64,000 nucleotides of DNA from Myxococcota bacterium. Its GTDB lineage: Bacteria; Myxococcota_A; UBA9160; UBA6930. Below, one piece after another: positions 1-64,000 of the stretch (positions are counted from its first letter, which is position 1; each line of letters starts with the position of its first letter). The stretch is taken from positions 3,328,001 through 3,392,000 of the forward strand of contig OZ245015.1 in assembly GCA_965223705.1 (NCBI GenBank). The letters run 5' to 3'. Under the pieces are notes generated by a model. That model had not been told where the DNA came from. It saw only the letters and a list, made by a program, of their open reading frames with translations, and made no database searches. Made by a program: the position numbers and the translations under genes.

Positions 1-15
1 ACCCAGGAGGATCCC

Positions 16-630
16 ATGTCTAGCGCCAACAACGGTCGCGTCGCGGCGGGAGAACCGCGCGCTTGGGTCGAGATGCCCGGCGAGGCCGAGCTCTACGAAG
101 CGATGAGCCAGCATCCTTACTCCAAGGGTTTTGTTCCCGCGATGGGGAGGTTGATCGCCTCCCATCCGAGCATCGGCCCCGCTTTCTCCGCGCTGTACGA
201 GGCGATCATGTTTCCCAAAGACGGAGCTCTCACGCGTGCGGAACGAGAGATGGTCGCCGCTGCGGCGACCGCGGCCCAGGATTGCTTCTACTGAACGCAA
301 TCGCACGCAGAGTTTCTGCGTATGGAAGGCGGGACGAAGGAACTTGCCGACGCGCTGCGGACGGGCTCGTGGCGAGAACTACCCGGGTTGGACGAAAGGG
401 CCCGTGCGCTCATCGCGGTCTCCGAAAAACTCTCGCGTGAGCCCACCAAGATGGTGGAAGGCGACTGGGAGCCGCTTCGTCGCCAGGGCTTCGGCGACAC
501 CGCGCTCCTCGAAGTCGCTCACATCGTCGGGATCTTCAACCACTTGACCCGCCTCGCGGACGGCATGGGCCTCGAGCTCGACGCCGCGACGTACGCCGCT
601 TCGCAATCCGACCGACCCCTGGGAAGCTGA
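16..630 (+). CDS. AhpD/carboxymuconolactone decarboxylase-like peroxidase-related protein, probable selenoprotein (CFYU, TGA at 292-294), 204 aa
   Basis: ORFs 16-294 and 322-630 are in the same frame. Read-through gives EREMVAAAATAAQDCFY-U-TQSHAEFLR...FNHLTRLADGMG, the AhpD-like ExxxxxxxxxxxCxxCxxxH pattern with TGA at the second Cys. RBS AGGAGG upstream of 16. Confidence 0.88.
305..321 (+). promoter_or_regulatory. Candidate bacterial SECIS hairpin
   Basis: ACGCAGA-GTT-TCTGCGT: 7-bp perfect stem starting at the 11th nt after the TGA, with G first in the apical loop. Confidence 0.75.
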
Positions 631-646
631 TCCGCGAGGGTTGCGG

Positions 647-1663
647 TTACCGAAACTTCGGCATGACCTCTTGGGCGAACAGCTCGAGCGAGCGCGTACT
701 CTTGGCGGGATCCATACCCGCGAAATGTGTCGAAAGGATGAAATCCGTGCACGCGAAGTTCTCGGCAAAAGACGCGAACTTCTCGGCCACCTGATCCGGC
801 GTTCCGATCATCAGCCCTTCGGCGAGATCCGAGTGTCGGATCTCTTCGGGTCGCAGCGGCGGGAGCGCCTGGTCGTCGCCTTCGACATCGTTCGCCTCAC
901 CGAGCACCCGGGCGTAGTAGCCGAACACGTGCGCCAGATGCTCCTGGGATTCCGACCAAGCCCGCTCCTCGGTTTCGGCGCAGTACAGCAGACGAAGCTG
1001 CGCGATCTTGAAAGCCTCGGGATCGTGCCCAAGCTCTCGTAAGGTCTCTAAATAGAGCGGTGCCGGATCGGGCCCGAGGGTTGTCATCAGGTTCGCTCCG
1101 AGCTCCGCAGCGCGGCGAATCGCCTTCGGACCGCGTGCCCCGATCCAAATGGGCGGATGCGGCTGCTGTACGGCCCGCGGCATCAGCGTCATGTCTTTCA
1201 CTTGCGTAAAGCGTCCGTCGAAGCTGACGCGTTCTTCCGTGAAGAGCCGACGAATGAGTTCGACGCCTTCTTTCAGCCGCGGCGCCCGCTCTTTGCGATC
1301 CACGCAAAAGGCGTCGAACTCGTCGTGGGTGTAGCCCTGGCCCATGCCGAGATCGAACCGCCCTTCCGACAGGATGTCCGCCAAAATCACATCTTCCGCC
1401 GCCCGGACCGGGTGGATGAATGGCGCGAGCAGGACAAACGTGCCGATCCGGATGCGACGGGTCTTCACCGCGATGGCGGCGGCCATGGACAGCGAGGCCG
1501 GATTGTAGGCGTCCTCTGTAAAATGGTGCTCGGTGAGCCACACGTGGTCGTAGCCGAGGTCTTCGGCCACGACCATTTGGTCGAGCATCGCTCGGTAGAA
1601 CTCCGGTGACGGGATGTGCCACCGGGCCGGGTTCCTGAAGTCGTACATGATGCCGAATCTCAT
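647..1663 (-). CDS. LLM class flavin-dependent oxidoreductase (luciferase-like monooxygenase)
   Basis: MRFGIMYDFRNP, WLTEHHF, GRFDLGMGQGY, PPIWIG, C-terminal SLELFAQEVMPKF. Confidence 0.9.
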   Translation of the reverse strand: MRFGIMYDFRNPARWHIPSPEFYRAMLDQMVVAEDLGYDHVWLTEHHFTEDAYNPASLSMAAAIAVKTRRIRIGTFVLLAPFIHPVRAAEDVILADILSEGRFDLGMGQGYTHDEFDAFCVDRKERAPRLKEGVELIRRLFTEERVSFDGRFTQVKDMTLMPRAVQQPHPPIWIGARGPKAIRRAAELGANLMTTLGPDPAPLYLETLRELGHDPEAFKIAQLRLLYCAETEERAWSESQEHLAHVFGYYARVLGEANDVEGDDQALPPLRPEEIRHSDLAEGLMIGTPDQVAEKFASFAENFACTDFILSTHFAGMDPAKSTRSLELFAQEVMPKFR

Positions 1664-1762
1664 CGTCGTTTCTCCGAAGGGTCGTGACGCGTTGGACGCT
1701 ACCCTGCCCCATCATCTCACGAAAGCGGGCGCGGCGGGCCGTCCGGCTGGGGAGGCTCCGAC

Positions 1763-2824
1763 ATGACGAACACGAGCGAACTGACCCGAGAGCTCATGGG
1801 TAAAGTCGCGGGGGACATCGCAGGCGCTGGTGCCATCCGCCTGCTGGTCATCGGTGACGAATTGGGCCTGTTCAAGGACCTCGCCGACAATGGGCCGGCG
1901 ACCAGTGAAGAACTCGCCGCCCGCTTGGATTTGAACGAACGCTATGTGCGCGAGTGGATCTACGGGATCAGTGCGGCTGGCTACCTCGCGTTCGACAAAG
2001 TCACGCGTAAAGTAGCGATCCCAGAAGAGAATATTCCGGTGTTGGCGACCGAGTGCGGCCCCCAGTTTATGGGCGGCACCGTCACCGTGGTTCACGAGCT
2101 TCTCAAACCCTACGCCGACGTGATCGAAGCGTTCAAGCGAGGCGGTGGCGTTCAGTACGAAGCGTATGCCCCAGGCATGTGGACGAACTTGGAGCGCCAT
2201 TCCTGTGTCCGATACACCCACCTCCTCACGAAGGAATGGATGCACCTGATGCCGGAAGTCTCCTCGCGGCTCGAGGCCGGCGGGAGCTGTGCGGATTTCG
2301 GCTGTGGCGCGGGGGGATCGACGATCGAGCTCGCAAAGATGTTTCCGGCCGCAACCTTCGTGGGGTTCGATCTCGTGGAGAAAAACGTCGAGCTAGCGAT
2401 GAGAAAGGCCCAGCGCGCGGGACTTTCCGATCGCGTCACGTTCCGCCGTTTTGATTTCGCGGACGGTTCTCCCGGGCGCTACGACGTAGTAGCGACCTTC
2501 GACGTCATCCACGACATGGCCCACCCCGAAGTGGGCCTTCGCGTGTTGCGAGACTCCGTCGAAGACGACGGTGTCTACGTGCTGATGGACGTCGCTTGCG
2601 AAGAGGATCCCGCGGACAACGAGGGGCCGATGGCGGTGTTCAAGTTCTGCGCGAGCCTCCACTTCTGCATGACAACGGCCATGGCCGGCGGCGGAGAGGG
2701 TCTGGGGACCTGCGGCCTGCCGGACTCGAAAGTCGCCGAAATGTGCCGAGACGCGGGTTGGAGCGCAACACGTCGCGTCCCCATCGACCATCCGTTCAAC
2801 TCGCTGTTTGTCGTATCGCCCTGA
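1763..2824 (+). CDS. Class I SAM-dependent methyltransferase with N-terminal winged helix (Rv2258c-like)
   Basis: GDELGLFKDLA...ERYVREW N-domain; DFGCGAG SAM motif; FDVIHDMAHP. Confidence 0.85.
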   Translation: MTNTSELTRELMGKVAGDIAGAGAIRLLVIGDELGLFKDLADNGPATSEELAARLDLNERYVREWIYGISAAGYLAFDKVTRKVAIPEENIPVLATECGPQFMGGTVTVVHELLKPYADVIEAFKRGGGVQYEAYAPGMWTNLERHSCVRYTHLLTKEWMHLMPEVSSRLEAGGSCADFGCGAGGSTIELAKMFPAATFVGFDLVEKNVELAMRKAQRAGLSDRVTFRRFDFADGSPGRYDVVATFDVIHDMAHPEVGLRVLRDSVEDDGVYVLMDVACEEDPADNEGPMAVFKFCASLHFCMTTAMAGGGEGLGTCGLPDSKVAEMCRDAGWSATRRVPIDHPFNSLFVVSP

Positions 2825-2889
2825 CGCGAAGTACTGTTGGGTGCGAGGACCGCGATCAGCCACGATGTGTGGGCATCAAAGGAGTGACG

Positions 2890-3402
2890 ATGGACGCCGC
2901 CGAACTTCGAGCGCGACAAGCGCCGATCAAGAAAAGCTTCAGGGACGAACCCGAGCGCGCCCGCGTCGTATCGCGCGCCGAGGGCCGCTTCGAAGGTGAC
3001 GACATCACCTGCACGGTAGACGGGTGGGCGGGGCCGGTGGTCGCGGGGATTCACTCTGCAGCCGGAGGCGACGGCTCGAAAGCGTGCTCCGCGGACATGC
3101 TGCTCGAATCCTTGGTCGCCTGCGCCGGGGTAACCTTGCGCAGTGTCGCCACAGCGATGGGAGTCGCCGTGAGGGACGCACGGATCTCTGCCGAAGGCGT
3201 GTGGGACGCACGCGGCACGCTCGGTGTCAGCAAAGAAGCGCCGGTCGGCTTGACGAACGTGACGCTGCGCTTTGAGCTCGACACGGATGCGGACGCCGCC
3301 AAGAACGAACGGCTGATCGCCCTCACCGAGCGCTACTGCGTGATCTACCAGACCTTGCGGCAGGGGCCGGATCTCGCACTCGAGGTTCCGGACGGAGCCT
3401 AG
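2890..3402 (+). CDS. OsmC/Ohr family protein
   Basis: GGDGSKACSADMLLESLVACAGVTL and TERYCVIYQTL conserved Cys motifs; RBS AAGGAG before ATG 2890. Confidence 0.85.
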   Translation: MDAAELRARQAPIKKSFRDEPERARVVSRAEGRFEGDDITCTVDGWAGPVVAGIHSAAGGDGSKACSADMLLESLVACAGVTLRSVATAMGVAVRDARISAEGVWDARGTLGVSKEAPVGLTNVTLRFELDTDADAAKNERLIALTERYCVIYQTLRQGPDLALEVPDGA

Positions 3403-3417
3403 AATACCCGCCTCACG

Positions 3418-4245
3418 ATGAGTTCAGTATCTCACCACAGCGAATCGCTAGAAGACGCCGTCCGGAGGGTGATGGGTGAAGCGGACGACTGGCGCCGCGT
3501 CATGTCGTTACCCGGTGAGAAGTCCGTTGCGGTTTATCTCGACATGAAGTCCCCGCACGCCTACATCGCCGTGCGACCCAGCTTGGAACTTGCCCGCGAC
3601 TACCGGGTCAAGGTTGATTTCCGACCGTATGCGTTGAGCTATACGGAGCTCGGCATCAGTCGCGACGTCGCGCCGGACAAGCAGCGGAGGCCCGCGTCCC
3701 CCGCTGCCGATCGAAAAGCGCGGATGTACTACGCCACAGCGCGCGAGTACACCGCCCTACAGGGCCTCCCTCTTCGCAGTCCGCATCGACTGCTCGATTC
3801 CGCGATGGCTCACCGAGTGTTTCTATTCGCGAAGCGACAAGGCCTGGAAGTGCCGTTTGTGATGAGCGTCTACCTTCGCGGTTGGGGCAGCGGTTGGAGA
3901 GACTACGAGCTCGAGTCGTTCGATAGGCTCCGCGCGTCGCTCGTCGACATCGGTGGTGATGTGGTCGGCCTCGAGGACTTCGTCGTAACCGACGGTCCGG
4001 CCGACCGGGAACTCGCTCGCTACCAAGCCGAAGCCGACTCGACAGGGCTCGTCGGCGTACCGCATTACGTCTTTCGCGACGCGGCCAAGGACCGACAAGT
4101 CGGACTCTTTGGCCGCGAGCACCTTGCGCTGATCCGGTCCAAATTTTCCGCGGAGGGCTTGGCTCGCCGCGAGAACGCGGATCCCGCTTTTTCTCATGCT
4201 TGGCTCGGACCGGCCAACGGAGATCCAATCGATGAAACGGAGTAG
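3418..4245 (+). CDS. DsbA-like / 2-hydroxychromene-2-carboxylate isomerase (GST kappa) family protein
   Basis: YLDMKSPHAY, GLVGVPHYV, LFGREHL motifs; start may be downstream (ATG 3472). Confidence 0.75.
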   Translation: MSSVSHHSESLEDAVRRVMGEADDWRRVMSLPGEKSVAVYLDMKSPHAYIAVRPSLELARDYRVKVDFRPYALSYTELGISRDVAPDKQRRPASPAADRKARMYYATAREYTALQGLPLRSPHRLLDSAMAHRVFLFAKRQGLEVPFVMSVYLRGWGSGWRDYELESFDRLRASLVDIGGDVVGLEDFVVTDGPADRELARYQAEADSTGLVGVPHYVFRDAAKDRQVGLFGREHLALIRSKFSAEGLARRENADPAFSHAWLGPANGDPIDETE

Positions 4246-5455
4246 CCACCGAATCCTGACAACTCACGCCGGTAGCCTCGTGCGCCCGCCCGAAATCACG
4301 GAAGCGATGATCCGCGCTCATCTCGGAGAACCCTTAGATGAAGCGAACTTCCAAGCCGATCTCCGCCGATGCGTCGCCGACGTCGTCCGTCGACAGACGG
4401 AGGTCGGTATCGATGTCATTGACGACGGCGAGTTCGGCAAGAGCAGCTGGATCAACTACCTCTCCGATCGCATCAACGGCCTGACGCGCATTCCGAGAGA
4501 ACGCTCGCCCGAACGAAGCTATTCGCTTTCATGGCCCGACCAGGACCGGTTCGGCGACTTCTACCGAACCTACGATCGCTACGAGACGCTCCAGTGGTTG
4601 CCGGAGACACCTTCGAAAGCACGGTATGACGGAAGCCAAGGAACGGAGTACTTGACCGTCGTCTGCAGCGGCCCCCTCGAATATCGTCCGGGACCGGTAG
4701 AACGCGACATCGAAAACCTGCGCGCGGCATTGAGTGATCGGCCCGCCGAAGAAGTCTTTATGCCGGTCGTCGCGCCAGCGAGCGTCGAAATCGTTCCGGA
4801 CCGCCACTACGGCGATCCGGAGACTTATCTCTTCGCGCTTGCTGACGCGCTGAACGCCGAATACAAGCTGATCGTCAACGCGGGCTTTCTACTCCAAGTC
4901 GACGACGCAATTCTTCCGATGCAACGCTTTATGAAGTTCCGGGATCGCAGCTTGTCGGCGTATCTTGCCTGGGCGGAACTCCGTGTGGACGCACTCAACC
5001 GGGCGCTCGAGGGCATTCCCGAAGAGCGGGTTCGCTACCACGTTTGCTTCGGTAGTCAGAACATTCCACACCTACGCGATCCGGCCCTGGAAGACATCCT
5101 CGATCTCGTCCTGAGGGTGCATGCTTCCGCCTATTCGATCGAGGCGTGCAACCCGCGACACGAGCACGAGTGGACGATCTGGGAGAAGGTCAAGCTGCCC
5201 GACGGCAAAGTGTTGATCCCGGGTATGTTGAGCCACGCGACGAACATCGTCGAGCACCCTGAGCTCGTCGCGCTCCGCATCAAGAACTTTGCCCGCCTCG
5301 TCGGTCGGGAGAACGTCATCGCCGGCTCGGATTGTGGGTTCTCACAGAGCTGGAATTCTCCGCGGGTCCACCCGGAAGTCCAATGGGCGAAGCTCGAAGC
5401 GCTGGTAGCGGGTGCGCGACTGGCGTCCGAGGAATTGTGGGGCGCGCGGACCTAG
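4232..5455 (+). CDS. Cobalamin-independent methionine synthase II family (MetE C-terminal-like) zinc enzyme
   Basis: ILTTHAGSLVRP, DDGEFGK, LQVDD, Zn ligands YHVCFG and SDCGF. Confidence 0.88.
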   Translation: MKRSSHRILTTHAGSLVRPPEITEAMIRAHLGEPLDEANFQADLRRCVADVVRRQTEVGIDVIDDGEFGKSSWINYLSDRINGLTRIPRERSPERSYSLSWPDQDRFGDFYRTYDRYETLQWLPETPSKARYDGSQGTEYLTVVCSGPLEYRPGPVERDIENLRAALSDRPAEEVFMPVVAPASVEIVPDRHYGDPETYLFALADALNAEYKLIVNAGFLLQVDDAILPMQRFMKFRDRSLSAYLAWAELRVDALNRALEGIPEERVRYHVCFGSQNIPHLRDPALEDILDLVLRVHASAYSIEACNPRHEHEWTIWEKVKLPDGKVLIPGMLSHATNIVEHPELVALRIKNFARLVGRENVIAGSDCGFSQSWNSPRVHPEVQWAKLEALVAGARLASEELWGART

Positions 5456-5465
5456 GGATGAATTC

Positions 5466-6725
5466 ATGCTGACGATTCGCTCACTCTTACTGTCTTCAGC
5501 TGTCACCTTTCTCACGGCGTGCACGCCGATCAAGAAGTGCGCCTACGAAGGTTTTGGGCGCGACGACTGGCAACAACCCGAGCGTGTGATCGAGACCCTT
5601 GAACTCGAGCCTGGGGATCGAGTGGCAGATCTCGGAGCGGGAAGCGGTTACTTCACCTTTCGTTTGGCCGAGGCCGTCGGACCGTCGGGTCGGGTCTATG
5701 CAGTCGACGTCGACGAACCGATGCTGGCCTCCCTCGAAGAGCGCCTCGGCGATGCCAATGCCTCGAATGTCGAGACCGTGCTCGCGAGTGCGGACGACCC
5801 GAATATTCCGGAGCCGCCGGTCGATCTCATCATCACGGTCAATACCTATCACCACATCGACGACCGGGTGACTTATTTCCGTTCGCTTGCAGGAAGCCTG
5901 GCACCAGCCGGCCGTCTCGTGGTGATCGACTTCAAGCGCGCCGCTGGACTTTGGCAGCGCCTTCTCCTTCGCGGGCATTTGACGGAGCCGTCCGTGATCG
6001 AGGCCGAACTTGTGGAAGCGGGCTATCGCCGTGTCGCGGCGCACGAGTTCCTATCGCGTCAGAGTTTCCTGGTCTTCGAGCCGGCGAACGTCGAGCAAGA
6101 GAGTGTGCGCCCGGGGATCAATGCACCTTTCCTCGCGGAAAACCTCGATGTTGAAGAATGGGTCGATCGTTTCGAAGTCGAATCCCGCGAGATTTTCACT
6201 CAACGCCGGGAGATCGCGAACGCTCTCGGGATCCGTCCCGGATTCGCCGTCGCCGATATCGGTTCGGGCACGGGTCTTTTCCTATCGCTCTTACACGAGC
6301 GAGTTGGCGCGAGCGGCCGCGTCTACGCCACCGACATCTCCCCGACTTTCGTCGCGCACTTGGAGAAGCGCGTTCAGAACGAGAATCTCGAGCGGGTCGA
6401 AGTGGTGCTCGGCGGCGAGCGTTCCGTTGAGCTTTCGCCGGCGTCCGTCGACTTGGCCTTTGTGTGCGACGTCTACCACCATTTCGAGTATCCGGCGGCA
6501 AGCCTCTCGAGCCTGATGGAAGCCATTCGACCGGGCGGCCAACTCGTGGTCATCGACTTCGAACGCATTCCCGGAGAATCCCCGGAGTGGATCCTCAACC
6601 ACGTGCGTGCCGGTAAAACGACGTTTCGCGCCGAGATCGAGCAAGCTGGATTCTCTTTCCTGGAAGAAGTGGCCGTGCCTGGCCTGAAGGAAAACTACTT
6701 CCTTCGGTTTGAGCGTCCCCAATAG
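5466..6725 (+). CDS. Putative lipoprotein with two tandem class I SAM methyltransferase domains
   Basis: Signal MLTIRSLLLSSAVTFLTAC (lipobox LTAC); two VADLGAGSG / VADIGSGTG motifs, each followed by YHH. Confidence 0.8.
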   Translation: MLTIRSLLLSSAVTFLTACTPIKKCAYEGFGRDDWQQPERVIETLELEPGDRVADLGAGSGYFTFRLAEAVGPSGRVYAVDVDEPMLASLEERLGDANASNVETVLASADDPNIPEPPVDLIITVNTYHHIDDRVTYFRSLAGSLAPAGRLVVIDFKRAAGLWQRLLLRGHLTEPSVIEAELVEAGYRRVAAHEFLSRQSFLVFEPANVEQESVRPGINAPFLAENLDVEEWVDRFEVESREIFTQRREIANALGIRPGFAVADIGSGTGLFLSLLHERVGASGRVYATDISPTFVAHLEKRVQNENLERVEVVLGGERSVELSPASVDLAFVCDVYHHFEYPAASLSSLMEAIRPGGQLVVIDFERIPGESPEWILNHVRAGKTTFRAEIEQAGFSFLEEVAVPGLKENYFLRFERPQ

Positions 6726-6769
6726 CCGCGCGCACGGCGAGCGCTGCTGCCACCTGGGAGCGTCGTCGC

Positions 6770-8023
6770 TTGGGTCCGCTGAGTGTCGCGGCTCTCGTTG
6801 CGGGCAACATGGTCGGTGCGGGCGTTTTTACGACCTCCGGTTTTTCCCTCGCCGAACTCGGAGATCCGCGCTGGGTCCTCGCCGCCTGGCTTTGCGGTGG
6901 CGTGGTCGCGCTCTGCGGCGCTCTCGCTTACGGAGGACTCGCGACGCGAATCCCGCGTTCGGGCGGCGAATACACGTTCCTGTCGGAAGCGCTGCACCCG
7001 GGGATCGGGTTCATGGCGGGGTGGGTGTCCTTCTTGGCGGGCTTTACCGCACCGATCGCGCTGGCCGCGCTCGTTCTCGAGACGTACCTGGGTTCCGCGT
7101 TCGACGGACCACCCGCGGTCGGCGGGGCGTTGATTCTTCTCTTCGGCCTCCTTCACGGGCTCCGTTTCCGCGCCGGCGTTCGCGTACAAAACGCGGCTGT
7201 CTTCTTGAAGATCGCAGGTGCTTTGGGCTTCGTCGCGTGGGCGGTTCTGCGCTCGAGCGCGGTGTCAGCGACGCCCGCGCCCGCGGCCGAGTCCGGAGCC
7301 AGCGTCGCCGGCTTCGCGGTCACCCTTGTCTGGATCTCGTTCGCTTACTCGGGGTGGAACGGCGCGGTGTATCTCGCCGCCGAAATCCGCGATCCCGAAA
7401 GAAACGTCCGACGCGCCATGTGGATGACCACCGTCGTCGTGGCGTTCCTGTATCTCCTACTCAACGCAGTCTTCGTGACACTCGCACCGATCGACGCCGT
7501 TTCGGGCCGACCGGACGTCGCGTCCGCCGCGGCGGCGGCACTGGGTGGTCCGACAGCCGCACGAGGCGTCGCCGTTCTCGTCGCGCTCGCTTTGGCGACG
7601 TCCATTTCCGCGATGCTCATGTCCGGTCCGCGCGTGTATGCCCAAATGGCTCGTGATGGTCTCATGCCGCAGTGGCTCGCGGGCGGCGCCGACACTCCGG
7701 CAGTGGCCGTTGCGCTGCAAACCGGGGTTGCGCTGCTGGTCTACGTGTGGAGCGATCTCGTCTCGCTCCTCGGCTATCTGGGGTTTACGCTCGGGCTCTC
7801 GGCCGCCCTGACCGTTTTCTCTGCCGCGCGTCTCCGCAGACTCGAGGGTCCCGCGCGCGTGCCGATCGCGGGCTACCCGTGGACGCCAGCGATCTTCATC
7901 CTGTTCACGTTGGGGGCGGCCGGCTTCCTCGTCGCGCGCGAGCCCTACCAGGCGCTCTACGGCGGACTCACAGCGCTCATCGGTTGGCCTCTCTATCTTT
8001 TCATGAGAGCTCGCAACCACTGA
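6770..8023 (+). CDS. APC family amino acid permease
   Basis: GNMVGAGVFTTSG, PRSGGEY, FAYSGWN, AEIRDPERN; many TM helices; exact start uncertain. Confidence 0.9.
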   Translation: MGPLSVAALVAGNMVGAGVFTTSGFSLAELGDPRWVLAAWLCGGVVALCGALAYGGLATRIPRSGGEYTFLSEALHPGIGFMAGWVSFLAGFTAPIALAALVLETYLGSAFDGPPAVGGALILLFGLLHGLRFRAGVRVQNAAVFLKIAGALGFVAWAVLRSSAVSATPAPAAESGASVAGFAVTLVWISFAYSGWNGAVYLAAEIRDPERNVRRAMWMTTVVVAFLYLLLNAVFVTLAPIDAVSGRPDVASAAAAALGGPTAARGVAVLVALALATSISAMLMSGPRVYAQMARDGLMPQWLAGGADTPAVAVALQTGVALLVYVWSDLVSLLGYLGFTLGLSAALTVFSAARLRRLEGPARVPIAGYPWTPAIFILFTLGAAGFLVAREPYQALYGGLTALIGWPLYLFMRARNH

Positions 8024-8057
8024 AGTTCGCGCCCGGAAACACCCGGCGGGAGTCCGT

Positions 8058-8678
8058 TTGCTCGTCTATCTCATACTCTTTGCAATCTGCTTTGGAATCT
8101 CGCTCCTTCACGCGGCGGGCGTTTCCGGAGGTTGGGCTTGGGACGCGCTCAACGGACTCGGACTTCTCGCACTGGCGCTCGTCACCGCCCTCTTCGTCGA
8201 TACCGGCCGAGGTGGTCGCCTGACGATCCACCGGAAGATCGGCTGGGCAGCGGTATTCCTCGTCGTTGCCCACGCCTTCGGCCTCTCGTTGCTTCACCCC
8301 GTCTCTCTTGAGTACTTCTCATTCTCCGGACCGCTCTACATTGGCATGGGCCTACTCTCGGCGCTCCTCCTCTTCGTACTTGCGCAAAGTGCCGAGCCCG
8401 AGCATCGCGGCTGGTTTCGAGGCTTCGAGAACTTCCGATCGATCCACGGGTTGCTGGCCATCGCGGCGCTCGCTTCGGGTCTCTACCACGTGCTCGCCTC
8501 GGGCCTCTACTTCGATCCCACGGAAGCGTTCCTCTTGACGTGTCTCGGCCTCGTCGTTGTCGCCCTGCCCCGTTTGCGTGTGCACCTACGCAGTCTCCGG
8601 TCTGCGACCGGCCAGCGGCTCGTTTGGCTCTCGGCGATGGCCGTGATGGGCTTCGTGTTGTTGAAGGTCGTCGCGTGA
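8058..8678 (+). CDS. Ferric reductase-like transmembrane (heme b) protein
   Basis: About 6 TM helices with two His pairs spaced 13 residues apart (IHRKIG...VAHA; IHGLLA...LYHV). Confidence 0.7.
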   Translation: MLVYLILFAICFGISLLHAAGVSGGWAWDALNGLGLLALALVTALFVDTGRGGRLTIHRKIGWAAVFLVVAHAFGLSLLHPVSLEYFSFSGPLYIGMGLLSALLLFVLAQSAEPEHRGWFRGFENFRSIHGLLAIAALASGLYHVLASGLYFDPTEAFLLTCLGLVVVALPRLRVHLRSLRSATGQRLVWLSAMAVMGFVLLKVVA

Positions 8679-9004
8679 GGAGAGCTGCCCGGGCCTTGCC
8701 GCTCCTACTGCCGATCGCGTGCGGTGCGCCGCCGGTCGCGGATGCGCCGCTCTTGCCTCTGACGTTTGCGCACCAGGACCACACCGAAGTCAGTTGCATC
8801 GCCTGTCACCACGATTTCGCCGATGATACGGGACCGGGCCTGTGTATCGATTGCCACAAAAGAGACGCCCGCGTCGCCCTGCAAATCGAAGAGCAGTTCC
8901 ACGGGCTTTGCCGAGGCTGCCATGCGAGCCGGCTAGCCGAGGGAGAACCCGCCGGGCCCACGCGTGGGTGCAACGACTGCCACATGCCCGATGTTCTGCC
9001 TTAG
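8675..9004 (+). CDS. Class III (c3-type) tetraheme cytochrome c, possible lipoprotein
   Basis: GTGA overlap with the upstream gene; four CxxCH (CIACH, CIDCH, CRGCH, CNDCH) plus FAHQDH and QFH distal His; N-terminal LLLPIAC. Confidence 0.85.
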   Translation: MRRAARALPLLLPIACGAPPVADAPLLPLTFAHQDHTEVSCIACHHDFADDTGPGLCIDCHKRDARVALQIEEQFHGLCRGCHASRLAEGEPAGPTRGCNDCHMPDVLP

Positions 9005-10194
9005 CGGTGGTTCCATCGCAGGTGGAGTGTCTTCATCGTGCGAAGTTGCCCGCTTTCGAACTCCGGCTCGGTCCCTGACTCGAGATCGAACTCGGGGATA
9101 CGCGCGAGAAACTCTTCGATCGAAACCCTGATCTCGAGGCGCGCCAGGTGCTCCCCGATACAACGGTGCGGACCGATCCCGAATGCCGTGTGCGCGACCT
9201 CCGTCCGGTGGACGTCGAACTTGCGCGGGTCCTCGAAGACCTCGGGATCGCGCGAAGCCGCGGCGAAGTTCAAGGCAACGCGATCTCCTTCCCGCACCGA
9301 AACGCCTCCAACTTCTGCGTCTGCGCGTGCTGTGCGCGCCACGACCACCACGGGGGCGTGGAGACGCACGGTTTCGTCAACCGCTGTGGAAAGACACGCG
9401 GCATCGGCCAGCACGTCGCGGCGAGCCGCGGGATTTCTCGCCAGTTCGTAGAGCGCGCCGCCGATCGCGTGGGTCGTGGTCGCGAGACCACCGAACACCA
9501 CGTCGAGGGCGGTGTGGACCTTGTCTTCCCAGGGACACGTCTCTCCGTCTCGGTCCACGCCCGAGAGCAGAACGTCGACCAAGTCGTTCCGGGCCGGCTC
9601 TTTGCGGCGCGCTTCGAGAAATTTCTGGAGGTAGATGTAAACCCGCTCGAACGCCGGAGTCCGCTCTTCGGGATCTCCGAAGGAATAGGTGTCGACGTCT
9701 TTGAAAAGGCCCGGCAAGTCGTCGACGGGTACCGGAAGAAGGTGCTGGAAGAGCACCAGTCCCGGGAGCTGCGCCGCGAACTCAGAGATGAACTCGCAGT
9801 GCCCACGGTCGGCGAAGGTGTCCATCAGCTCTCCGGCGTAGCGGCGAACGTGACTCTCGATGTCTCCCACCGCGGCCGCGGTGAAGAACGGATTGAGCAC
9901 GCGTCGCCAATTCGTGTGGTACGGGGGATCCGTATCCTCGGGGATGATCTGGAGGTTGCCTTCGGGCGGGTTCAGCATCCAGCCGTCGGTGCTGCTGAAC
10001 GTCCGCCAGTCTCGCCCGCATTGGCGCACGTCCCGATAGCGATTGAAAACCCGATAGCCCGGATCGTTACCCCCGTGCGCCACCGGACATTTCGCTACCA
10101 GGTGCTCCATGACGTCTTCGAAGCGCTCTGCGAACGCCGGGTCCTCGCAATCGAAATTCTCTTTGAAACGGCTGAAGTCGTCACCCTTGGCCAT
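9001..10194 (-). CDS. Cytochrome P450
   Basis: DPPYH, GGLATT I-helix, ETVR (ExxR), FGIGPHRCIG heme ligand; RBS GGAGG before ATG 10194. Confidence 0.93.
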   Translation of the reverse strand: MAKGDDFSRFKENFDCEDPAFAERFEDVMEHLVAKCPVAHGGNDPGYRVFNRYRDVRQCGRDWRTFSSTDGWMLNPPEGNLQIIPEDTDPPYHTNWRRVLNPFFTAAAVGDIESHVRRYAGELMDTFADRGHCEFISEFAAQLPGLVLFQHLLPVPVDDLPGLFKDVDTYSFGDPEERTPAFERVYIYLQKFLEARRKEPARNDLVDVLLSGVDRDGETCPWEDKVHTALDVVFGGLATTTHAIGGALYELARNPAARRDVLADAACLSTAVDETVRLHAPVVVVARTARADAEVGGVSVREGDRVALNFAAASRDPEVFEDPRKFDVHRTEVAHTAFGIGPHRCIGEHLARLEIRVSIEEFLARIPEFDLESGTEPEFESGQLRTMKTLHLRWNHR

Positions 10195-10259
10195 CGCTCG
10201 CCTCCGAATTCTGGCGGAATCATAAGCCCCGCGCCGAGGGAGCGCCCTCTCGCGGCAGG

Positions 10260-11117
10260 CTATGTCCTGGGCCCGTTCGCCACGAGCACGGAGCAAGATC
10301 CTGCGAGAAGCGTCTGGTACGCCAGGTGTCCTCGTAGCGCGTGGGTGAACCTCGTGTGCGAAGTCGCTCCGACGACGACGAGCCCGCTTCCTGTCTCTGA
10401 GGCCCGATCGGCAATTGCCGACTCTTCAGAGCCCCGCAACACATCGGTCGTACCGTCGACTCCGGCGTTTGCCATGGCTTCCCTCGTTTTCTCGAGTTGG
10501 AGCGCGACCTCGCGGTCGCGTCCCGCGATCGCTGTCGAAGACGCCGGCACGCCGTAGGGGCCGGTGATCTCGCTCGCGGGATTGACAACGTGGACGACTT
10601 CGAGGGACGCACCCAACCGCTTCGCCAGATCGAGAGACAGAGACAATGCGTCGTCGGCCGTGTCGGAGAAATCAGAAGCGAAGAGAATCTTCTCGATCGG
10701 CGCGCGGGCCGCGGTCAGGCTCTCTCCGACTACGAGAACAGGGATCTCGATTTCTCGCATCGCTTTCTCAGCGACACTGCCGACCACGAGTCGATGTACC
10801 TGGCCGTGGCCTCGAGTTCCCAAGACCAGCATCCCGGCGGCATGGTCGTGAGCCGCTTCTTTGAGGCACTCCAGGATGTCGCCTTCCCGAATGTCGGTCG
10901 TTGTGTACACGCCGTGCCGGCCCGCCTCGATCGCGAGCTTCTCGACCTCCTCCCGGATATCGGACTCGCACTCGTCCCAGGTCGCGGGCTTCTGTTTGAC
11001 GTGCACGAGGTGCAACTCCACTCCGAGCTTGCCCGCAATGGTGATTGCGCGAGCCATCGCAGCAGCGGAGGGTGCCGAGCCGTCGACGGCAACAATGATC
11101 GAGGAGATAAACGTCAC
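10260..11117 (-). CDS. Tandem-domain universal stress protein
   Basis: IIVAVDGS...LVLGTRG...GSVAEK and ILFASDFS...VVVGAT repeats. Confidence 0.9.
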   Translation of the reverse strand: MTFISSIIVAVDGSAPSAAAMARAITIAGKLGVELHLVHVKQKPATWDECESDIREEVEKLAIEAGRHGVYTTTDIREGDILECLKEAAHDHAAGMLVLGTRGHGQVHRLVVGSVAEKAMREIEIPVLVVGESLTAARAPIEKILFASDFSDTADDALSLSLDLAKRLGASLEVVHVVNPASEITGPYGVPASSTAIAGRDREVALQLEKTREAMANAGVDGTTDVLRGSEESAIADRASETGSGLVVVGATSHTRFTHALRGHLAYQTLLAGSCSVLVANGPRT

Positions 11118-11131
11118 CTTGGCCTCCGTTC

Positions 11132-11147
11132 AGCAAGGTACGTGCCA
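11132..11147 (-). promoter_or_regulatory. sigma54 -24/-12 promoter motif for the USP gene
   Basis: Minus strand TGGCACGTACCTTGCT (GG-N10-GC), near-perfect consensus; predicted leader is very short. Confidence 0.7.
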
Positions 11148-11216
11148 GTGAGCGCGCGCTCGGTGTGACATGTGCCCATCTGACACGTACCGTGGCAATT
11201 TGCCCCAACGGCGAAG

Positions 11217-11233
11217 TTGGCCCGGGTGCTGCA
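11217..11233 (+). promoter_or_regulatory. sigma54 -24/-12 promoter motif for the DASS transporter
   Basis: TTGGCCCGGGTGCTGCA (GG-N10-GC), 33 nt before TTG 11266. Confidence 0.55.
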
Positions 11234-11265
11234 GCGCAGAATTGTCGTGCAAGCGAGGGACCCCG

Positions 11266-12654
11266 TTGCAACGCTCCGAGAACGCTAGCCGTCCCAAGTT
11301 CCGGATCGTCGTCGTGGTCGTAGCCCTGGCCGCTGCGGTCTTCGGGCCTTTGCCCTTGCCAGCCCTCACACTCGACCAGAGCCTCGTCCGGACCGGGCTG
11401 GCAATCTTGGTTTTGACAGCGGGCCTGTGGCTGACCGAAGCGTTGCCCCTCGCGGTGACGGCGCTCCTCGTCCCGCTCGTTGCGAGTGTCTCCGGGGTTC
11501 TCGATGTGCGATCGGCGTTCGCGCAGTTCTCGCATCCGCTGATTTTTCTCTTCCTCGCCGGCTTCGGATTGGCCGCTGCGCTTTCACACCAGGCCCTGGA
11601 TCGCTGGCTCGCCATGAGCTTGGTTCGATCCGCCCGCGGAAACTTCCTGGCGTCGTCCCTCGCGCTCTTCTGCGTGTCCGCGTTTCTCTCGATGTGGATC
11701 TCGAACACCGCTGCAGTGGCGCTGTTGCTGCCGGTAGCGCTCGCGATCCTCGCAAGTGTGGTAGCGACGGCCGGACAGCAGGCTGCTCAGCGAACGACTC
11801 CGTTCGTGCTTCTCGGTGTCGCCTACTCCGCCAGCATCGGAGGGATCGGAACGCTGATCGGAACTCCACCCAATGCAATCGCCGCGGCCCGCCTCGGCTA
11901 CGACTTCGCCGACTGGCTGAAGATCGGGCTTCCGACGGTGATGATCCTCCTCCCCAGCCTGTTCGCCCTTCTGTGGCTTTTTGCCCGACCTCGCGTCCTC
12001 GCCCCCTTGGAATTCGAAACGCACGAGACTTTTCGGTTCACGAGACCCCGAAGGATGACTCTCGGCGTATTCGGTCTTGCGGCGACAGGTTGGTTGGCCA
12101 GCGGTCCGCTGGGTTCTGCGCTTGGAATCGAGCGATACGTCGACAGTCTGGTCGGTATCGGTGCTCTCGTTCTCCTGGTCGCGCTGCGACTTGTGACATG
12201 GAAGAACATCGACGAGACCGCGGACTGGGGCGTGCTCCTCCTCTTCGGAGGGGGGCTCACGTTGAGTGAAGTCCTTACCGCAACCGGGGCCAGTCGCTAC
12301 TTGGCGTCGCTGCTGACCTCGTCGATCGGCGACGTATCGCCGGTGCTCATGACGGCGGTATTGGTCCTGTTCATCATCTTTTTGACGGAAGTCGCGAGCA
12401 ATACGGCGAGCGCCGCGGTCTTTGTCCCGATCTTCCTGGCGACGGGTGTCGATCTTGGGATGCCCCCAGAAGCTCTCGTAGTTCCGGTGACAATCGCTTG
12501 TTCGTGCGCGTTTATGCTGCCCGTAGCCACACCCCCCAACGCCCTTGTCTTTGCGACGGGCCGCTTCCCGCAGCGGACCATGGTTCGCATCGGGCTGCGT
12601 CTGAACTTGGCCTTCGCGGCAATCGTCACGCTCATCGCGGCGCTTCTGATGTAG
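11266..12654 (+). CDS. DASS/SLC13 family anion (di/tricarboxylate or sulfate) transporter
   Basis: SMWISNTA, GTLIGTPPN, TEVASNTA, FMLPVATPPNA; start TTG 11266 after GAGGGA is inferred. Confidence 0.9.
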   Translation: MQRSENASRPKFRIVVVVVALAAAVFGPLPLPALTLDQSLVRTGLAILVLTAGLWLTEALPLAVTALLVPLVASVSGVLDVRSAFAQFSHPLIFLFLAGFGLAAALSHQALDRWLAMSLVRSARGNFLASSLALFCVSAFLSMWISNTAAVALLLPVALAILASVVATAGQQAAQRTTPFVLLGVAYSASIGGIGTLIGTPPNAIAAARLGYDFADWLKIGLPTVMILLPSLFALLWLFARPRVLAPLEFETHETFRFTRPRRMTLGVFGLAATGWLASGPLGSALGIERYVDSLVGIGALVLLVALRLVTWKNIDETADWGVLLLFGGGLTLSEVLTATGASRYLASLLTSSIGDVSPVLMTAVLVLFIIFLTEVASNTASAAVFVPIFLATGVDLGMPPEALVVPVTIACSCAFMLPVATPPNALVFATGRFPQRTMVRIGLRLNLAFAAIVTLIAALLM

Positions 12655-12657
12655 GCG

Positions 12658-12673
12658 CGGCACGAGCTTTGCA
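12658..12673 (+). promoter_or_regulatory. sigma54 -24/-12 promoter motif
   Basis: CGGCACGAGCTTTGCA upstream of the cytochrome c gene. Confidence 0.65.
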
Positions 12674-12711
12674 AAAAGACCCACCACGTCTTCTCGTGAG
12701 TGAGGTGCCCG

Positions 12712-13143
12712 ATGCGTTTGGCTTTTGTTCTCGCAATGGCCCTGCTCGCCGTGACGCTCTCAGCCTGTGAGATCGGGCGGCGGTCGGGCCGTGGATTTCG
12801 CCTTCCCGAAGGCGACCTACAACGCGGGCGAGCGGCTTTTCACGACTTGGGTTGCCCGACCTGCCACGCAGTCGCCGGAACGCCGGATGCCGGTGAGAAG
12901 GAGGGAATCGTGGTTCTGGGCGGGAAAGTCAACCGGGTCGAGACCTACGGTGAGCTCGTCACTTCCATCGTCAACCCCTCGCACGAGATCTCGAGGCGCT
13001 ACCCCCGAGAGGAAGTCGCCGACGGCGACGTTTCCAAGATGAAAAACTTCAACGACCTCATGACCGTGGCGCAGCTCATCGATCTGACGACCTACCTGCA
13101 GTCGAAATACGAACTCATCCAGGAGCCTTCCTACTTCCCCTAG
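12712..13143 (+). CDS. Monoheme c-type cytochrome lipoprotein
   Basis: Lipobox LSAC; CPTCH; distal SKM; SIVNPSH. Confidence 0.82.
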   Translation: MRLAFVLAMALLAVTLSACEIGRRSGRGFRLPEGDLQRGRAAFHDLGCPTCHAVAGTPDAGEKEGIVVLGGKVNRVETYGELVTSIVNPSHEISRRYPREEVADGDVSKMKNFNDLMTVAQLIDLTTYLQSKYELIQEPSYFP

Positions 13144-13209
13144 TAGCGGCGCACGGCCCGAGTGACGGGGCGCTTCGCCTCAGGACGTGACAGTGTGCCA
13201 CTGAGACCG

Positions 13210-13226
13210 TTGGCACGGGAAGTGCT
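13210..13226 (+). promoter_or_regulatory. sigma54 -24/-12 promoter motif for the ABC operon
   Basis: TTGGCACGGGAAGTGCT (GG-N10-GC). Confidence 0.68.
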
Positions 13227-13257
13227 CTAAGAAGCCACGGGAGGCAGACGGAACGTC

Positions 13258-13989
13258 GTGAGCTCGAGCGCGATAGCTCTGGAACCGGGGCCGGTCTTCA
13301 GTGCCCGCGGCATCACCAAGGTCTACCGCATGGGCGAGGTGGAGGTGCACGCGTTGCGCGGGGTTGATCTCGACCTGGCGCGGTCCGAATTCGTCGTGCT
13401 CCTCGGGCCGTCCGGAAGTGGCAAATCCACACTCCTGAATATCCTGGGGGGACTCGACATCCCGAGCTCGGGGACAGTCCACTACGGCTCGCGCGAGTTG
13501 ACGCGGGCTTCCGAAGCAGAGCTCACCCGCTATCGGCGAGACCACATCGGTTTCGTCTTCCAGTTCTACAACCTCATTCCGAGCCTCACGGCCCGCGAGA
13601 ACGTTGCACTTGTTACGGATATCGCGCGCGATCCGATGAGCCCTGAAGATGCTCTCGAGATGGTTCGCCTGACCGATCGGGCCGATCATTTTCCGGCGCA
13701 GATGTCGGGAGGTGAGCAACAGCGCGTCGCGATCGCGCGAGCGATTGCGAAACGGCCGGAAGTGCTCCTGTGCGACGAACCCACCGGCGCCCTCGACATT
13801 CAGACCGGCATCGTCGTCCTCGAGGCCATCGATCGAGTCAATCGCGAGCTCGGCACGACGGTGGCGGTGATCACGCACAATGCAGCGATCGCGGCCGTCG
13901 CGGACCGCGTGCTCTTCATGGCCGATGGGCGCATTGAAAGAGAAACAAGGAGCCAAGCGCGCTCGTCCCCCCGCGACTTGGCGTGGTGA
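13258..13989 (+). CDS. ABC transporter ATP-binding protein (LolD/MacB-like)
   Basis: [34 protein letters not shown]. Confidence 0.93.
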
Positions 13990-13995
13990 CGCGCG

Positions 13996-16368
13996 GTGCG
14001 CGCACTCGATCGAAAGCTCCTCCGCGACCTGTGGCGCATGAAGTCGCAGTCGGCGGCCATTGCCGCTGTGATCGGAACGGGCGTCGCGATGTTCACCATG
14101 TATCTGTCGACGTTCGACTCGCTCGCCCGTTCCCAAGCCTCCTACTACGACACGGGGCGGTTCGCGGATGTCTTCGCGGCGTGCAAACGCGCACCCAACT
14201 GGCTTGTCGAGCGGATCGAGGAGATCCCCGACGTTGCGGAAGTCGAGGACCGCGTCGTCGTCGATGTCACCCTCGACGTTCCGGAAGTCGCCGAGCCTGT
14301 TCGGGGGCGACTCCTGTCGATTCCGGAAGTCGATCGCGCCACCCTCAACGACGTCGTTGTCAGGCGGGGCCGCTATATCGCGACCGAGGCCGACGACGAG
14401 GTCCTCATCCACGAGGCTTTCGCCGATGAATTGCGCCTCGAACCAGGGGACCGGATCGCCGCGGTCGTCAACGGTCGAAGGCGGGAGCTCACGATCGCGG
14501 GGGTGGGCCTTTCTCCGGAGTACATCTACGTCATCGGCCCGGGTGACGTCGTTCCAGATCACCGGCGGTTCGGAATCCTGTGGATGGGCCGTCGTGCGCT
14601 CGCCGCAGCGTTCGACATGGAAGGCGGCTTCAACCACGTAAGCCTGCGCCTCGCTGGCGACACGGCGCGGGGCGGGACGGCGGTGGTGGTTGCGGAGCTC
14701 GACCGCTTGCTGAAGAGGTACGGGGGCCTCGGAGCCATCGAACGTCGTCACCAGCAGTCACACTGGTTCATCGAGAACGAGATGCGTGAGCTCAGAACCA
14801 TGGCCTCGATTCTGCCCGCCATCTTTCTCGGGGTCGCGGCCTTCCTACTGAATATCGTGCTGTCGCGAGCCGTTGCGGTCCAGCGCACGCAGATCGCGGC
14901 GCTCAAAGCGGTCGGCTACGACAATCCGACGATTGCGACGCACTACCTCGCGATCGGCCTGCTCGTCGCAGGGCTCGGCACGCTGGCCGGCTGCCTAGCG
15001 GGGATGAGACTCGGCGAAGGACTCACGGGAATCTACGCCCACTACTTTCGCCTGCCGGACTATACCTACGAGGTCGCGCCTCGCATTCTCCTCGCCGCGT
15101 CGGCGATCAGCTTCGTCGCGTCGTCGCTGGGATCCCTCGGAGCTGTTCGGCGCGCGCTCGCGCTCCCCCCCGCGGAAGCGATGAGACCAGAACCTCCCGC
15201 CCGTTTCCGACCGACCTGGCTCGAGGCGCTTGGCCTCGGCTCGGTTTTGGGTGCTTCCGGACGGATGATGCTGCGCAACATCGCTCGTCGGCCGTGGCGC
15301 TTCGCGCTTTCGTCGTTGGGCGTCGCGATGTCGATCGCTTTGCTCGTGTTGGGTGCGTTCTTCATCGATGCCATCGACCATTTGATCTCCGTACAGTTCG
15401 ATTCGGCCCAACGCCAGGATATGACGGTGACGTTCGTGGAGCCGCGTTCCTGGCGTTCTCGCCACGCGCTGGCGAGGTTCCCAGGTGTGACTCGCGTCGA
15501 GCCGTTCCGCAGTGTCCCGGTCGAGCTTCGACACGATCACCGCACGCGACGCGTCGCGATTCTCGGCCTCGCGGAGCATCCGGAGCTCAATCGGGTGATC
15601 GATCGCAAACGCGGACCGGTTGTGCTTCCGGAGGAGGGCCTCGTGTTGTCTTCCGCGCTCGCGTCCCTGCTCGGTGCGGGTCGTGGTAGTACGATCACCG
15701 TCGAGGTCATCGAAGGGGCGCGACCCATCAAACGAGTCGTCGTGTCCGATGTGGTCGACGACTTTCTCGGGCTTTCCGCCTACATGCGATCCGATGCGCT
15801 GGCTTCGTTGATGCGAGAGGACAGCAGCTTCTCCGGTGCATTCCTTTCTGTGGATCCATCCCTCGAGGGTCCGTTGTTCTCGGCACTCAAGCACACCCCG
15901 GACGTCGCAGGCGTTTCCATGAACCGCGCCGCGATCCTCAGTTTCCGGGATACCATTCGGGCCAACATGATGCGAATCATCGTGTTCAATGTGTTGTTTT
16001 CCTCTGTGATCGCGATCGGCGTCGTCTACAACGCCGCGCGAATCTCGCTCTCGGAGCGGTCCCGTGATCTCGCCAGCCTCCGCGTACTGGGATTCTCGAG
16101 CATGGAGATCTCGGTCATTCTGCTGGGCGAACTGGCCGCCGTGACCCTCGTCGCGATCCCGATCGGCATCGTTTGTGGTCGCGGACTCTCGTGGCTGACG
16201 CTCGCGTTGCTCGACAACGAGCTGTACCGCATCCCGCTCATCATCGAACCATCGACCTACGCGGCGTCGGTTCTCGTCATTCTGGTCGCCTCCCTGTTGT
16301 CCGGAATCCTCGTCCAACGGCGCCTGAGACGACTGGACCTCGTGGGTGCCTTGAAAGTCAGCGAATGA
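13996..16368 (+). CDS. ABC transporter permease with duplicated FtsX/MacB domains
   Basis: MRALDRKLLRDL start, QIAALKAVGY and DLASLRVLGF FtsX motifs, 790 aa. Confidence 0.9.
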   Translation: MRALDRKLLRDLWRMKSQSAAIAAVIGTGVAMFTMYLSTFDSLARSQASYYDTGRFADVFAACKRAPNWLVERIEEIPDVAEVEDRVVVDVTLDVPEVAEPVRGRLLSIPEVDRATLNDVVVRRGRYIATEADDEVLIHEAFADELRLEPGDRIAAVVNGRRRELTIAGVGLSPEYIYVIGPGDVVPDHRRFGILWMGRRALAAAFDMEGGFNHVSLRLAGDTARGGTAVVVAELDRLLKRYGGLGAIERRHQQSHWFIENEMRELRTMASILPAIFLGVAAFLLNIVLSRAVAVQRTQIAALKAVGYDNPTIATHYLAIGLLVAGLGTLAGCLAGMRLGEGLTGIYAHYFRLPDYTYEVAPRILLAASAISFVASSLGSLGAVRRALALPPAEAMRPEPPARFRPTWLEALGLGSVLGASGRMMLRNIARRPWRFALSSLGVAMSIALLVLGAFFIDAIDHLISVQFDSAQRQDMTVTFVEPRSWRSRHALARFPGVTRVEPFRSVPVELRHDHRTRRVAILGLAEHPELNRVIDRKRGPVVLPEEGLVLSSALASLLGAGRGSTITVEVIEGARPIKRVVVSDVVDDFLGLSAYMRSDALASLMREDSSFSGAFLSVDPSLEGPLFSALKHTPDVAGVSMNRAAILSFRDTIRANMMRIIVFNVLFSSVIAIGVVYNAARISLSERSRDLASLRVLGFSSMEISVILLGELAAVTLVAIPIGIVCGRGLSWLTLALLDNELYRIPLIIEPSTYAASVLVILVASLLSGILVQRRLRRLDLVGALKVSE

Positions 16369-16378
16369 GGGATCGACG

Positions 16379-17584
16379 ATGAGAAGCGACGGGCGACGAT
16401 GGGTGACGATCGCGTTGGCCCTCAGCGCACTGCTGGCCGTACTCGCCTGGGCATTCTGGCCTCGCGCAGAGAGCGTCGAAGTCGCCGGGGTGGCGAGCGG
16501 CCCGCTCGTCGTGACGCTCGACGAAGAAGGAACGACGCGTGTTCGCGAACGGTTCGTGATCTCGGCGCCCGTCGCCGGGAAGATTCTGCGGGTCGAACTA
16601 TCGACCGGAGACCCCATTGCCGCCGGATCGACCGTTCTCGCGGTCTTTCAACCGAAGGACCCGACGCCGCTCGATCCCAGAACCCGTTCCGAGGTCGGCG
16701 CGGAAGTCCGAGCGCTCGAAGCCGAAGTCGAGCGCGCGAAACACGAACGCGATCGCGCACGTGCAGAGCTCGAGTTTGCGCGGATGAAGTGCCTCCGAGA
16801 TCGCAATCTCGCGGAGAGGGAAGTGTTGTCCGCGGAGAGGCTCGATATCTCCGAACTCGCTGAGGCGAAAGCCGTCGAGGGGCTCGCCGCAGCCGAGCAA
16901 GCGATCGTGAGCGCGAGACACCGTCTCGCCAGTACCCGCGCGCGCCTGCTCAACCTCGGCGATCCGGGGCGCTCGGCGACCGATCCCCTGGAACTCCGCG
17001 CCCCGATCGATGGCGTCGTGCTCCGGAAGATCCAGGAAAGCGAGTCCGTCGTCTCGGCGGGCCAACCGCTGCTGGAGGTCGGCAATCCGAAAGATCTGGA
17101 AATTGTCGCGGACTACCTGTCGCGCGACGCCGTTCGGATTCAGCCCGGTGCGCGGGTGTTCATCGAGCGCTGGGGCGGCGATGAAACACTTGAGGGGCGT
17201 GTTCAACGCGTCGAACCGTCCGGCTTTACGAAAGTCTCAGCCCTGGGCGTCGAAGAGCAACGAGTGAATATCATCATCGATTTGGTGACGCCCTTTTCAC
17301 GAAGACAATCCCTCGCGGACGGATTTCGCGTGGAGACGCGCGTGGTCGTCTCCGAATGTGAGGACGCGATCCACGTCCCGTCGGGAAGTTTGTTCCGTCG
17401 CAGAGACGGCTGGGGCGTTTTTGTTGTCGAAGCCGGACGGGCCAGGCTTCGCAGCGTCGAGATCGGTGCGAGAACCCCGCGCAACGTGGAGATCCTTCGC
17501 GGCGTCGCTCCGGGCGAAACGGTCATCATGCACCCCGGCCAGGCGATCTCCGACGGGGTTCGCGTCACCGCTCTCACCGAGTGA
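16379..17584 (+). CDS. HlyD/efflux membrane fusion protein
   Basis: N-terminal TM, ISAPVAG and LRAPIDGVV lipoyl halves flanking a coiled coil, SALGVEEQRV. Confidence 0.9.
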   Translation: MRSDGRRWVTIALALSALLAVLAWAFWPRAESVEVAGVASGPLVVTLDEEGTTRVRERFVISAPVAGKILRVELSTGDPIAAGSTVLAVFQPKDPTPLDPRTRSEVGAEVRALEAEVERAKHERDRARAELEFARMKCLRDRNLAEREVLSAERLDISELAEAKAVEGLAAAEQAIVSARHRLASTRARLLNLGDPGRSATDPLELRAPIDGVVLRKIQESESVVSAGQPLLEVGNPKDLEIVADYLSRDAVRIQPGARVFIERWGGDETLEGRVQRVEPSGFTKVSALGVEEQRVNIIIDLVTPFSRRQSLADGFRVETRVVVSECEDAIHVPSGSLFRRRDGWGVFVVEAGRARLRSVEIGARTPRNVEILRGVAPGETVIMHPGQAISDGVRVTALTE

Positions 17585-17586
17585 TC

Positions 17587-18498
17587 TCACGAACTCGAAA
17601 TCACCTTGGTTCCCGCGTTCCCCGCGAGAATCTCCGCCGCCTCCGCCAGCGCGCCGATGCCCGCCCGGCCTCCCGTCGCATCGACAAAGCGACACGCCGC
17701 TTCGACTTTGGGCGCCATAGAGCCCGCTTCGAAGGTGAGGGCGCGAAGCTCCTGTGGCGTCGCGACGCGGATGGGTTCCGCTGCCGGTTCCGGCCAGTCC
17801 GCGAATACGGCGGGCTGATCCGTCAGAAGCAGCAGCGCGTCCGCGCCGAGACTCGTCGCGAGAAGTGCCGAAGCGAGATCCTTGTCGATGACCGCTTCGA
17901 CGCCCCGAACCGAACCTTCTGACGAGACCGCGACCGGAATCCCGCCGCCTCCCACGCACACCAGAAGGACCTCGGCGGCAACGGCGAGACGTATGGTCGT
18001 CAATTCGAGAATGGCCTTGGGTTCCGGTGACGCAACCACCCTCCGATGCTGGCCGCTCGCGTCCTCGGCGAACCGCCAAGCGCGCGCTGCCGCGAGAGTT
18101 TCCACCTCGCCGGCGCCGTAGATCGGGCCCACCGGCTTGCTCGGTTCGCGGAAAGCGGGATCGGCCGGATCGACCTCAACCTGAGTGAGCAGGGTCGCGA
18201 CCTCGCGGTCCGGCATCGCGGAGCGGAGTTCCTGCTCGAGTAGGTACCCGATCATCCCCTCGCTCTCCGCTCCCAGCACGTCGAGCGGATACGGTGCGAC
18301 CGCGGGGTAGGCCTCGGATTGAAGTGCGAGTAGTCCGACCTGAGGCCCGTTGCCGTGGGTGACCACAACGCGATGTTCTTTCGTGAGCGAAGCGATGGCG
18401 CGCGCTGCTCGGCCGGCGTTTCGTCGCTGGGTCTCTACGTCCGCCGGCTCGCCTCTTCGGATGAGTGCGTTCCCGCCCAGGGCAACGACGACCAGCAT
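17587..18498 (-). CDS. arcC: Carbamate kinase
   Basis: VVALGGNAL, THGNGPQVG, PSKPVGP, RRVVASPEP, GGGGIPV, EAVIDKD, GSMAPKVEAA. Confidence 0.95.
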   Translation of the reverse strand: MLVVVALGGNALIRRGEPADVETQRRNAGRAARAIASLTKEHRVVVTHGNGPQVGLLALQSEAYPAVAPYPLDVLGAESEGMIGYLLEQELRSAMPDREVATLLTQVEVDPADPAFREPSKPVGPIYGAGEVETLAAARAWRFAEDASGQHRRVVASPEPKAILELTTIRLAVAAEVLLVCVGGGGIPVAVSSEGSVRGVEAVIDKDLASALLATSLGADALLLLTDQPAVFADWPEPAAEPIRVATPQELRALTFEAGSMAPKVEAACRFVDATGGRAGIGALAEAAEILAGNAGTKVISSS

Positions 18499-18504
18499 CC
18501 CGCT

Positions 18505-19845
18505 TCACTCGACGCGAAGGTCGCGCAGAAACGCGTCCACGGCTTCGGTGAGACCCGGTCTTGTCGCTTCCTCGAAGCGATAGCGCGCACGCACGACGGG
18601 CCGGTCGATCTTTATGAGTGCACCCAGGTCGATCGGAGTTCCCGCGACCACGACGTCGGCGCCCGAGCCGACAATCGTCTGGCGGAGAGCCTCGAGTTGT
18701 TGCTCGCTGTAGCCCATCGCCGGAAGAACGCATCCGATGTGAGCGTACGCTGCAAAGACTTCAGCGATCTCGGCGGGGGCTGACTCCCGTGGATCGACAA
18801 ACGATGCCGCCCCAGCGTCCACGGCAGCCACATATCCGGCTCCGTACGACATGCCACCGTGGGAAAGCGTGGGCCCGTCTTCCACGACGATGACGCGTCG
18901 CCCCGTGACGAGTTCGGGTCGATCGAGTCCAACCGGAGATCGCGCTCGGATGATTGAAGCCGAAGGGTTGAGGACGCGGACCGCTTCGGTCACGTGCTGT
19001 ACCTCCCGACTCGATGCCGAATCGACCTTGTTGACAAGAACGATATCGGCGCTCCGCAGACAGGTCTCCCCGGGGTGGTGCGAGTCGACGTCGTTTGGGC
19101 GCAGCGCATCGACGAGGGCGATGTGAAGATCGGGTTGAAGGAAAGGGAAGTCGTTGTTTCCCCCGTCCCAGACAATGATGTCCGCTTCCTCCTCCGCCTT
19201 CGCGAGGATCTCTTGATAGTCGACTCCCGCGTAGATCTGCGCGCCCATCTCCAAATACGGCTCGTACTCTTCGCGCTCTTCTACGGTGCAGTGCGCCTCT
19301 TCGAGATCCTTCCGTGTGGCAAAGCGCTGTGCGCGCTGCGCTAGGAGATCGCCGTATGGCATCGGATGCCGAATCGCAGCCGGACGGCGCCCCTTCTCGA
19401 GAAGCCTCTTGGTCAACCAGCGCGAGACTTGCGACTTTCCGCAACCTGTACGCGCCGCGGACACGGCGATCACCGGAACCCGCGCTTCGAGCATCGTGCG
19501 GCGCGGGCCGAGCAACGTGAAATCGGCCCCCGCGGCCAAAGCCCGCGACGCTCGGTGCATCACTTCGACGTGTGGCACGTCGCTGTATGCGAAAACGACT
19601 TCGTCGACTCGCTCGCTTGCGCAAAGCGCCTCGAGTTCGGATTCCTCCACAATGGGGATTCCGTCGGGATAACCCGGCCCCGAGAGTTCCGCGGGGTAAC
19701 GACGCGACGCGATCCCGGGAATCTGGTTTGCGGTAAATGCGATCACGCAAACCGACGGGTCTCCCCGAAAGCAGACATTGAAATTGTGGAAATCGCGCCC
19801 GGCGGCTCCGAGAATCGCCACGCGACGAACCGAGGATTCGGACAC
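18505..19845 (-). CDS. arcE: P-loop protein of the cyclic 2,3-diphosphoglycerate synthetase-like family; probable arginine synthetase
   Basis: GAAGRDFHNFN, RTGCGKSQ, RHPMPYG, EEREEYE, WDGGNND, EDGPTLSHGGM, PAMGY; 6 nt upstream of arcC. Confidence 0.75.
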   Translation of the reverse strand: MSESSVRRVAILGAAGRDFHNFNVCFRGDPSVCVIAFTANQIPGIASRRYPAELSGPGYPDGIPIVEESELEALCASERVDEVVFAYSDVPHVEVMHRASRALAAGADFTLLGPRRTMLEARVPVIAVSAARTGCGKSQVSRWLTKRLLEKGRRPAAIRHPMPYGDLLAQRAQRFATRKDLEEAHCTVEEREEYEPYLEMGAQIYAGVDYQEILAKAEEEADIIVWDGGNNDFPFLQPDLHIALVDALRPNDVDSHHPGETCLRSADIVLVNKVDSASSREVQHVTEAVRVLNPSASIIRARSPVGLDRPELVTGRRVIVVEDGPTLSHGGMSYGAGYVAAVDAGAASFVDPRESAPAEIAEVFAAYAHIGCVLPAMGYSEQQLEALRQTIVGSGADVVVAGTPIDLGALIKIDRPVVRARYRFEEATRPGLTEAVDAFLRDLRVE

Positions 19846-19864
19846 CTTGGACCCCGATCTGCTT

Positions 19865-20311
19865 TTACGCTTCGGTCTTCACCGCGAGGACGGAACAAGG
19901 CGCCAGCCGAATGGTGCGTTCGGCCACGCTGCCCATCACGACGTGCTTGAGGCCCGTCAGGCCGCGGGTGCCCATCACGATGAGATCTGCGGAAGACCGC
20001 GTGGCTTCGTCCGCGATCGTCTCACTCGGCGTTCCCTCCCTCGCGCGTCCGGTCACCTCGACTCCCGCTCCGCTCGCCTCATCGACGATCTGCGAGATCT
20101 TCCCCTCGGCATGCGCTCGAACACCTTCGAGAAAGCCGTCGGGAAGCGCGAAGCCACCACCCATCGGCGTCGCGATCGGTAGCTCGACGTGGTAGCAGTG
20201 CAATAGCTCAATCCGAGCGTCGAACTTGTCCGCGAGCTCCGTGGCGACTCGAAGCGCCTTGTCTGCATCCTCCGAAAAGTCGGTCGGAACGAGGATCGTC
20301 TCAATCTTCAT
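19865..20311 (-). CDS. Universal stress protein
   Basis: ILVPTDFS, DLIVMGTRGLTG, GSVAERTIRLAPCSVL. Confidence 0.93.
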   Translation of the reverse strand: MKIETILVPTDFSEDADKALRVATELADKFDARIELLHCYHVELPIATPMGGGFALPDGFLEGVRAHAEGKISQIVDEASGAGVEVTGRAREGTPSETIADEATRSSADLIVMGTRGLTGLKHVVMGSVAERTIRLAPCSVLAVKTEA

Positions 20312-20380
20312 CGGTTTTTCACGCCTCCCGGTGGCCATGGTGCCACGTCTTGCGAACCTCGGACTGGTCGTCGTGGAAGA

Positions 20381-21214
20381 CTAGGTGTCCACAGACCCAG
20401 TGCGCGGGCGCAAGTAGACGAACCAATACACCAAGGCCACAAGCCCCCCTCCGCCTACCACGTTCCCCAACGTGACGGCGAGGAGATTGCGGATCGCGCC
20501 GCTGGTTGCGATCGAGCTCACGCCGCTCGCCGCGACGATCCCGGGATCGCCCTGGAGTAGGAATGCGATTCCGAAGAAGTACATGTTCGCCACGCTGTGC
20601 TCAAAGCCTAGAGCGACGAATGCCGTGATGGGGAAGAGAATCGCCCAGACCTTGTCCGTTGTGCCGCGCGCTCCAAAGCACAGCCAAACCGCAAGGCAGA
20701 CCAGGGCGTTGCAGAGGATCCCGAGAAAGAAGGCCGGAATCACCTCGAGATTCGCTTTCGCCGCAGCGATCTTGACCGCGGTCGCCCCGACGCCGTAATC
20801 CGCCGACCGCCATGCGCCCGAGACGCAGACGAGCGCGGCGGTCGCCAGCGCGCCCAGCCCGTTTCCGATGTAGCAACCGAACCAGTTGCGGAGCAGTTGC
20901 CTCCCGGTCACGGAGCCGCTTGCCCAGCCCATCACGATCAGATTGTTCCCCGTGAAGAGCTCCGCACCCGCCAGCACGACCAGGACGAGGCCGAGTGAGA
21001 ACGCGATCCCGGCGAGAAGCCGAACCGCGCCGAACCCAATCCCGTCGAACCCGGTCGATGCGACCGTCGAAAACGCTGCCCCGAGGCCGATGAACGCTCC
21101 CGCCAGAACCGCCAACACCAGCAGACTCGATGCGTCGAGCTCCGCCTTCGCCAACCCGGCCGAGCGGACCCGCTCGGCGATCTCTTTCGGAGCGTAGGCA
21201 TCGATATCACTCAT
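20381..21214 (-). CDS. Formate/nitrite transporter (FNT) family channel
   Basis: LAGAFIGLG, GAELFTGN, GILCNALVCLA, GFEHSVANM, TLGNVVGG. Confidence 0.93.
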   Translation of the reverse strand: MSDIDAYAPKEIAERVRSAGLAKAELDASSLLVLAVLAGAFIGLGAAFSTVASTGFDGIGFGAVRLLAGIAFSLGLVLVVLAGAELFTGNNLIVMGWASGSVTGRQLLRNWFGCYIGNGLGALATAALVCVSGAWRSADYGVGATAVKIAAAKANLEVIPAFFLGILCNALVCLAVWLCFGARGTTDKVWAILFPITAFVALGFEHSVANMYFFGIAFLLQGDPGIVAASGVSSIATSGAIRNLLAVTLGNVVGGGGLVALVYWFVYLRPRTGSVDT

Positions 21215-21252
21215 CGGTGTCGTCCATGGAAGCTTCCGCCGAACGTCCGAGG

Positions 21253-21268
21253 AGCAAATTGCATGCCG
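21253..21268 (-). promoter_or_regulatory. sigma54 -24/-12 promoter motif for the FNT-USP-arcE-arcC run
   Basis: Minus strand CGGCATGCAATTTGCT (GG-N10-GC). Confidence 0.65.
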
Positions 21269-21343
21269 CCGTGGTGTCGCTGTGCCGCTGAGGCGCACCG
21301 CCTCAAGGGTGAGCCGTTTCGTCTCGCAGGCGAGGGGGACCGC

Positions 21344-21359
21344 GGGCACCGCCTTTGCA
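21344..21359 (+). promoter_or_regulatory. sigma54 -24/-12 promoter motif for the L,D-transpeptidase
   Basis: GGGCACCGCCTTTGCA (GG-N10-GC). Confidence 0.55.
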
Positions 21360-21378
21360 GACCGCCCGGAGGGTGAAG

Positions 21379-22281
21379 GTGCGCTCGCTAATCTTGAACC
21401 CTGTTCTCGTGGCGGTGCTTTGCACGGTTTGCGCGTCCGCCGCAGAGCGCCTAGAGCCCGGAGCGACGTCGCCGCTCCGGCGAATCGTCGGCCAGAGTCG
21501 TTCTGAGCTCGTTCAACCCGGCGACACCCTTCTCGACATCGCCGTTCGCCACAACGTCGGATTCGAGGCGTTGTCTCGGCTCAATCCCGACGTCGATTCC
21601 TGGGTCCCCGTGCCCGGCACCATCATCGTGATCCCGTCCCGTGTCATCCTTCCCGCCGTCCAGGAGGTCGGGCTTGTGATCAACATTCCGGAAATGCGTT
21701 TGTTCGACTTCACCGTCGAGGGCGAACCGCGAGTCTTCGCGGCCGCTGTCGGAGACGCCGAAGACCCGACCCCTACAGGCACCTTCGAGATCGGCGAGAA
21801 GCGCAAGGATCCCGTGTGGACCGTGCCGAGTTCGATTCGGCGCGAAAAACCGAAACTCCCGGCCGAGGTTCCGCCGGGTCCCGACAACCCGCTCGGCAGC
21901 CGCTGGATGAGGATCGGCGAGACGTCATGCGGAATCCACGGTACGAACCTCCGTTGGTCCATTGGGCGCGCCGCCACACATGGATGCGTTCGCCTCTACG
22001 AAAAGGACGTCAAGCAGCTCTTCGACCGGACGCCAGAGGGGACACCGCTCCAGATCGTCTACCGGCCCTACAAGTGGGGGCGTGACGGCCCGCGGATATT
22101 TTTCGAAGCTCACCCGGACCGGTACGTCCGCGTACCCGACCAGCTCGCGGCGGCGCTCGCCCCGATTCGCGAGCTCGGCCTCCTCAACGATGTCGACGTC
22201 GCAAAAGTTTGGACAGCGATCGAACGGGCCAGTGGGGTTCCAGTCTTCGTCGGTACGCTTCCGAACCCCGAAGCGCCCTAG
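21379..22281 (+). CDS. L,D-transpeptidase with LysM domain (ErfK/YbiS/YcfS family)
   Basis: Signal peptide; GDTLLDIA LysM; INIPEMRL; GPDNPLG; IHGTN...THGCVRL catalytic motif; start GTG after GGAGG inferred. Confidence 0.92.
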   Translation: MRSLILNPVLVAVLCTVCASAAERLEPGATSPLRRIVGQSRSELVQPGDTLLDIAVRHNVGFEALSRLNPDVDSWVPVPGTIIVIPSRVILPAVQEVGLVINIPEMRLFDFTVEGEPRVFAAAVGDAEDPTPTGTFEIGEKRKDPVWTVPSSIRREKPKLPAEVPPGPDNPLGSRWMRIGETSCGIHGTNLRWSIGRAATHGCVRLYEKDVKQLFDRTPEGTPLQIVYRPYKWGRDGPRIFFEAHPDRYVRVPDQLAAALAPIRELGLLNDVDVAKVWTAIERASGVPVFVGTLPNPEAP

Positions 22282-22290
22282 CCTCGTCGG

Positions 22291-22593
22291 CTACTTCGAC
22301 ACGGACTTATCGAAGATCGCCTCGCTCTTCCGCGCCGCGTCGTCGGCCCTGCCCGCTGCCACATCCGCGCGTTGCGCGGAACGCTCTGCAATTCTCTCGG
22401 CTGCCGTTGCGCGCTCCTCGGCTGCGTGCGCCCCCGCCTCAACGGACTCGATCTTGTTGTCCAGCGCATCGAGTCGCTGACTGATCGTGTCGAGCCGTCG
22501 GTTGATCTGATCGGTATCGCCGGTCGTCGCGCATCCCGCTCCAACGATCGCTGCGAGCAATAACGAAACGGTCGTATAGGTGCGTCTCACCAC
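22291..22593 (-). CDS. Lpp/OprI-like alanine-zipper lipoprotein with C-terminal Lys
   Basis: Lipobox GAGC, Ala-rich coiled coil, ends ...IFDKSVSK; adjacent to the L,D-transpeptidase. Confidence 0.78.
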   Translation of the reverse strand: MVRRTYTTVSLLLAAIVGAGCATTGDTDQINRRLDTISQRLDALDNKIESVEAGAHAAEERATAAERIAERSAQRADVAAGRADDAARKSEAIFDKSVSK

Positions 22594-22609
22594 GGACTTC
22601 CTCCTCTAG

Positions 22610-22915
22610 TCAGTGCGTTCCTCTGCACTCTCCGTGCCAATCCCATCCTTCACGCCCGATGAGAGGAACGAAGCACACGCCACCGAGATCCTCTCTGCGA
22701 AACTCACACTCGTCGATCCGCGGGATCCGCAGCAGAGATTGGCAGAGGCGTCCGCCAACGGAGAGCTGTTCGCGAAGCGACTCGGGCACCCTCGGTCCGC
22801 CGGCCGCGACAACGATGCCGTCGAACGGCGCTTCCTCGGGCCATCCCAGCGTTCCGTCGGCACATCGCACGTGCACGTTCGCGTAGCCCTCGGCTGCACC
22901 TACCGTGCCGGACAA
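22610..22915 (-). pseudogene. pcm: Remnant of protein-L-isoaspartate O-methyltransferase
   Basis: Only the C-terminal half is present: GYANVHVRCADGTLGWPEEAPFDGIVVAAG...LSVGGRL...FVPLIG. The SAM motif I region is absent and the usual VIPVG segment is missing. Confidence 0.78.
22624..22640 (-). promoter_or_regulatory. sigma54 -24/-12 promoter motif for the Lpp-like gene
   Basis: Minus strand TTGGCACGGAGAGTGCA (GG-N10-GC). Confidence 0.65.
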
Positions 22916-22965
22916 CGCGCCTCAAGCGAGGCGCTTTGTCCCATGGACCGGGTGACTTCCGAACG

Positions 22966-22982
22966 TTGGCCTCGAAACTGCA
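22966..22982 (+). promoter_or_regulatory. sigma54 -24/-12 promoter motif for cytochrome c
   Basis: TTGGCCTCGAAACTGCA (GG-N10-GC), 30 nt before ATG 23012. Confidence 0.55.
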
Positions 22983-23011
22983 TTTCGAGTCGGCGAACAG
23001 GAGCGATTCGC

Positions 23012-23455
23012 ATGCCTACCTCACGCCTTGTTTTCTTGATGGGTGGTGTTCTCGCATGTCTCTTCGCGGCGTGTACGCGCGACGTGGAAGTCCCGCTGTC
23101 TGTTGCGACAGGGCCAAGTGGGCCGGGGCGCATGCTCTACGTGACTTACTGCGAAAGCTGCCACGGATCCTCCGGCACCGGGGATGGGCCGGTGGCATCC
23201 GCGCTGAGCACGCAGCCCACGGATCTCACCAAACTCTGGGAGCGATACGGCACGCCGCTCGACCGCGACAGGCTGGCCGAGCACATCGACGGACGCTCCA
23301 TGCTCTTCATGCACAGTCGTGAGATGCCGGTTTGGGGCCGTGACTTTTTCAAGGATGCCGATCCCGCCGGGCCCAACCTCGAATCGCTCAAGGACCAACT
23401 CATCGACGTCCTGATCGAATACATCGAAGGGCTCCAAACCAAGCGGAGCACCTAG
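23012..23455 (+). CDS. Monoheme c-type cytochrome lipoprotein
   Basis: RBS AGGAG; lipobox FAAC; YCESCHG..GTGDGP; REMPVWG. Confidence 0.85.
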   Translation: MPTSRLVFLMGGVLACLFAACTRDVEVPLSVATGPSGPGRMLYVTYCESCHGSSGTGDGPVASALSTQPTDLTKLWERYGTPLDRDRLAEHIDGRSMLFMHSREMPVWGRDFFKDADPAGPNLESLKDQLIDVLIEYIEGLQTKRST

Positions 23456-23464
23456 CGCCGGGGA

Positions 23465-23935
23465 CTAGTTCGTCGCTGGGCGCTTGAGTACGAGATGTTG
23501 CATCTCGTAGTGCATGACGACTTCTGCGCGCTGGTTGACGATATCGAAGCGCGAATTCAGCACGCCCTTGTCTCCTTTACTCGTCTCTCGCGCAGAAAGC
23601 ACGGTGACCTCGACGTGGATGGTGTCACCTACCAGGATGGGCATCGGGATGCGCATCTTGTCGACGCCGAGGATGGCGACAAAGGTCTTGTCGTACAGAC
23701 CGGTGCGGATCCCGAGACCCTGCGCCATGCCCCACACCAACGCGGCGGGAGCGAAGCGTCCGCCGCGGATCGGGCTCTCGTTCTCGATGTATTCAATGTT
23801 GCAGAAGAGGTCTTCGTAAAGACCCGCGAGCGCGACGAAGTTGACGACGTCGGTCTCGAAGATCGTCCGCTTCGGTGTCTCGTAGCGGAACCCTTCCGGA
23901 AAGTCTTCGAAGTAGTGCAACAAGGAACTCCTCAT
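23465..23935 (-). CDS. MaoC/hotdog-fold dehydratase family protein
   Basis: YFEDF, RTIFETDVVNF, PILVGDTI, NQRAEVVM. Confidence 0.82.
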   Translation of the reverse strand: MRSSLLHYFEDFPEGFRYETPKRTIFETDVVNFVALAGLYEDLFCNIEYIENESPIRGGRFAPAALVWGMAQGLGIRTGLYDKTFVAILGVDKMRIPMPILVGDTIHVEVTVLSARETSKGDKGVLNSRFDIVNQRAEVVMHYEMQHLVLKRPATN

Positions 23936-24967
23936 TTACTCAAAGTGCGGGATCACGTGGCGAGCGAAGAGGCGCATGGAATGCTCAGTCAGGCGGGGAT
24001 CCATGCCCCCGATTTGCATCCAGAGGACCTGGTGCGTCACCGACGAAGCGGTAGCCGAGCGCTCGAGTTCTCGAATCGCGTCGTCCGGCGTTCCGACGAT
24101 CATCGGTGCACCGTAAAAGTGTAGATCCTTCGCTTCGGCGAGTTCTTCCGGCGCCGGAAGGGGATCGGGGCCGAAGAAACCGCCGGGCGGCGCCGGCACC
24201 CCGGCTTCGTTCAGCTTGCGAAGGTAGGTGGTCAAGATCTCGTGGATGTGAACGGCGGCGTTCTGCCAGGCTTGCTCGCGGGTCTCGGCCACGTGGGCCA
24301 TGCGCAGCGTGCCCTTCGAAAATTCTGACGGGTCGTGCCCGTAGTGACGCAACCGCTCCTCGTAGAGGGCGATGACTTCAGGGCTCCCAGCGCCGGCGAG
24401 ATGACAACCGAAACGCGCCGCGCGGTCGATCGCACCGGGCGCCAACGCGGCGACCCAGATCGGCAGCTCCGAAGTCGTGGGGCGCGGTCGCAACGAAACC
24501 GGTTCGAAGGCGTAGCGCTGCCCCTCGAAGCCGAACGGATCATTCTCCCAGAGACCGCGGATCACGGTGAGCCCTTCTTCGAGGCGCGAAGGTCGCTGAT
24601 TGTGGGGGATGCCGAAAGCGGCGTACTCGTCGACGTAGTAGCCCTGCCCCACGCCGAGATGGAAGCGGCCGTCCGAGAGCGCGTCGAGTGTCGCCGCCTG
24701 CTCCGCGACGCCAATGGGATGGTGGAGCGGCAAGACGACGATGTAGGTCCCGACCTGTATTCGGTGGGTCCTGGCGGCGATCGCCGCTAACACCGGCATC
24801 TGCTGCGAGAAATAGCCATCGCTGAAGTGGTGCTCGGCGGTCCAGATGCCGTTGTAGCCGAGTTCTTCCGCGAGCACCGCCAAGTCGATGGTCGTCCCGA
24901 AAAAGCGCGCCGACGGAGACTGATAGGTCGCCGGATTTCCCCCGGTCATGATGAGATCGAACTTCAT
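23936..24967 (-). CDS. LLM class flavin-dependent oxidoreductase
   Basis: WTAEHHF, AEQAATLDALSDGRFHLGVGQGY, SMRLFARHVIPHF. Confidence 0.9.
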   Translation of the reverse strand: MKFDLIMTGGNPATYQSPSARFFGTTIDLAVLAEELGYNGIWTAEHHFSDGYFSQQMPVLAAIAARTHRIQVGTYIVVLPLHHPIGVAEQAATLDALSDGRFHLGVGQGYYVDEYAAFGIPHNQRPSRLEEGLTVIRGLWENDPFGFEGQRYAFEPVSLRPRPTTSELPIWVAALAPGAIDRAARFGCHLAGAGSPEVIALYEERLRHYGHDPSEFSKGTLRMAHVAETREQAWQNAAVHIHEILTTYLRKLNEAGVPAPPGGFFGPDPLPAPEELAEAKDLHFYGAPMIVGTPDDAIRELERSATASSVTHQVLWMQIGGMDPRLTEHSMRLFARHVIPHFE

Positions 24968-25074
24968 GGGGCAAAGATCTCATGGCGCGGCACCTGGGTC
25001 CAACTCGAAACCGCGGCGATTCGTCCCTGAGCGCTCCGAGCGGTACCCTGACCGGACCAACTCTGAGAGGACTC

Positions 25075-26259
25075 ATGAACGCACCGCTTCGCTTCGGCAT
25101 CTTTCTCGCTCCGTTCCACCCGTCCGGGCAAAATCCGACCCTGGCGCTCGAACGGGATCTCGAGCTCGTCGTACGACTCGACGAACTGGGCTACGACGAG
25201 GCCTGGATCGGCGAGCACCACTCGGCTGGGTTGGAGATCATCGCCTCGCCGGAGATCTTCATTGCGGCGGCGGCCGAGCGAACGAAGAACATCCGCTTGG
25301 GCACCGGGGTGAGTTCCCTGCCCTACCACCATCCGCTGATTCTCGCGGATCGCATGGTTCAGCTCGACCATATGACCCGGGGACGCGCGATGTTCGGGGT
25401 CGGCCCCGGCGCGCTGCCGTCCGACGCGCACATGATGGGGATCGATCCCGCGGATCAACGCCGGCGGATGGAGGAATCCCTCGAAGCCATCATGCTGCTG
25501 TTGCGCTCCGACGAGCCGGTGACCATGGAAACCGATTGGTTCACGCTGCGCGATGCGCGGTTACAACTGCGTCCGTACAGCTATCCGCATTTCGAGGTCG
25601 CCGTCGCAGCCACGGTGTCGCCAGCAGGCCCCCGATCGGCCGGAAGGTTCGGCGCGGGCTTGCTCTCCCTCGGCGCGACGAGCGCCGGCGGGTTCAAGGT
25701 GCTGGGGGACCACTGGCGCGTCTGGAGTGACACGGCGAAGCAAGCCGGGTTCGAAGCGCAGCGCAGCAGTTGGCGCGCCGTCGGCGCGATGCACGTCGCC
25801 GAGTCCCGAGAACAGGCCTTCCGCGACGTCGAGTACGGCATTCACGAATGGATCGACTACTTCAAGAACGTCGTCGTGCTCCCGCTAGGGCCTACCGAGG
25901 ACGATCCCAAGAAATGGGTTCGCGCCTTGGTCGACTGCGGTACGGCGGTGATTGGAACACCTGACGACGCCGCCGCCCAAATCGAACGAATTCAGAAGCA
26001 GAGCGGTGGCTTCGGCGCGTTTCTATGCATGGCCAACGACTGGGCGGAACGCGAAGCCATGCTGCGCTCCTATGAGCTTCTCGCGAAACACGTGTTCCCC
26101 CGCTTCCAGGGATCAGCAGACCGCGCGGTGGCCTCGCGGGAATGGGCGCGGGCGGGGCACGACCGGCTGATGGGTTCCGCGATGGACGCCGTCATGCGCG
26201 AGATTGACCAGCACGAGAGCGCGACGGGCTACCGGGTGGGGCCGGAAGAAGAATCCTAG
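25075..26259 (+). CDS. LLM class flavin-dependent monooxygenase (limonene 1,2-monooxygenase-like)
   Basis: LRFGIFLAPFH, AWIGEHHSAG, SLPYHHP, LDHMTRGR, GPGALPSDA. Confidence 0.88.
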   Translation: MNAPLRFGIFLAPFHPSGQNPTLALERDLELVVRLDELGYDEAWIGEHHSAGLEIIASPEIFIAAAAERTKNIRLGTGVSSLPYHHPLILADRMVQLDHMTRGRAMFGVGPGALPSDAHMMGIDPADQRRRMEESLEAIMLLLRSDEPVTMETDWFTLRDARLQLRPYSYPHFEVAVAATVSPAGPRSAGRFGAGLLSLGATSAGGFKVLGDHWRVWSDTAKQAGFEAQRSSWRAVGAMHVAESREQAFRDVEYGIHEWIDYFKNVVVLPLGPTEDDPKKWVRALVDCGTAVIGTPDDAAAQIERIQKQSGGFGAFLCMANDWAEREAMLRSYELLAKHVFPRFQGSADRAVASREWARAGHDRLMGSAMDAVMREIDQHESATGYRVGPEEES

Positions 26260-26291
26260 CCCCCACAGAGGATCCTCTCGTGCGCGGTCCG

Positions 26292-27662
26292 GTGACTGCC
26301 CCCGACGACCGGGAGATCGGGACGGGGCAGCTCCTGGCCTACGCGCTTCCCGGGTTCGCCACGTCACTTGCCGCCCTACCTTTGGCGCTCTTCATCCCGG
26401 CATTCTACGGCCGGGATCTCGGGCTCCCGCTGGCTTCGGTGGGGCTGGCGATCGCAGCTTCGCGCATCTTTGACGTGATCACGGACCCGCTCGTCGGTTG
26501 GATGAGTGACCGAGCGTTGCTGCCCGGCGGGCGCCGGAAACCCTGGCTGCTTCTCGGAGTGCCGATCCTGCTGCTCGGTCTGTGGCGACTGTTCGTGCCT
26601 CCGGCCGATGCCGATCAGCGATACCTGTTCGTGTGGGCGGCTGTCTTCTTCTTGGGGACAACGTTAGTCGAGCTGCCCTATCGCGCCTGGGGTGCAGAGC
26701 TGTCAAAGAGCTACGACGGTCGCTCACGCATCACAGGCTGGCGCGAAGCCATGGGAGCCCTCGGACAAGTCGTGGTCCTTTTGGGCCTGGTCAGCCTGAG
26801 CGCGTGGGACCTGACCGGCTCGGCCGCGCAGCTTCGAGCCGTCGCAATTTCAGTCGCGGTGTTGCTTCCTGCCTGCGCGGTTGTCGCCGTCCGCTTTGCG
26901 CCCGAGGGTCGAAACGACAGCTTCGCGAAGGGCCGCCTCGGTCCCGGGCGAGCGCTCGGGCTCATCTTCCGCAATCCGGCATTCCTGCGGATGCTCGGTG
27001 TGGTCGCGTTCTTTGTGTCCGGTGTCGTGATGCAGGGGACGCTCCACCGGATGGTCCTCGCCGACGTCATCAAAGCAGAGGATTGGTTCGCCACCGTGCT
27101 GCTGCTCGAGAACACCGCTGCTCTTGCGTCGATCCCCATTTGGCTCAGCGTGAGCCGGCGCGTGGGGAAACATCGCGCGCTCGCCGGCGCCGCGACTTGG
27201 CTCGCGGCGTGGAGCCTGCCGCTCGTCGCGCTCGGGCCCGGAGAGGTCGGAAGCTACGTGGCTCTGATCGCGATCCGCGGTTCGAGCTTCGGTGCGATCT
27301 TGTTGCTTTCAAACTCGCTGGCGGCCGACGTGATCGACGTCGATACGCTCGCCTCGGGTCGGCAGCGCAGCGGTGCCTACTTCGCTGTCTGGGGCATGGC
27401 GACGAAAACGGCCGTCGGGCTCGGGGTCGTGCTGGGAACCGGACTTGCGGCGTTCGCGGGGTACGACGCCACAGCGCTCCCGCTCACGTCGGACGCACAA
27501 CAGGCGCTGTTGTGGGTGTACGGAGGCGTGCCGGCCTGCTTGATGGCCTTCGGCGCCCTTTTCCTGTGGCAGTTCCCGGTTACGCGTGACACACATCGAC
27601 GCGTCCGCGAGCAGCTCGACGCGACCGCCCTCATCTCACCGCGCCGACGGAACGGCGCGTAG
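26292..27662 (+). CDS. MFS transporter, GPH/MelB (MFS_2) family
   Basis: RIFDVITDPLVGWMSD, GRRKPW, PYRAWGAEL, LAADVID; start approximate. Confidence 0.88.
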   Translation: MTAPDDREIGTGQLLAYALPGFATSLAALPLALFIPAFYGRDLGLPLASVGLAIAASRIFDVITDPLVGWMSDRALLPGGRRKPWLLLGVPILLLGLWRLFVPPADADQRYLFVWAAVFFLGTTLVELPYRAWGAELSKSYDGRSRITGWREAMGALGQVVVLLGLVSLSAWDLTGSAAQLRAVAISVAVLLPACAVVAVRFAPEGRNDSFAKGRLGPGRALGLIFRNPAFLRMLGVVAFFVSGVVMQGTLHRMVLADVIKAEDWFATVLLLENTAALASIPIWLSVSRRVGKHRALAGAATWLAAWSLPLVALGPGEVGSYVALIAIRGSSFGAILLLSNSLAADVIDVDTLASGRQRSGAYFAVWGMATKTAVGLGVVLGTGLAAFAGYDATALPLTSDAQQALLWVYGGVPACLMAFGALFLWQFPVTRDTHRRVREQLDATALISPRRRNGA

Positions 27663-28904
27663 ACGCGAGCGGGGTTTTTCAAAGACGATCTGCGAGACCG
27701 CAATCACGCGTTCGTCGAACCCACCTTCGCAGTAGGCGAAATAAAATGCCCACATGCGCAAAAATTTTTCGCTGAGGCCCGCCTGACGGAGGCCTTCCCA
27801 CTTCTCGGTCAAGCGTTCTCTCCAACGACGTAGTGTCTCGGCGTAGTGCGCGCTGATGTCTTCGAGCGCCGTCAAACGAAGGTCGGTGCTTTCACCCATG
27901 GCTCCGATCAGCGAGCCGACGGAAGGGAGTTGACCGCCCGGGAAGATGTATCGCTTGATGAAATCCACGCTTCGAAGCGACCGCTCGTAGTCTTGATCAC
28001 GATGAAGAATGGCTTGGATCGCCATGGCGCCGTCGGTTTCGAGACGGTCCGAGCAAGTTCGAAAGTACGTGGCGAGGTTATCGTGCCCGACCGCTTCGAC
28101 CATTTCGATCGACACCAAACGATCAAAACGACCCTCGAGATCCCGGTAGTCGCGAAGGAGCACCGTGACGCGCTCGCCGAGGCCAGCCGCGCGAACGCGC
28201 TCGGTCGTCAAGCGGTGCTGCTCTTCCGAGATCGTCGTCGTCGTTACGTGACAGCCGCGAGTTCGCGCCGCGTAGAGCGCGAAGCCGCCCCAACCGGTAC
28301 CGATCTCGAGCAACCGGTGTCGCTCGGCTAGGCCGAGGCGATGACACAGACGCTCATATTTCGCGGCTTGGGCGTCTTCGAGCGATTGAGACCGGTGTGC
28401 AAACAGTGCGCTCGAGTAAGTCATCGAGGGATCGAGAAAGCTGCGGAAGAAACCATTCCCGAGGTCGTAGTGAGCCGCGATGTTCTGACGACTCCCGCGG
28501 CGGGAATTCGATCGCCGCCAATGCACGAAGCGCAGCGCCTGCGCCTGGAATCTCGCAAGTCCCCGGTTGAGACCGACAACGGCCTCGCGATTCCGGGCGA
28601 GGAGGCGGATGATGCCGGGGAGATCTTCCGTGTCCCACCACCCTTCCATCCAGGCTTCGGCGCCGCCCAACGTGCCGCCGAAGACAATCGCGGGCCAAAA
28701 CTGCGGGTTTGTCACACGAAGCGTTGCGTTGGGGTCTGCAGATCCGCCCGCGCCGAGCACGTAGCTCTGATCGCCCTCGTGAAGGCGAATCGCATCGGAT
28801 CGGAGTCCGGCCAACCGGGCGATGACCGCCGATCGACACCGGCTTTCGAGCCAGCTCATACGATGGGTGGCGCGGGGCGCAGACGAGAGGATCCCTTCGC
28901 TCAT
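27636..28904 (-). CDS. cfa: Cyclopropane-fatty-acyl-phospholipid synthase family methyltransferase (UfaM/CfaS-like)
   Basis: NIAAHYDLGN, MTYSSA, LEIGTGWG, SIEMVEAVG, FIKRYIFPGG, HYAETL, YFAYCEGGF; ATGA overlap with DUF1365. Confidence 0.9.
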   Translation of the reverse strand: MSEGILSSAPRATHRMSWLESRCRSAVIARLAGLRSDAIRLHEGDQSYVLGAGGSADPNATLRVTNPQFWPAIVFGGTLGGAEAWMEGWWDTEDLPGIIRLLARNREAVVGLNRGLARFQAQALRFVHWRRSNSRRGSRQNIAAHYDLGNGFFRSFLDPSMTYSSALFAHRSQSLEDAQAAKYERLCHRLGLAERHRLLEIGTGWGGFALYAARTRGCHVTTTTISEEQHRLTTERVRAAGLGERVTVLLRDYRDLEGRFDRLVSIEMVEAVGHDNLATYFRTCSDRLETDGAMAIQAILHRDQDYERSLRSVDFIKRYIFPGGQLPSVGSLIGAMGESTDLRLTALEDISAHYAETLRRWRERLTEKWEGLRQAGLSEKFLRMWAFYFAYCEGGFDERVIAVSQIVFEKPRSRLRAVPSAR

Positions 28905-29674
28905 GACGAGCTCCCTAGCGTGCGACTCCTCCGGCGGGGGTGAGGGTGGAAGGGCAATCGCGTCAGGAACAGGCGCAGCGCTCGAAAGTAGATCCCGAGC
29001 AGGACCTGGAGCGTCATCGCGGGAAACCGGAGCCAAGCGGCGGTTCTGCGGAGCGGCAGGCGTCGCATTACGAGTCGCGCCGCGAACACCGTTCGTTGCT
29101 GACCCTCCTCCTCTGCCTCACTCGAGAGGATAGCCAAGCGCAGGCTTTCTTCCGGTTCGTGGACGATCCAGTCGTAGCACTGCTCCATCGGCATGAAGGG
29201 GGAGACATGAAAGGCTTTCGCGACGCGTGCGAATCGGCCCGACAGAGCGACGTCGGGTGTCAACACGTAGCAATGCCGTTCTCCCCACGGCGTGTTGCTC
29301 ACCTCCGCAATCACGGCCTGGAGGGGTCCGTCCGCCGTCTCAAAGCAGAAGAAGAAACTCACCGGATTGAACGCAAAGCCAAAATGGCGGGGATGGGTCA
29401 GCAGACGCACCGGTCCTTCGGGCCTTCGGCCCGTGCGCTCCGCGACGAGCTCTCGTGCGCAGTCGATGAGTGGACGGTGGGGATCCCCGAGGTGATCCGG
29501 TCGATGAAAGGAAGCCCAACCGAACCGACCGCGCCGGAGAAACGGTGTGGTCGCGAGCGCTTCATCGAGGTCCTCGAGGTCGAGGTAGACCATGAGGAGG
29601 CGGTTCGTAAAGGCGGTCGGACGCGGAACGATGCGGCGGTGCCGGACGCGTCCTTCGTAGAGACAGCTCGTCAC
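28901..29674 (-). CDS. DUF1365 family protein (UfaO-like)
   Basis: LYEGRVRHRR, FNPVSFFFC, AEVSNTPWGERHCY, KAFHVSPFM. Confidence 0.9.
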   Translation of the reverse strand: MTSCLYEGRVRHRRIVPRPTAFTNRLLMVYLDLEDLDEALATTPFLRRGRFGWASFHRPDHLGDPHRPLIDCARELVAERTGRRPEGPVRLLTHPRHFGFAFNPVSFFFCFETADGPLQAVIAEVSNTPWGERHCYVLTPDVALSGRFARVAKAFHVSPFMPMEQCYDWIVHEPEESLRLAILSSEAEEEGQQRTVFAARLVMRRLPLRRTAAWLRFPAMTLQVLLGIYFRALRLFLTRLPFHPHPRRRSRTLGSSS

Positions 29675-29676
29675 GC

Positions 29677-30921
29677 CTAGGCCGTCCGGTTGATTCGCTC
29701 TGCGACGCGTTTCGCGCTCCACAAACCGTCCTCGTGGAATCCGTAGCGCCAGTAGGCTCCGCAAAAGTGCACGCCGCCCCCGCCGTCGATGGCGTCGAAT
29801 CGGGACTGGGCGGCGATGGTGTCCGAATCGAATACGGGATGGTGGTACGTCTCGCGTGACAGCACCTTGGCGGGGTCGATGCGGTCTTCGGCGTTGAGCG
29901 TGACGAGAAGCCGTTGCTGGTTCGGAATCGACTGCAGGCGGTTCATGTCGTAGGTCACAAGGACACGTGGCCGCGCGTCTGCCGTCACCCGGTAGTTCCA
30001 GCTCGCCGATGCGCGCTTGGCGCTCCCGAGAATCGTGTCGTCCGTATGGAGGATCGCATCGTTCTCTCGGTATCGAATGGCCGAGAGCACGCGGACTTCA
30101 TCGCGCGTGGGGTTGGCCAAAAGCCACAGGGACTGATCACTGTGCGTCGCCAAGACGACGCGATCAAAAGTCCGATCGTGCCCGTCCGCGAACAGCAGAC
30201 GAACCCCCGCGATCGACCGAACCACGGATCGAACCGAGTGGTTGAGATGAATTCGACCGGACAGCCGATCGGCGATCGCCTTCACGTAGCTGCGAGAGCC
30301 GCCGACCACGGTGCGCCAAGGGAGGAAGTTCTTGGTTCGAAGCAGCTGATGGTTGTGGAGGAACCGGGCGAAGGTCGAAGCGGGAAAATCGAGAAAGTCG
30401 CCGGGCGATGCGGACCAGATCGCGGCTCCGATCGGCCGGAGATAGAGGTCCCGGAAGCCTGGCGAGAAGCCGCGACCGGTGAGCCACTCTCCGAGCGAGG
30501 CCTTCCCGTCGTTGGAATCGAGCAACTGAGACGCCTCGCGGTTGAACCGAGGCAGCTCCCGCAGCATGTCTCGGAATTCTCGTCGCAGTAGGTTCCCGGG
30601 ACGGGCGAGCACGGACGACAATCCGCGGCTCGCCCACGCAACACCCGTCCGCTCGCAGACGACTCCGAAGCTCATTTCCGTCGGTTGGGTCTCGATTGCG
30701 AGTTCTCGCAGGAGAGCGACGAAGCCCGGATACGTCTGTTCGTTGTAGACGATAAAGCCCGTATCGACGGCGATGAGGCGGCCGCCGGTCTCGACGTCCG
30801 CGGTGTGCGCGTGCCCCCCGAGACGGTCGGCACTCTCGAAGAGGTGCACCTCGTGGCGGTCCCGCAAGGTGTGGGCTGCTACGAGACCGGAGATACCCGA
30901 TCCGACGACAGCGATTTTCAC
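29677..30921 (-). CDS. FAD-dependent oxidoreductase (amine oxidase fold, UfaD-like fatty acyl desaturase)
   Basis: KIAVVGSGISG, RLGGHAHT, VDTGFIVYN, ASWNY, TYDMNRLQ, GFHEDGL. Confidence 0.88.
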   Translation of the reverse strand: MKIAVVGSGISGLVAAHTLRDRHEVHLFESADRLGGHAHTADVETGGRLIAVDTGFIVYNEQTYPGFVALLRELAIETQPTEMSFGVVCERTGVAWASRGLSSVLARPGNLLRREFRDMLRELPRFNREASQLLDSNDGKASLGEWLTGRGFSPGFRDLYLRPIGAAIWSASPGDFLDFPASTFARFLHNHQLLRTKNFLPWRTVVGGSRSYVKAIADRLSGRIHLNHSVRSVVRSIAGVRLLFADGHDRTFDRVVLATHSDQSLWLLANPTRDEVRVLSAIRYRENDAILHTDDTILGSAKRASASWNYRVTADARPRVLVTYDMNRLQSIPNQQRLLVTLNAEDRIDPAKVLSRETYHHPVFDSDTIAAQSRFDAIDGGGGVHFCGAYWRYGFHEDGLWSAKRVAERINRTA

Positions 30922-31961
30922 GGGGTGGGGTCCGCGCGGCGAAACCGGTAGTGCGACACCCACCACTCGTTTCCGTTTCGGTAGCCGAAGAGTTCGGCGC
31001 AGGCCATGAAGAACATGCGCCACCGCTGCAGCCGGATCTCCGCGTCGTCCGTCCCTGGGACGGCCTCGAAAGCGCGCACGAGCCGTTCGCGACGCGCATC
31101 GAGATTTTGCAGCCACGCTTCGCTGGTCTTCTCGTAGTGCTGTCCGCCGATTCGCCAGTGATGCTCGACCGTGAGTCGCTCCTGAAAATGGAGCAGATGC
31201 GTGTCACTCGGCATCATCCCGCCGGTAAAGAAGTTGCGGGCCATCCAGTCGGCTTCGCCCTTCGTTTCGTACGGGTAGCTCGAGCGGCGGTGGCAAAAGA
31301 TGTGGACGAAGAGTCGGCCCGCTGGCACGAGCCATTGCGAGATTCGCTGCATGAGAAGTGCGTGGTTTCGCACATGCTCGAACATTTCGATGGACACCAC
31401 GCGGTCGAAGCGGCCTTCGGGTTCAAACTGATTGATATCGGCCGTCACGACTTCGACGTTCTCGAGACCCAGGACGGCGCAGCGACCGAGGATGAACTCG
31501 CGCTGACTTTTCGAATTCGAAACCGCGACCACCTGGCAGCTCGGAAATCGCTCGGCGAGCCACAGCGAGAACGATCCCCACCCGCAACCGAGATCGAGCA
31601 CGCGCGCGCCCTCTTCGATCTGCGCCCGGTGCGCCGTCAACGCCAGCATGCTCTCCTCCGCGTCGGCGAGCGTCGTCACGCCGTTCGGCCAATGGGCGCA
31701 GCTGTACTTCAGGCGGGGCCCGAGAACGGCTTCGTAGAAAGCGGCGGGAACTTCGTAGTGCTGTCGGTTCGCCGCGTCTGTCGCGATCGCGATGGGGCCT
31801 CGCGACGCGTCTCGTAGAAAGGCCTCTTGTTCCTCCTGCTCGACTTCGCACCCGTTCGACTGCAGCTCAGTCAACCGTCGAGCGAGGAGCCTGCGGATGG
31901 CGAGCCGAATCCAGGAGTCCGGAATCCAGCCTTTTTCCGCGATTTCAATGGGGGTCACCAC
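30918..31961 (-). CDS. Cfa-like / coclaurine N-methyltransferase-like SAM methyltransferase
   Basis: ANRQHYEVP, LKYSC, LDLGCGWGS, SIEMFEH, FVHIFCH, FFTGGMMPS. Confidence 0.88.
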   Translation of the reverse strand: MVTPIEIAEKGWIPDSWIRLAIRRLLARRLTELQSNGCEVEQEEQEAFLRDASRGPIAIATDAANRQHYEVPAAFYEAVLGPRLKYSCAHWPNGVTTLADAEESMLALTAHRAQIEEGARVLDLGCGWGSFSLWLAERFPSCQVVAVSNSKSQREFILGRCAVLGLENVEVVTADINQFEPEGRFDRVVSIEMFEHVRNHALLMQRISQWLVPAGRLFVHIFCHRRSSYPYETKGEADWMARNFFTGGMMPSDTHLLHFQERLTVEHHWRIGGQHYEKTSEAWLQNLDARRERLVRAFEAVPGTDDAEIRLQRWRMFFMACAELFGYRNGNEWWVSHYRFRRADPTP

Positions 31962-32002
31962 AGATCCTCCGGCCGCTCAGAGGTTGTCTAGCGTCCGCTG
32001 GA

Positions 32003-32032
32003 TTGTCAAGATAATATCTATACAAATAGACA
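32003..32032. promoter_or_regulatory. Candidate CarH/MerR-type operator in the divergent promoter
   Basis: AT-rich imperfect inverted repeat TTGTCAAGAT-AAT-ATCTATACAA; TnnACA units on both strands (TTGACA, TAGACA, TATACA). Confidence 0.5.
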
Positions 32033-32086
32033 GGGCCGCGGCAAACCGAGAAAGCGACAGGTCGACGCCGGCCAACAGTTCTTAGA

Positions 32087-32986
32087 ATGGATGGGATGGA
32101 GTCTTCTGACGTCGTAGCTACGACCCACTCGCTCGGAGAGGTGGTCCGCGCCACCGGGCTTTCGGCAGAGCTGTTGCGCGCGTGGGAGCGCCGCTACGGG
32201 GCCATTGAACCGATGCGCAGTCCGGGCGGCACCCGGCGCTACCGAGATTCGGACGTCGCGCGGCTCCGCCTGTTGAAATCCGCGGTGGACGCAGGCCGCC
32301 GCATCAGTGAGGTGGCCGGTCTAAGCGACGACGAGCTGATCCGCGGGGTCGCCGAGCAGCGCGGAGGACTGCCGGGACAACTCGGACCAGCGTTCGAAGC
32401 GATCCGGGACGTCGACGCCGCCGCGCTTCGACGCATCGCCGAGGCGGAGCTCGCTCGTCTCGGCGCCCCTGTATTCGTTCAAGAATTCGCTCTCCCTTTG
32501 CTGCAGCGCGTGGGCGACGGCTGGGCGGCGCAACAGTGCTCGATCGCCGGCGAACACCTGGCGAGTTCGCTCCTCCGCAGCATGCTCGGCACCGCCCTCC
32601 TTACGCCGAACGCCGACGCGAATGCGCCACACGTCGTGTTTGCTACGCCAGAAGGCGAACATCACGAGCTCGGAACGCTCTCCGCCGCGGTCGTCGGCGT
32701 GTCGCTGGGCTTGCGAGCGACCTACCTGGGTGCGGACCTTCCCGCCGCGGATTTGGCGCGAACCGTTTCGGACACGCGCGCGCAGGCGTTGGCGATGGGG
32801 ATCGCCCATCAGCGAGCCGAGCGAACGCAGCGCTTCCTCGCTGAGCTCGACGAGCGGCTCGCCCCCGGAGTCGAGATCTGGATCGGCGGGCCCCGCTGTC
32901 GCGACCTCGCGGGCGGGCGGACCCACGCGATTCCAAGTTTCGAGGCGCTCGAGCATCGCGTGGGTTCGTTGCGGGTAGGGCCTTAG
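32087..32986 (+). CDS. carH: MerR-family cobalamin-binding light-dependent regulator (CarH/LitR type)
   Basis: LRAWERRYG...RSPGGTRRY MerR HTH; W-x9-EH (WAAQQCSIAGEH); ExHxxG (EHHELG); YLGADLP. Confidence 0.85.
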   Translation: MDGMESSDVVATTHSLGEVVRATGLSAELLRAWERRYGAIEPMRSPGGTRRYRDSDVARLRLLKSAVDAGRRISEVAGLSDDELIRGVAEQRGGLPGQLGPAFEAIRDVDAAALRRIAEAELARLGAPVFVQEFALPLLQRVGDGWAAQQCSIAGEHLASSLLRSMLGTALLTPNADANAPHVVFATPEGEHHELGTLSAAVVGVSLGLRATYLGADLPAADLARTVSDTRAQALAMGIAHQRAERTQRFLAELDERLAPGVEIWIGGPRCRDLAGGRTHAIPSFEALEHRVGSLRVGP

Positions 32987-33041
32987 AAATGATCTATACG
33001 ATGGAGCATGGTCCCACGATGACCCCAAGTGCGCGGTCCGA

Positions 33042-33911
33042 ATGACCCGGGCCGATTCGCAAGCCCTGATCGCAATTCCGGCAGTTCTAGCGGTCGGGGC
33101 GGTGGTCTGCTGGTTCGGCGCGGCGGGCGGGAAGCAGGTCGGCGCCTTCCCCGTGTTCGCCATCGGCGGCGTCCTCGCGTTCGGCATCAACGCGGCCGCT
33201 TTCATTCCCGCCTATCGGAGCCAAACGGAACACTACTACGACCTGGCAGGAAGTCTCACGTACATCGCGGTCACGGGTACCGGGCTTTTTCTCGGCGCCC
33301 TCGACGCCCGTGCGGTCTTGCTCGCCGTTCTCGTCGCGATCTGGGCGGCACGCCTCGGATCGTTCCTTTTCGTCCGAATTCGAAGTGTCGGAAAGGACGG
33401 GCGTTTCGACGAGATCAAGCCGAGCGCTTCTCGCTTCCTGTTGGCCTGGCTTCTCCAGGGACTCTGGGTCTTGCTGACGCTCGCTTGTGCACTGGCTGCC
33501 ATGACGTCCAAGGCCCCTGCGCCTCTCGGTTCGCTTGCCTTACTGGGAACTCTGGTGTGGCTCGCGGGTTTTGCGATCGAAGTCACCGCCGATTACCAGA
33601 AGAGCCGCTTCCGTCGAAACCCGGCGAACCGAGGGCGTTTCATCGACACGGGGCTGTGGGCTTGGTCGCGACACCCGAACTATTTCGGCGAGATTGTGCT
33701 GTGGACCGGAATCGCGCTGATCGCGCTTCCGGCACTACAGGGGTTTCAGCACTTGACGCTGATCTCTCCGCTGTTCGTCTACCTCCTCCTCACGAGAGTG
33801 AGCGGCGTCCCACTACTCGAATCGCGCGCGTTGGAACGGTGGGGGGACTGCGACGAGTACCGCGCGTACCAGGAGCGCACTCCCGTTCTCTTCCCGCGCC
33901 CTCCGCGGTGA
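33042..33911 (+). CDS. DUF1295 (steroid 5-alpha-reductase-like) membrane protein
   Basis: TEHYYDLAGS, GKDGRFD, ADYQK, GLWAWSRHPNYFGE, SGVPLLE. Confidence 0.9.
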   Translation: MTRADSQALIAIPAVLAVGAVVCWFGAAGGKQVGAFPVFAIGGVLAFGINAAAFIPAYRSQTEHYYDLAGSLTYIAVTGTGLFLGALDARAVLLAVLVAIWAARLGSFLFVRIRSVGKDGRFDEIKPSASRFLLAWLLQGLWVLLTLACALAAMTSKAPAPLGSLALLGTLVWLAGFAIEVTADYQKSRFRRNPANRGRFIDTGLWAWSRHPNYFGEIVLWTGIALIALPALQGFQHLTLISPLFVYLLLTRVSGVPLLESRALERWGDCDEYRAYQERTPVLFPRPPR

Positions 33912-33919
33912 CGCGAAGC

Positions 33920-34717
33920 TCACGCCACTTCGGCGATGGCTCCGTCTGCGATGAAGCCCGCAATGAGTTTGCTCAGTTCGTCGGGACGATCGAGATCCGC
34001 CGCGTGTCCGGCCTCGGGAAGCGTCGTCAAGATCGAGCCCTCGATGGCCTCTCGCCAGGCGTCTCCGTAGGGCGACGGAACAACCACGTCTTCACTCGCG
34101 CTCACGACGAGGGTTGCGGCCTTGACGCGCGGCAGTCTTCGGCGAACTCCCGTGTCGGGTATCGGCCACAAGAACTTGGCAGCGGAACGCAAGCTCAAGA
34201 GTTCTTCGACATGCGCATCCATCCGATCCCGTCCCTTCAATAAATGCTTCTCCCGGCCGTCCGCTTCTGCGAACAGCGGCCGCGAAGGCCAGCCCGGATG
34301 TTGCGCAAAGGGATCTTCGCCCCCGACATCGTCGAGCCATAAACCGAGAGGGTTGGTCAGAACGAGCTTTCCCACCCGGCTCGGCGCGATCGCCGCGAGT
34401 TCCGCTGCCATCCATCCCCCGATCCCGATTCCCACGACGTGGGCGGAATCGAGGCCAAAGGCGTCGAGAAGATCGATGTGGTGGAGCGTCAGATCCAAAG
34501 GACCCTCGTCAAAGTCGGAAAGCTGATCTTTGGCGGGGCCCCAACCGGGTGCACATGGAGCGAGGACTTCGAAATGCTCGGCGAGGCGAGCGAGGATGGG
34601 TTCGCAGCCCGTCAGACCGAGCAACCCGTGAAGGTAGAGCAGCGGTTCGCCGGCGCCGGCTCGATGGAAGAAAACCTCGCGGGCCGCGGGTCCGACCTGG
34701 GTTGTTTCGAGCCTCAT
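33920..34717 (-). CDS. Alpha/beta hydrolase-fold protein with atypical nucleophile elbow
   Basis: PLLYLHG, HVVGIGIGGWMAAELA, EAGH; ATGA overlap with the LLM gene. Confidence 0.82.
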   Translation of the reverse strand: MRLETTQVGPAAREVFFHRAGAGEPLLYLHGLLGLTGCEPILARLAEHFEVLAPCAPGWGPAKDQLSDFDEGPLDLTLHHIDLLDAFGLDSAHVVGIGIGGWMAAELAAIAPSRVGKLVLTNPLGLWLDDVGGEDPFAQHPGWPSRPLFAEADGREKHLLKGRDRMDAHVEELLSLRSAAKFLWPIPDTGVRRRLPRVKAATLVVSASEDVVVPSPYGDAWREAIEGSILTTLPEAGHAADLDRPDELSKLIAGFIADGAIAEVA

Positions 34718-35985
34718 CGCTGTGCCCCCGTAGAACCGAATGCGTTCGGCCCGGGAGCGACGGCCCGTGGCACGGCCCGATCCTCTGCGGGCATCGGATT
34801 CGGGCTCCATCGGTCCTCGTAGTCGCTCCAAAGCCCCTTCATTTGCGGAACGATCTTCTCGGCGAACATTCGAGTGGAGTACTGGCAAAGATCATTCGGC
34901 ATGTCACCGAAGTGCAGTAGGCACACCAAATGGCCGATCTGTAGGGACGTCGCGAGCTTGTGGATCTGTTCTGCCACGTTTTCCGGGCTACCGGCGATGA
35001 TGTAGCCCCGCTCGATCATTTCCTCCCAAGACAAGGCCGCCGCCTGGTTCAGCGCCGACGATTGGCCGGCCATCTGTGATGCGAGACCTGCGCGTATGGT
35101 CGGCTCGGTGCGATAGCCCGGCGCATCTGCGAACCCGGGATGGACGTGGAGACATCGCGAGAAGAAATAGCGCGCGTGACTCTCGTAGAGGCGTTTCGCT
35201 TCGGCGTCGCTGTCGGCGATGCAGATTTGTTGGGCGAACGTGGCTTGGTACGGGTTGAAGTCCTTTCCGAGCGCTTCCATGCGATCCCAGAAGCCCTGCA
35301 TCAGTTGGGCGCCTCGCACGTAGCCCGAGAACGACAAGTAGCTGTAGTTGTAATCATTCTCGGCGCAGAAATCCCAGGTCTCGAGCGATCCTCCGCCGGG
35401 AATCCAAATCGGTGGCGGTGTCTGGATGGGTCGCGGCCACAGGTTGACGTAGCGGAGCTTGTAGTACTTGCCGTTCCAAGCGAAGACGTCGGGGTCTTTC
35501 CAGGCTTTGCGGACGAGATCGTGCGCTTCGTGGTATTTCTCGCGCAGGGTCGCCGGATTGACACCACACGCGTAGTTGTCATCCATCGAGCTTCCAACGG
35601 GGAATCCGGCGATCAGCCGGCCGCCTGACATGCAATCGATCATCGCCATTTCTTCGGCGACCCGTGTCGGGGGATCGTAGAGCGCGAGCGACTGGCCCAG
35701 GAGGAGAATCGCCGCCCGGTGGGTACGCCGCGCGAGGGTCGCCGCCATCAACTGGGGAGAGGGCATCAACCCGTAGGCGTTCTGGTGGTGCTCGTTGATG
35801 CCGAGCCCGTCGTAGCCCACTTCTTCCGCCAACTCGAGCAGATCGAGGTAGTCGTTGTAGACCTTGTTCGCCTTCACCGGGTCGAACAATCGGGAATCGA
35901 CGTCGACCCAGACGCTGCGGTGCGCCTCCGTAAAGTCGTCGGGCAAGTACGGCCACGGCATGAGGTTGAACCAATGAAATTTCAT
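34714..35985 (-). CDS. LLM class flavin-dependent oxidoreductase
   Basis: MKFHWFNLMPW, GINEHHQNAYG, RVAEEMAMIDCMSGGRL, NLWPRPIQ. Confidence 0.9.
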   Translation of the reverse strand: MKFHWFNLMPWPYLPDDFTEAHRSVWVDVDSRLFDPVKANKVYNDYLDLLELAEEVGYDGLGINEHHQNAYGLMPSPQLMAATLARRTHRAAILLLGQSLALYDPPTRVAEEMAMIDCMSGGRLIAGFPVGSSMDDNYACGVNPATLREKYHEAHDLVRKAWKDPDVFAWNGKYYKLRYVNLWPRPIQTPPPIWIPGGGSLETWDFCAENDYNYSYLSFSGYVRGAQLMQGFWDRMEALGKDFNPYQATFAQQICIADSDAEAKRLYESHARYFFSRCLHVHPGFADAPGYRTEPTIRAGLASQMAGQSSALNQAAALSWEEMIERGYIIAGSPENVAEQIHKLATSLQIGHLVCLLHFGDMPNDLCQYSTRMFAEKIVPQMKGLWSDYEDRWSPNPMPAEDRAVPRAVAPGPNAFGSTGAQR

Positions 35986-36170
35986 CTGACGACTCCGTAG
36001 TTTTCGGGGTGACGCACGCCCGGTCCGACCGGCACTATCGCCGCAAACGTGATCGGCACCTATGACGCCGCTCATATCCCCGCCCGAAGCCTATGACCCA
36101 CGTCATAGGGGGCTCGAACGACGACGACTACCCTAGCAGCGACGTAGGCCACCACAATTGGAGGACTCCC

Positions 36171-37031
36171 ATGGCGATGGTCGTCGAACACTTCTTTCAC
36201 GAACCCACCTGGACGCTCTCCTACCTCGTGTACGACTCGATCGAACGCGTCGGGGTCGTGATCGACTCGGTTCGCGACTTCGATTGGAAGAGCGGACGAA
36301 CGGCCTTCGACGCCTGCGAACGAATCGCAGCGAAGATCGACGCCGAGCGACTCGAGATCCCCTTCGTCCTCGATACCCATGCCCACGCCGATCACCTGAG
36401 TGGGTTGCCGTTCTTCAAAGAGCGCTATGGCGCGCGGACCTGCATCGGCCGCGGGGTCACAGGAGTTCAGCGGACCTTTCGCGAGCTTTTCAACTTGGGG
36501 GATGACTTTGCGGTCGATGGCGGCCAGTTCGATCGCCTTTTGGACGATGGCGATGAACTGCCGTTCGGTTCGCTGCAGATCCGGGTCCTCGCGACCCCGG
36601 GACACACACCGGCTTGTGTCACGTATCAGATCGGCGACGCGCTCTTCGTAGGAGACACGTTGTTTGCGCCCGACTCGGGTACGGCCCGCTGCGACTTCCC
36701 CGCCGGCTCCGCCGAGACACTGTTCGATTCGATCACACGGCTTTACGAGCTTCCCCCAAAGACACGCGTCTTTTTATGTCACGACTACCAACCAGAAGGG
36801 CGCGTTCTCCAAGTGGAGAGCTCGATCGGCGAGCAGCGCCGCTCAAACGTCGCGCTGAATGGCGAGACGACCCGAGAACAGTTCACTGCGGCTCGGAAGA
36901 AACGCGATGCCAGCCTCGAGGTTCCGAACCTCATCCTACCCTCGATTCAGGTCAATATCCGGGCTGGAGAACTTCCCCCACCCGACGACAACGGGGTCTC
37001 GTACCTCCGCTTCCCGCTAAACTCGTTGTGA
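36171..37031 (+). CDS. MBL-fold persulfide dioxygenase (ETHE1/Blh-like)
   Basis: THAHADHLS, TPGHTPAC, GDTLF, GTARCDFP, CHDY, LPSIQVNIRAG. Confidence 0.88.
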   Translation: MAMVVEHFFHEPTWTLSYLVYDSIERVGVVIDSVRDFDWKSGRTAFDACERIAAKIDAERLEIPFVLDTHAHADHLSGLPFFKERYGARTCIGRGVTGVQRTFRELFNLGDDFAVDGGQFDRLLDDGDELPFGSLQIRVLATPGHTPACVTYQIGDALFVGDTLFAPDSGTARCDFPAGSAETLFDSITRLYELPPKTRVFLCHDYQPEGRVLQVESSIGEQRRSNVALNGETTREQFTAARKKRDASLEVPNLILPSIQVNIRAGELPPPDDNGVSYLRFPLNSL

Positions 37032-37061
37032 GGGGTGAGTTAGCGAAAAGGAACTCGCAAA

Positions 37062-37565
37062 ATGGATGCGGACCACAAGAAACAGGCCTTGCGCATGATT
37101 CCCTATGGGCTGTACGTCCTGACGGGCGCCTCTGCCGATGGTCAGGTCGCCGCCGCGACGGTGAACTGGGTAACGCAGGCGTCGTTTGAACCGCCGCTTG
37201 TCGCCGTCGGCGTGAAGACCGATTCGGGAGCCCATTCGATCATCAAGGAGTCGAAGAGCTTTGCCCTGAACGTCATCAGCAAAGGCCAAGAATCGATGGC
37301 TTTCTCGTTCTTCAAGCCCGCGGAGCGCGAAGGTGACACGATCGCCGGGGAACCCTTCTCCGCAGGGGCGACCGGCGCGCCCATTCTTTCGAATGCCCGC
37401 GCTTTCCTCGAGTGCCGATTGTCTGAAACCGTCGAAATTGGCGATCACTCTCTCTTCGTGGGAGAAGTCGTCGATGCCGGGCTGTCGAAGCCCATCGACG
37501 GACGCCCCGACGACGTAACCCTGGCGCTTCGCGATCTAGGCGAAAAGACCTTCTACGGCGGGTAG
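37062..37565 (+). CDS. Flavin reductase family protein
   Basis: IPYGLYVL, WVTQASFEPP, GDHSLFVGEV. Confidence 0.9.
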   Translation: MDADHKKQALRMIPYGLYVLTGASADGQVAAATVNWVTQASFEPPLVAVGVKTDSGAHSIIKESKSFALNVISKGQESMAFSFFKPAEREGDTIAGEPFSAGATGAPILSNARAFLECRLSETVEIGDHSLFVGEVVDAGLSKPIDGRPDDVTLALRDLGEKTFYGG

Positions 37566-37573
37566 CCGGGCGA

Positions 37574-37633
37574 CACAGTCTTGTGAGACCGCGCGTCCGG
37601 CGTAAGCCACGCGCGCGATGTCTCACCGCTGTG
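37574..37633. repeat. Long imperfect inverted repeat / hairpin
   Basis: CACAG..GTGAGAC-CGCGCGT..GGC-GTAA-GCC-ACGCGCG..GTCTCAC..CTGTG nested arms. Confidence 0.65.
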
Positions 37634-37705
37634 GCGTGAAGTCCCGGTTCCGCCCGCTCCCGGACTTCTGGAGCCTCCTCGCGCCGAAAAGAAACCTTCA
37701 ATGCC

Positions 37706-37721
37706 CGGCACACATTTTGCT
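37706..37721 (+). promoter_or_regulatory. sigma54 -24/-12 promoter motif
   Basis: CGGCACACATTTTGCT (GG-N10-GC). Confidence 0.65.
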
Positions 37722-37747
37722 GCCTTTTCGAGCAACGTACGTCGTCA

Positions 37748-38722
37748 TTGGAGGAGCGCGTGTCTGCGGGTTCGATCGTATTTGTTTCGTTCTTGATGGT
37801 TCTCCACGGGGCAGCCGCTGCTGCCGCCGATGATTGCCCGACTTGGTTTCCCGATCTCCGTTGCGAACGCGAAGCTCGTTGGGAGGGATTCCGCAAACCG
37901 ATTGTTGCCCCGTATCTGTTTGAGGATCCTTTCGTTACGACAGGGGCATCGCTCTACTACATCCACCACGACTTTCCGGATCGGTCGGCTTTGGGCGGGG
38001 GCGAAGCTCACGTCGCAGCCCTCCAACTGCGCTTGGCGCTTACGGAAAGGCTGGGCTTCGTCGCCACCAAGGATGGATACGTATGGCTCCGCCCCGAACT
38101 CCCGCTACTGGACGACGAAGAGGGCTGGATGAACCTCGGTGCCGGGCTCAAATACATCCTCTGGGAAGATCGAGAGCGCCCGCTGATGTTCTCGGGCATC
38201 GCCCGTGTCGAGATCGATTCCGGAAGCTCCGACGTGCTGCAGGGTCAGGGCAGCGGCGTCGGCCTCTTTTCGGTTTCGAGCGCATGGGGCCCGGGCTCCT
38301 TTAGCGTGATGGGAGATCTCGGGCTGCAGCTCGCCTTTTCCGGCAAACAGAGCAGCTCGGTCTTCTACCACCTCTACGCGGGCTACGCGCTCGCGAAGAA
38401 GATCACGCCTTTCGTGCAGGTTTCGGGTCTTCGCTGGTTCAACGACGGAGACGGATCGCTACCGGTCGACCTGAATATCGGGGTCACCCTCCCCATCGAA
38501 ACCGTCACGTCCGTGCTCGGCGTCGAGCGCTTCGAGGGAGCCGATGTCCTCAACCTCGGCTCGAACGGAGTGGACAATCTCGATCTCATCACGGTGGCGG
38601 GCGGTGTGCACTTCGCCCTGACCGATCGGTTGACGCTCAGCCTCGCGTACGAGCGACCGGTGACCGAGCCAAAGGGGATCTTCAAGCAGCGCTTTACGAG
38701 CAACCTCACCGTCGAGTTCTGA
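37748..38722 (+). CDS. Hypothetical secreted protein, probable outer-membrane beta-barrel
   Basis: Signal peptide ending AAAAAA, alternating beta-strand pattern, C-terminal Phe (NLTVEF); start uncertain. Confidence 0.65.
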   Translation: MEERVSAGSIVFVSFLMVLHGAAAAAADDCPTWFPDLRCEREARWEGFRKPIVAPYLFEDPFVTTGASLYYIHHDFPDRSALGGGEAHVAALQLRLALTERLGFVATKDGYVWLRPELPLLDDEEGWMNLGAGLKYILWEDRERPLMFSGIARVEIDSGSSDVLQGQGSGVGLFSVSSAWGPGSFSVMGDLGLQLAFSGKQSSSVFYHLYAGYALAKKITPFVQVSGLRWFNDGDGSLPVDLNIGVTLPIETVTSVLGVERFEGADVLNLGSNGVDNLDLITVAGGVHFALTDRLTLSLAYERPVTEPKGIFKQRFTSNLTVEF

Positions 38723-38749
38723 CCGCGAGCGCTTGGCGCCGGAACTTTC

Positions 38750-39910
38750 CTAACGAAGCGCGCGGAATGACTCGCGAATGTCCGCAACGAGCGCTTCGGG
38801 CTCTTCCATCGGTGCGAAATGCCCGCCCGACGGCATGGGCGTCCAGCGCTTTAGATTGTAGTACGACTCCGCCCATCGTTTCGGCAGGAGCACGACTTCG
38901 CCGGGGAAGACGGCAACGGAAGTCGGAGCTTTGACGACGGGGGTCTCGGTGTGGCTCGGTTGCCAGGGGTTGTGCACGCATTCGTAGTAGTAGCGCGCGG
39001 AGGTTCCATAGGTTTGGGTCACCCAGTAGAGGGTCATCGTGGTGCACAGGTGATCCCGTGTGAAGCGGCTGTAGACGTCACCCCCCGAGTCGCTCCACGC
39101 GCGGCGCTTTTCGAGGATCCAAGAGCAGAGGCCGGCGGGCGAGTCGTTCAAGGCGTGCGCCAAGGTCTGGGGGCGCGTCATCTGGATCGCGGAGTAGCCG
39201 CTACCGTCGACGAAGAAGCTCTGATTTCTCTCGATGAGATGCTTCTCGTCGTCGCCGTATAGACTCTCGTCCGGCAATTCCCCCAGGAAAAGGTCGAGGG
39301 GCGCCACCAGGTTCAGGTGGATTCCGATCAAGTGCTCGGCGTATTTGTGACCGAGCTGGGTGGTCACCAGCGCCCCCCAATCTCCACCCTGGGCGGCGTA
39401 ACGCTCATACCCGAGCTCGTCCCGCATCAGTTGGTCCCAGAGATCGGCGGTCCGCCAGAAGTTGATCCCCGTGCTCTCGAGTGGGCTCGAGAAGCCGTAA
39501 CCCGGAAGAGAGGGAACGATGACGTCGAACGCGTCGGCGGGATCTCCGCCAAAGGCCGCTGGATCGCTCAGAGGCCGGATCACTTGATGGAAGTCCCAGA
39601 ACGTCCACGGCCAGCCGTGGCTCAGAATCAGCGGGATGGGCGCCGGCCCCCGCCCCGGTTCGCGGATGTAGTGGATCGGTATGCCTTCGACGCGGGTACG
39701 GAAGTGCTGATACTCATTCATCGCCTGTTCTTGCCGACGCCAGTCGAAATCCCGAGCCCAATAGTCGCAAAGCTCGCGCAGTGCCGTATCGGGTGTCCCG
39801 TAGACCCAATCGCTGTTCGCAAAGTCGGGTGCCAGCCGCGCGCGGTCGAGACGAGCACGCAGGTCAGCGAGCTCTTCCTCCGCGATGTCGATGACAAATC
39901 GTTCGGACAC
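38750..39910 (-). CDS. Epoxide hydrolase (EHN/microsomal type)
   Basis: SHGWP, PSLPGYGFS, QGGDWG, ARYYYE, GGHFAPME. Confidence 0.92.
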   Translation of the reverse strand: MSERFVIDIAEEELADLRARLDRARLAPDFANSDWVYGTPDTALRELCDYWARDFDWRRQEQAMNEYQHFRTRVEGIPIHYIREPGRGPAPIPLILSHGWPWTFWDFHQVIRPLSDPAAFGGDPADAFDVIVPSLPGYGFSSPLESTGINFWRTADLWDQLMRDELGYERYAAQGGDWGALVTTQLGHKYAEHLIGIHLNLVAPLDLFLGELPDESLYGDDEKHLIERNQSFFVDGSGYSAIQMTRPQTLAHALNDSPAGLCSWILEKRRAWSDSGGDVYSRFTRDHLCTTMTLYWVTQTYGTSARYYYECVHNPWQPSHTETPVVKAPTSVAVFPGEVVLLPKRWAESYYNLKRWTPMPSGGHFAPMEEPEALVADIRESFRALR

Positions 39911-39920
39911 TTCCGGAACC

Positions 39921-41126
39921 TCAGCCGTCGGTCATAGCCGCGAGCACGAGCGTCGCCATCACCCCGATCCGCTCGAAGTGGTAGCTGTCTTCCATGAGCC
40001 CAGTGGAGAGGAAGGCCAAGGTGAGCTCCCGCTCCGGATCTACCGTAAAGCCCGTCGACCCGGCGCCGAAACCGCCGTACGTGCGGGGCGAGTTCATCAC
40101 GCTGAAGAGTCCGGGAATGTTCCCCTCCCCTCGCATGAAGAACCCGACTCCGATATTGGCGGGATAGAACAACCAGTTCCGCGTGCCGGTCCACATGTCG
40201 AAGAGGATGTTTCGACCGTCGCCCGAGTGATTGTGCGTGCAGAAGTCGATCATTCCGGGGGACAGAATCCGGTGTCCGTCGATTTCTCCGCCGCGGCGCA
40301 AGGCTTCCGCGAAGCGATGGACGTCGCGAACGGTCGTGATGCAGCCGCCGCCCGGAATTTCGCAGCCCGGCGTGGCGAGCAGCTCGCCGATCCCCTCCAC
40401 AGCTTCCGGCGGCAGCAGAGCGGGGATGTCCTTGTAAGCGACCTTCACCGGGCAAAGCCGCGACATCAGGTCTTCGCGCGCGCCGAGGCTGGTATCGGCC
40501 ATGCCGAGGGGTCGGAAGAGATCTTCGGCGATCATCTGGCCGTAGCTGCGGCCTCTTCCGTCGACGCGCAAACAGAGCGCCGCGATGATCGAATGACCGA
40601 GAAGAATGGAGTAGTTGACCCGCTCCCCGGGCTGAGACTCGAGCGGAAGTCCGCAGGCGTACTCCACCAAACTCTCGATGTTGGTCAAGACGTCGGGTGT
40701 CACCGGGGGGATCGCGGACATCACACCACTGGTGTGGGTGAGCAGGTGATAGAGATTCACCTTCTCCTTGCCCAAGGTCGCGAACTCGGGAATGAGCTCG
40801 GCAACCGGGGCGTGGAGCTTGAGCAGTCCGCGCTCCACGAGCGACAAAGCCAGAACGTTCGTGAATTGCTTCGCCACGGACATCGTCGCGAATACGGAAT
40901 CCGCTTCGAGCGGTCGCCCCGCGGCGCGATCGGCAAAGCCTTCTGTCAAGTTCAGGACGACTTCGCCCCGGCGGGCGACCATCATGTTCACGCCGTGGCA
41001 GCGGCCTTTTTCGATGTCCTCGCGGACCCGATCGCCAACGCGATCGAGGCGCGCGGGGTCGAAGCCGAGACGTCGAATCGTGTCTTCTGAAACTGCGTTT
41101 CCGGTTGCCGCGAGCGTGGCTGCCAT
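39921..41126 (-). CDS. Serine hydrolase, beta-lactamase class C/esterase family
   Basis: SVAK (SxxK), LLTHTSG, PGERVNYS, PLGMADT; RBS AGGAGG. Confidence 0.9.
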   Translation of the reverse strand: MAATLAATGNAVSEDTIRRLGFDPARLDRVGDRVREDIEKGRCHGVNMMVARRGEVVLNLTEGFADRAAGRPLEADSVFATMSVAKQFTNVLALSLVERGLLKLHAPVAELIPEFATLGKEKVNLYHLLTHTSGVMSAIPPVTPDVLTNIESLVEYACGLPLESQPGERVNYSILLGHSIIAALCLRVDGRGRSYGQMIAEDLFRPLGMADTSLGAREDLMSRLCPVKVAYKDIPALLPPEAVEGIGELLATPGCEIPGGGCITTVRDVHRFAEALRRGGEIDGHRILSPGMIDFCTHNHSGDGRNILFDMWTGTRNWLFYPANIGVGFFMRGEGNIPGLFSVMNSPRTYGGFGAGSTGFTVDPERELTLAFLSTGLMEDSYHFERIGVMATLVLAAMTDG

Positions 41127-41201
41127 GCTGTTCTCCTCCTGGGGAAAAAATATAATACTCTTGATCACAAATTCGCAGTCACGATCCGAGGAGGTCGCAG
41201 T

Positions 41202-41537
41202 ATGTCCGGCGTTGGAACCGAAAAGGTCTTCGAAAACGACAAAGTCATCGTCTGGAATTTCGAACTCGGCCCGGGTGCCGAGACGCCCCTGCACACCCAC
41301 GAGCACAGCTACATGTGGTACGCGATCTCTGGCGCACCCCTCCAAGTTTTTGACGAGAACGGCAAGGATCTGGGGACGCTCGATGTCCCCACCGGTGCCA
41401 CCTTCTCGCTAAAGCTCGACAACGGTGAACTCGAGGTTCTGTCCGAGCCCGGCAAGGGCACGCGGGTCCCGGCGCGCCACAAAGCGCGCAACGCGGGCAC
41501 GACGACGTACCGAGAGGTCTTGGTCGAGTACAAGTAG
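41202..41537 (+). CDS. Cupin-domain protein
   Basis: VFENDKVIVW, PLHTHEH, HKARNAG, EVLVEYK. Confidence 0.82.
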   Translation: MSGVGTEKVFENDKVIVWNFELGPGAETPLHTHEHSYMWYAISGAPLQVFDENGKDLGTLDVPTGATFSLKLDNGELEVLSEPGKGTRVPARHKARNAGTTTYREVLVEYK

Positions 41538-41830
41538 GTGGCGCCTGTGACGGAGCCCACCATCGAGTACTTCTACTCCGCGCACTCGGCGTTTGCCTAC
41601 CTGGGTTCGGCTCGCTTTCTCTCCCTGGTGAAGAGCCATGGGAGACGTGTCGCTCACCGCCTGATCGACCTCGACCGTGTGGTCGAAACCGTCGGCGCCG
41701 GACCGTTCCGGGCTCGCTCCGCAGCACATGTCGCGTATTTCTTTGGCCGCGAAATAGAGCGTTGGAGTTGTTCTACGCGCAGGATTGCCTGGAGATGATG
41801 GAGCGTGCGCTCGATCGGCCCTATCGCTAG
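41538..41830 (+). pseudogene. Internally deleted HCCA isomerase/DsbA-family pseudogene
   Basis: N-terminus IEYFYSAHSAFAYLG...REIERW is joined out of frame at about 41765 to the family C-terminus ELFYAQDCLEMMERALDRPYR*. Confidence 0.78.
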
Positions 41831-41845
41831 GACGCCGAGTCCCTC

Positions 41846-43258
41846 GTGAAAAACGTCGCCTCCGCAGAACCCGATCCGCTTCTCCTCCCAATTCTCGTCG
41901 GTGCCATTGCGATCGGCGTAGCGCTGCGCGCCTATGGCGTTGGCACCTGGGAGCTCCGGGGAGACGAACTCTTCACGCTGAGCTACGCCCAGACCGATCC
42001 GGGGAAGCGGGGATTCTTCTCCTTCTACTACTACGTGGTGGCGGGACTCCTTCCGCTCTTTCAAAACGAGATCCTCGCTGTCCGCCTTCCCGCCGCGGTT
42101 GCAGGTGTTTTCGGCCTTGGGGCGTTTTTCGTGTTCGCGCGTGAGGCGGTCGGTCATCGTTCGGCGATTCTGGGGACCTTGGTCCTTTCGTTCAGTCACC
42201 ATCATGTAGAGCTCTCACAGTTCGCCCGGTACTACTCCGCGGTTTTCATGTTTGCGGCACTCAACGGGTGGCTGTTTCTCGTCTTCGTACGCACGGGCTC
42301 CGTTGCGTCCTTCGTGGGAAGTGCCCTCGCCGGAATCGCTGCGACCGCGAACCACCCAGCGGCCGCGTTGGTTTTCGTCGCGACCGGGGGATACGCGTTG
42401 TTGGGTTTGATCTTCCGCGATCTCCTACCGCATGCGAGTGCGAGGAAAATCGTGTGGGTTGCCGGCGTCGTCGCGGTCCTGGGCGTCTACGTGATCTTTC
42501 CGAGCGACATCGTTTCGGCGTGGGTCGTCGACCGGCGATGGGACAACCAACCCTGGGCCATGATCCCCCTGCTGGCTTTCAACCACTACACCGTTCCTGT
42601 GTTCGTTGCAGCGGGCTTCGGCCTGTGGACGCTCCTCACCGGAGATGTTCCCAAGGTGGGTCTGCTCGCGACCCTCGCTGTGGCGAGTGGGTTGGCCGTG
42701 TTGGCAATCGCCAACCTCTTTATCAACTTCTCGTTGCTTTATCTCACCTCGATCATGCCGTGGTTCTTTCTCAGCCTGGCCTCAGTTTCAGGACACATCT
42801 ACGAGCGAGTCCGAGCCGAAAGCGTTTGCGTCGCGCTCGCAATGCCAGCTGTCTTGATCGCCGCCCAGCTTCCTTCGCTCGCCTCGCACTTTCTGGAACG
42901 GCGCAACATTTCTCCGCAAGAGGCCTTCGCACTCGTCGCAGATCAAGCAGCTCCGGGTGATGTCGTCGACGGTATGTTCCCCCAGTCGGTCGACCTCAGT
43001 CATGTCGTCAAAGCCCCTTATTTGGCGGAGCCATACGACCGAACCTTCGACTGGAAGACCCACCTCGACGCATACCTGGAACAAGACCGGACTGTCTGGT
43101 TCGTCCACGAGCTTCCGCGAACCGGATACGCGCCCGCATTCGAGGATTGGCTCGTCCGGCACGCCGAGCGCGTGTACTACCGGCGCGCGCACCGCATCGA
43201 TCGGCGTGCCGTCTCCATGGTCGTCTGGAAGCGAAGCCCTGTGCCGAAGATCCGGTGA
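41846..43258 (+). CDS. GT-C fold membrane glycosyltransferase (ArnT/PMT/GT39-like)
   Basis: LRAYGVG...RGDE loop motif, VRLPAAVAG, SQFARYY, many TM helices. Confidence 0.78.
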   Translation: MKNVASAEPDPLLLPILVGAIAIGVALRAYGVGTWELRGDELFTLSYAQTDPGKRGFFSFYYYVVAGLLPLFQNEILAVRLPAAVAGVFGLGAFFVFAREAVGHRSAILGTLVLSFSHHHVELSQFARYYSAVFMFAALNGWLFLVFVRTGSVASFVGSALAGIAATANHPAAALVFVATGGYALLGLIFRDLLPHASARKIVWVAGVVAVLGVYVIFPSDIVSAWVVDRRWDNQPWAMIPLLAFNHYTVPVFVAAGFGLWTLLTGDVPKVGLLATLAVASGLAVLAIANLFINFSLLYLTSIMPWFFLSLASVSGHIYERVRAESVCVALAMPAVLIAAQLPSLASHFLERRNISPQEAFALVADQAAPGDVVDGMFPQSVDLSHVVKAPYLAEPYDRTFDWKTHLDAYLEQDRTVWFVHELPRTGYAPAFEDWLVRHAERVYYRRAHRIDRRAVSMVVWKRSPVPKIR

Positions 43259-43323
43259 GAGTTGCGATTCCCGGTGAGCTCGCGTTCAATGGCGCGAGCA
43301 CGCGGCCATGAGGAACGCTCTCC

Positions 43324-44991
43324 ATGCGCAGAACAAGCCGTCCGGGTTCCCCGAGCGACGCTGCACCCGAAGGTTTTCCGCCGGGCCATTTCTATTCTCC
43401 GATTCCGTCGCTCGGAGAGCTTCGTCAACGGGAGGACCGCCTTTTCGGACCACCTCCGCCTGCGCTGGCTGGGATTGATCTCAGGAGACAGGCTCAACTC
43501 GACCTCCTGTCCGAACTCGCGCCGTTCTGCGAGGAGCAACCCTTTCGGGAAGGATCTTCGGCCCGGCGCTTTCGTGCGAGCAACCCGAATTTCGGTTTGG
43601 GCGAGGCCGTGCTCCTGCAGGCGGTGATTCGCCGTCTTCGCTCGCGACGCGTAGTTGAAGTGGGAGCGGGCTACACCACCTGTGCTCTTCTCGACACCAA
43701 CGAACTCTATTTCAATGGCTCTCTCGAACACACCGTCGTAGAGCCGTACCCGGAGTTGCTGGGTCGTCTGCTGCGCCCGGAAGATCAGACGAGTATCGAA
43801 CTGCTGCGAACACCGGTACAAGACGTGGATATGGCGGTGTTCGACGCGTTGGAAGCCAACGACGTGCTGTTCGTTGACTCCTCACATGTCTCGAAGGTCG
43901 GGAGCGATGTCAACCATCTCGTTTTCGAGATCCTTCCCCGACTGTCGGAAGGTGTGTGGATCCACTTCCACGATATCGCGTACCCGTTCGAGTACCCGAG
44001 AGAGTGGGTCCACGAAGGACGCGCTTGGACGGAGACCTATCTCCTTCGGGCGTTCCTTTCCTACAACAAGGCTTTCGCGATTCGTCTCTTTGCTTCCTAT
44101 CTAGCCCACATCGAGTTCGACCGATTCTCGGCGGAGCTACCCCAGGTCGCGAGGCAACCTGGAACGAGTCTCTGGCTCGAGCGCGTTGGGGAGCAACCCT
44201 CCGCGGATTCGACCGAACTCCACCTGGCCTACGAACCCGACCTGGTCCCACCGATTTCCTTGACGCGTTCCGAAGGCATCGAGGTAGCGGAAGATTGGTT
44301 TCGATGGGCAGAAGAATGGAGTGTGTTGTTGCGGGTCTACGCCGGACTCGGACGCACCAGCGACGTCCTTGAAATCGGTTGCGGCCTCGGTCGCGTAGCG
44401 TTTGCACTGCGGTATGTGCTCGATCGAGGGTCGTACTGTGGCTTCGAAATAGGCGAAGAGAAGGTTCGGTTTCTGAAGCGCCACTTCGAGCCGGCGCACC
44501 CGAATTTCCGCTTCGAATGGGCCGATGTCTTCAACGGTTTCTACAACCCGCAGGGAACCGTTGCTGCGGATTCGTACCGTTTTCCTTACGAAGGCGACCG
44601 GTTCGACGTCGTGTACGCCGCCTCGGTCTTCACGCACATGGTTCCCGCGGCTGTGGCACGGTATATCGGTGAAACGCAACGCGTACTCCGCGCAGGCGGG
44701 CACGCTCTCTTCAGTTTTTTCCTGCTGGACCACTACGATCCGAGCCGTCGGCGACCGGTGGGCTTCGATCATGAGCGGTTCCAGTTTCCGGAAACGCCCG
44801 AGTCCCAAGGTTTCGCGACCGTCGTTCCCGACACGCCCGATCAGATGACGGCCTACTGGCTCTCGACGGTGCGGGACTTCGCAACGGAAGCCGGGTTGGA
44901 GCTCGTTCGCGAACCCATCCCGGGCCTCTGGTCGGGGGCCACGTCGCGCTGGATCGGTGCGCAGGATCTCGTATTACTGAGGAAGCCGTGA
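43324..44991 (+). CDS. Two-domain SAM-dependent methyltransferase fusion
   Basis: N domain GHFYSPIP, VEVGAG, LFVDSSH, IHFHDI; C domain LEIGCGLGR, ASVFTHM. Confidence 0.82.
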   Translation: MRRTSRPGSPSDAAPEGFPPGHFYSPIPSLGELRQREDRLFGPPPPALAGIDLRRQAQLDLLSELAPFCEEQPFREGSSARRFRASNPNFGLGEAVLLQAVIRRLRSRRVVEVGAGYTTCALLDTNELYFNGSLEHTVVEPYPELLGRLLRPEDQTSIELLRTPVQDVDMAVFDALEANDVLFVDSSHVSKVGSDVNHLVFEILPRLSEGVWIHFHDIAYPFEYPREWVHEGRAWTETYLLRAFLSYNKAFAIRLFASYLAHIEFDRFSAELPQVARQPGTSLWLERVGEQPSADSTELHLAYEPDLVPPISLTRSEGIEVAEDWFRWAEEWSVLLRVYAGLGRTSDVLEIGCGLGRVAFALRYVLDRGSYCGFEIGEEKVRFLKRHFEPAHPNFRFEWADVFNGFYNPQGTVAADSYRFPYEGDRFDVVYAASVFTHMVPAAVARYIGETQRVLRAGGHALFSFFLLDHYDPSRRRPVGFDHERFQFPETPESQGFATVVPDTPDQMTAYWLSTVRDFATEAGLELVREPIPGLWSGATSRWIGAQDLVLLRKP

Positions 44992-46224
44992 TTCGTCTGA
45001 AGTTTCTTCGAGGCGATGCCGGTCGGCCATGCGACGCGAGCGCCGGTAGGCGATCGGCGCGGACAGCATGCCGCGCAGCTCTCTAGACGCGAGTCTCAAT
45101 GTCTCGCGGTCGCGATACCGCACCCCTCGCCAAATGCGGCGAAGAAGCCAGCCGCCAATCCAATCCCGCAACGCGAAGCGAGCGACGTTCCGTCGCTCGC
45201 CCGGGGAACGACGCGACACGGTCATTAGGTAGGACGCAAACGAGCGACCGTTGTCGTAGATCTGTCGGTTCAGGGAAGACAGATCCCGTCGATGCACATG
45301 GCGAACGAAGGCCATCGGCTCGTAGCGGAGCATGCGCCCTGAGGAGACAACTCGCTCGAGAAATTCGATATCACCGGCGCCGCGAGTGGGTGTACCCGCG
45401 TCTAGTGCAACATCAAAATCCCCGACTGCCTCGAACACGCTGCGGCGGAAGGCCATGTTTGTCCCAACACCCCAACTGCTCGCCCAGTACCGCTCGGACG
45501 CTGAAAGCTCCTCGCGCCGTATGGAGAACGGTCGGAACCCTTTGCCCATCCCCCCGTAGCGTTCGAAGTCGAGCTGCGCCTGCGTCTCGAGCTCGGCGGG
45601 AAGTACCAGACCGGTCACCACACTCACCTCTGGATCGCTGAATCCTCGAGCGATGCCCAGGAGCCAACCTCTCGACGCGATCGCATCGTCGTCGACGAAA
45701 GCGACGATCGGATTCTTGCTCGCTCGGATGCCACAGTTGCGCGCCCAGTCGAGCCCTTGACGCGTTTCGCGTATATGGGGCAATCCCGCAGCGGCGATCG
45801 TCTGAGCGACCGCTGGTTCTTTCGATCCGTTGTCGACGACGACGACCTCGTAGTCCGGATAGTCCAGCCCGGCGAGGGCATCGAGACACCGTTTCAGCGA
45901 GAGAGGCCGATCGCGCGTACAGACGACAACGCTGATCCCGGGCTTGTCGGAGATCGCCGGTTCGAGTGTGCCAGCGGTACTCCGTTCGAGCAGCTCCCAA
46001 CCGAGGTAGTCCGCTGCTGATTGGCGGAGAGCTCGGGGGGAGATCTGTCGGTTGGGTGGTGCTTCGAGGCTCACGTTGCCCAGCGGAAGCGGGCCCCAAG
46101 TAAAGGTGGCGAGCAGCTGGTCATACCGCCAGTCGATGAAGAGCCGCTCGAGCGGGCGAGACAGGTCGATCGTGGCGACGCGGGTCAGCAACGGTCGACC
46201 TCGGGGCGCTGACCCTTTGCCCAA
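44974..46224 (-). CDS. GT2 glycosyltransferase
   Basis: SVVVCTRDRP, VVDN, GLDWARN, FVDDD, GTNMAFRR; start uncertain. Confidence 0.9.
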   Translation of the reverse strand: MGKGSAPRGRPLLTRVATIDLSRPLERLFIDWRYDQLLATFTWGPLPLGNVSLEAPPNRQISPRALRQSAADYLGWELLERSTAGTLEPAISDKPGISVVVCTRDRPLSLKRCLDALAGLDYPDYEVVVVDNGSKEPAVAQTIAAAGLPHIRETRQGLDWARNCGIRASKNPIVAFVDDDAIASRGWLLGIARGFSDPEVSVVTGLVLPAELETQAQLDFERYGGMGKGFRPFSIRREELSASERYWASSWGVGTNMAFRRSVFEAVGDFDVALDAGTPTRGAGDIEFLERVVSSGRMLRYEPMAFVRHVHRRDLSSLNRQIYDNGRSFASYLMTVSRRSPGERRNVARFALRDWIGGWLLRRIWRGVRYRDRETLRLASRELRGMLSAPIAYRRSRRMADRHRLEETSDESRLPQ

Positions 46225-47426
46225 GCGAGGGCAAGCCCTGGAACAAATCGGTTGCGCGCGGCGTCACGCAGAGCGCCCCGCAAGTGGGCCTCGCCGATCG
46301 GCTCAACGCCGGGCTCCGGCCCGAGCACCAAGCATTCTACGTCGTCCACGCGAATGCGGAGCCCATTCCGGGTGCCACTCGAAAGGAGCGGACCGAGCAG
46401 GTCCGGAGGCGGCAGGTCCAAGAGGTCGATCTCCACGACATCGCATCCAAGGGGGCGCGGCAGCGGTCCATCCTGAACCCATGAGGCGAATCCCCTGCCG
46501 CCAAGTGCCTCGGACACGCCGCTCCAGTAGTGATATTCGCGAAGCCAGGCGATGGCCTCACGCCAGCGGCTTCGAAGACGGAGGGACTCACAACAAAACG
46601 ACCAGCGGAGCCACGCCGACTTGAGCGCCCTTCCCAGTTTCGCGTCCGACATCGCGAGGCGTCGCGCGGAACGGACGAACCTCGGTCCGTGCGCGTCGAT
46701 GCTTCCAAAAAAGTGTCCACGGAACTCTGGGTACTCCTCCGCGAGCTGCACCTCGGCATGCCCTTCCGCGCGCAGTCTGCCCAGCCATTCGGGCAAATCG
46801 ACCGACTCGTGATGCCATGCCAGCGCGTTTGGTTCGTGCCGGATCTTCGTCCCCCGCCCGATCAACCGAAGTCCGAGTTCGTAGTCTTCGATCCTCCGGT
46901 AGCGGGCGTCGAACCCCCCGACATCGAAAAATACATCGCGTTTGATCGCGAGGTTTCCGCTAAAGACGTCCCGGTAGTTGAAGCGGTGTCCGGGCCGACG
47001 CATCTCTCGGTAACGGTCCTCCCACCACATCCGAGCATCGAGCTGCCACCAACTGGGGTTTTCGGGAAGGACGGCGCTCGAGTACCCGACGACCACCGAG
47101 CTGCTCCGCAATGCGTCACGGTGCGCCGCAAGCCATTCGGGAGAAGGCTCGACATCGTCGTCGAGGAACACGAGGTGTTCACCGAGGGCGTGCTCGGCGC
47201 CGACATTCCGGCTGCGCGCAGCACTCCTCGCGTCGTGAGAGGTCAACCTCAACGGAAACGAAACGTCGTCGAGCGCCGAGACCCAGTCAGCGGTGCCGTC
47301 CGTGCAGGTATCAGCCACCACCACGACTTCGAACTCGGAGGGATGGAGCGTCTGTTTTGCGAGGGCGTCAAGAGTTCTGCGCAGCGACTCCGATCGATTG
47401 TGAGTCGGTATCACGACGCTCAACAT
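46185..47426 (-). CDS. GT2 glycosyltransferase
   Basis: MLSVVIPTHNR, FLDDD, GNLAI, GGFD, EDYELG. Confidence 0.9.
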   Translation of the reverse strand: MLSVVIPTHNRSESLRRTLDALAKQTLHPSEFEVVVVADTCTDGTADWVSALDDVSFPLRLTSHDARSAARSRNVGAEHALGEHLVFLDDDVEPSPEWLAAHRDALRSSSVVVGYSSAVLPENPSWWQLDARMWWEDRYREMRRPGHRFNYRDVFSGNLAIKRDVFFDVGGFDARYRRIEDYELGLRLIGRGTKIRHEPNALAWHHESVDLPEWLGRLRAEGHAEVQLAEEYPEFRGHFFGSIDAHGPRFVRSARRLAMSDAKLGRALKSAWLRWSFCCESLRLRSRWREAIAWLREYHYWSGVSEALGGRGFASWVQDGPLPRPLGCDVVEIDLLDLPPPDLLGPLLSSGTRNGLRIRVDDVECLVLGPEPGVEPIGEAHLRGALRDAARNRFVPGLALAWAKGQRPEVDRC

Positions 47427-48625
47427 GGGGGAGCCTCGCCGCCGGAACTCCTCTTTCCGATTGCGGTCTGGCGTTTCAGATGGCGCCGGGATCGCAGATA
47501 GAGAAGCGGCCCGGCGAAGGCACCGAACAACTCCGCCGCGGCGACGCGAAGCGGTGGGCTCCCCGGGTGTCCGATCACCGAGCGAAGAAAGGCCCGCCCG
47601 GGCCCCGACCACAAGTACGCGAGACCGATCTTGAGGACGCCAAAATCTCGCTCTTCGAGTAGGGCGCGCGTCCACCACGCAAACACGCCCGAGCCATAGG
47701 CCGCCGAAACGTCGGATAGCGCCTGCTCGTCGCTGCGGTGGCGGTGCCAAACGAGCGCCCGCGGCTCGTACACGATCCGAAGGCCGCGCGCCAAAACGCG
47801 GTAGAAAAATTCGTGATCTTCACCGCAGCGGGTGAGTGTCCCCGGGCCGAGCGCTTCGTCGAAGACTCCGATCTCGTCGAGCGCCGAGCGTCGTATCACC
47901 ATGTTGACCGAGGCCCCCGCGAGACCTGCTGCGAGAGGTGTCAGCTGGTGGCGATCGAACTCTCGCCGCTCGTAGCCGCGACAAAATCCGTGGGCCTTCT
48001 CGAACCAGACCTGGGCGGGGGTCTCGAGCTCGAGGGGCATGGTGGCACCGGTCACGACCGCGACGAGCGGATCGGCGAAGCACCGCGAAACTCGTGTGAG
48101 CCACCTCGAATCGGGAACCGCGTCGTCGTCCGTGAACGCGACGAGCTCGGTCCGAGTCTCCCGAATCCCGCGATTGCGAGCCGCCGCCGCCCCTGGGCGC
48201 AGCTCCCGTACGTACCGAACCCCCGGCGTGCGATCCACGAGGGCCCGGGTCCGCTCGTCGCTCGGCGCATTGTCGACGACGAGGATGTCGGAGACCGGCG
48301 GGTCCATCGCCAGTAGGCCGTCAAGGCATCTCGCCAAGTCTTCGGGCCGGTCGCGGGTGCATACGACGACGGACAGATCGGTGGGTCCTCCGGACTGGAA
48401 TTCGGCTTCTTCGATCTTGCTCAGCCATGCGGGCCAGGCGCAGCGCCGGGCGGCCTGATCGAGGGATTCCGCGTCCAGTCGGCCGTCTCGCACGGGCAAC
48501 CAAGCTTGGCCGACCACCGCTTCGTCTTGGCGAAACACGACGAAAGCTTCCGGATACGGATCGAGGTCGTGGAGCTCCGTCGGAAGGGAGGCGAGTTGAA
48601 CCTCGCGAACAGCGGCTACAGACAA
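47420..48625 (-). CDS. GT2 glycosyltransferase
   Basis: SVVVCTRDRP, VDNAP, FTDDD, GEDHE, YEPRALVWH. Confidence 0.9.
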   Translation of the reverse strand: MSVAAVREVQLASLPTELHDLDPYPEAFVVFRQDEAVVGQAWLPVRDGRLDAESLDQAARRCAWPAWLSKIEEAEFQSGGPTDLSVVVCTRDRPEDLARCLDGLLAMDPPVSDILVVDNAPSDERTRALVDRTPGVRYVRELRPGAAAARNRGIRETRTELVAFTDDDAVPDSRWLTRVSRCFADPLVAVVTGATMPLELETPAQVWFEKAHGFCRGYERREFDRHQLTPLAAGLAGASVNMVIRRSALDEIGVFDEALGPGTLTRCGEDHEFFYRVLARGLRIVYEPRALVWHRHRSDEQALSDVSAAYGSGVFAWWTRALLEERDFGVLKIGLAYLWSGPGRAFLRSVIGHPGSPPLRVAAAELFGAFAGPLLYLRSRRHLKRQTAIGKRSSGGEAPPC

Positions 48626-48718
48626 CGCGAGAACTCCGCAGGTGACCGTCTATGACAACACAGTCAAGGCCGCCAGACAACACCCGGGTCGCGGTGCAGA
48701 AGGCGGTACTGTAGGGCG

Positions 48719-50704
48719 ATGTCCGACGGAAGCCGGGTCGCCGTCCGTGATGTAGACGTGCGACGCGTGGAAAGTCTTGAGGGGCTCGCCGCATATGGGG
48801 CGGTCGAGGTGCTTTTCCGCGACCAGGGCGTTCCTGTGGGCCGAGCCCGGCTCCTAGCTCCGAGTGCGAGGCTCCGTGCCGAGGCGATCCGGAAGGCGTG
48901 TCCACCCTTCCCGAAGGGCGACCGAACAGCCCGAACCCCCGGGATCATCCCGACACTCAGCGTCGCCGTCTGCACTCGCGATCGGCCTCGAGAGCTCGCT
49001 GCCGCGCTAACGACTCTCGCCCGCCAGGAGACCCCGCCGCTCGAAATCCTCGTCGTCGAGAACGGCGAGGCCGGCGAGACGCGCGCGGTAGTGCAGCGCT
49101 GTCTTCCCTCCGCGCGCTTCTTGCATGAGCCCGAAGCCGGTTTGGACTTTGCGCGCAATCGCGCCCTGATGGCCGCGGGCGGTGACCTGATCGCCTTTCT
49201 CGACGACGACGCCGAGGCGGATCCGCAATGGGCCGGCCGCATTGTCGAGGCGTTCGCGAACGATGCGGAAATCGGGGCCTTGACCGGCCTCACGATGCCC
49301 CTCGAGCTCGAGACGACGGCCCAGTGTTTGTTCGAGGCCAACGGTGGATACGGACGCGGGTTCGAAGTCCGACGCGTTCGGAGGCACGAGGGCATGTGGC
49401 ATGAGCTACTGCGTCCACTTCCCGCCCGAGTGCTCAACAGTGGGAATGGTTGCAACATGGCGTTTCGCGTGTCCGTCCTGCGCGCCGTTTCCGGGTTTGA
49501 TCCGGCGCTTGACGCCGGGCCTCCACTGCCCGGAGGCGGAGACCTCGACGCGCTTCTGCGAGTTTGCCAAGCCGGGCACGACATCCTCTACGAACCGCGT
49601 GCTCTGGTGCGACATCGACACCGCCGAACACTCGATGCCATGGACAAGCAGCTCGCGGGCCACCACCGCGCCGGAGTCGCCTACTTGGTCAAGAGCGTGG
49701 CGGGCGCTTCCGGAATCGCGCGACTCGGCGGCGTACTCTTCCTGATCTGGCGTCTTGTCAAGAATCCACTTCGGTTGTTGCGCTCCTGTGTGGGTCTCGA
49801 TCCCCTTCCGCCGCGCACACTCGCGGCTATGTCGAAGGCAGCCGTCGCAGGGCTGGGTAGCTACTCGTTGTCAAAAGCTCGCCAACGGCGGCACGTCCGG
49901 CGCCATGGCGGTCGTCCGCCGAACGCCCGCTCACAGGCCATCGACACGTGGCTCCACCGCGAGCTTGTCTGGCGACTCACCCAAAGGGATCTCAAAGCAA
50001 AGTATCAGGGTTCGTGGTTGGGCTTTCTTTGGACGTTGATCAACCCCCTGGTCACGATCGGCGTGATGGTTGTCGTCTTCTCACAGATCGTGCGGATTCC
50101 CGTGGACCGCTACTGGGCCTTTTTGTTGAGCGGCTATTTCGTGTGGTCATTCTTCGCGCAGACGCTCACCGGTGGCGTCCAAAGCGCCGCAGGAAACGCC
50201 TATCTGACCCGCAGTGCGTGGTTTCCGCAGGAATCGCTGGTGCTCGCCGCCGGAATCGCGCGCTTCCTCGAGTTCGCCATCGAGATGACCATCGTGGCGG
50301 TCGTGTTGGCAATCTTTCATCACGGCGCCATTCCCGCCTCCTACCTGGCTCTGCCCATCATCGTCCCCGCTCTGTTCATCGTTGTCATCGGCGTCGCTTT
50401 TCCGATCGCCGCACTCGCCGTCTACTACGTCGATACCGTCCACGCCTTGCCCTTGGCGATCGCAGCTCTTTTCTACGCGACGCCCGTTTTCTACCCGTTG
50501 AGCATCGTTCCCGAGCCGCTGCGCGCGTTCTTCGCACTGAATCCCATGGCGTTCCTGATCGATCTGTTTCACGACACCCTCTACAAGGGCGTGCTTCCGA
50601 GCTCGGCCGAGCTGGGGCTGACCGTCCTCGGCGGCATTGCTATCGCGGGGACCGGCTACTGGCTCTTCAACCGTCACAAGCGCAACTTTGCGGAGTTGTT
50701 GTGA
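48719..50704 (+). CDS. GT2 glycosyltransferase fused to ABC-2 polysaccharide exporter permease (Wzm)
   Basis: SVAVCTRDRP/FLDDD GT2 domain, then RDLKAKYQGSWLGFLWTLINP...FYATPVFYP...LNPM Wzm domain in one frame. Confidence 0.85.
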   Translation: MSDGSRVAVRDVDVRRVESLEGLAAYGAVEVLFRDQGVPVGRARLLAPSARLRAEAIRKACPPFPKGDRTARTPGIIPTLSVAVCTRDRPRELAAALTTLARQETPPLEILVVENGEAGETRAVVQRCLPSARFLHEPEAGLDFARNRALMAAGGDLIAFLDDDAEADPQWAGRIVEAFANDAEIGALTGLTMPLELETTAQCLFEANGGYGRGFEVRRVRRHEGMWHELLRPLPARVLNSGNGCNMAFRVSVLRAVSGFDPALDAGPPLPGGGDLDALLRVCQAGHDILYEPRALVRHRHRRTLDAMDKQLAGHHRAGVAYLVKSVAGASGIARLGGVLFLIWRLVKNPLRLLRSCVGLDPLPPRTLAAMSKAAVAGLGSYSLSKARQRRHVRRHGGRPPNARSQAIDTWLHRELVWRLTQRDLKAKYQGSWLGFLWTLINPLVTIGVMVVVFSQIVRIPVDRYWAFLLSGYFVWSFFAQTLTGGVQSAAGNAYLTRSAWFPQESLVLAAGIARFLEFAIEMTIVAVVLAIFHHGAIPASYLALPIIVPALFIVVIGVAFPIAALAVYYVDTVHALPLAIAALFYATPVFYPLSIVPEPLRAFFALNPMAFLIDLFHDTLYKGVLPSSAELGLTVLGGIAIAGTGYWLFNRHKRNFAELL

Positions 50705-51495
50705 TCGACCGCCAGCCGCGCCAGACTTTGGAGCTCGCCGACGACGTTGCTGTCGGGCTATGCAACGTGACGAAGCGATTCGTTCACTACGAAGGTACCC
50801 CGCGCACGCTGCGAAACCTTTTCATTCGATCAGCGAAGCGACGAGCCACGACACAGAGCTACTTCTCGGTACGAGACATCTCCATCCGAGTGGCACGCGG
50901 CGAGAGTGTCGGCATCATCGGCGACAACGGAGCGGGAAAAAGCACGCTACTCCGCCTGATCGCGGGGATCTATTGGCCGAGCGAGGGGTCGGTCATGACA
51001 CGTGGACGCTTGGCCCCATTGATCGAACTCGGCGTCGGGTTTCATCCGGAGCTGACAGGTCGTGAGAATGTCTTTCTATACGGATCGATCCTCGGGATTC
51101 CAAGTGACGTTCTCGAAGCGCACTATGACGACATCGTCCGAATGTCGGGCATCGCCGAATTCATGGACAGCCCCGTCAAGCACCACTCTTCCGGGATGAG
51201 GGCGCGACTCGGCTTCGCCGTCGCAACGGCGATCCGCCCAGATATTCTGTTGCTCGACGAGGTTTTCGCCGTCGGGGACGTCGGCTTCCGAGAAATCTCC
51301 GTGGCTCGGCTGCGCGCCTTCCAGGAAGCTGGAACGACGACGCTGCTCGCAAGTCACGACCTCGGCATTGTGCGCGAATTCGCAACGCGGGTCATCTGGC
51401 TCGAGAATGGCGCGATCGCGGCCGCGGGAGAGGTCGAAGAGGTGACCCGGGCCTATCAGCACGCGAAGTTTCCGACTGGAGAACCCGCCGGGTGA
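50701..51495 (+). CDS. wzt: Polysaccharide ABC exporter ATP-binding protein
   Basis: GTGA overlap; GDNGAGKST, GFHPELTGREN, SSGMRARLGF, LLLDE; no C-terminal carbohydrate-binding extension. Confidence 0.9.
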   Translation: MIDRQPRQTLELADDVAVGLCNVTKRFVHYEGTPRTLRNLFIRSAKRRATTQSYFSVRDISIRVARGESVGIIGDNGAGKSTLLRLIAGIYWPSEGSVMTRGRLAPLIELGVGFHPELTGRENVFLYGSILGIPSDVLEAHYDDIVRMSGIAEFMDSPVKHHSSGMRARLGFAVATAIRPDILLLDEVFAVGDVGFREISVARLRAFQEAGTTTLLASHDLGIVREFATRVIWLENGAIAAAGEVEEVTRAYQHAKFPTGEPAG

Positions 51496-52586
51496 ACTCC
51501 CAGTCGGCGATACCTGAGAAGCCGGACCTCAGTGTGGTCATTCCTACCAGGAACCGCCCGCAAGCGCTCGCGTTGACGCTCAAAGCCCTGTCACGCGTCG
51601 ACTTTCCGCCGCCCGAACGATTCGAGGTCGTGATCGTCGATGACGGTTCCGCAGAGCCCGTCGGACGGAGCGAATTAGAACGGACCGCCCCGAAGCGAAC
51701 CCGGGTCGTGCGCCATGAGAGGCCGTTGGGTGCAGCGGCCGCGCGCGAGCACGGCTGGCGCGTCGCCACGGGAGAATGGGTGCTCTTTCTCGACGACGAT
51801 GTTCGCCCTGCCCCCGAGCTGCTCGTCCGCCATCGGGAAGCTCAGCAGCGGAGCGGTGCGGAGGTCATTTTGGGAAGCTGCCCGTTTGAGGCGCGGGATG
51901 CCGAACCACCCCATGTGCGCCTCACCCGACTTTGGTGGGACTCACACCTCAAGAGACTGGCGACGGACGAGCCGAGCTGGTTCGGTCAGCTGACAACAGG
52001 AAATGTCTCGATCCGTCGCGACGTCCTCGTGCGTTGCGGTGGATTCGATGTGACGTTTCCCGCTCGGGAGGACTACGAGTTGGGACAGCGCTTGCTCGAT
52101 GCCGGCGCCGCCTTCCACTACGAAGCGGCTGCGCGGGCCGTCCAGACCTGTTGCGAGAGCATCCATGAATGGCTCGAAGGATTTCGGGCGTGTGGTCGGG
52201 CTGACGTCGCTTTCGCGTGGAAGCATCCGACTAAGGTCGCTGTCCTCATGCGGCGCGCGGGACTGGCCCCGGTGCCGCGATGGTTTGGCGGCCGCGCGCT
52301 GGCTCTCGCTACTCGGTTCCTCACTCGATCCCGCGCCCGCTACGACTTCCGTTGGATGTTATCCTCACGCTTGGTTCTCGCGGATCGCTATTGGGGCGGT
52401 ATCCGCGAAGCTTCAGCGGACCCGAGAATCCCGGGCCTCCTAGAACGCGCACAACGTTCCGGATCAAGCGCGGAGTGGCTCGCGTGGCGATCCGCTTCAG
52501 ACATGCCCGGACTCGGTCAAGGCCCGGGAGCGGGATCCGCGGCGCGGAGCCCTTCCCACGGGCACTCGGTGCACTCGTATCGGTAA
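51492..52586 (+). CDS. GT2 glycosyltransferase
   Basis: SVVIPTRNR, VDDGS, FLDDD, EDYELG. Confidence 0.9.
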   Translation: MNSQSAIPEKPDLSVVIPTRNRPQALALTLKALSRVDFPPPERFEVVIVDDGSAEPVGRSELERTAPKRTRVVRHERPLGAAAAREHGWRVATGEWVLFLDDDVRPAPELLVRHREAQQRSGAEVILGSCPFEARDAEPPHVRLTRLWWDSHLKRLATDEPSWFGQLTTGNVSIRRDVLVRCGGFDVTFPAREDYELGQRLLDAGAAFHYEAAARAVQTCCESIHEWLEGFRACGRADVAFAWKHPTKVAVLMRRAGLAPVPRWFGGRALALATRFLTRSRARYDFRWMLSSRLVLADRYWGGIREASADPRIPGLLERAQRSGSSAEWLAWRSASDMPGLGQGPGAGSAARSPSHGHSVHSYR

Positions 52587-53599
52587 AACCGCAGACCAAC
52601 GCGCTCGAGGCTTCGGTCTCTGGCCGTGCGAGGGATTCGTTCGATCCGGTGGCTGCCGCACCGCGGACAGCCGCCGTGCCGGCTCAGCGATGGATGATTC
52701 AGGACCCAGTGCTTGGCCGGGACGCACAGGACGAGGAGAAGAGCGCCCAGGAAGACCGCAGTTAAGATTCCGGCGCCACCCTCGTATGCGAGCCAGGCCA
52801 ACGCGCTCGGAAATCCGTAGATCACTTCAGCGACGCCGGTTTGCGCGTTCAGTCGAAAAACCATGGGCTCATTTTCCCGAACGGTCGTGACCTCGAAACC
52901 TTCGATGTCGACAGTTCTTCCATTCGCTCCGACGCTGTGCCAGGTCCCGGTTCCGACGATCCGGACCTCAAACGTGGCTGGGCTCGCCACACGCGTGTAG
53001 AACTGAAACTTCGACGCGCCGAACGGTGTCAGCGCCGTGCGTCCTTCGTCGTGTCTCCAGCCCTGGAAACCACCCGTCGCCGTGTAGGCATCGTGTCCGT
53101 CCTCGGCAACCAACAAGATCCGGCTCGCTTGACCGCTCGCAGTCCGTTGCTGAACCAGCTTGAAGCGGACGACCTGGCCCGGTTCTTTAACCACGGCCCA
53201 GGACGCCTGCGGTGGGATCTGAATGCGCCAATCGCCGCACGCGACAGCCACCCAGAGGTAGTGGCCGGCCGCGTCAAATCGAAATTCCGCCGAATAGATC
53301 CCGTCGCCCGCCTCTTCGTCAGCGTCGAGACCTCGATCGTTCATCGGGTGACTGGCGCTATCCCACGCTTGGAAATCCCCCGCCAGGCACCACCCAGTAT
53401 CGGGTACCGTGATGTCGCGCAGGACGTGGGTCGGCGTGCCCCGTTCGGCGAGCTGCGTTGCGAGGAGCACATAGGGATTGGCCAACGACGCCAAAGCGAG
53501 GACAACGGCGATCGTCGCAAGGATTGGCCACAGCCGCGCTCCTTCCTTCTGGGGCTTCGGCTGGTGCCCGTCCGCTGATGCCTCCGCCGTCTCGGACAA
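52517..53599 (-). CDS. Membrane protein with two carbohydrate-binding-like repeats and a C-terminal Zn ribbon
   Basis: TM; AGDFQAW...AGDGIYS and TGGFQGW repeats; TM; CPRC-x26-CTEC; TTG start after GGGAGA inferred. Confidence 0.62.
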   Translation of the reverse strand: MSETAEASADGHQPKPQKEGARLWPILATIAVVLALASLANPYVLLATQLAERGTPTHVLRDITVPDTGWCLAGDFQAWDSASHPMNDRGLDADEEAGDGIYSAEFRFDAAGHYLWVAVACGDWRIQIPPQASWAVVKEPGQVVRFKLVQQRTASGQASRILLVAEDGHDAYTATGGFQGWRHDEGRTALTPFGASKFQFYTRVASPATFEVRIVGTGTWHSVGANGRTVDIEGFEVTTVRENEPMVFRLNAQTGVAEVIYGFPSALAWLAYEGGAGILTAVFLGALLLVLCVPAKHWVLNHPSLSRHGGCPRCGSHRIERIPRTARDRSLERVGLRFYRYECTECPWEGLRAADPAPGP

Positions 53600-53716
53600 C
53601 CGCGTTCTCCCTAGCGCCGAGCCGAATCGATTCGATGCCGGGTAGTTCGGGACAATGAAACCGCCGATCGCAACTTCTTGCCAGACGGCCCCGAATACAA
53701 GGACGTGGGTGACGCG

Positions 53717-54757
53717 ATGACCGAAAAGCTCAGCGTGTGCGTCATCAATCGAAACGGTGGCGATGCGCTTGTCAACACATTGGCGTCCATCATGGAACAG
53801 GGGGACATCGTTGCCGAGGTTCTTCTCGTGGACAACGCATCGGACGACGGTAGCCCCGAAAAGGCCCTCGCGTGCCACCCTTCCGTCAAGCTCGTCCGGC
53901 GGGAAGACAATTGCGGTCCCGGTGCAGCCCGAAACGCGGGATTCCGGGCGGCACAATACGAGCGAATCCTATTTGTCGACGGCGACGTCCGCCTGCAGCC
54001 AGGTTGCGCCGCGCAGCTGCGACACGCTCTCGCGCACTCGGAACGCATCGTCGCGGCGATGCCCCGTGTTCGGTTCGAGGATACGGGGGAAGTTCAGTGC
54101 GATGGAGCAGATTCTCACTATCTGGGTTTCATGTTGGTCCAGCACCAGAGGGGAAATGAGATGCGGCGCATCGGATCTATCGTGTCGGCCTGTATGCTGC
54201 TCGATCGCTCTCGCTGGGGGCGGTCGGATCCGTTTGATGAAGACTTCTTCATCTACTACGAAGATCACGATTTCGGCCTTCGAGCGCGCGCTGCCGGATG
54301 GGAGCTTGTGGGCGTACCAGCCGCAGTGTGCTCTCACGGAGGGGGCACGCCCGGGTTGTCGTATCGCCCTGGACGCTCGTATCCGACCGGGCGTGTCTAC
54401 TTCCACATCCGTAACCGTTGGCAACTCATCCTCAAGAACTACGAGTTCGGATCCCTGTGTCTCTTGGCGCCCTGCCTGCTCTTCTACGAAGCTCTCCAAC
54501 TCGCGGGCGTCGTAAGCAAGGGTTGGTTCAAAGAATGGACACGCGCCGCGGAGTGGGTGCTCTCCAACCGGCGGACACTTCTCGCGAAGCGCCGCGCCGC
54601 AAGCGCAGCGCGGACCGTCTCCGATCGCGAGCTTTGGGTCGGCGGAGAGTTGCCATTCCATCCGGGACTACTGACCCGCCGCGGGGAGCGGGCCGCGTTG
54701 CGCTTCGTCAACGCTGTCCTCGCAGCCTATTGGCGCCTTTGCTCGAGAATCCTCTAG
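53717..54757 (+). CDS. GT2 glycosyltransferase (rhamnosyltransferase-like)
   Basis: VDNASDDGS, FVDGD, FDEDFFIYYEDHD, RNRW. Confidence 0.88.
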   Translation: MTEKLSVCVINRNGGDALVNTLASIMEQGDIVAEVLLVDNASDDGSPEKALACHPSVKLVRREDNCGPGAARNAGFRAAQYERILFVDGDVRLQPGCAAQLRHALAHSERIVAAMPRVRFEDTGEVQCDGADSHYLGFMLVQHQRGNEMRRIGSIVSACMLLDRSRWGRSDPFDEDFFIYYEDHDFGLRARAAGWELVGVPAAVCSHGGGTPGLSYRPGRSYPTGRVYFHIRNRWQLILKNYEFGSLCLLAPCLLFYEALQLAGVVSKGWFKEWTRAAEWVLSNRRTLLAKRRAASAARTVSDRELWVGGELPFHPGLLTRRGERAALRFVNAVLAAYWRLCSRIL

Positions 54758-54799
54758 ATGCACTAACATGGCCGGCGGACCCCGTGCTCTGGATCTTCG

Positions 54800-55999
54800 A
54801 TGTCAGTCCGCCGCGTTCTCATGGTCGCTGCCTGTCCGTTCCCCGCGAACCGCGGAACCCCGATTCGGAGCTTTCGATTGGCCGAGGCCATCTCCAAGGC
54901 CGGAATCGAAGTCGAGGTCGTCACTTATCACTTGGGACGAGCGCAGCCCGAACCGAGCTTTTCGGTTTACCGGACCCCGCGCGTGGCGACGTATGTGCGC
55001 TATCGGCCGGGACCCTCCCTGCAGAAACTGGTGGTGATGGACCCGTTGCTGATGCGGAAGATCCGCTCGCGTATCCGGCGCAACCCTCCCGACGTGATTC
55101 ATGCCCATCACTGCGAGGGTTTGCTAACCGCGTTGTTCGCAAGTCCCGATTCCGAGTGCCCCGTGATCTACGATGCGCACACGATTCTGGGCGCGGAGCT
55201 CCCCCACTACCTTCCGCGCTGGATGAAAGCCCCGGGGCGCTGGCTCGGCGATACGTTCGACCGCTATCTCGCGAGGCTTTCCGAGTTCGCCATTGTCGGC
55301 ACCCAGGGGATGAAAGACGAACTCCTCGAGCGGAATTTTGGCCCGGAGAAGTGCATTCGAGTGATCCCCAACGGCGTAGATTTCGATGCGTTTACCCCCA
55401 TCGACCCTACTCGATTGGGAACCGACGAAGGCAATACCATCGTATTCGCGGGAAATTTGGCTCCCTACCAAGGTCTGCAGCTGCTTGCGGAGGCCTTCAA
55501 GGTCGTTCGCTCCTACCGCCCGGACGCGCGACTTCAGGTCGTTACCGAAGATCGAACGCGCCCAGTGGGTTGGCCAGCAGAGATCGAGCTGATCAACGCT
55601 TCGTTTCGCGAACTGCCCGCCTACCTGCACCGGGCCGACATCGCCGTCAATCCGCGGTCGGATTCCGCCGGAATGCCGCAAAAGCTGTTGAACTACATGG
55701 CAGCCGGGCTTCCCGTCGTCTCCTTCGCACGAGGGGCCGAAGTGATCGAGCACGGGAGCACGGGCTTTATTGTTTCAGAACCAACACCGGACGCACTGGC
55801 TCGCGGTTTGATCGAGATGCTGAACAACAGGGCACTCGCGCGCCGGTTGGGCGCCAATGCGCAAAGAAAAGTCCAGCGAGAATTCAGCTGGGCGCGTGCG
55901 GCGGAGGATTGCCTGTCTGCGTACGCTGACTTTAGGGAGACCAAGGCGAGAGAGCGCTCGCGAGGAGAAAGCGTTCTCGGACGAAAGGAACTGCGATGA
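54800..55999 (+). CDS. GT4 glycosyltransferase
   Basis: DVIHAH, IPNGVD, FAGNL, PQKLLNYMAAGLPVV, FSW. Confidence 0.9.
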   Translation: MSVRRVLMVAACPFPANRGTPIRSFRLAEAISKAGIEVEVVTYHLGRAQPEPSFSVYRTPRVATYVRYRPGPSLQKLVVMDPLLMRKIRSRIRRNPPDVIHAHHCEGLLTALFASPDSECPVIYDAHTILGAELPHYLPRWMKAPGRWLGDTFDRYLARLSEFAIVGTQGMKDELLERNFGPEKCIRVIPNGVDFDAFTPIDPTRLGTDEGNTIVFAGNLAPYQGLQLLAEAFKVVRSYRPDARLQVVTEDRTRPVGWPAEIELINASFRELPAYLHRADIAVNPRSDSAGMPQKLLNYMAAGLPVVSFARGAEVIEHGSTGFIVSEPTPDALARGLIEMLNNRALARRLGANAQRKVQREFSWARAAEDCLSAYADFRETKARERSRGESVLGRKELR

Positions 56000-56466
56000 C
56001 GCAGGAGACCATGCTTCGGTGGCTCGTTGACATCGAACAGATCAAGCAGCTCAAGCACCGCTATTGTGCGTACTGCGACGAACAATACGACCCCGAAGGC
56101 ATCGCCGGCCTCTTCGCCGAAGACGGCGTGTGGGAAGGCGGGCCTTTCGGCCGCGCGGAGGGCCGCGACGGGATCCGCCAGTTCTTCGGTGACGTGTCGA
56201 AACAAGTCGAGTTCGCGAATCACTACGTGACCAATCCGATCATCGACATCGACGGTGATTCGGCGACTGGACGTTGGGACTTGTGGCAGCCGATGGTGAT
56301 GACCGAAGGTCCCGCCGCTCTCTGGCTGGTCGCGAAGTACCGAGAACAATACGTGCGATCCGGAGATCAGTGGTTGTTCCGACTCCTTGAGCTCGACGTC
56401 AAGGCGCTGTCGCCCTACGAAGAAGGTTTCGCGAAGCAGCGCCTGATCGAAACGGAGGCATCGTGA
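55996..56466 (+). CDS. SnoaL/NTF2-like protein, BaiE/LinA-type (SnoaL_4)
   Basis: DIEQIKQLKHRYCAYCD, LFAEDGVW, HYVTNPII, YREQYVR...WLF. Confidence 0.85.
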   Translation: MTQETMLRWLVDIEQIKQLKHRYCAYCDEQYDPEGIAGLFAEDGVWEGGPFGRAEGRDGIRQFFGDVSKQVEFANHYVTNPIIDIDGDSATGRWDLWQPMVMTEGPAALWLVAKYREQYVRSGDQWLFRLLELDVKALSPYEEGFAKQRLIETEAS

Positions 56467-56882
56467 CGAAGCAGCAAGCGATCGACACCGTCAACCAGTT
56501 TATGAAGCTCCTCCTCACGGATTTTCCGAAGTGCTTGAAGATGCTCTCCGACGACTTCGTGTGGGAGAACTTCTTGCCTTCACATGTTCCGTTCGGCGGA
56601 CGCTACGAAGGCGCTTCCGGCCTTCAGAAGTACCTCGAACAACTGTCAGCGACTTGGGTGATCGGAGAGCTCGTGTTTCTCGATTTCATCTTCGATTCCG
56701 AAACGAGCATCTTGGCAGCGACCGGTGTCGAGAAAAACGGCAAAGCTCTGTCGACCGGACGCACTTGTGACATGCCGTTCGTCTGGGAGTTTCGGTTTTC
56801 CGAGGATGGCAAGATCACCTACCTCCGCGAATACAACGACACCGCTTCGATCGGCGGCACGTTCGACGCGGCCGGTGCTTGA
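56463..56882 (+). CDS. SnoaL/NTF2-like protein
   Basis: LSDDFVW, VPFGGRYEG, TGRT, GKITYLREYNDT. Confidence 0.82.
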   Translation: MTKQQAIDTVNQFMKLLLTDFPKCLKMLSDDFVWENFLPSHVPFGGRYEGASGLQKYLEQLSATWVIGELVFLDFIFDSETSILAATGVEKNGKALSTGRTCDMPFVWEFRFSEDGKITYLREYNDTASIGGTFDAAGA

Positions 56883-56894
56883 GCGGAGGAGCCC

Positions 56895-57455
56895 ATGACG
56901 CAACTCACTCGAATCCCTCGGTCCGAGCTCACCCCGGAACTGGTTGCGCTTCACGACCAGTTGACGAAGGAAGGCGTTGATGCGCGGTTTGTCGAAGCGG
57001 GCGCGAACGCTCCCGAACTCCTCGATTGGTACTTCAACAGCTTCTACGGAAAGGTCTTCTACGATGGCCGTGTCGACGCTCGAACGAAGGAGCTGTTGCG
57101 CCTCAAGCTGTCGAAGACCCACGGCTGCTTTCTCTGAAACCGCGTGAACACTGCCTCGGCGAGGCAGCACGGAGTGACGCAGGCTCAGATCGATGCTCTC
57201 CCCGACGACGTCGAGAACGAGGCATTCTCGGAGAGAGAACGGGCGGTCCTACGAGCGGCCGAACAGATGGTCCTCACCAACCTCCACGGCATGCTCGAGG
57301 ACGGACATTACCAGGCGCTGAAGAAGCACTTCTCCGACGGCGAGATCTTCGAGCTGGGCATGGTGATGGCCGTTCTCTGCGGTTTTGCCAAGTTCTTGTT
57401 CTGCTTCGACTTGGCTGATCGCGAGGACACCTGCCCGATCCACCCAGGCGCGTAG
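56895..57455 (+). CDS. AhpD/carboxymuconolactone decarboxylase-like protein, probable selenoprotein (CFLU, TGA at 57135-57137), 186 aa
   Basis: ORFs 56895-57137 and 57144-57455 share a frame. Read-through gives RTKELLRLKLSKTHGCFL-U-NRVN...FSERERAVL...LKKHFSDGEIFEL. RBS GGAGG is seen only at the first start. Confidence 0.86.
57143..57171 (+). promoter_or_regulatory. Candidate bacterial SECIS hairpin
   Basis: CTGCCTC-GGC-GAGGCAG 7-bp stem (57151-57167) with a G-first loop 21 nt after the TGA; lower stem CGTG/CACG. Confidence 0.75.
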
Positions 57456-57461
57456 TTCGGG

Positions 57462-58364
57462 CTACGCGGACGCGGCCTTCGACAACCACTCCCGGATGGC
57501 TTCTCCGATTTCGTGAGGACAGTCCTCCTGGAGAAAATGGATGCCGGGGAGCGTGATCTCCTGCTGGTTGGGCCAGGCCCGACAGATCTCCCGCGGCCGA
57601 CCGACCAGGATCGCGCCGGGTTCCGCATTGATGAACAGTTTCGGGAACGCCGCGGTATTCATGAAGTCGGCGTTTGCCGCGACGGCTTCCACCACGTCCG
57701 TCGGCTGCCCCGCTAGCGGGATCTGGCGCGGCCAAGTCAGCGTCGGCCGCCGGGATTCTCCGGCTTCGGTATACGGGGCGCGGTAGACGTTCATCTCCTC
57801 GTCGCTGAGCTTGCGCTGGATCGCGGCGGGTAGAACTTGTTCGATGAACACGTTTTGCTCGAGGACCATGGCCTCTCCGGCATTCGAACGAAAGCCTTCG
57901 AAGAGCCCCACGAACTCCGGCGGAAAATCGGACCACTCGAGAGGGGTCACGATGGCCTCCATGTACGCAATGGCTCGAACGCGATCGGGGTGTTGTCGTG
58001 CCCACTCAAAGCCGAGGGCCGAGCCCCAATCGTGAATGACCAGCGTCACCGGACCTTCCGGTACCAGCGCATCGATGAAGCCGTTCAGGTAGTGACGATG
58101 CTGCGCGTACGTATAGGAGAACACGGAGGGCTCGGGGAGCTTTTCAGAGTCACCCATTCCGACAAGATCCGGGGCGATGCAACGGGCCCGATCCGCCAGG
58201 TGGGGCATGATGTTTCGCCACAGGTAGGACGAGGTCGGGTTGCCGTGTAGAAACAGGATCGGTTCTCCGGAACCGATCTCGACGTAGGCCATCTCCAGTC
58301 CGTGGACGTCGACCTTTTGTTTCTTCGCGGGGTGGTTCGTTTCGATCGATCGGGCATCGGACAT
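57462..58364 (-). CDS. dhaA: Haloalkane dehalogenase, HLD-II (LinB/DhaA type)
   Basis: HGNPTSSYLWRN, VIHDWGS (Asp nucleophile, Trp), YMEAI (Glu), TWPRQIP, GIHFLQED (His). Confidence 0.93.
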   Translation of the reverse strand: MSDARSIETNHPAKKQKVDVHGLEMAYVEIGSGEPILFLHGNPTSSYLWRNIMPHLADRARCIAPDLVGMGDSEKLPEPSVFSYTYAQHRHYLNGFIDALVPEGPVTLVIHDWGSALGFEWARQHPDRVRAIAYMEAIVTPLEWSDFPPEFVGLFEGFRSNAGEAMVLEQNVFIEQVLPAAIQRKLSDEEMNVYRAPYTEAGESRRPTLTWPRQIPLAGQPTDVVEAVAANADFMNTAAFPKLFINAEPGAILVGRPREICRAWPNQQEITLPGIHFLQEDCPHEIGEAIREWLSKAASA

Positions 58365-58439
58365 CGGGTTCCTCACTTCGCGAAACCAGGGTTGTGCGTT
58401 CGCCGTATACTCTAGGTTACCGGGCCCGAGGAGAACCAC

Positions 58440-59246
58440 ATGAGTGAGAAACTGCGTTTCTTGCACCATCCCGCCTCACAACCGTGCCGAGCGGCGCGCC
58501 AGTTCCTAATCGAAAACGACATCGCTCATGTCGATGAGATCATCGATATCACGACGAACATCAACGAGACCCAAGAATTCAGAGATCGCTACAACCCGAC
58601 GGGGCAAGTGCCTATTCTTGTCGACGGCGACTTCGTGGTGTGGGAGAACGTCGCGATCGGGCGGTACTTGGATGAAAAATTCGAGTGCGAAAGCCACTGG
58701 TTCGGTTCCAGCCTGGAAGAGCGGGCGAAGATCAACCAATTCGTTCAGTGGTACGCGTACACACTGCGACTCGGCGGGGGGGCGTTCCACTGGACGATCT
58801 TTGCTCCGATGATCTATGGGCCGGACAAAGATTTCACCGCGGAACGGAGGAAGGGATATCACGTCCTCTACGAGTCTCTGGAGGTGCTAGAGAACTACTG
58901 GCTGAAGAGCAGCGACTACTTGTGCGGCGAAGAAGTGAGTTACGCGGATCTAGCCGCTTACCACGAGCTGGTGTCGCACGACGCGGGGAACATCATTCCC
59001 GAGAACGTCTGGAAAAAGCATGGCCGCATCACCGCGTGGTTCGAGCGCATGTCGGCGCGGCCGGCGAGCAAGGCGGTGAGTGCGTGGCAGTACGAGACGA
59101 TCCGCAAAGTGCTCGCCGGAGAGATCTCCGTGGAATTCAATCGGCGCACCGCCGTACTGAAAGGAACGGAGGCTTTTGGGGGGCACAACAACGGCATCCC
59201 TCATCTCGGCGAAGAGCGGGACTACCTCGCCGAGGTGGAAGCCTAG
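58440..59246 (+). CDS. dcmA: Dichloromethane dehalogenase-like theta-class glutathione S-transferase
   Basis: HHPASQPCR, RYNPTGQVPILVDGDF, WYAYTLRLGGGAFHWTIFAPMIYG, LVSHDAG, SAWQYE, TAVLKGTE, GHNNGI all match my recollection of Methylophilus DM11 DcmA; 268 aa. Confidence 0.87.
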   Translation: MSEKLRFLHHPASQPCRAARQFLIENDIAHVDEIIDITTNINETQEFRDRYNPTGQVPILVDGDFVVWENVAIGRYLDEKFECESHWFGSSLEERAKINQFVQWYAYTLRLGGGAFHWTIFAPMIYGPDKDFTAERRKGYHVLYESLEVLENYWLKSSDYLCGEEVSYADLAAYHELVSHDAGNIIPENVWKKHGRITAWFERMSARPASKAVSAWQYETIRKVLAGEISVEFNRRTAVLKGTEAFGGHNNGIPHLGEERDYLAEVEA

Positions 59247-59283
59247 TTTCATCCGGTTAGTCGCCGGGGTGGAGGCCTGGTTT

Positions 59284-60204
59284 TCAGCCGGCAAAGCGCG
59301 GCTCTGGCACGCCTCGTACGCCCAACCCGTAGATCGCAAAGACCGATCCGGCTTGAAACTGCGGCTTCACTTGCTTCGCGAACCGATCGTGCACGGCCGG
59401 GTGCTTGACGCGTGCCATCGAAGTCACGAACAAGATGTCGAGGTCAGGGCCGCCGAAGATCACACTGGTCACGTTGCGCACGGGCATGCCGATGATGCGG
59501 TCGACCTCACCGTCGGGCGTGTACCGAACCAGCTCTCCGCCGATCACCATCGCGTTCCAGATGCAGCCGTCGGAATCGACGGTTGAACCGTCGTACAAAC
59601 CCGCCATCTCCTTGCTCGAGGCGAAGACCCGACGGTTCGAGACCTCGCCGGTCTCGATCGCATAGTCGTAAGCCCACATCTCCTCGCGGAACGTGTCCGC
59701 GAAGTAGAACGTTTTGTCGTCTGGGCTCCAGCAAGGACCATTCGAGCAAATGATCCCGTTGTCGACCCGGGTCGTCGTGAGATCCGGATCCAGGCGCCAC
59801 AACCCACAGAGGTCGAGCTCCTCCTTGTCGTCCATGCCACCCGCGAAGAAGCGGCCACGTCGATCGACCTTTCCGTCGTTGAGTCGGGTTCGCGGCTCGT
59901 CGGCTTCGATTTTCGTGATTAGCTCGGGTTCACTTCCCGAGTCGAAATCGAAGAAATAGAAACCGTCGTTCATCGCGAGGACAGCGCCGCCCGACTCGCG
60001 TAACACCATGGCCCCCACGTCTTGAGTCGTCCGCCAAGAATCGATCTTTCCGGTCGAGAGTTCGAGGCGCCAGAGCGACGGATTTCCGACGCGGGGTCCC
60101 GTCCCGTCGACCCAGTAGAGTCGGTTCTCGCGGTCGTCCCAAATCGGGCTCTCCCCGAGGTGGTTCTGACACGGGACGAGGGTTTCGATGCGGACGGTCA
60201 CCAC
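59284..60204 (-). CDS. SMP-30/gluconolactonase family protein
   Basis: LGESPIWD, RLNDGKVD, SNGPCWSPD, DGSTVD, FGGPDLD. Confidence 0.92.
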   Translation of the reverse strand: MVTVRIETLVPCQNHLGESPIWDDRENRLYWVDGTGPRVGNPSLWRLELSTGKIDSWRTTQDVGAMVLRESGGAVLAMNDGFYFFDFDSGSEPELITKIEADEPRTRLNDGKVDRRGRFFAGGMDDKEELDLCGLWRLDPDLTTTRVDNGIICSNGPCWSPDDKTFYFADTFREEMWAYDYAIETGEVSNRRVFASSKEMAGLYDGSTVDSDGCIWNAMVIGGELVRYTPDGEVDRIIGMPVRNVTSVIFGGPDLDILFVTSMARVKHPAVHDRFAKQVKPQFQAGSVFAIYGLGVRGVPEPRFAG

Positions 60205-60304
60205 CGACCTCCTCTCTCGGGCTTTTGAGAGCCCGTCCTATACTAGCGGTCGGCACGACGCGACCCACGACCGCGTATACTGTGCCCCCTAAAGGGAGGA
60301 ACCC

Positions 60305-60934
60305 ATGAAACTTCACGATTGTCAGATGGCACCGAACCCCCGCCGCGCCCGGATCTTCCTCGCAGAAAAGGGGATCGATTGCGAGATGGTTGAGCACAGC
60401 ATTCTCGGCGGTGAAACGAACGCCGGCGACTACCTAAAGATCAACCCATGGGGCACCGTACCGGCCCTCGAGCTCGACGACGGCACCGTCATCCGCGAAG
60501 CACCGGCGATCATGCGCTACCTCGAATCCCAACACCCGGAGCCCAATCTGATGGGCAGCGATCCGCGCGAGGCCGCGGAGATCGAAGCTTGGGAGCGATT
60601 CTCCGAGCAGAACGGTATCGGTGCGATCGGCGAGTTCTTTCGCAACCAGACCGATGCGCTCAAGGGGCGCGGGATGCCCGGCCCGACGAGCCTGGAACTG
60701 ATTCCCGGCCTGGTGGAGCGTGGCAAGAAGCGCGCGGGCTGGTTCTATACCGAGCTCGACAAGCGCCTCGGCGAATCGGAATACCTGGGCGCGGGTCGCT
60801 ACACCGCGGCGGATATCACCGCTCAGTGCGCAGTCGACTTCGGCAACGCCGTGGGCATGGGGATACCCGACGCCTGCAAGAACGTCGCGCGCTGGCACGC
60901 GGCGGTGAGTTCGCGACCGAGCGCCGCGAGCTAA
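60305..60934 (+). CDS. Glutathione S-transferase (GTT2-like)
   Basis: APNPRRARIFLAEKG, NPWGTVPALELDDG, YTAADITA. Confidence 0.92.
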   Translation: MKLHDCQMAPNPRRARIFLAEKGIDCEMVEHSILGGETNAGDYLKINPWGTVPALELDDGTVIREAPAIMRYLESQHPEPNLMGSDPREAAEIEAWERFSEQNGIGAIGEFFRNQTDALKGRGMPGPTSLELIPGLVERGKKRAGWFYTELDKRLGESEYLGAGRYTAADITAQCAVDFGNAVGMGIPDACKNVARWHAAVSSRPSAAS

Positions 60935-60939
60935 GCCGC

Positions 60940-63357
60940 CTACGGCTTCCCTCTGCCCGAGAGCTCCCTCGCGGCATCGACGTCGATGCTGCGAAGATGC
61001 AGGTCTCGCTGTGGGAACGGAATCTCGATATCGGCTTCCGTGAGGGCGCGGTTGATCTCCGTGTTGATCCGTGACTGTACGACGTACCAGTCGTCGTAGT
61101 CCGCGATCCAAACGCGAAGTTCGAAATCGAGCGAGCTATCCCCGTGCCCGCGAAACAGCGCCACCGGCGACGGGTAGCTGAGCGATTTTTCTTCGCGTTC
61201 GGCAACGCCCCGGAGAAGCTCGAGGACGCGGTCGGGCTCTGTTCCGTACTTCACGCCAATGGGGATGTCGACCCGACGCGTTTTGTCGGAAAGCGTCCAG
61301 TTCGTCACTTGCTGCGAAATGAGATCCGCATTGGGAACAATGATCTCGGAGCCCTGATACGTTCGAAGGGTGCTCGATCGGATTCCGATACGACGGATGA
61401 CGCCCAGTTGATTCCCCAGGTCGATCGTGTCTCCGACTTGGATCGGACGTTCAAAGAGCAGAATGATTCCGCTCACGAAGTTGTTGACGACATTCTGCAA
61501 GCCGAAACCGATTCCCACGCCGAACGCTCCAGCCAACAAAGCAAACCGGCTCAGGTCGATGCCGGCAGCCGCCACGGCGAGAAGAAAGCCCAGGAACAAG
61601 ATCACGTACTGTGCCGTGGCGCTAACCGCGTGGGGTATCCCCCGTCCGGTCCGTATTCTCGGGAAGACGTCTTCCATCAAGAGGAAGCGCACGACCCGGG
61701 AGAAGACGATGGATGCGGCGATCGTGATCGCGAAAGCCGCCACGTCTCCGAGCGACACCGCGGCCTCACCCCAAGTGACGGATGTCGTCAACGCCGTTCT
61801 GGCCGCGGCGACCACGGGATCTCGGACAGCGAACGACCCCAGGCTCAGGTAGGCCCACAGCAGCGCGCCCGCGATCGAGATCCCTCTGAGGATCCAACCC
61901 ACGGCGACGCCGCGACGGGCGCGCAGGAATTGGAGTTTTTGTGCGCGCGCAGTCCGCGTACCCACATCGACTGCGGTCCACAGAATCTGCACGCCGGCGT
62001 ACACAGCGATCGCGGTATAAACCGTCGCAAGCATGCCCTCTCCGAGCACTTTGCTGAGTGAGAAGTAGCCCAAAACGTTCGCGAGAAACGAGACGGAGAA
62101 GACGACGAGAGCGACGCGGACGGCGGTACCGAGCCAACGCGGGACCGAATTGGCGTCGGGCACCTTCGCCAAACGAGCGGGTCGCAGCAGTAGAATGCAC
62201 AAACACGAAGCCGCCACACACTCGATCGCGAAAATCACGCGGCTCTCGAGCGCGGCACCCTGAAACGCGGCGCGAAGGCGGTCGACGACATAGAACGCGG
62301 CGACGGCGTACAAGACCGGGCGGAATTCGGTGTGCGTGAGACGCGGAAGCAGCACCACGAGCGGCAGTAGCAGAAGCAGACCCACACCATCAAAGAACGC
62401 ACTGGGAGCGAGTGGGAAAATCCAATACGTCAATAGCAGTGCCGCGACGAGTGCGAGCGCCAACGGGTGCTCGAGCGCTTCCGCGGACCGCTCGATTTTC
62501 CCGCCAGCCGCCCGACGCGCCGCAACACTCCGCTTGAGATTACGCGCAGCGAGCCACGCGACCACGAAGAAAAGGGCGACCAAACCGACGTGGCGAGGCC
62601 TCTCCCCGACGAACCCGCGGATCGCGACCCAATTCGTTTTGAGTGCGGTCGCGATGTTCGCGGTCGGTTTCGCGTCGCTGTCGGAAAGCGCCGACCAGAT
62701 CGGCGCACTGTCGGGTTCAAATAGGCGATCGCGAATCGTGGCTCGCGATTCATCGATTGACTCCAAGACCTCAGAAGCGAGAAGTTCCTGCTGGGCAACC
62801 CGGTTCTGCAAACCCAAGACTTCGCCGCGACGCCTCGAGACGACTTCGCGGACGTCCTTGATCTCCTCCTCGGAGCGCGTGATCGCCGCGATGACTTCGT
62901 CGGGCGCGCCCCTTTCGTTTGCGGACGTCAAGCTCGCGGACCAGACCTGGTCGAGCGACCGGAGCTTCTCGACTTCCCGTCCCAGTCGCGCGACCCTCCG
63001 AGTGAGCGTGGTGCGCCACGCTTCGAGTTCGCTGGCCTGCCGCCTCCAATCGCGTTCCAGAGAGTTGAGCTTTGCGAGCGCCGGCCGATGTTTCAGCAAC
63101 GTTTGGGTCTCCACCCGTCGTCGCTCCAGCTCGGAAATAGCCCCCGCGAGAAGATCTTTGACAGCTTCGATCGATACGTCGGGCTCTGCCAAGGCCCGCG
63201 ACCGTCTCAGTAGGCTCGCCGTTTCCTCCGCACGCTCGGCGACTTCCGCAACGGGTATGGGCTGAGGGAGAGAGGGGCCGTCCTCGGCAGGGGCGTCCTC
63301 GCCCAGCGCCGGCAGCGAAAGCAAGAACCAAACAACGGCAAAGAAGGCTTGGCGCAT
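60940..63357 (-). CDS. Large MscS-family mechanosensitive channel (MscK-like)
   Basis: Signal, periplasmic coiled coil, many TM helices, GVGIGFGLQNVVNNFVSGIILLFERP, VPN, VTNWT, IPFPQRD. Confidence 0.92.
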   Translation of the reverse strand: MRQAFFAVVWFLLSLPALGEDAPAEDGPSLPQPIPVAEVAERAEETASLLRRSRALAEPDVSIEAVKDLLAGAISELERRRVETQTLLKHRPALAKLNSLERDWRRQASELEAWRTTLTRRVARLGREVEKLRSLDQVWSASLTSANERGAPDEVIAAITRSEEEIKDVREVVSRRRGEVLGLQNRVAQQELLASEVLESIDESRATIRDRLFEPDSAPIWSALSDSDAKPTANIATALKTNWVAIRGFVGERPRHVGLVALFFVVAWLAARNLKRSVAARRAAGGKIERSAEALEHPLALALVAALLLTYWIFPLAPSAFFDGVGLLLLLPLVVLLPRLTHTEFRPVLYAVAAFYVVDRLRAAFQGAALESRVIFAIECVAASCLCILLLRPARLAKVPDANSVPRWLGTAVRVALVVFSVSFLANVLGYFSLSKVLGEGMLATVYTAIAVYAGVQILWTAVDVGTRTARAQKLQFLRARRGVAVGWILRGISIAGALLWAYLSLGSFAVRDPVVAAARTALTTSVTWGEAAVSLGDVAAFAITIAASIVFSRVVRFLLMEDVFPRIRTGRGIPHAVSATAQYVILFLGFLLAVAAAGIDLSRFALLAGAFGVGIGFGLQNVVNNFVSGIILLFERPIQVGDTIDLGNQLGVIRRIGIRSSTLRTYQGSEIIVPNADLISQQVTNWTLSDKTRRVDIPIGVKYGTEPDRVLELLRGVAEREEKSLSYPSPVALFRGHGDSSLDFELRVWIADYDDWYVVQSRINTEINRALTEADIEIPFPQRDLHLRSIDVDAARELSGRGKP

Positions 63358-63432
63358 TTCCCTGTGATCCTAGCCGAGCCGGAACTGGCGGGGGCGGCTA
63401 CGGTCTGCGCGGCGTGCTTCGGGAGAAACTCG

Positions 63433-63816
63433 ATGTCGAAAGTCCATACGCCTAGGAAGATTGCGGCGACTCTCACCGACCTCTGGTCCCCGCAAATTCT
63501 CGCCGAGGTCGATGACGCCTACATCAAGGTCGCCAAAGTCGAAGGCACCCTCGCCTGGCACAGCCACGACGATGAAGACGAGCTCTTCTACGTGCTCAAA
63601 GGGTGCCTCAGGATCGAACTCGAGCACGAAACGGTAGAGCTCGACGAAGGCGACCTCTTCGTGGTCCCGAAAGGCACCCCGCACAACCCGATCGCAGAAT
63701 CCGAATGTCACATCCTGCTGATCGAGCGGAAGACAACCCTTCACACCGGAGGTGTCGTGACAGACAAAACGCGATCGATCGAGGAGCAACTCCGAGGCCG
63801 CCCCCGAGCTCGCTAG
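63433..63816 (+). CDS. Cupin-domain protein
   Basis: WSPQI, WHSHDDEDELF, VVPKGTPHNP, HTG. Confidence 0.88.
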   Translation: MSKVHTPRKIAATLTDLWSPQILAEVDDAYIKVAKVEGTLAWHSHDDEDELFYVLKGCLRIELEHETVELDEGDLFVVPKGTPHNPIAESECHILLIERKTTLHTGGVVTDKTRSIEEQLRGRPRAR

Positions 63817-64000
63817 ATATCGATCTCCCGTGCCCGAACGATGAATCGCTGTGGGGCGCTGCCGACCCAGTAAAACGGGTAACACGTAACGAGGGTCAAC
63901 GTAGGCGTGGCCGTGGGATCGAGGACGTGAACGGCTTCCGGTTCGACAACACGGATGAGATCGACGGCAAAGGTCCGCGTCCGCCCGGGTGTCTCGATCG
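63813..64000 (-). CDS. Sortase (class D-like), C-terminal fragment, truncated by the window edge
   Basis: Manual translation, absent from the ORF track: ...VVEPEAVHVLDPTATPTLTLVTCYPFYWVGSAPQRFIVRAREIDI* (TLxTC plus catalytic Arg). Confidence 0.88.
   Translation of the reverse strand, partial: IETPGRTRTFAVDLIRVVEPEAVHVLDPTATPTLTLVTCYPFYWVGSAPQRFIVRAREIDI

Follow-up and report, generated by a model that had tools for sequence, protein, structure and literature searches.

The window, i.e. the whole 64,000-nucleotide stretch of Myxococcota DNA that was analysed, carries a theta-class GST gene of the DcmA family (58440..59246, + strand) and an HLD-II (LinB-like) haloalkane dehalogenase gene (57462..58364, - strand), placed head-to-head and separated by exactly 75 bp (58365..58439), as a first-pass annotation of the sequence had described. 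The same annotation had listed a SnoaL_4 - SnoaL - AhpD(Sec) run, a lactonase and a second GST, and all of these ORFs lie where it placed them, with the domains PF13577, PF12680, PF02627 and PF08450 confirmed.

DcmA has been called strongly conserved, and the known enzymes come from methylotrophs cultivated on an industrial solvent. By BLAST, residue alignment and phylogeny the window GST is a theta-class member of this family, inside the clade that the characterised DM4 and DM11 enzymes delimit: it is 62% identical to DM11, 60% to DM4 and 62% to MC8b, and DM4 and DM11 share 56% with one another. PMC7760279 describes MC8b as the most divergent DcmA system found to date. The initial call of a DcmA-like GST is upheld by 62-63% identity to Methylophilus DM11 DcmA (P43387) and by a position nested in the DM4/DM11 clade, a support stronger than a sequence-only reading could give. 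In a careful 28-row tree the window GST falls into a clade with support of 100/100, whose sister is the DM4 group (98/92), and both lie inside a 100/100 clade with DM11; an AU test barely rejected a DM4+DM11 clade that excludes the window's group (p 0.0496). Five loci whose matches were short or broken are left out of a 73-row DcmA tree, for which the search was less careful. By phylogeny, the window's group is a third, uncharacterised DcmA clade nested between the DM4 and DM11 types: a new branch of a known family.

Ser13 of the window GST aligns with the catalytic serine of DM11 (Ser12; position 13 of the record, which counts Met), an N-terminal residue called essential in the title of a work cited in PMC5585157. 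The window protein retains 124 of the 145 positions that are invariant across four characterised DcmAs; six sister-clade proteins retain 97-107. The window GST is likely a dihalomethane dehalogenase, and its departures at the other 21 positions, including S247G and Y255H close to the C-terminus, count against this assignment. The same 21 substitutions would fit a third-clade GST that acts on a different small natural electrophile, with weak or absent dihalomethane activity, the characterised DCM enzymes being recent specialisations. This we regard as very unlikely: two active groups flank the third clade, each nearer to it than to one another, and dcmR with its MEDS domain is retained next to dcmA in 11 of 22 third-clade loci (dcmR and/or dcmB in 16 of 22) among the matches listed, in a survey that rests on the best 80 of at least 416 confirmed matches. 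On the other hand, no third-clade member is named as characterised among the similarity-search matches, and dcmB, which is a CmcJ-type oxidoreductase, and the nitrilases beside some loci point to a chemistry that is not yet understood.

The haloalkane dehalogenase scores 421.7 bits against NF002938 (cut-off 241), and its best natural match is LinB (E ~1e-111), to which the positions of its pentad, N42/D112/W113/E136/H276, were aligned. We take Asn/Asp/Trp/Glu/His to be the HLD-II catalytic set; the class and the intact pentad claimed at first pass both hold, and the enzyme is likely active as a haloalkane dehalogenase. It is one of two HLD-II genes in this genome. The divergent region contains a TATACT -10-like hexamer (58406-58411), a motif found 45 times on contig C1 when both strands are counted; a sigma70 promoter scan of the region found no full consensus. 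The region is too short for a regulator gene, and none was found in the locus. A search for DcmR as a MEDS domain across this genome (95% complete) likewise found none, and expression is therefore probably unregulated by the DcmR route. A DcmB-like gene (61%) lies 1 Mb from the window dcmA.

The SnoaL_4/NTF2 lyase-type protein (PF13577; 55996..56466, + strand), the start of whose gene overlaps the stop of a glycosyltransferase gene upstream, belongs to the group of BaiE, LdpA, scytalone dehydratase and LinA and has invariant Y23, D28 and H76. It had been described as a LinA-fold protein. The common fold is clear: the protein superposes on LinA (3a76) with a TM score of 0.82 and an rmsd of 1.3 A at 20% identity, and D28 and H76 stand in the NTF2 barrel as the His73-Asp25 dyad does in LinA. 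A particular closeness to LinA does not follow: the profile matches BaiE (E 1e-14) far more strongly than LinA (E 7e-6), single-sequence comparison with LinA gives E 0.095-0.44, and in Foldseek a putative scytalone dehydratase and LdpA outrank LinA, which appears at rank 10 or lower. LinA is placed no closer than BaiE or LdpA, and the reading of the protein as a LinA dehydrochlorinase is not supported. The SnoaL_2/NTF2 protein (PF12680; 56463..56882, + strand) represents a small family (69 matches) whose fold resembles ketosteroid isomerase and limonene epoxide hydrolase; the match to epoxide hydrolase is one of fold, with a profile E >= 0.013.

The third gene of the run (56895..57455, + strand) encodes an AhpD/CMD-like protein (PF02627) of 186 aa with C78-x-x-U81, in which an in-frame TGA (57135-57137) specifies the Sec of the motif CFLU. 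The TGA is followed by a SECIS-like hairpin (57143..57179, + strand; upper stem 57151-57167, GGC loop), in which 97% of the cells are paired across 11 sequences and both sides have changed in three pairs; the copy in the window itself has a weaker lower helix. At the aligned site, 14 other loci from 13 genomes carry TGA and three homologues carry Cys, and this genome has tRNA-Sec and SelB. The selenoprotein proposed at first pass is borne out by these features, and the CxxU assignment is well supported by sequence comparison. The genome has ten AhpD-like loci, eight of them CxxU, and AhpD(Sec)-SnoaL_2 is a conserved gene pair in other genomes.

Whether the selenoprotein has anything to do with DcmA is a separate matter. 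The suggestion of a selenium-dependent redox partner stands insofar as the selenoprotein is real and Sec redox genes recur beside DcmA genes, and with eight CxxU AhpDs in the genome it is a weak, though still live, lead. In its fuller form, a Sec thiol reductase of AhpD or Prx type would partner DcmA, keeping glutathione reduced or clearing dead-end glutathione adducts of dihalomethane turnover; the window AhpD(Sec) would be this partner, and the HLD would have been inserted between them later. Sec redox genes of three unrelated families are found beside DcmA-family genes. Among the matches listed, dcmA and the gene for a 363-aa NF041238 CxxU protein are divergently arranged in 15 loci (14 titled Binatia or Binatota), and the latter gene adjoins a dcmA-family gene in the sister-clade loci L073, L074 and L077; a UxxC AhpC/TSA gene lies immediately upstream of dcmA in all three close metagenome loci, and both the window and L032 have the 186-aa AhpD upstream of dcmA in the same orientation. 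A control set of 25 loci around other GSTs (with flanks of only ~1.5 kb in 19 of them) yielded no convincing Sec candidate. However, the Binatia loci with NF041238 are kin, the three metagenome contigs resemble one species, the long (NF041238) and short (186-aa) AhpDs have no significant similarity, and dcmRABC-type loci have no Sec redox gene. The window AhpD occurs within 10 kb in only one of 22 other third-clade loci (L032) among the matches listed, and a random place in this genome has a 2.9% chance of lying within 6.5 kb of an AhpD-like locus, a chance that is higher in catabolic regions. We consider the partnership unlikely.

Beyond the GST lie an SMP-30/gluconolactonase family protein (SGL, PF08450; 59284..60204, - strand), assigned by its domain match, and a second GST (60305..60934, + strand), unrelated to DcmA and with paralogues in the genome. 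Lactonase homologues (53%) also occur ~5 kb downstream in loci L036 and L037 and were not counted as linkage. Checked for marks of a mobile element, the locus showed GC3 and codon use typical for this genome, and neither tRNA genes close to it nor informative repeats nor a close plasmid match were found. The locus is bridged by contigs from one study, the sole one with this DNA; these are possibly the source data and hence not independent evidence.

The first-pass annotation had joined these genes into a candidate organohalide module and named synteny of dcmA homologues with HLD, SnoaL and AhpD-TGA genes as the check. The synteny of dcmA and HLD was rejected on the locus survey and on the scatter in a related genome. 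A divergent HLD accompanies dcmA at none of 74 DcmA-family genome loci among the matches listed (the nearest case being an HLD-II of 44%, 6.6 kb downstream in L047) and at none of three close metagenome loci. DcmA occurs in two of 225 genomes of the class, the window's own and one of 224 others (G061, the same as G341), and the latter has orthologues of six of the seven genes on four contigs, including the lactonase (80%) on a separate one. A DNA search, used only for HLD frequency because it scored two candidates per genome, matched the HLD portion of the locus in about 87 further genomes of the class. HLD genes at 46-57 kb from dcmA in four Binatia genomes were not counted, these genomes being kin with one to four HLD matches each.

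Some observations count against a chance neighbourhood. Of 15 orthologue pairs, two are still less than 6 kb apart in G061, namely AhpD and dcmA (5.3 kb, same order and strand) and HLD with the second GST (4 kb; GST 89% identical). This exceeds the background of linkage kept between G061 and the window's genome at >=72% identity (0 of 27 segment pairs) and is near that at >=68% (8 of 91); further linkage may be hidden, since G061 is fragmented into about 600 contigs. In a set of 201 Binatia-class genomes, SnoaL_2 has 12 carriers and DcmA 11, and nine genomes have both; the two lie within 51 kb of one another in nine of the 13 genomes with both on the same contig.

It is conceivable, but highly doubtful, that substitution by DcmA, hydrolysis by the HLD and elimination by the SnoaL_4 protein were selected jointly for natural organohalides under the shared control of a divergent promoter. 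Two true dehalogenase families 75 bp apart necessarily share promoter space, the SnoaL_4 protein has its dyad and its superposition on LinA, and a recent, lineage-specific assembly could nonetheless be under selection. Yet the dcmA/HLD pair does not recur, no SnoaL_4 orthologue of >53% was found in 50 mostly DcmA-bearing genomes, the genome holds seven SnoaL_4-like genes besides its two HLD-II genes, and the His-Asp dyad is shared by BaiE, scytalone dehydratase, LinA and decarboxylases (PMC9942872).

We favour the explanation that the DcmA-family GST (likely a dihalomethane dehalogenase), the likely active HLD and the SnoaL_4-SnoaL-AhpD(Sec) run were probably assembled by shuffling within accessory catabolic genes and are not maintained as one system; from the gene comparisons, the neighbours of dcmA are likely a chance gathering rather than a dedicated module. 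Under this explanation, a Ser-activated glutathione thiolate would displace halide from CH2X2, the S-halomethylglutathione would hydrolyse to S-hydroxymethylglutathione or formaldehyde, and FrmA and FghA of this genome would oxidise these to formate, with a role for dcmA in detoxification or scavenging. Acting on its own, the HLD would convert longer haloalkanes by hydrolysis into alcohols, substrates for the numerous PQQ alcohol dehydrogenases, and the SnoaL/AhpD(Sec) run probably forms a unit apart, made up of a lyase and a thiol reductase. GshB, FrmA, FghA and 12 PQQ-ADHs score above their cut-offs in the genome.

A multi-enzyme module seen in one genome only adds little. The third clade lies between both characterised types, and its hosts are uncultured bacteria of several phyla, which makes its members direct candidates for the role of DcmA in nature and the window GST a useful test case for the natural substrate. 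Natural sources of DCM exist too, according to 10.1101/2021.08.30.458270, and the clade could mean an uncounted aerobic sink of ozone-relevant dihalomethanes. In a rather improbable extension, the clade, transferred among these phyla, would be the reservoir in nature for the aerobic dehalogenation of dihalomethanes, its original substrates being biogenic CH2Br2 or CH2I2, and where dcmR and dcmB are missing it would work with a selenoprotein reductase, taken on three times, each time from a different family; in the boldest version, a selenolate would remove one halogen from bromoform and the product would feed DcmA.

A literature search, with most subscription papers outside its coverage, found no report of a dcmA-HLD cluster or of a third environmental DcmA clade. 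Among known systems, the SnoaL_4 protein shares the NTF2 barrel and the His-Asp dyad with LinA, BaiE, scytalone dehydratase and LdpA, and differs from LinA in sequence, in its nearer profile match to BaiE, in an invariant Tyr23 of oxyanion-hole type and in the absence of lin genes nearby. The HLD, with its NF002938 match and complete pentad, compares with LinB, DhaA and DmbA; HLD-II genes are frequent in the window's class, mostly away from dcmA. The CMD/AhpD fold, CxxU and the SECIS-like hairpin are common to the window AhpD, the AhpD-like 1 and 2 selenoproteins (PMC2398784) and NF041238 (AhpD_rel_CFYUT). However, the window AhpD is below every NCBIfam cut-off, and a SnoaL_2 gene accompanies its subfamily; NF041238 is longer and a different family. 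In contrast to the dcmRABC islet, with a divergent dcmR and with dcmB and dcmC downstream, the window locus has no dcmR, dcmB or dcmC adjacent to dcmA, whereas many third-clade members retain dcmR and dcmB. With 60-62% identity to the DcmAs of Methylophilus leisingeri DM11 and Methylorubrum extorquens DM4 (P21161), the catalytic serine and the C-terminal extension in common, the window locus is, on sequence comparison, a further member of the known DcmA family in a neighbourhood that is not conserved.

The gene set and positions proposed for this locus in a first-pass annotation are confirmed by ORFs and domain matches: SnoaL_4 (55996-56466), SnoaL_2 (56463-56882) and an AhpD/CMD gene interrupted by one TGA (56895-57455) on the forward strand, an alpha/beta hydrolase, the haloalkane dehalogenase (HLD), on the reverse strand (57462-58364), a DcmA-family GST on the forward strand (58440-59246), an SMP-30 lactonase on the reverse strand (59284-60204) and a second GST on the forward strand (60305-60934), with 75 bp between HLD and GST. 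The locus lies on a 4.54-Mb contig (C1) of a 95% complete genome (G000). Its order is not a join error, because one contig from each of two sequencing runs covers a part of it (X4, 57225-64000; X1, 52000-58245); all four runs come from one sample, possibly the source of the assembly itself. The hexamer TATACT occurs three times in two divergent intergenic regions (58406-58411; 60205-60304) and in 45 copies on C1; the copies in both regions are likely -10 elements. Upstream (~41800-55999) lies a polysaccharide cluster of glycosyltransferase and ABC-export genes; its final gene overlaps the start of SnoaL_4 and is unusual in codon use (4th percentile). On the other side, from 62035 to the window end, C1:3390035-3392592 is repeated at 99.8% on the 17-kb contig C2 (C2:14453-17008), which also matches C1 at 3.65-3.68 Mb (75-79%); this duplicate is either a strain variant or a repeat.

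Membership of the GST in the DcmA family is upheld by identity, invariant positions, its serine and its position in the tree. The top named match is the DcmA of Methylophilus DM11 (63%), followed at 58% by the cluster with the DM4, GJ21, MC8b and Ancylobacter enzymes; when all are aligned together, its identity is 62% with both DM11 and MC8b and 60% with DM4, against 56% between DM4 and DM11. Of 145 positions that do not vary among four characterised enzymes it retains 124 (six sister-clade proteins retain 97-107), and Ser13 aligns with the DM11 serine, reported to be essential in a paper cited by PMC5585157. In a thorough 28-protein tree, with the sister clade as root, the window group (100/100) is sister to the DM4 group (98/92), both within a 100/100 clade with DM11; an AU test against a placement outside was borderline (p 0.0496). 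NCBI already names some MAG proteins of the clade dichloromethane dehalogenase.

In a quick tree of 73 rows, the window group, a third clade of DcmA, comprises 23 rows, the window and 22 loci (L021-L042) drawn from the best 80 of at least 416 matches. Among these 22, dcmR (recognised as HTH plus MEDS) occurs at 11, dcmB at 13 and at least one of both at 16; the taxa in their titles are Alpha-, Beta- and Gammaproteobacteria, with a single Mycobacteriaceae and a single Myxococcota MAG. The window's own genome encodes GshB, FrmA and FghA above cut-offs and, 1 Mb from dcmA, a DcmB-like CmcJ/NvfI protein (G000:C1:2387784-2388734; 61% to third-clade DcmB); a MEDS domain was sought in this 95% complete genome and none was found. 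Neither the third clade nor the gene arrangement was found described in the literature searched, the coverage of which was partial.

The HLD, at 421.7 bits (cut-off 241), aligns to LinB and carries the intact pentad claimed for it (N42, D112, W113, E136, H276); by its sequence it reads as an ordinary HLD-II. A second copy (63%) exists in the genome, and in ~87 of the 224 other genomes of the class the HLD part of the locus has a match at the DNA level.

The proposal that dcmA and HLD form a conserved module did not survive comparison. The best 80 of at least 416 confirmed relatives comprised 74 DcmA-family genes and six distant GSTs; a divergent HLD was found at none of the 74 loci (at least 1 kb of upstream sequence at 69), nor at three close metagenome loci. 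At one of the 74, an HLD-II of 44% identity lies 6.6 kb downstream; weak hydrolase matches were seen at three. DcmA was found in two of 225 class genomes, G000 and a relative (G061, whose contig coordinates equal those of G341) titled Myxococcota, of the same order and a different family (RecA 87% identical). There, orthologues of six genes (76-89% protein identity) are spread over four contigs: dcmA and AhpD lie 5.3 kb apart, HLD and the second GST 4 kb apart, and lactonase and SnoaL_2 each alone. Against a background of 409 kb of G061 (40 stretches, some chosen for matching the locus), pairs 1-6 kb apart had stayed within 6 kb in 0 of 27 cases where identity was ≥72% and in 8 of 91 where it was ≥68%, and the linkage of two of 15 orthologue pairs is suggestive at most. 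The two genomes have many catabolic genes in common at 72-84% DNA identity, in an order shuffled almost gene by gene, several with 60-85% protein matches in Binatia-type loci. Such a large, shuffled accessory pool suffices for a one-off contact of dcmA and HLD, which is probably accidental.

The selenoprotein assignment of AhpD stood. TGA occupies the second Cys of CxxC at 14 loci of 13 other genomes, with Cys in three more distant homologues; a hairpin is 97% paired across 11 sequences with three compensated pairs, these being related coding sequences with no formal probability attached; and the genome carries tRNA-Sec and SelB. AhpD-like CxxU families are tabulated in PMC2398784, and the window AhpD is by these features a genuine selenoprotein of an already known kind. 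C1 holds a large expansion, with ten AhpD-like loci (among them 2491759-2492838, 2351514-2352581 and 3205072-3205533), eight with in-frame TGA in CxxU. AhpD is followed by SnoaL_2 in 12 of 13 Binatia-type loci, the 13th stopping at a contig edge; the conserved unit is this pair, not the dehalogenase pair. An AhpD orthologue was found in none of 60 relatives.

That a selenoprotein serves DcmA as redox partner seems improbable to us. Among 201 Binatia-class genomes, SnoaL_2 occurs in 12, DcmA in 11 and both in nine; kinship can account for this. Within the best 80 of at least 416 matches, NF041238, a CxxU protein of 363 aa unlike the window AhpD, is encoded divergently from dcmA at 15 loci (L043-L055, L059, L066) and adjoins a dcmA-family gene at three sister-clade loci (L073, L074, L077); a UxxC AhpC/TSA gene lies immediately 5' of third-clade dcmA, on the same strand, at the three metagenome loci (L127:1-423, L128:1-531, L129:1-624). 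However, CxxU is found in eight of ten AhpD paralogues of G000, the short AhpD seen in the window lies near dcmA at only one of 22 other window-clade loci (same best 80), and control loci of other GSTs are few and short. One locus of the Binatia class sample (L057, genome G097) is titled uncultured Enterobacteriaceae, perhaps wrongly.

Of the LinA assignment for the SnoaL_4 protein, only the fold held. Its predicted model (pLDDT 90.5) superposes on LinA 3a76 with a TM of 0.82, behind a putative scytalone dehydratase and LdpA; single-sequence matches to LinA reach only E 0.095-0.44, and a profile of 43 sequences favours BaiE (1e-14) and LdpA-type entries (1e-10) over LinA (7e-6). Y23, D28 and H76 are invariant; members of this lyase group have in common a His-Asp dyad and a Tyr oxyanion hole (PMC9942872; LinA residues from PMC3507683). 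In 50 genomes (49 DcmA carriers) the best SnoaL_4 match was only 53%. SnoaL_4 and SnoaL_2 matches have same-sized longest contigs (31600, 93698, 2942 and 876 bases), a hint that they travel together elsewhere.

The interpretation in the first-pass annotation holds in part. DcmA and HLD are likely two independent dehalogenating enzymes. DcmA, of an enzyme family active on CH2Br2 and CH2I2, would take C1 dihalides by the glutathione route through formaldehyde to formate; HLD would convert longer haloalkanes to alcohols, with 12 PQQ-ADHs above cut-off available in the genome. Known DcmA yields formaldehyde and 2 HCl (PMC5585157), HLDs are widespread without pollutant history (PMC6299022), and every Binatota genome encodes dhaA and one dcmA, according to PMC8262859. 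Among the best 80 of at least 416 matches, FrmA-cluster alcohol dehydrogenases lie near dcmA-family genes at L067, L079, L082 and L086, and nitrilase genes at L034, L035, L041, L042 and L067, as also reported near the dcm genes of DM4 and MC8b.

What the first reader, a model, noticed from the sequence alone, without database searches (positions are those of the whole stretch)
58440..59246. DcmA homolog outside its known methylotroph/transposon context
Seen: long exact motifs typical of DcmA, with the catalytic Ser in PASQPC and the C-terminal TAVLKGTE...GHNNGI tail. No dcmR, dcmB/C or IS element is visible nearby. Known: characterised dcmA genes come from aerobic methylotrophs, often IS-flanked, and the origin of the enzyme is unclear. 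Inference: this may be a native reservoir or ancestral lineage acting on biogenic dihalomethanes. The similarity is judged from memory of the DM11 sequence and is not computed.
Basis: partly seen in the sequence, partly recalled or inferred. Interest (0 to 1): 0.8.

Follow-up and report, generated by a model that had tools for sequence, protein, structure and literature searches.

The report
Third-lineage dichloromethane dehalogenase in Myxococcota
This gene belongs to the same enzyme family that lets bacteria break down the solvent dichloromethane, in an untested third branch found in uncultured environmental bacteria; this host acquired it from elsewhere and probably uses it to strip halogens from natural dihalomethanes and oxidise the resulting formaldehyde.

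Summary
Observation confirmed. The ORF is DcmA by sequence: 62.6% identical to DM11 and 59.4% to DM4, which share 58.8%; Ser13 and 21 of 22 DcmA-diagnostic columns are kept. It belongs to a third, uncharacterised clade inside the DcmA group (100/100). Other members often keep dcmR (9 of 16 loci) and a dcmB-like gene (8 of 15).

'Native/ancestral' is not supported for this host, a Myxococcota bacterium. The gene is in 2 of 225 class genomes, is 84-87% identical to Hyphomicrobiales copies where ribosomal L1 is 60-62%, and a basal position is rejected. The setting is not C1-free: the genome has xoxFJG, FrmA, FghA and formate dehydrogenase, but no C1-assimilation route was found. dcmR is absent; a haloalkane dehalogenase sits back-to-back instead.

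Best reading (0.7): a horizontally acquired dihalomethane dehalogenase feeding formaldehyde oxidation for energy or detoxification. Activity is untested. The scan earlier noted the ~50% sister family on other DNA.

The parts
58440..59246 (+). dcmA-type glutathione-dependent dihalomethane dehalogenase, third clade ('clade C'), 268 aa
   Evidence: AF2 model pLDDT 83 with theta-GST fold, best Foldseek hits human GSTT1/GSTT2; dN/dS 0.07-0.10
58476..58478 (+). Ser13 codon; aligns with DM11 Ser13 counted from Met (Ser12 in the literature numbering), the residue required for activity
   Evidence: role taken from the title of Vuilleumier and Leisinger 1996 in the reference list of PMC5585157
58365..58439 (.). 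75-bp divergent intergenic region with an RBS for each gene and a TATACT hexamer at 58406-58411; lacks the conserved dcmR-dcmA intergenic motif of relatives and the DM4 operator motif
   Evidence: no full sigma-70 consensus site found
57462..58364 (-). LinB-type haloalkane dehalogenase, an extra paralog, in the position that dcmR holds in relatives
   Evidence: NCBIfam PRK03592 421.7 bits vs cut-off 241; LinB structures among top PDB hits; relatives' copies are 67-80% to the genome's other HLD and 56-63% to this one
56895..57455 (+). AhpD/CMD-fold CxxU selenoprotein gene with in-frame TGA at codon 81; its close ortholog lies near dcmA in the other class genome that has dcmA
   Evidence: tRNA-Sec in the genome
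59284..60204 (-). SMP-30/gluconolactonase family gene, convergent with dcmA; no link shown
60305..60934 (+). generic GST of a family with many paralogs in this genome; not DcmA-like

Best explanation
The gene encodes a functional DcmA-type dihalomethane dehalogenase of a third clade, acquired horizontally, most likely from Alphaproteobacteria, without dcmR, and resident long enough for its codon usage to look host-like. Mechanism, by homology with DM4 and DM11 (inferred, not shown here): Ser13 activates glutathione; the thiolate displaces one halide of CH2X2; the S-halomethyl thioether hydrolyses to S-hydroxymethylglutathione/formaldehyde plus a second halide. The host's FrmA, FghA and formate dehydrogenase (genes shown) oxidise this to CO2 and yield reducing power, and a ClC-family protein could export halide. 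No C1-assimilation route was found, so the likely gain is supplementary energy plus detoxification in a heterotroph that also oxidises methanol with XoxF, not growth on DCM as sole carbon source. The back-to-back haloalkane dehalogenase would extend the range to longer haloalkanes. The natural substrate is probably trace natural CH2Cl2, CH2Br2, CH2I2 or mixed dihalomethanes (inference).
For: As close to each characterised enzyme as they are to each other. Careful tree of 47 rows: DcmA group 100/100, DM11 type 100/97, DM4 type 100/99, clade C 100/99, DM4 type + C 97/86, so clade C is bracketed by the two assayed enzymes in the best tree (99/95). 123 of 143 columns shared by 8 DcmAs from cultured degraders are kept (sister family 87-106; n=64), and 21 of 22 diagnostic columns. 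Purifying selection, dN/dS 0.07-0.10 in the 3 of 5 unsaturated pairs. Clade C loci keep the dcm module: HTH+MEDS regulator in 9 of 16, CmcJ/NvfI gene in 8 of 15, nitrilase in 4 of 19, and one has FrmA directly downstream. The DcmB-CmcJ and nitrilase links are described for DM4/MC8b in PMC7760279. Host has GshB, FrmA, FghA, FDH, FtfL and ClC over cut-off and xoxFJG with pqqCE. xoxF is in 5 of 225 class genomes and both dcmA holders are among them; both Hyphomicrobiales holders also have a methanol-dehydrogenase-type hit.
Against: No clade C enzyme has been assayed, as far as 10 literature searches show. The AU test does not reject clade C lying outside DM4+DM11 (p=0.246, 25 rows, LG+G4), so the bracket is not secure. 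20 of 143 shared columns differ, several in the C-terminal half, and residues 237-259 are poorly modelled (pLDDT below 50). The xoxF co-occurrence rests on two genomes that share other accessory genes at 70-85% identity, so it is not independent evidence. No consensus promoter was found. Absence of C1 assimilation rests on two HMM searches (Fae, malate thiokinase) and recalled motif scans in a 95%-complete genome.
Confidence: 0.7

Rival explanations
1. Clade C is a DcmA relative whose main substrate is another small electrophile (a monohalomethane, haloacetonitrile, 1,2-dihaloethane, epoxide or a sulfur C1 compound), with dihalomethane activity absent or incidental.
For: Nitrilase genes recur beside dcmA in 4 of 19 loci; clade C has its own long stem and 20 substitutions at otherwise shared columns; its position outside A+B is not rejected; mammalian theta GSTs, the closest structures, are broad-range (recalled).
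Against: 21 of 22 DcmA-diagnostic residues are kept; the nitrilase is also beside dcm genes in true DCM degraders (PMC7760279); the MEDS regulator and FrmA linkage fit a formaldehyde-yielding reaction.
Confidence: 0.17
2. One reading: this host lineage is the native reservoir or ancestral source from which methylotroph dcmA genes derive.
For: Codon usage is host-like (CAI 28th percentile, GC3 22nd percentile of 1344 genes); no IS nearby; a second genome of the order carries a related copy near the same selenoprotein gene; five sequences including these two group together (bootstrap 96 but SH-aLRT 43).
Against: 2 of 225 class genomes and 1 of 401 phylum genomes; 87% and 84% identity to Hyphomicrobiales copies vs 62% and 60% for ribosomal L1; nested inside clade C; basal position rejected at p=0.003; the fuller dcmR-A-B module is in the alphaproteobacterial-type loci, not here.
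Confidence: 0.05
3. A silent or decaying passenger: acquired with a mobile segment, stripped of its regulator and promoter, and no longer used.
For: dcmR and the conserved intergenic motif are gone; no consensus promoter.
Against: Intact ORF, strong RBS, dN/dS 0.07-0.10 against three relatives with synonymous sites near saturation, ordinary terminal branch length (0.1).
Confidence: 0.08

Closest known systems
DcmA of Methylophilus leisingeri DM11 (UniRef100_P43387; P0039)
   Same: 62.6% identity over 265 aa, near-identical length, no N-terminal extension, catalytic Ser and the His-Trp117/118 motif aligned
   Different: Separate clade (100/97 vs 100/99); betaproteobacterial methylotroph host that grows on DCM
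DcmA of Methylorubrum extorquens DM4 and the dcmRABC cluster of Hyphomicrobium/Ancylobacter (P21161; P0121-P0134)
   Same: 59-61% identity; sister to clade C in the best trees (97/86, 99/95); clade C relatives keep dcmR-, dcmB- and nitrilase-like neighbours
   Different: 288 aa with N-terminal extension; DcmR-regulated and usually transposase-flanked (PMC7760279). Here there is no dcmR, the dcmB-like gene is unlinked, no IS was found, and the host is Myxococcota without a detected assimilation route
dcmA reported in one Binatota Bin18 genome (PMC8262859)
   Same: An uncultured non-proteobacterial host with dcmA and dhaA called from a genome
   Different: One sentence, no phylogeny or context in the passages seen; I could not place that protein in my tree
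DcmA-like sister family (about 50% identity; P0050-P0120)
   Same: Same N-terminal motifs; some loci also have an HTH-MEDS regulator
   Different: Lacks the DcmA-diagnostic residues and lies outside the 100/100 branch; the query is not a member
Human theta GSTs GSTT1-1 and GSTT2-2 (PDB 2c3n, 4mpf)
   Same: Closest solved fold, TM 0.73-0.77, serine-type SQPCR motif
   Different: 25-28% identity; no DcmA C-terminal tail

Membership tests
DcmA dichloromethane dehalogenase (EC 4.5.1.3) | Theta-class GST fold with N-terminal catalytic serine | tested here: met
DcmA dichloromethane dehalogenase (EC 4.5.1.3) | Falls in the clade that holds the DM4 and DM11 enzymes, apart from generic GSTs and the 50% sister family | tested here: met
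   100/100; basal position of the query rejected p=0.003; 21 of 22 diagnostic columns
DcmA dichloromethane dehalogenase (EC 4.5.1.3) | Nested between the two assayed types (phylogenetic bracket) | tested here: inconclusive
   A+C 97/86 and 99/95, but A+B not rejected, p=0.246
DcmA dichloromethane dehalogenase (EC 4.5.1.3) | GSH-dependent conversion of CH2Cl2 to formaldehyde and 2 HCl | not testable with these tools
   needs an enzyme assay
dcmRABC gene cluster | Divergent dcmR (HTH + MEDS) upstream | tested here: not met
   present in 9 of 16 other clade C loci
dcmRABC gene cluster | dcmB directly downstream | tested here: not met
   CmcJ/NvfI homolog (58.6% to a linked copy) about 1 Mb away; it does not group with the 8 clade-C-linked copies (100/99) in the tree
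dcmRABC gene cluster | dcmC downstream of dcmB | not tested
   no DcmC query sequence in hand; flanking ORFs belong to other families
dcmRABC gene cluster | Flanking transposases/IS (usual, not universal: absent in MC8b) | tested here: not met
   MC8b
Methylotroph (growth on C1 compounds) | C1 oxidation chain (methanol dehydrogenase, formaldehyde and formate oxidation) | tested here: met
Methylotroph (growth on C1 compounds) | C1 assimilation (serine cycle, RuMP or CBB) | tested here: inconclusive
   malate thiokinase hit under cut-off; no RuBisCO or Hps by recalled motifs; FtfL and SHMT present; genome 95% complete
Haloalkane dehalogenase, LinB type (neighbour gene) | Family score over cut-off and catalytic motifs (HGNPT, HDWG, MEAI, HFLQED) | tested here: met

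The most novel reading that the evidence does not exclude
Clade C is the main natural form of DcmA: a dihalomethane (CH2Br2, CH2I2, CH2Cl2) dehalogenase traded among uncultured C1-oxidising heterotrophs, forming an unrecognised aerobic sink for biogenic halomethanes and the pool from which the pollutant-degrading DM4 type arose. In these Myxococcota it has been rebuilt into a regulator-free halocarbon-scavenging island: a bidirectional promoter drives DcmA and a haloalkane dehalogenase, and an AhpD-type selenoprotein that travels with dcmA handles thiol or electrophile stress from the reactive S-halomethylglutathione intermediate.
Probability: 0.25. Interest if true: 0.75.

Novelty: new variant of a known kind. 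Interest (0 to 1): 0.52.

Why it matters
DcmA is known from two sequence types in cultured degraders; in 2020 an 89.6%-identical variant was called the most divergent alphaproteobacterial system (PMC7760279). A third, well-supported clade at about 60% identity, often with its own dcmR/dcmB module and in hosts from Hyphomicrobiales to Myxococcota, makes the question of DcmA's natural substrate and origin testable with one heterologous expression. Marine systems are estimated to release about 190 Gg DCM a year (10.1101/2021.08.30.458270), so an aerobic natural sink would bear on halomethane budgets. Primers built on DM4-type genes would probably miss this clade (inference from sequence distance). 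The limits: the chemistry is known, some clade members already carry the automatic name 'dichloromethane dehalogenase', and this copy is a recipient, not the source.

Tried and rejected
Generic-GST reading: rejected (the profile search shows one full-length 50% cluster at 518 bits plus fragments, then a drop to about 180 bits or less). Recent IS-, plasmid- or phage-borne insertion: no match in 72,556 plasmids at E 1e-20, none in viral contigs, no repeats or transposases. The low GC of the gene (57.9%, 0.4th percentile) is a family-wide amino-acid effect, since GC3 and CAI are ordinary and relatives have 53-63% GC. dcmR elsewhere in the genome: none. DM4 operator motif from PMC9320726: 13 window matches at up to 2 mismatches, 8.3 expected by chance, none upstream of dcmA. 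Conserved dcmA-HLD pairing: not found. Unlinked dcmB-like gene as a co-transferred partner: it is in 21 of 225 class genomes including both dcmA holders, best match G099 at 72%, but is unresolved in the tree; weak. Expression: no RNA holder listed. Host habitat: not determined; one NqrF motif hit is too thin. The first AU run returned no answer and was repeated on 25 rows without the mixture model. Careful trees of 131 and 86 rows did not finish; quick trees were returned. Bader and Leisinger 1994 (PMC205533) was not held, and a search for DM11 mutagenesis data beyond Ser12 found none, so active-site roles of other residues are not assigned. No complex prediction was run.

Full report
1. The observation. 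Window 58440-59246 (+) is an intact 268-aa ORF with a GAGGAG RBS, PASQPC at residues 11-16 and the tail TAVLKGTEAFGGHNNGI. Pfam sees only GST_N and GST_C, and no NCBIfam family passes its cut-off. The protein search returned 194 relatives among 786 candidates; cluster look-up of 10 of them named DM11 DcmA (P0039) and the DM4/Hyphomicrobium/Ancylobacter enzymes (P0121-P0134). Identity is 62.6% to DM11 and 59.4% to DM4, while these two share 58.8%. The recalled similarity is therefore real and large.

2. Placement. A quick tree of 131 rows, a quick tree of 86 rows and a careful tree of 47 selected rows agree. The DcmA group is one branch (100/100) with three clades: DM11 type (100/97), DM4 type (100/99) and a third clade, here clade C (100/99), that holds the query. 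DM4 type and clade C are sisters at 97/86. Outside lies a family at about 50% identity. On 25 rows with LG+G4, the AU test rejects the query being basal to all other DcmAs (p=0.0029) but does not reject clade C being outside DM4+DM11 (p=0.246), so the bracket by the two assayed enzymes is the best estimate, not a proof. Of 143 columns identical in 8 DcmAs from cultured degraders, the query keeps 123 (clade C 118-129, n=24; sister family 87-106, n=64). Of 22 columns at least 90% conserved in types A+B and under 10% in the sister family, it keeps 21. Its Ser13 aligns with the DM11 serine that a cited title calls required for activity (reference list of PMC5585157). An AlphaFold model (pLDDT 83; residues 237-259 poor) matches human GSTT1/T2 best. 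A profile search of 1.84 billion representatives shows the family as a compact island. dN/dS is 0.07-0.10 against three relatives; two other pairs are saturated.

3. Clade C elsewhere. The top 26 clusters hold 444 member sequences; the search was seeded by the query and favours this clade. Named members are MAGs labelled Hyphomicrobiales, Stappiaceae, Rhodobacteraceae, Rhodospirillaceae, Alphaproteobacteria and Burkholderiaceae; several already carry the automatic name 'dichloromethane dehalogenase'. Of 80 metagenome loci kept from 490, 16 are clade C; with L001, L002 and the G099 locus that makes 19. A divergent HTH_17+MEDS regulator is present in 9 of the 16 with over 600 bp upstream (3 dropped as too short); a CmcJ/NvfI gene follows in 8 of the 15 with enough downstream DNA (4 dropped); a nitrilase is near in 4; L037 has an S-(hydroxymethyl)glutathione dehydrogenase 244 bp downstream. 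Some loci are near-duplicates (L027/L033, L040/L047). PMC7760279 describes DcmB as resembling a cephalosporin hydroxylation/methyl-transfer protein and notes a nitrilase beside dcm genes (passages and section 3.4). I therefore call these genes dcmR- and dcmB-like; DM4's own DcmR and DcmB were not compared directly, but a DM4-type locus (L080) has the same downstream gene at 57-62%. The dcmR-bearing loci share a conserved intergenic motif that the window lacks.

4. The host. Ribosomal protein L1 is 91% identical to a 'Myxococcales bacterium' MAG protein and 77% to a 'Myxococcota bacterium' one; class UBA9160 is my guess from recall, not a result. The genome is 4.56 Mb, 95% complete. DcmA-level hits: 0 of 60 relatives, 2 of 225 class genomes (this one and G099 of another family, 79%), 1 of 401 phylum genomes sampled. 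The query is 87% and 84% identical to copies in two Hyphomicrobiales MAGs whose L1 proteins are 62% and 60% identical to the host's. That is horizontal transfer. The direction, Alphaproteobacteria to Myxococcota, is inferred from nesting and from the fuller module in the former; support inside clade C is weak (84/71, 96/43). CAI and GC3 are at the 28th and 22nd percentile of 1344 host genes, and no IS was found, so the event is not recent. Short-read contigs confirm the arrangement.

5. C1 metabolism. The genome has glutathione synthetase, FrmA, FghA, formate dehydrogenase, FtfL and a ClC protein, all over family cut-offs. It has a xoxFJG operon at C1:2323743-2326716: best PDB hits are XoxF-type methanol dehydrogenases (772 bits) against 357 for ethanol dehydrogenases, with a DYD lanthanide-type motif (recalled label), xoxJ over cut-off, a cytochrome c under the MoxG cut-off, and pqqCE elsewhere. 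This xoxF is in 5 of 225 class genomes, both dcmA holders among them (naive probability 0.0004, overstated because the two genomes share other accessory genes). Fae was not found, malate thiokinase is under cut-off, and recalled RuBisCO and Hps motifs gave nothing. The host looks like a heterotroph that oxidises C1 compounds for energy.

6. The locus. No MEDS domain exists in the genome. In dcmR's place, 75 bp upstream and divergent, is an intact LinB-type haloalkane dehalogenase. It is an extra copy: 24 of 24 relatives' HLDs are closer to the genome's other HLD, which is syntenic with the same-genus genomes. It belongs to a small group of 9 clusters at 72-79%. The pairing is suggestive but unique: 0 of 19 other loci have it. 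One kb upstream lies an AhpD/CMD-fold gene with an in-frame TGA in a CxxU motif. Its close ortholog (E at most 1e-50) is in the same 2 of 225 genomes as dcmA, 5.3 kb from dcmA in G099, with the TGA kept and a hairpin downstream showing one compensatory pair change (hairpin z-scores are unremarkable). This may be shared ancestry of one acquired segment and need not be a functional link.

7. Mechanism and odds. Shown: family membership by sequence, constraint, transfer, presence of downstream genes. Inferred from DM4/DM11: glutathione displaces one halide, the gem-halo thioether decomposes to formaldehyde and frees glutathione (passage in PMC11777429; products in PMC12750041). Inferred here: FrmA-FghA-FDH oxidation to CO2, constitutive or host-controlled expression, natural dihalomethanes as substrate. 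That DcmA also takes bromo and iodo substrates, and that algae make them, is recalled; I saw only the title of Blocki et al. 1994. Odds: dihalomethane dehalogenase 0.70, other electrophile 0.17, silent passenger 0.08, native ancestor 0.05.

8. What is in print. Ten searches of open-access PMC and bioRxiv showed no paper describing a third DcmA clade or dcmA in Myxococcota; only the top 15 of 1,004 and of 75 hits were listed, and subscription journals, where much DcmA work sits, are not covered. dcmA outside classical methylotrophs has been noted in one Binatota genome (PMC8262859, passages), and the gene was detected in natural soils (PMC10385969, passages). I read passages only of PMC5585157, PMC9320726, PMC6299022, PMC4271186, PMC5606688, PMC11139923, PMC11777429, PMC12750041 and 10.1101/2021.08.30.458270. 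No supplements were read; those of the Binatota paper could identify its dcmA clade. Two earlier notes of this scan describe the sister family on other genomes.

9. Verdict. A real DcmA-group gene of an undescribed clade, in a new phylum, as a horizontally acquired and reorganised copy within a C1-oxidising genome. New variant of a known kind; interest 0.52.

Noticed in passing
window 56895-57455 (+): AhpD/CMD-fold selenoprotein (CxxU) that ORF callers split at an in-frame TGA; TGA and a downstream hairpin with one compensatory change are kept in G099; close ortholog only in the two dcmA-bearing genomes of 225.
   Followed up: partly
L108 5890-6121 (G000:C1 about 1195889-1196120): Group I intron match (RF00028, 61.1 bits over gathering 50) inside the 23S rRNA gene.
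   Followed up: no
L172 8744-13132 (G000:C1:2323743-2328131): xoxFJG operon, rare in the class (5 of 225), preceded by a methyl-acetate-hydrolase AcmB-like gene (361 bits, under cut-off 550) that could supply methanol.
   Followed up: partly
G000 whole genome: 12 PQQ-dependent alcohol dehydrogenase genes over the TIGR03075 cut-off.
   Followed up: no
L156 (G000:C2), window 62035-64000: Contig C2 (17 kb) repeats C1:3390035-3392592 at 99.8% and otherwise resembles a block at C1:3.65-3.68 Mb at 75-79%; probably a strain variant or alternative path.
   Followed up: partly
L106 7779-8753 (G000:C1:2387778-2388752, -): Unlinked dcmB-like CmcJ/NvfI gene; the genome has at least four further, more distant paralogs.
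   Followed up: yes
L061, L063, L066, L067, L070, L071: Loci of the 50% sister family also carry dcmR-like HTH-MEDS genes (39-50% identity over the full length; L066 only a 41-aa piece), so the regulator link may predate the DcmA group.
   Followed up: partly
L026 2512-3432 (-): The closest dcmA relative with context (83%) has no dcm module either; an unassigned ORF that looks AhpD-like by eye converges on it (no Pfam hit).
   Followed up: no
window 41846-55999: Glycosyltransferase/ABC-2 polysaccharide cluster, including a GT2-ABC2 permease fusion ORF at 48719-50704; the GT4 gene at its end has atypical codon usage.
   Followed up: no
   Followed up: no
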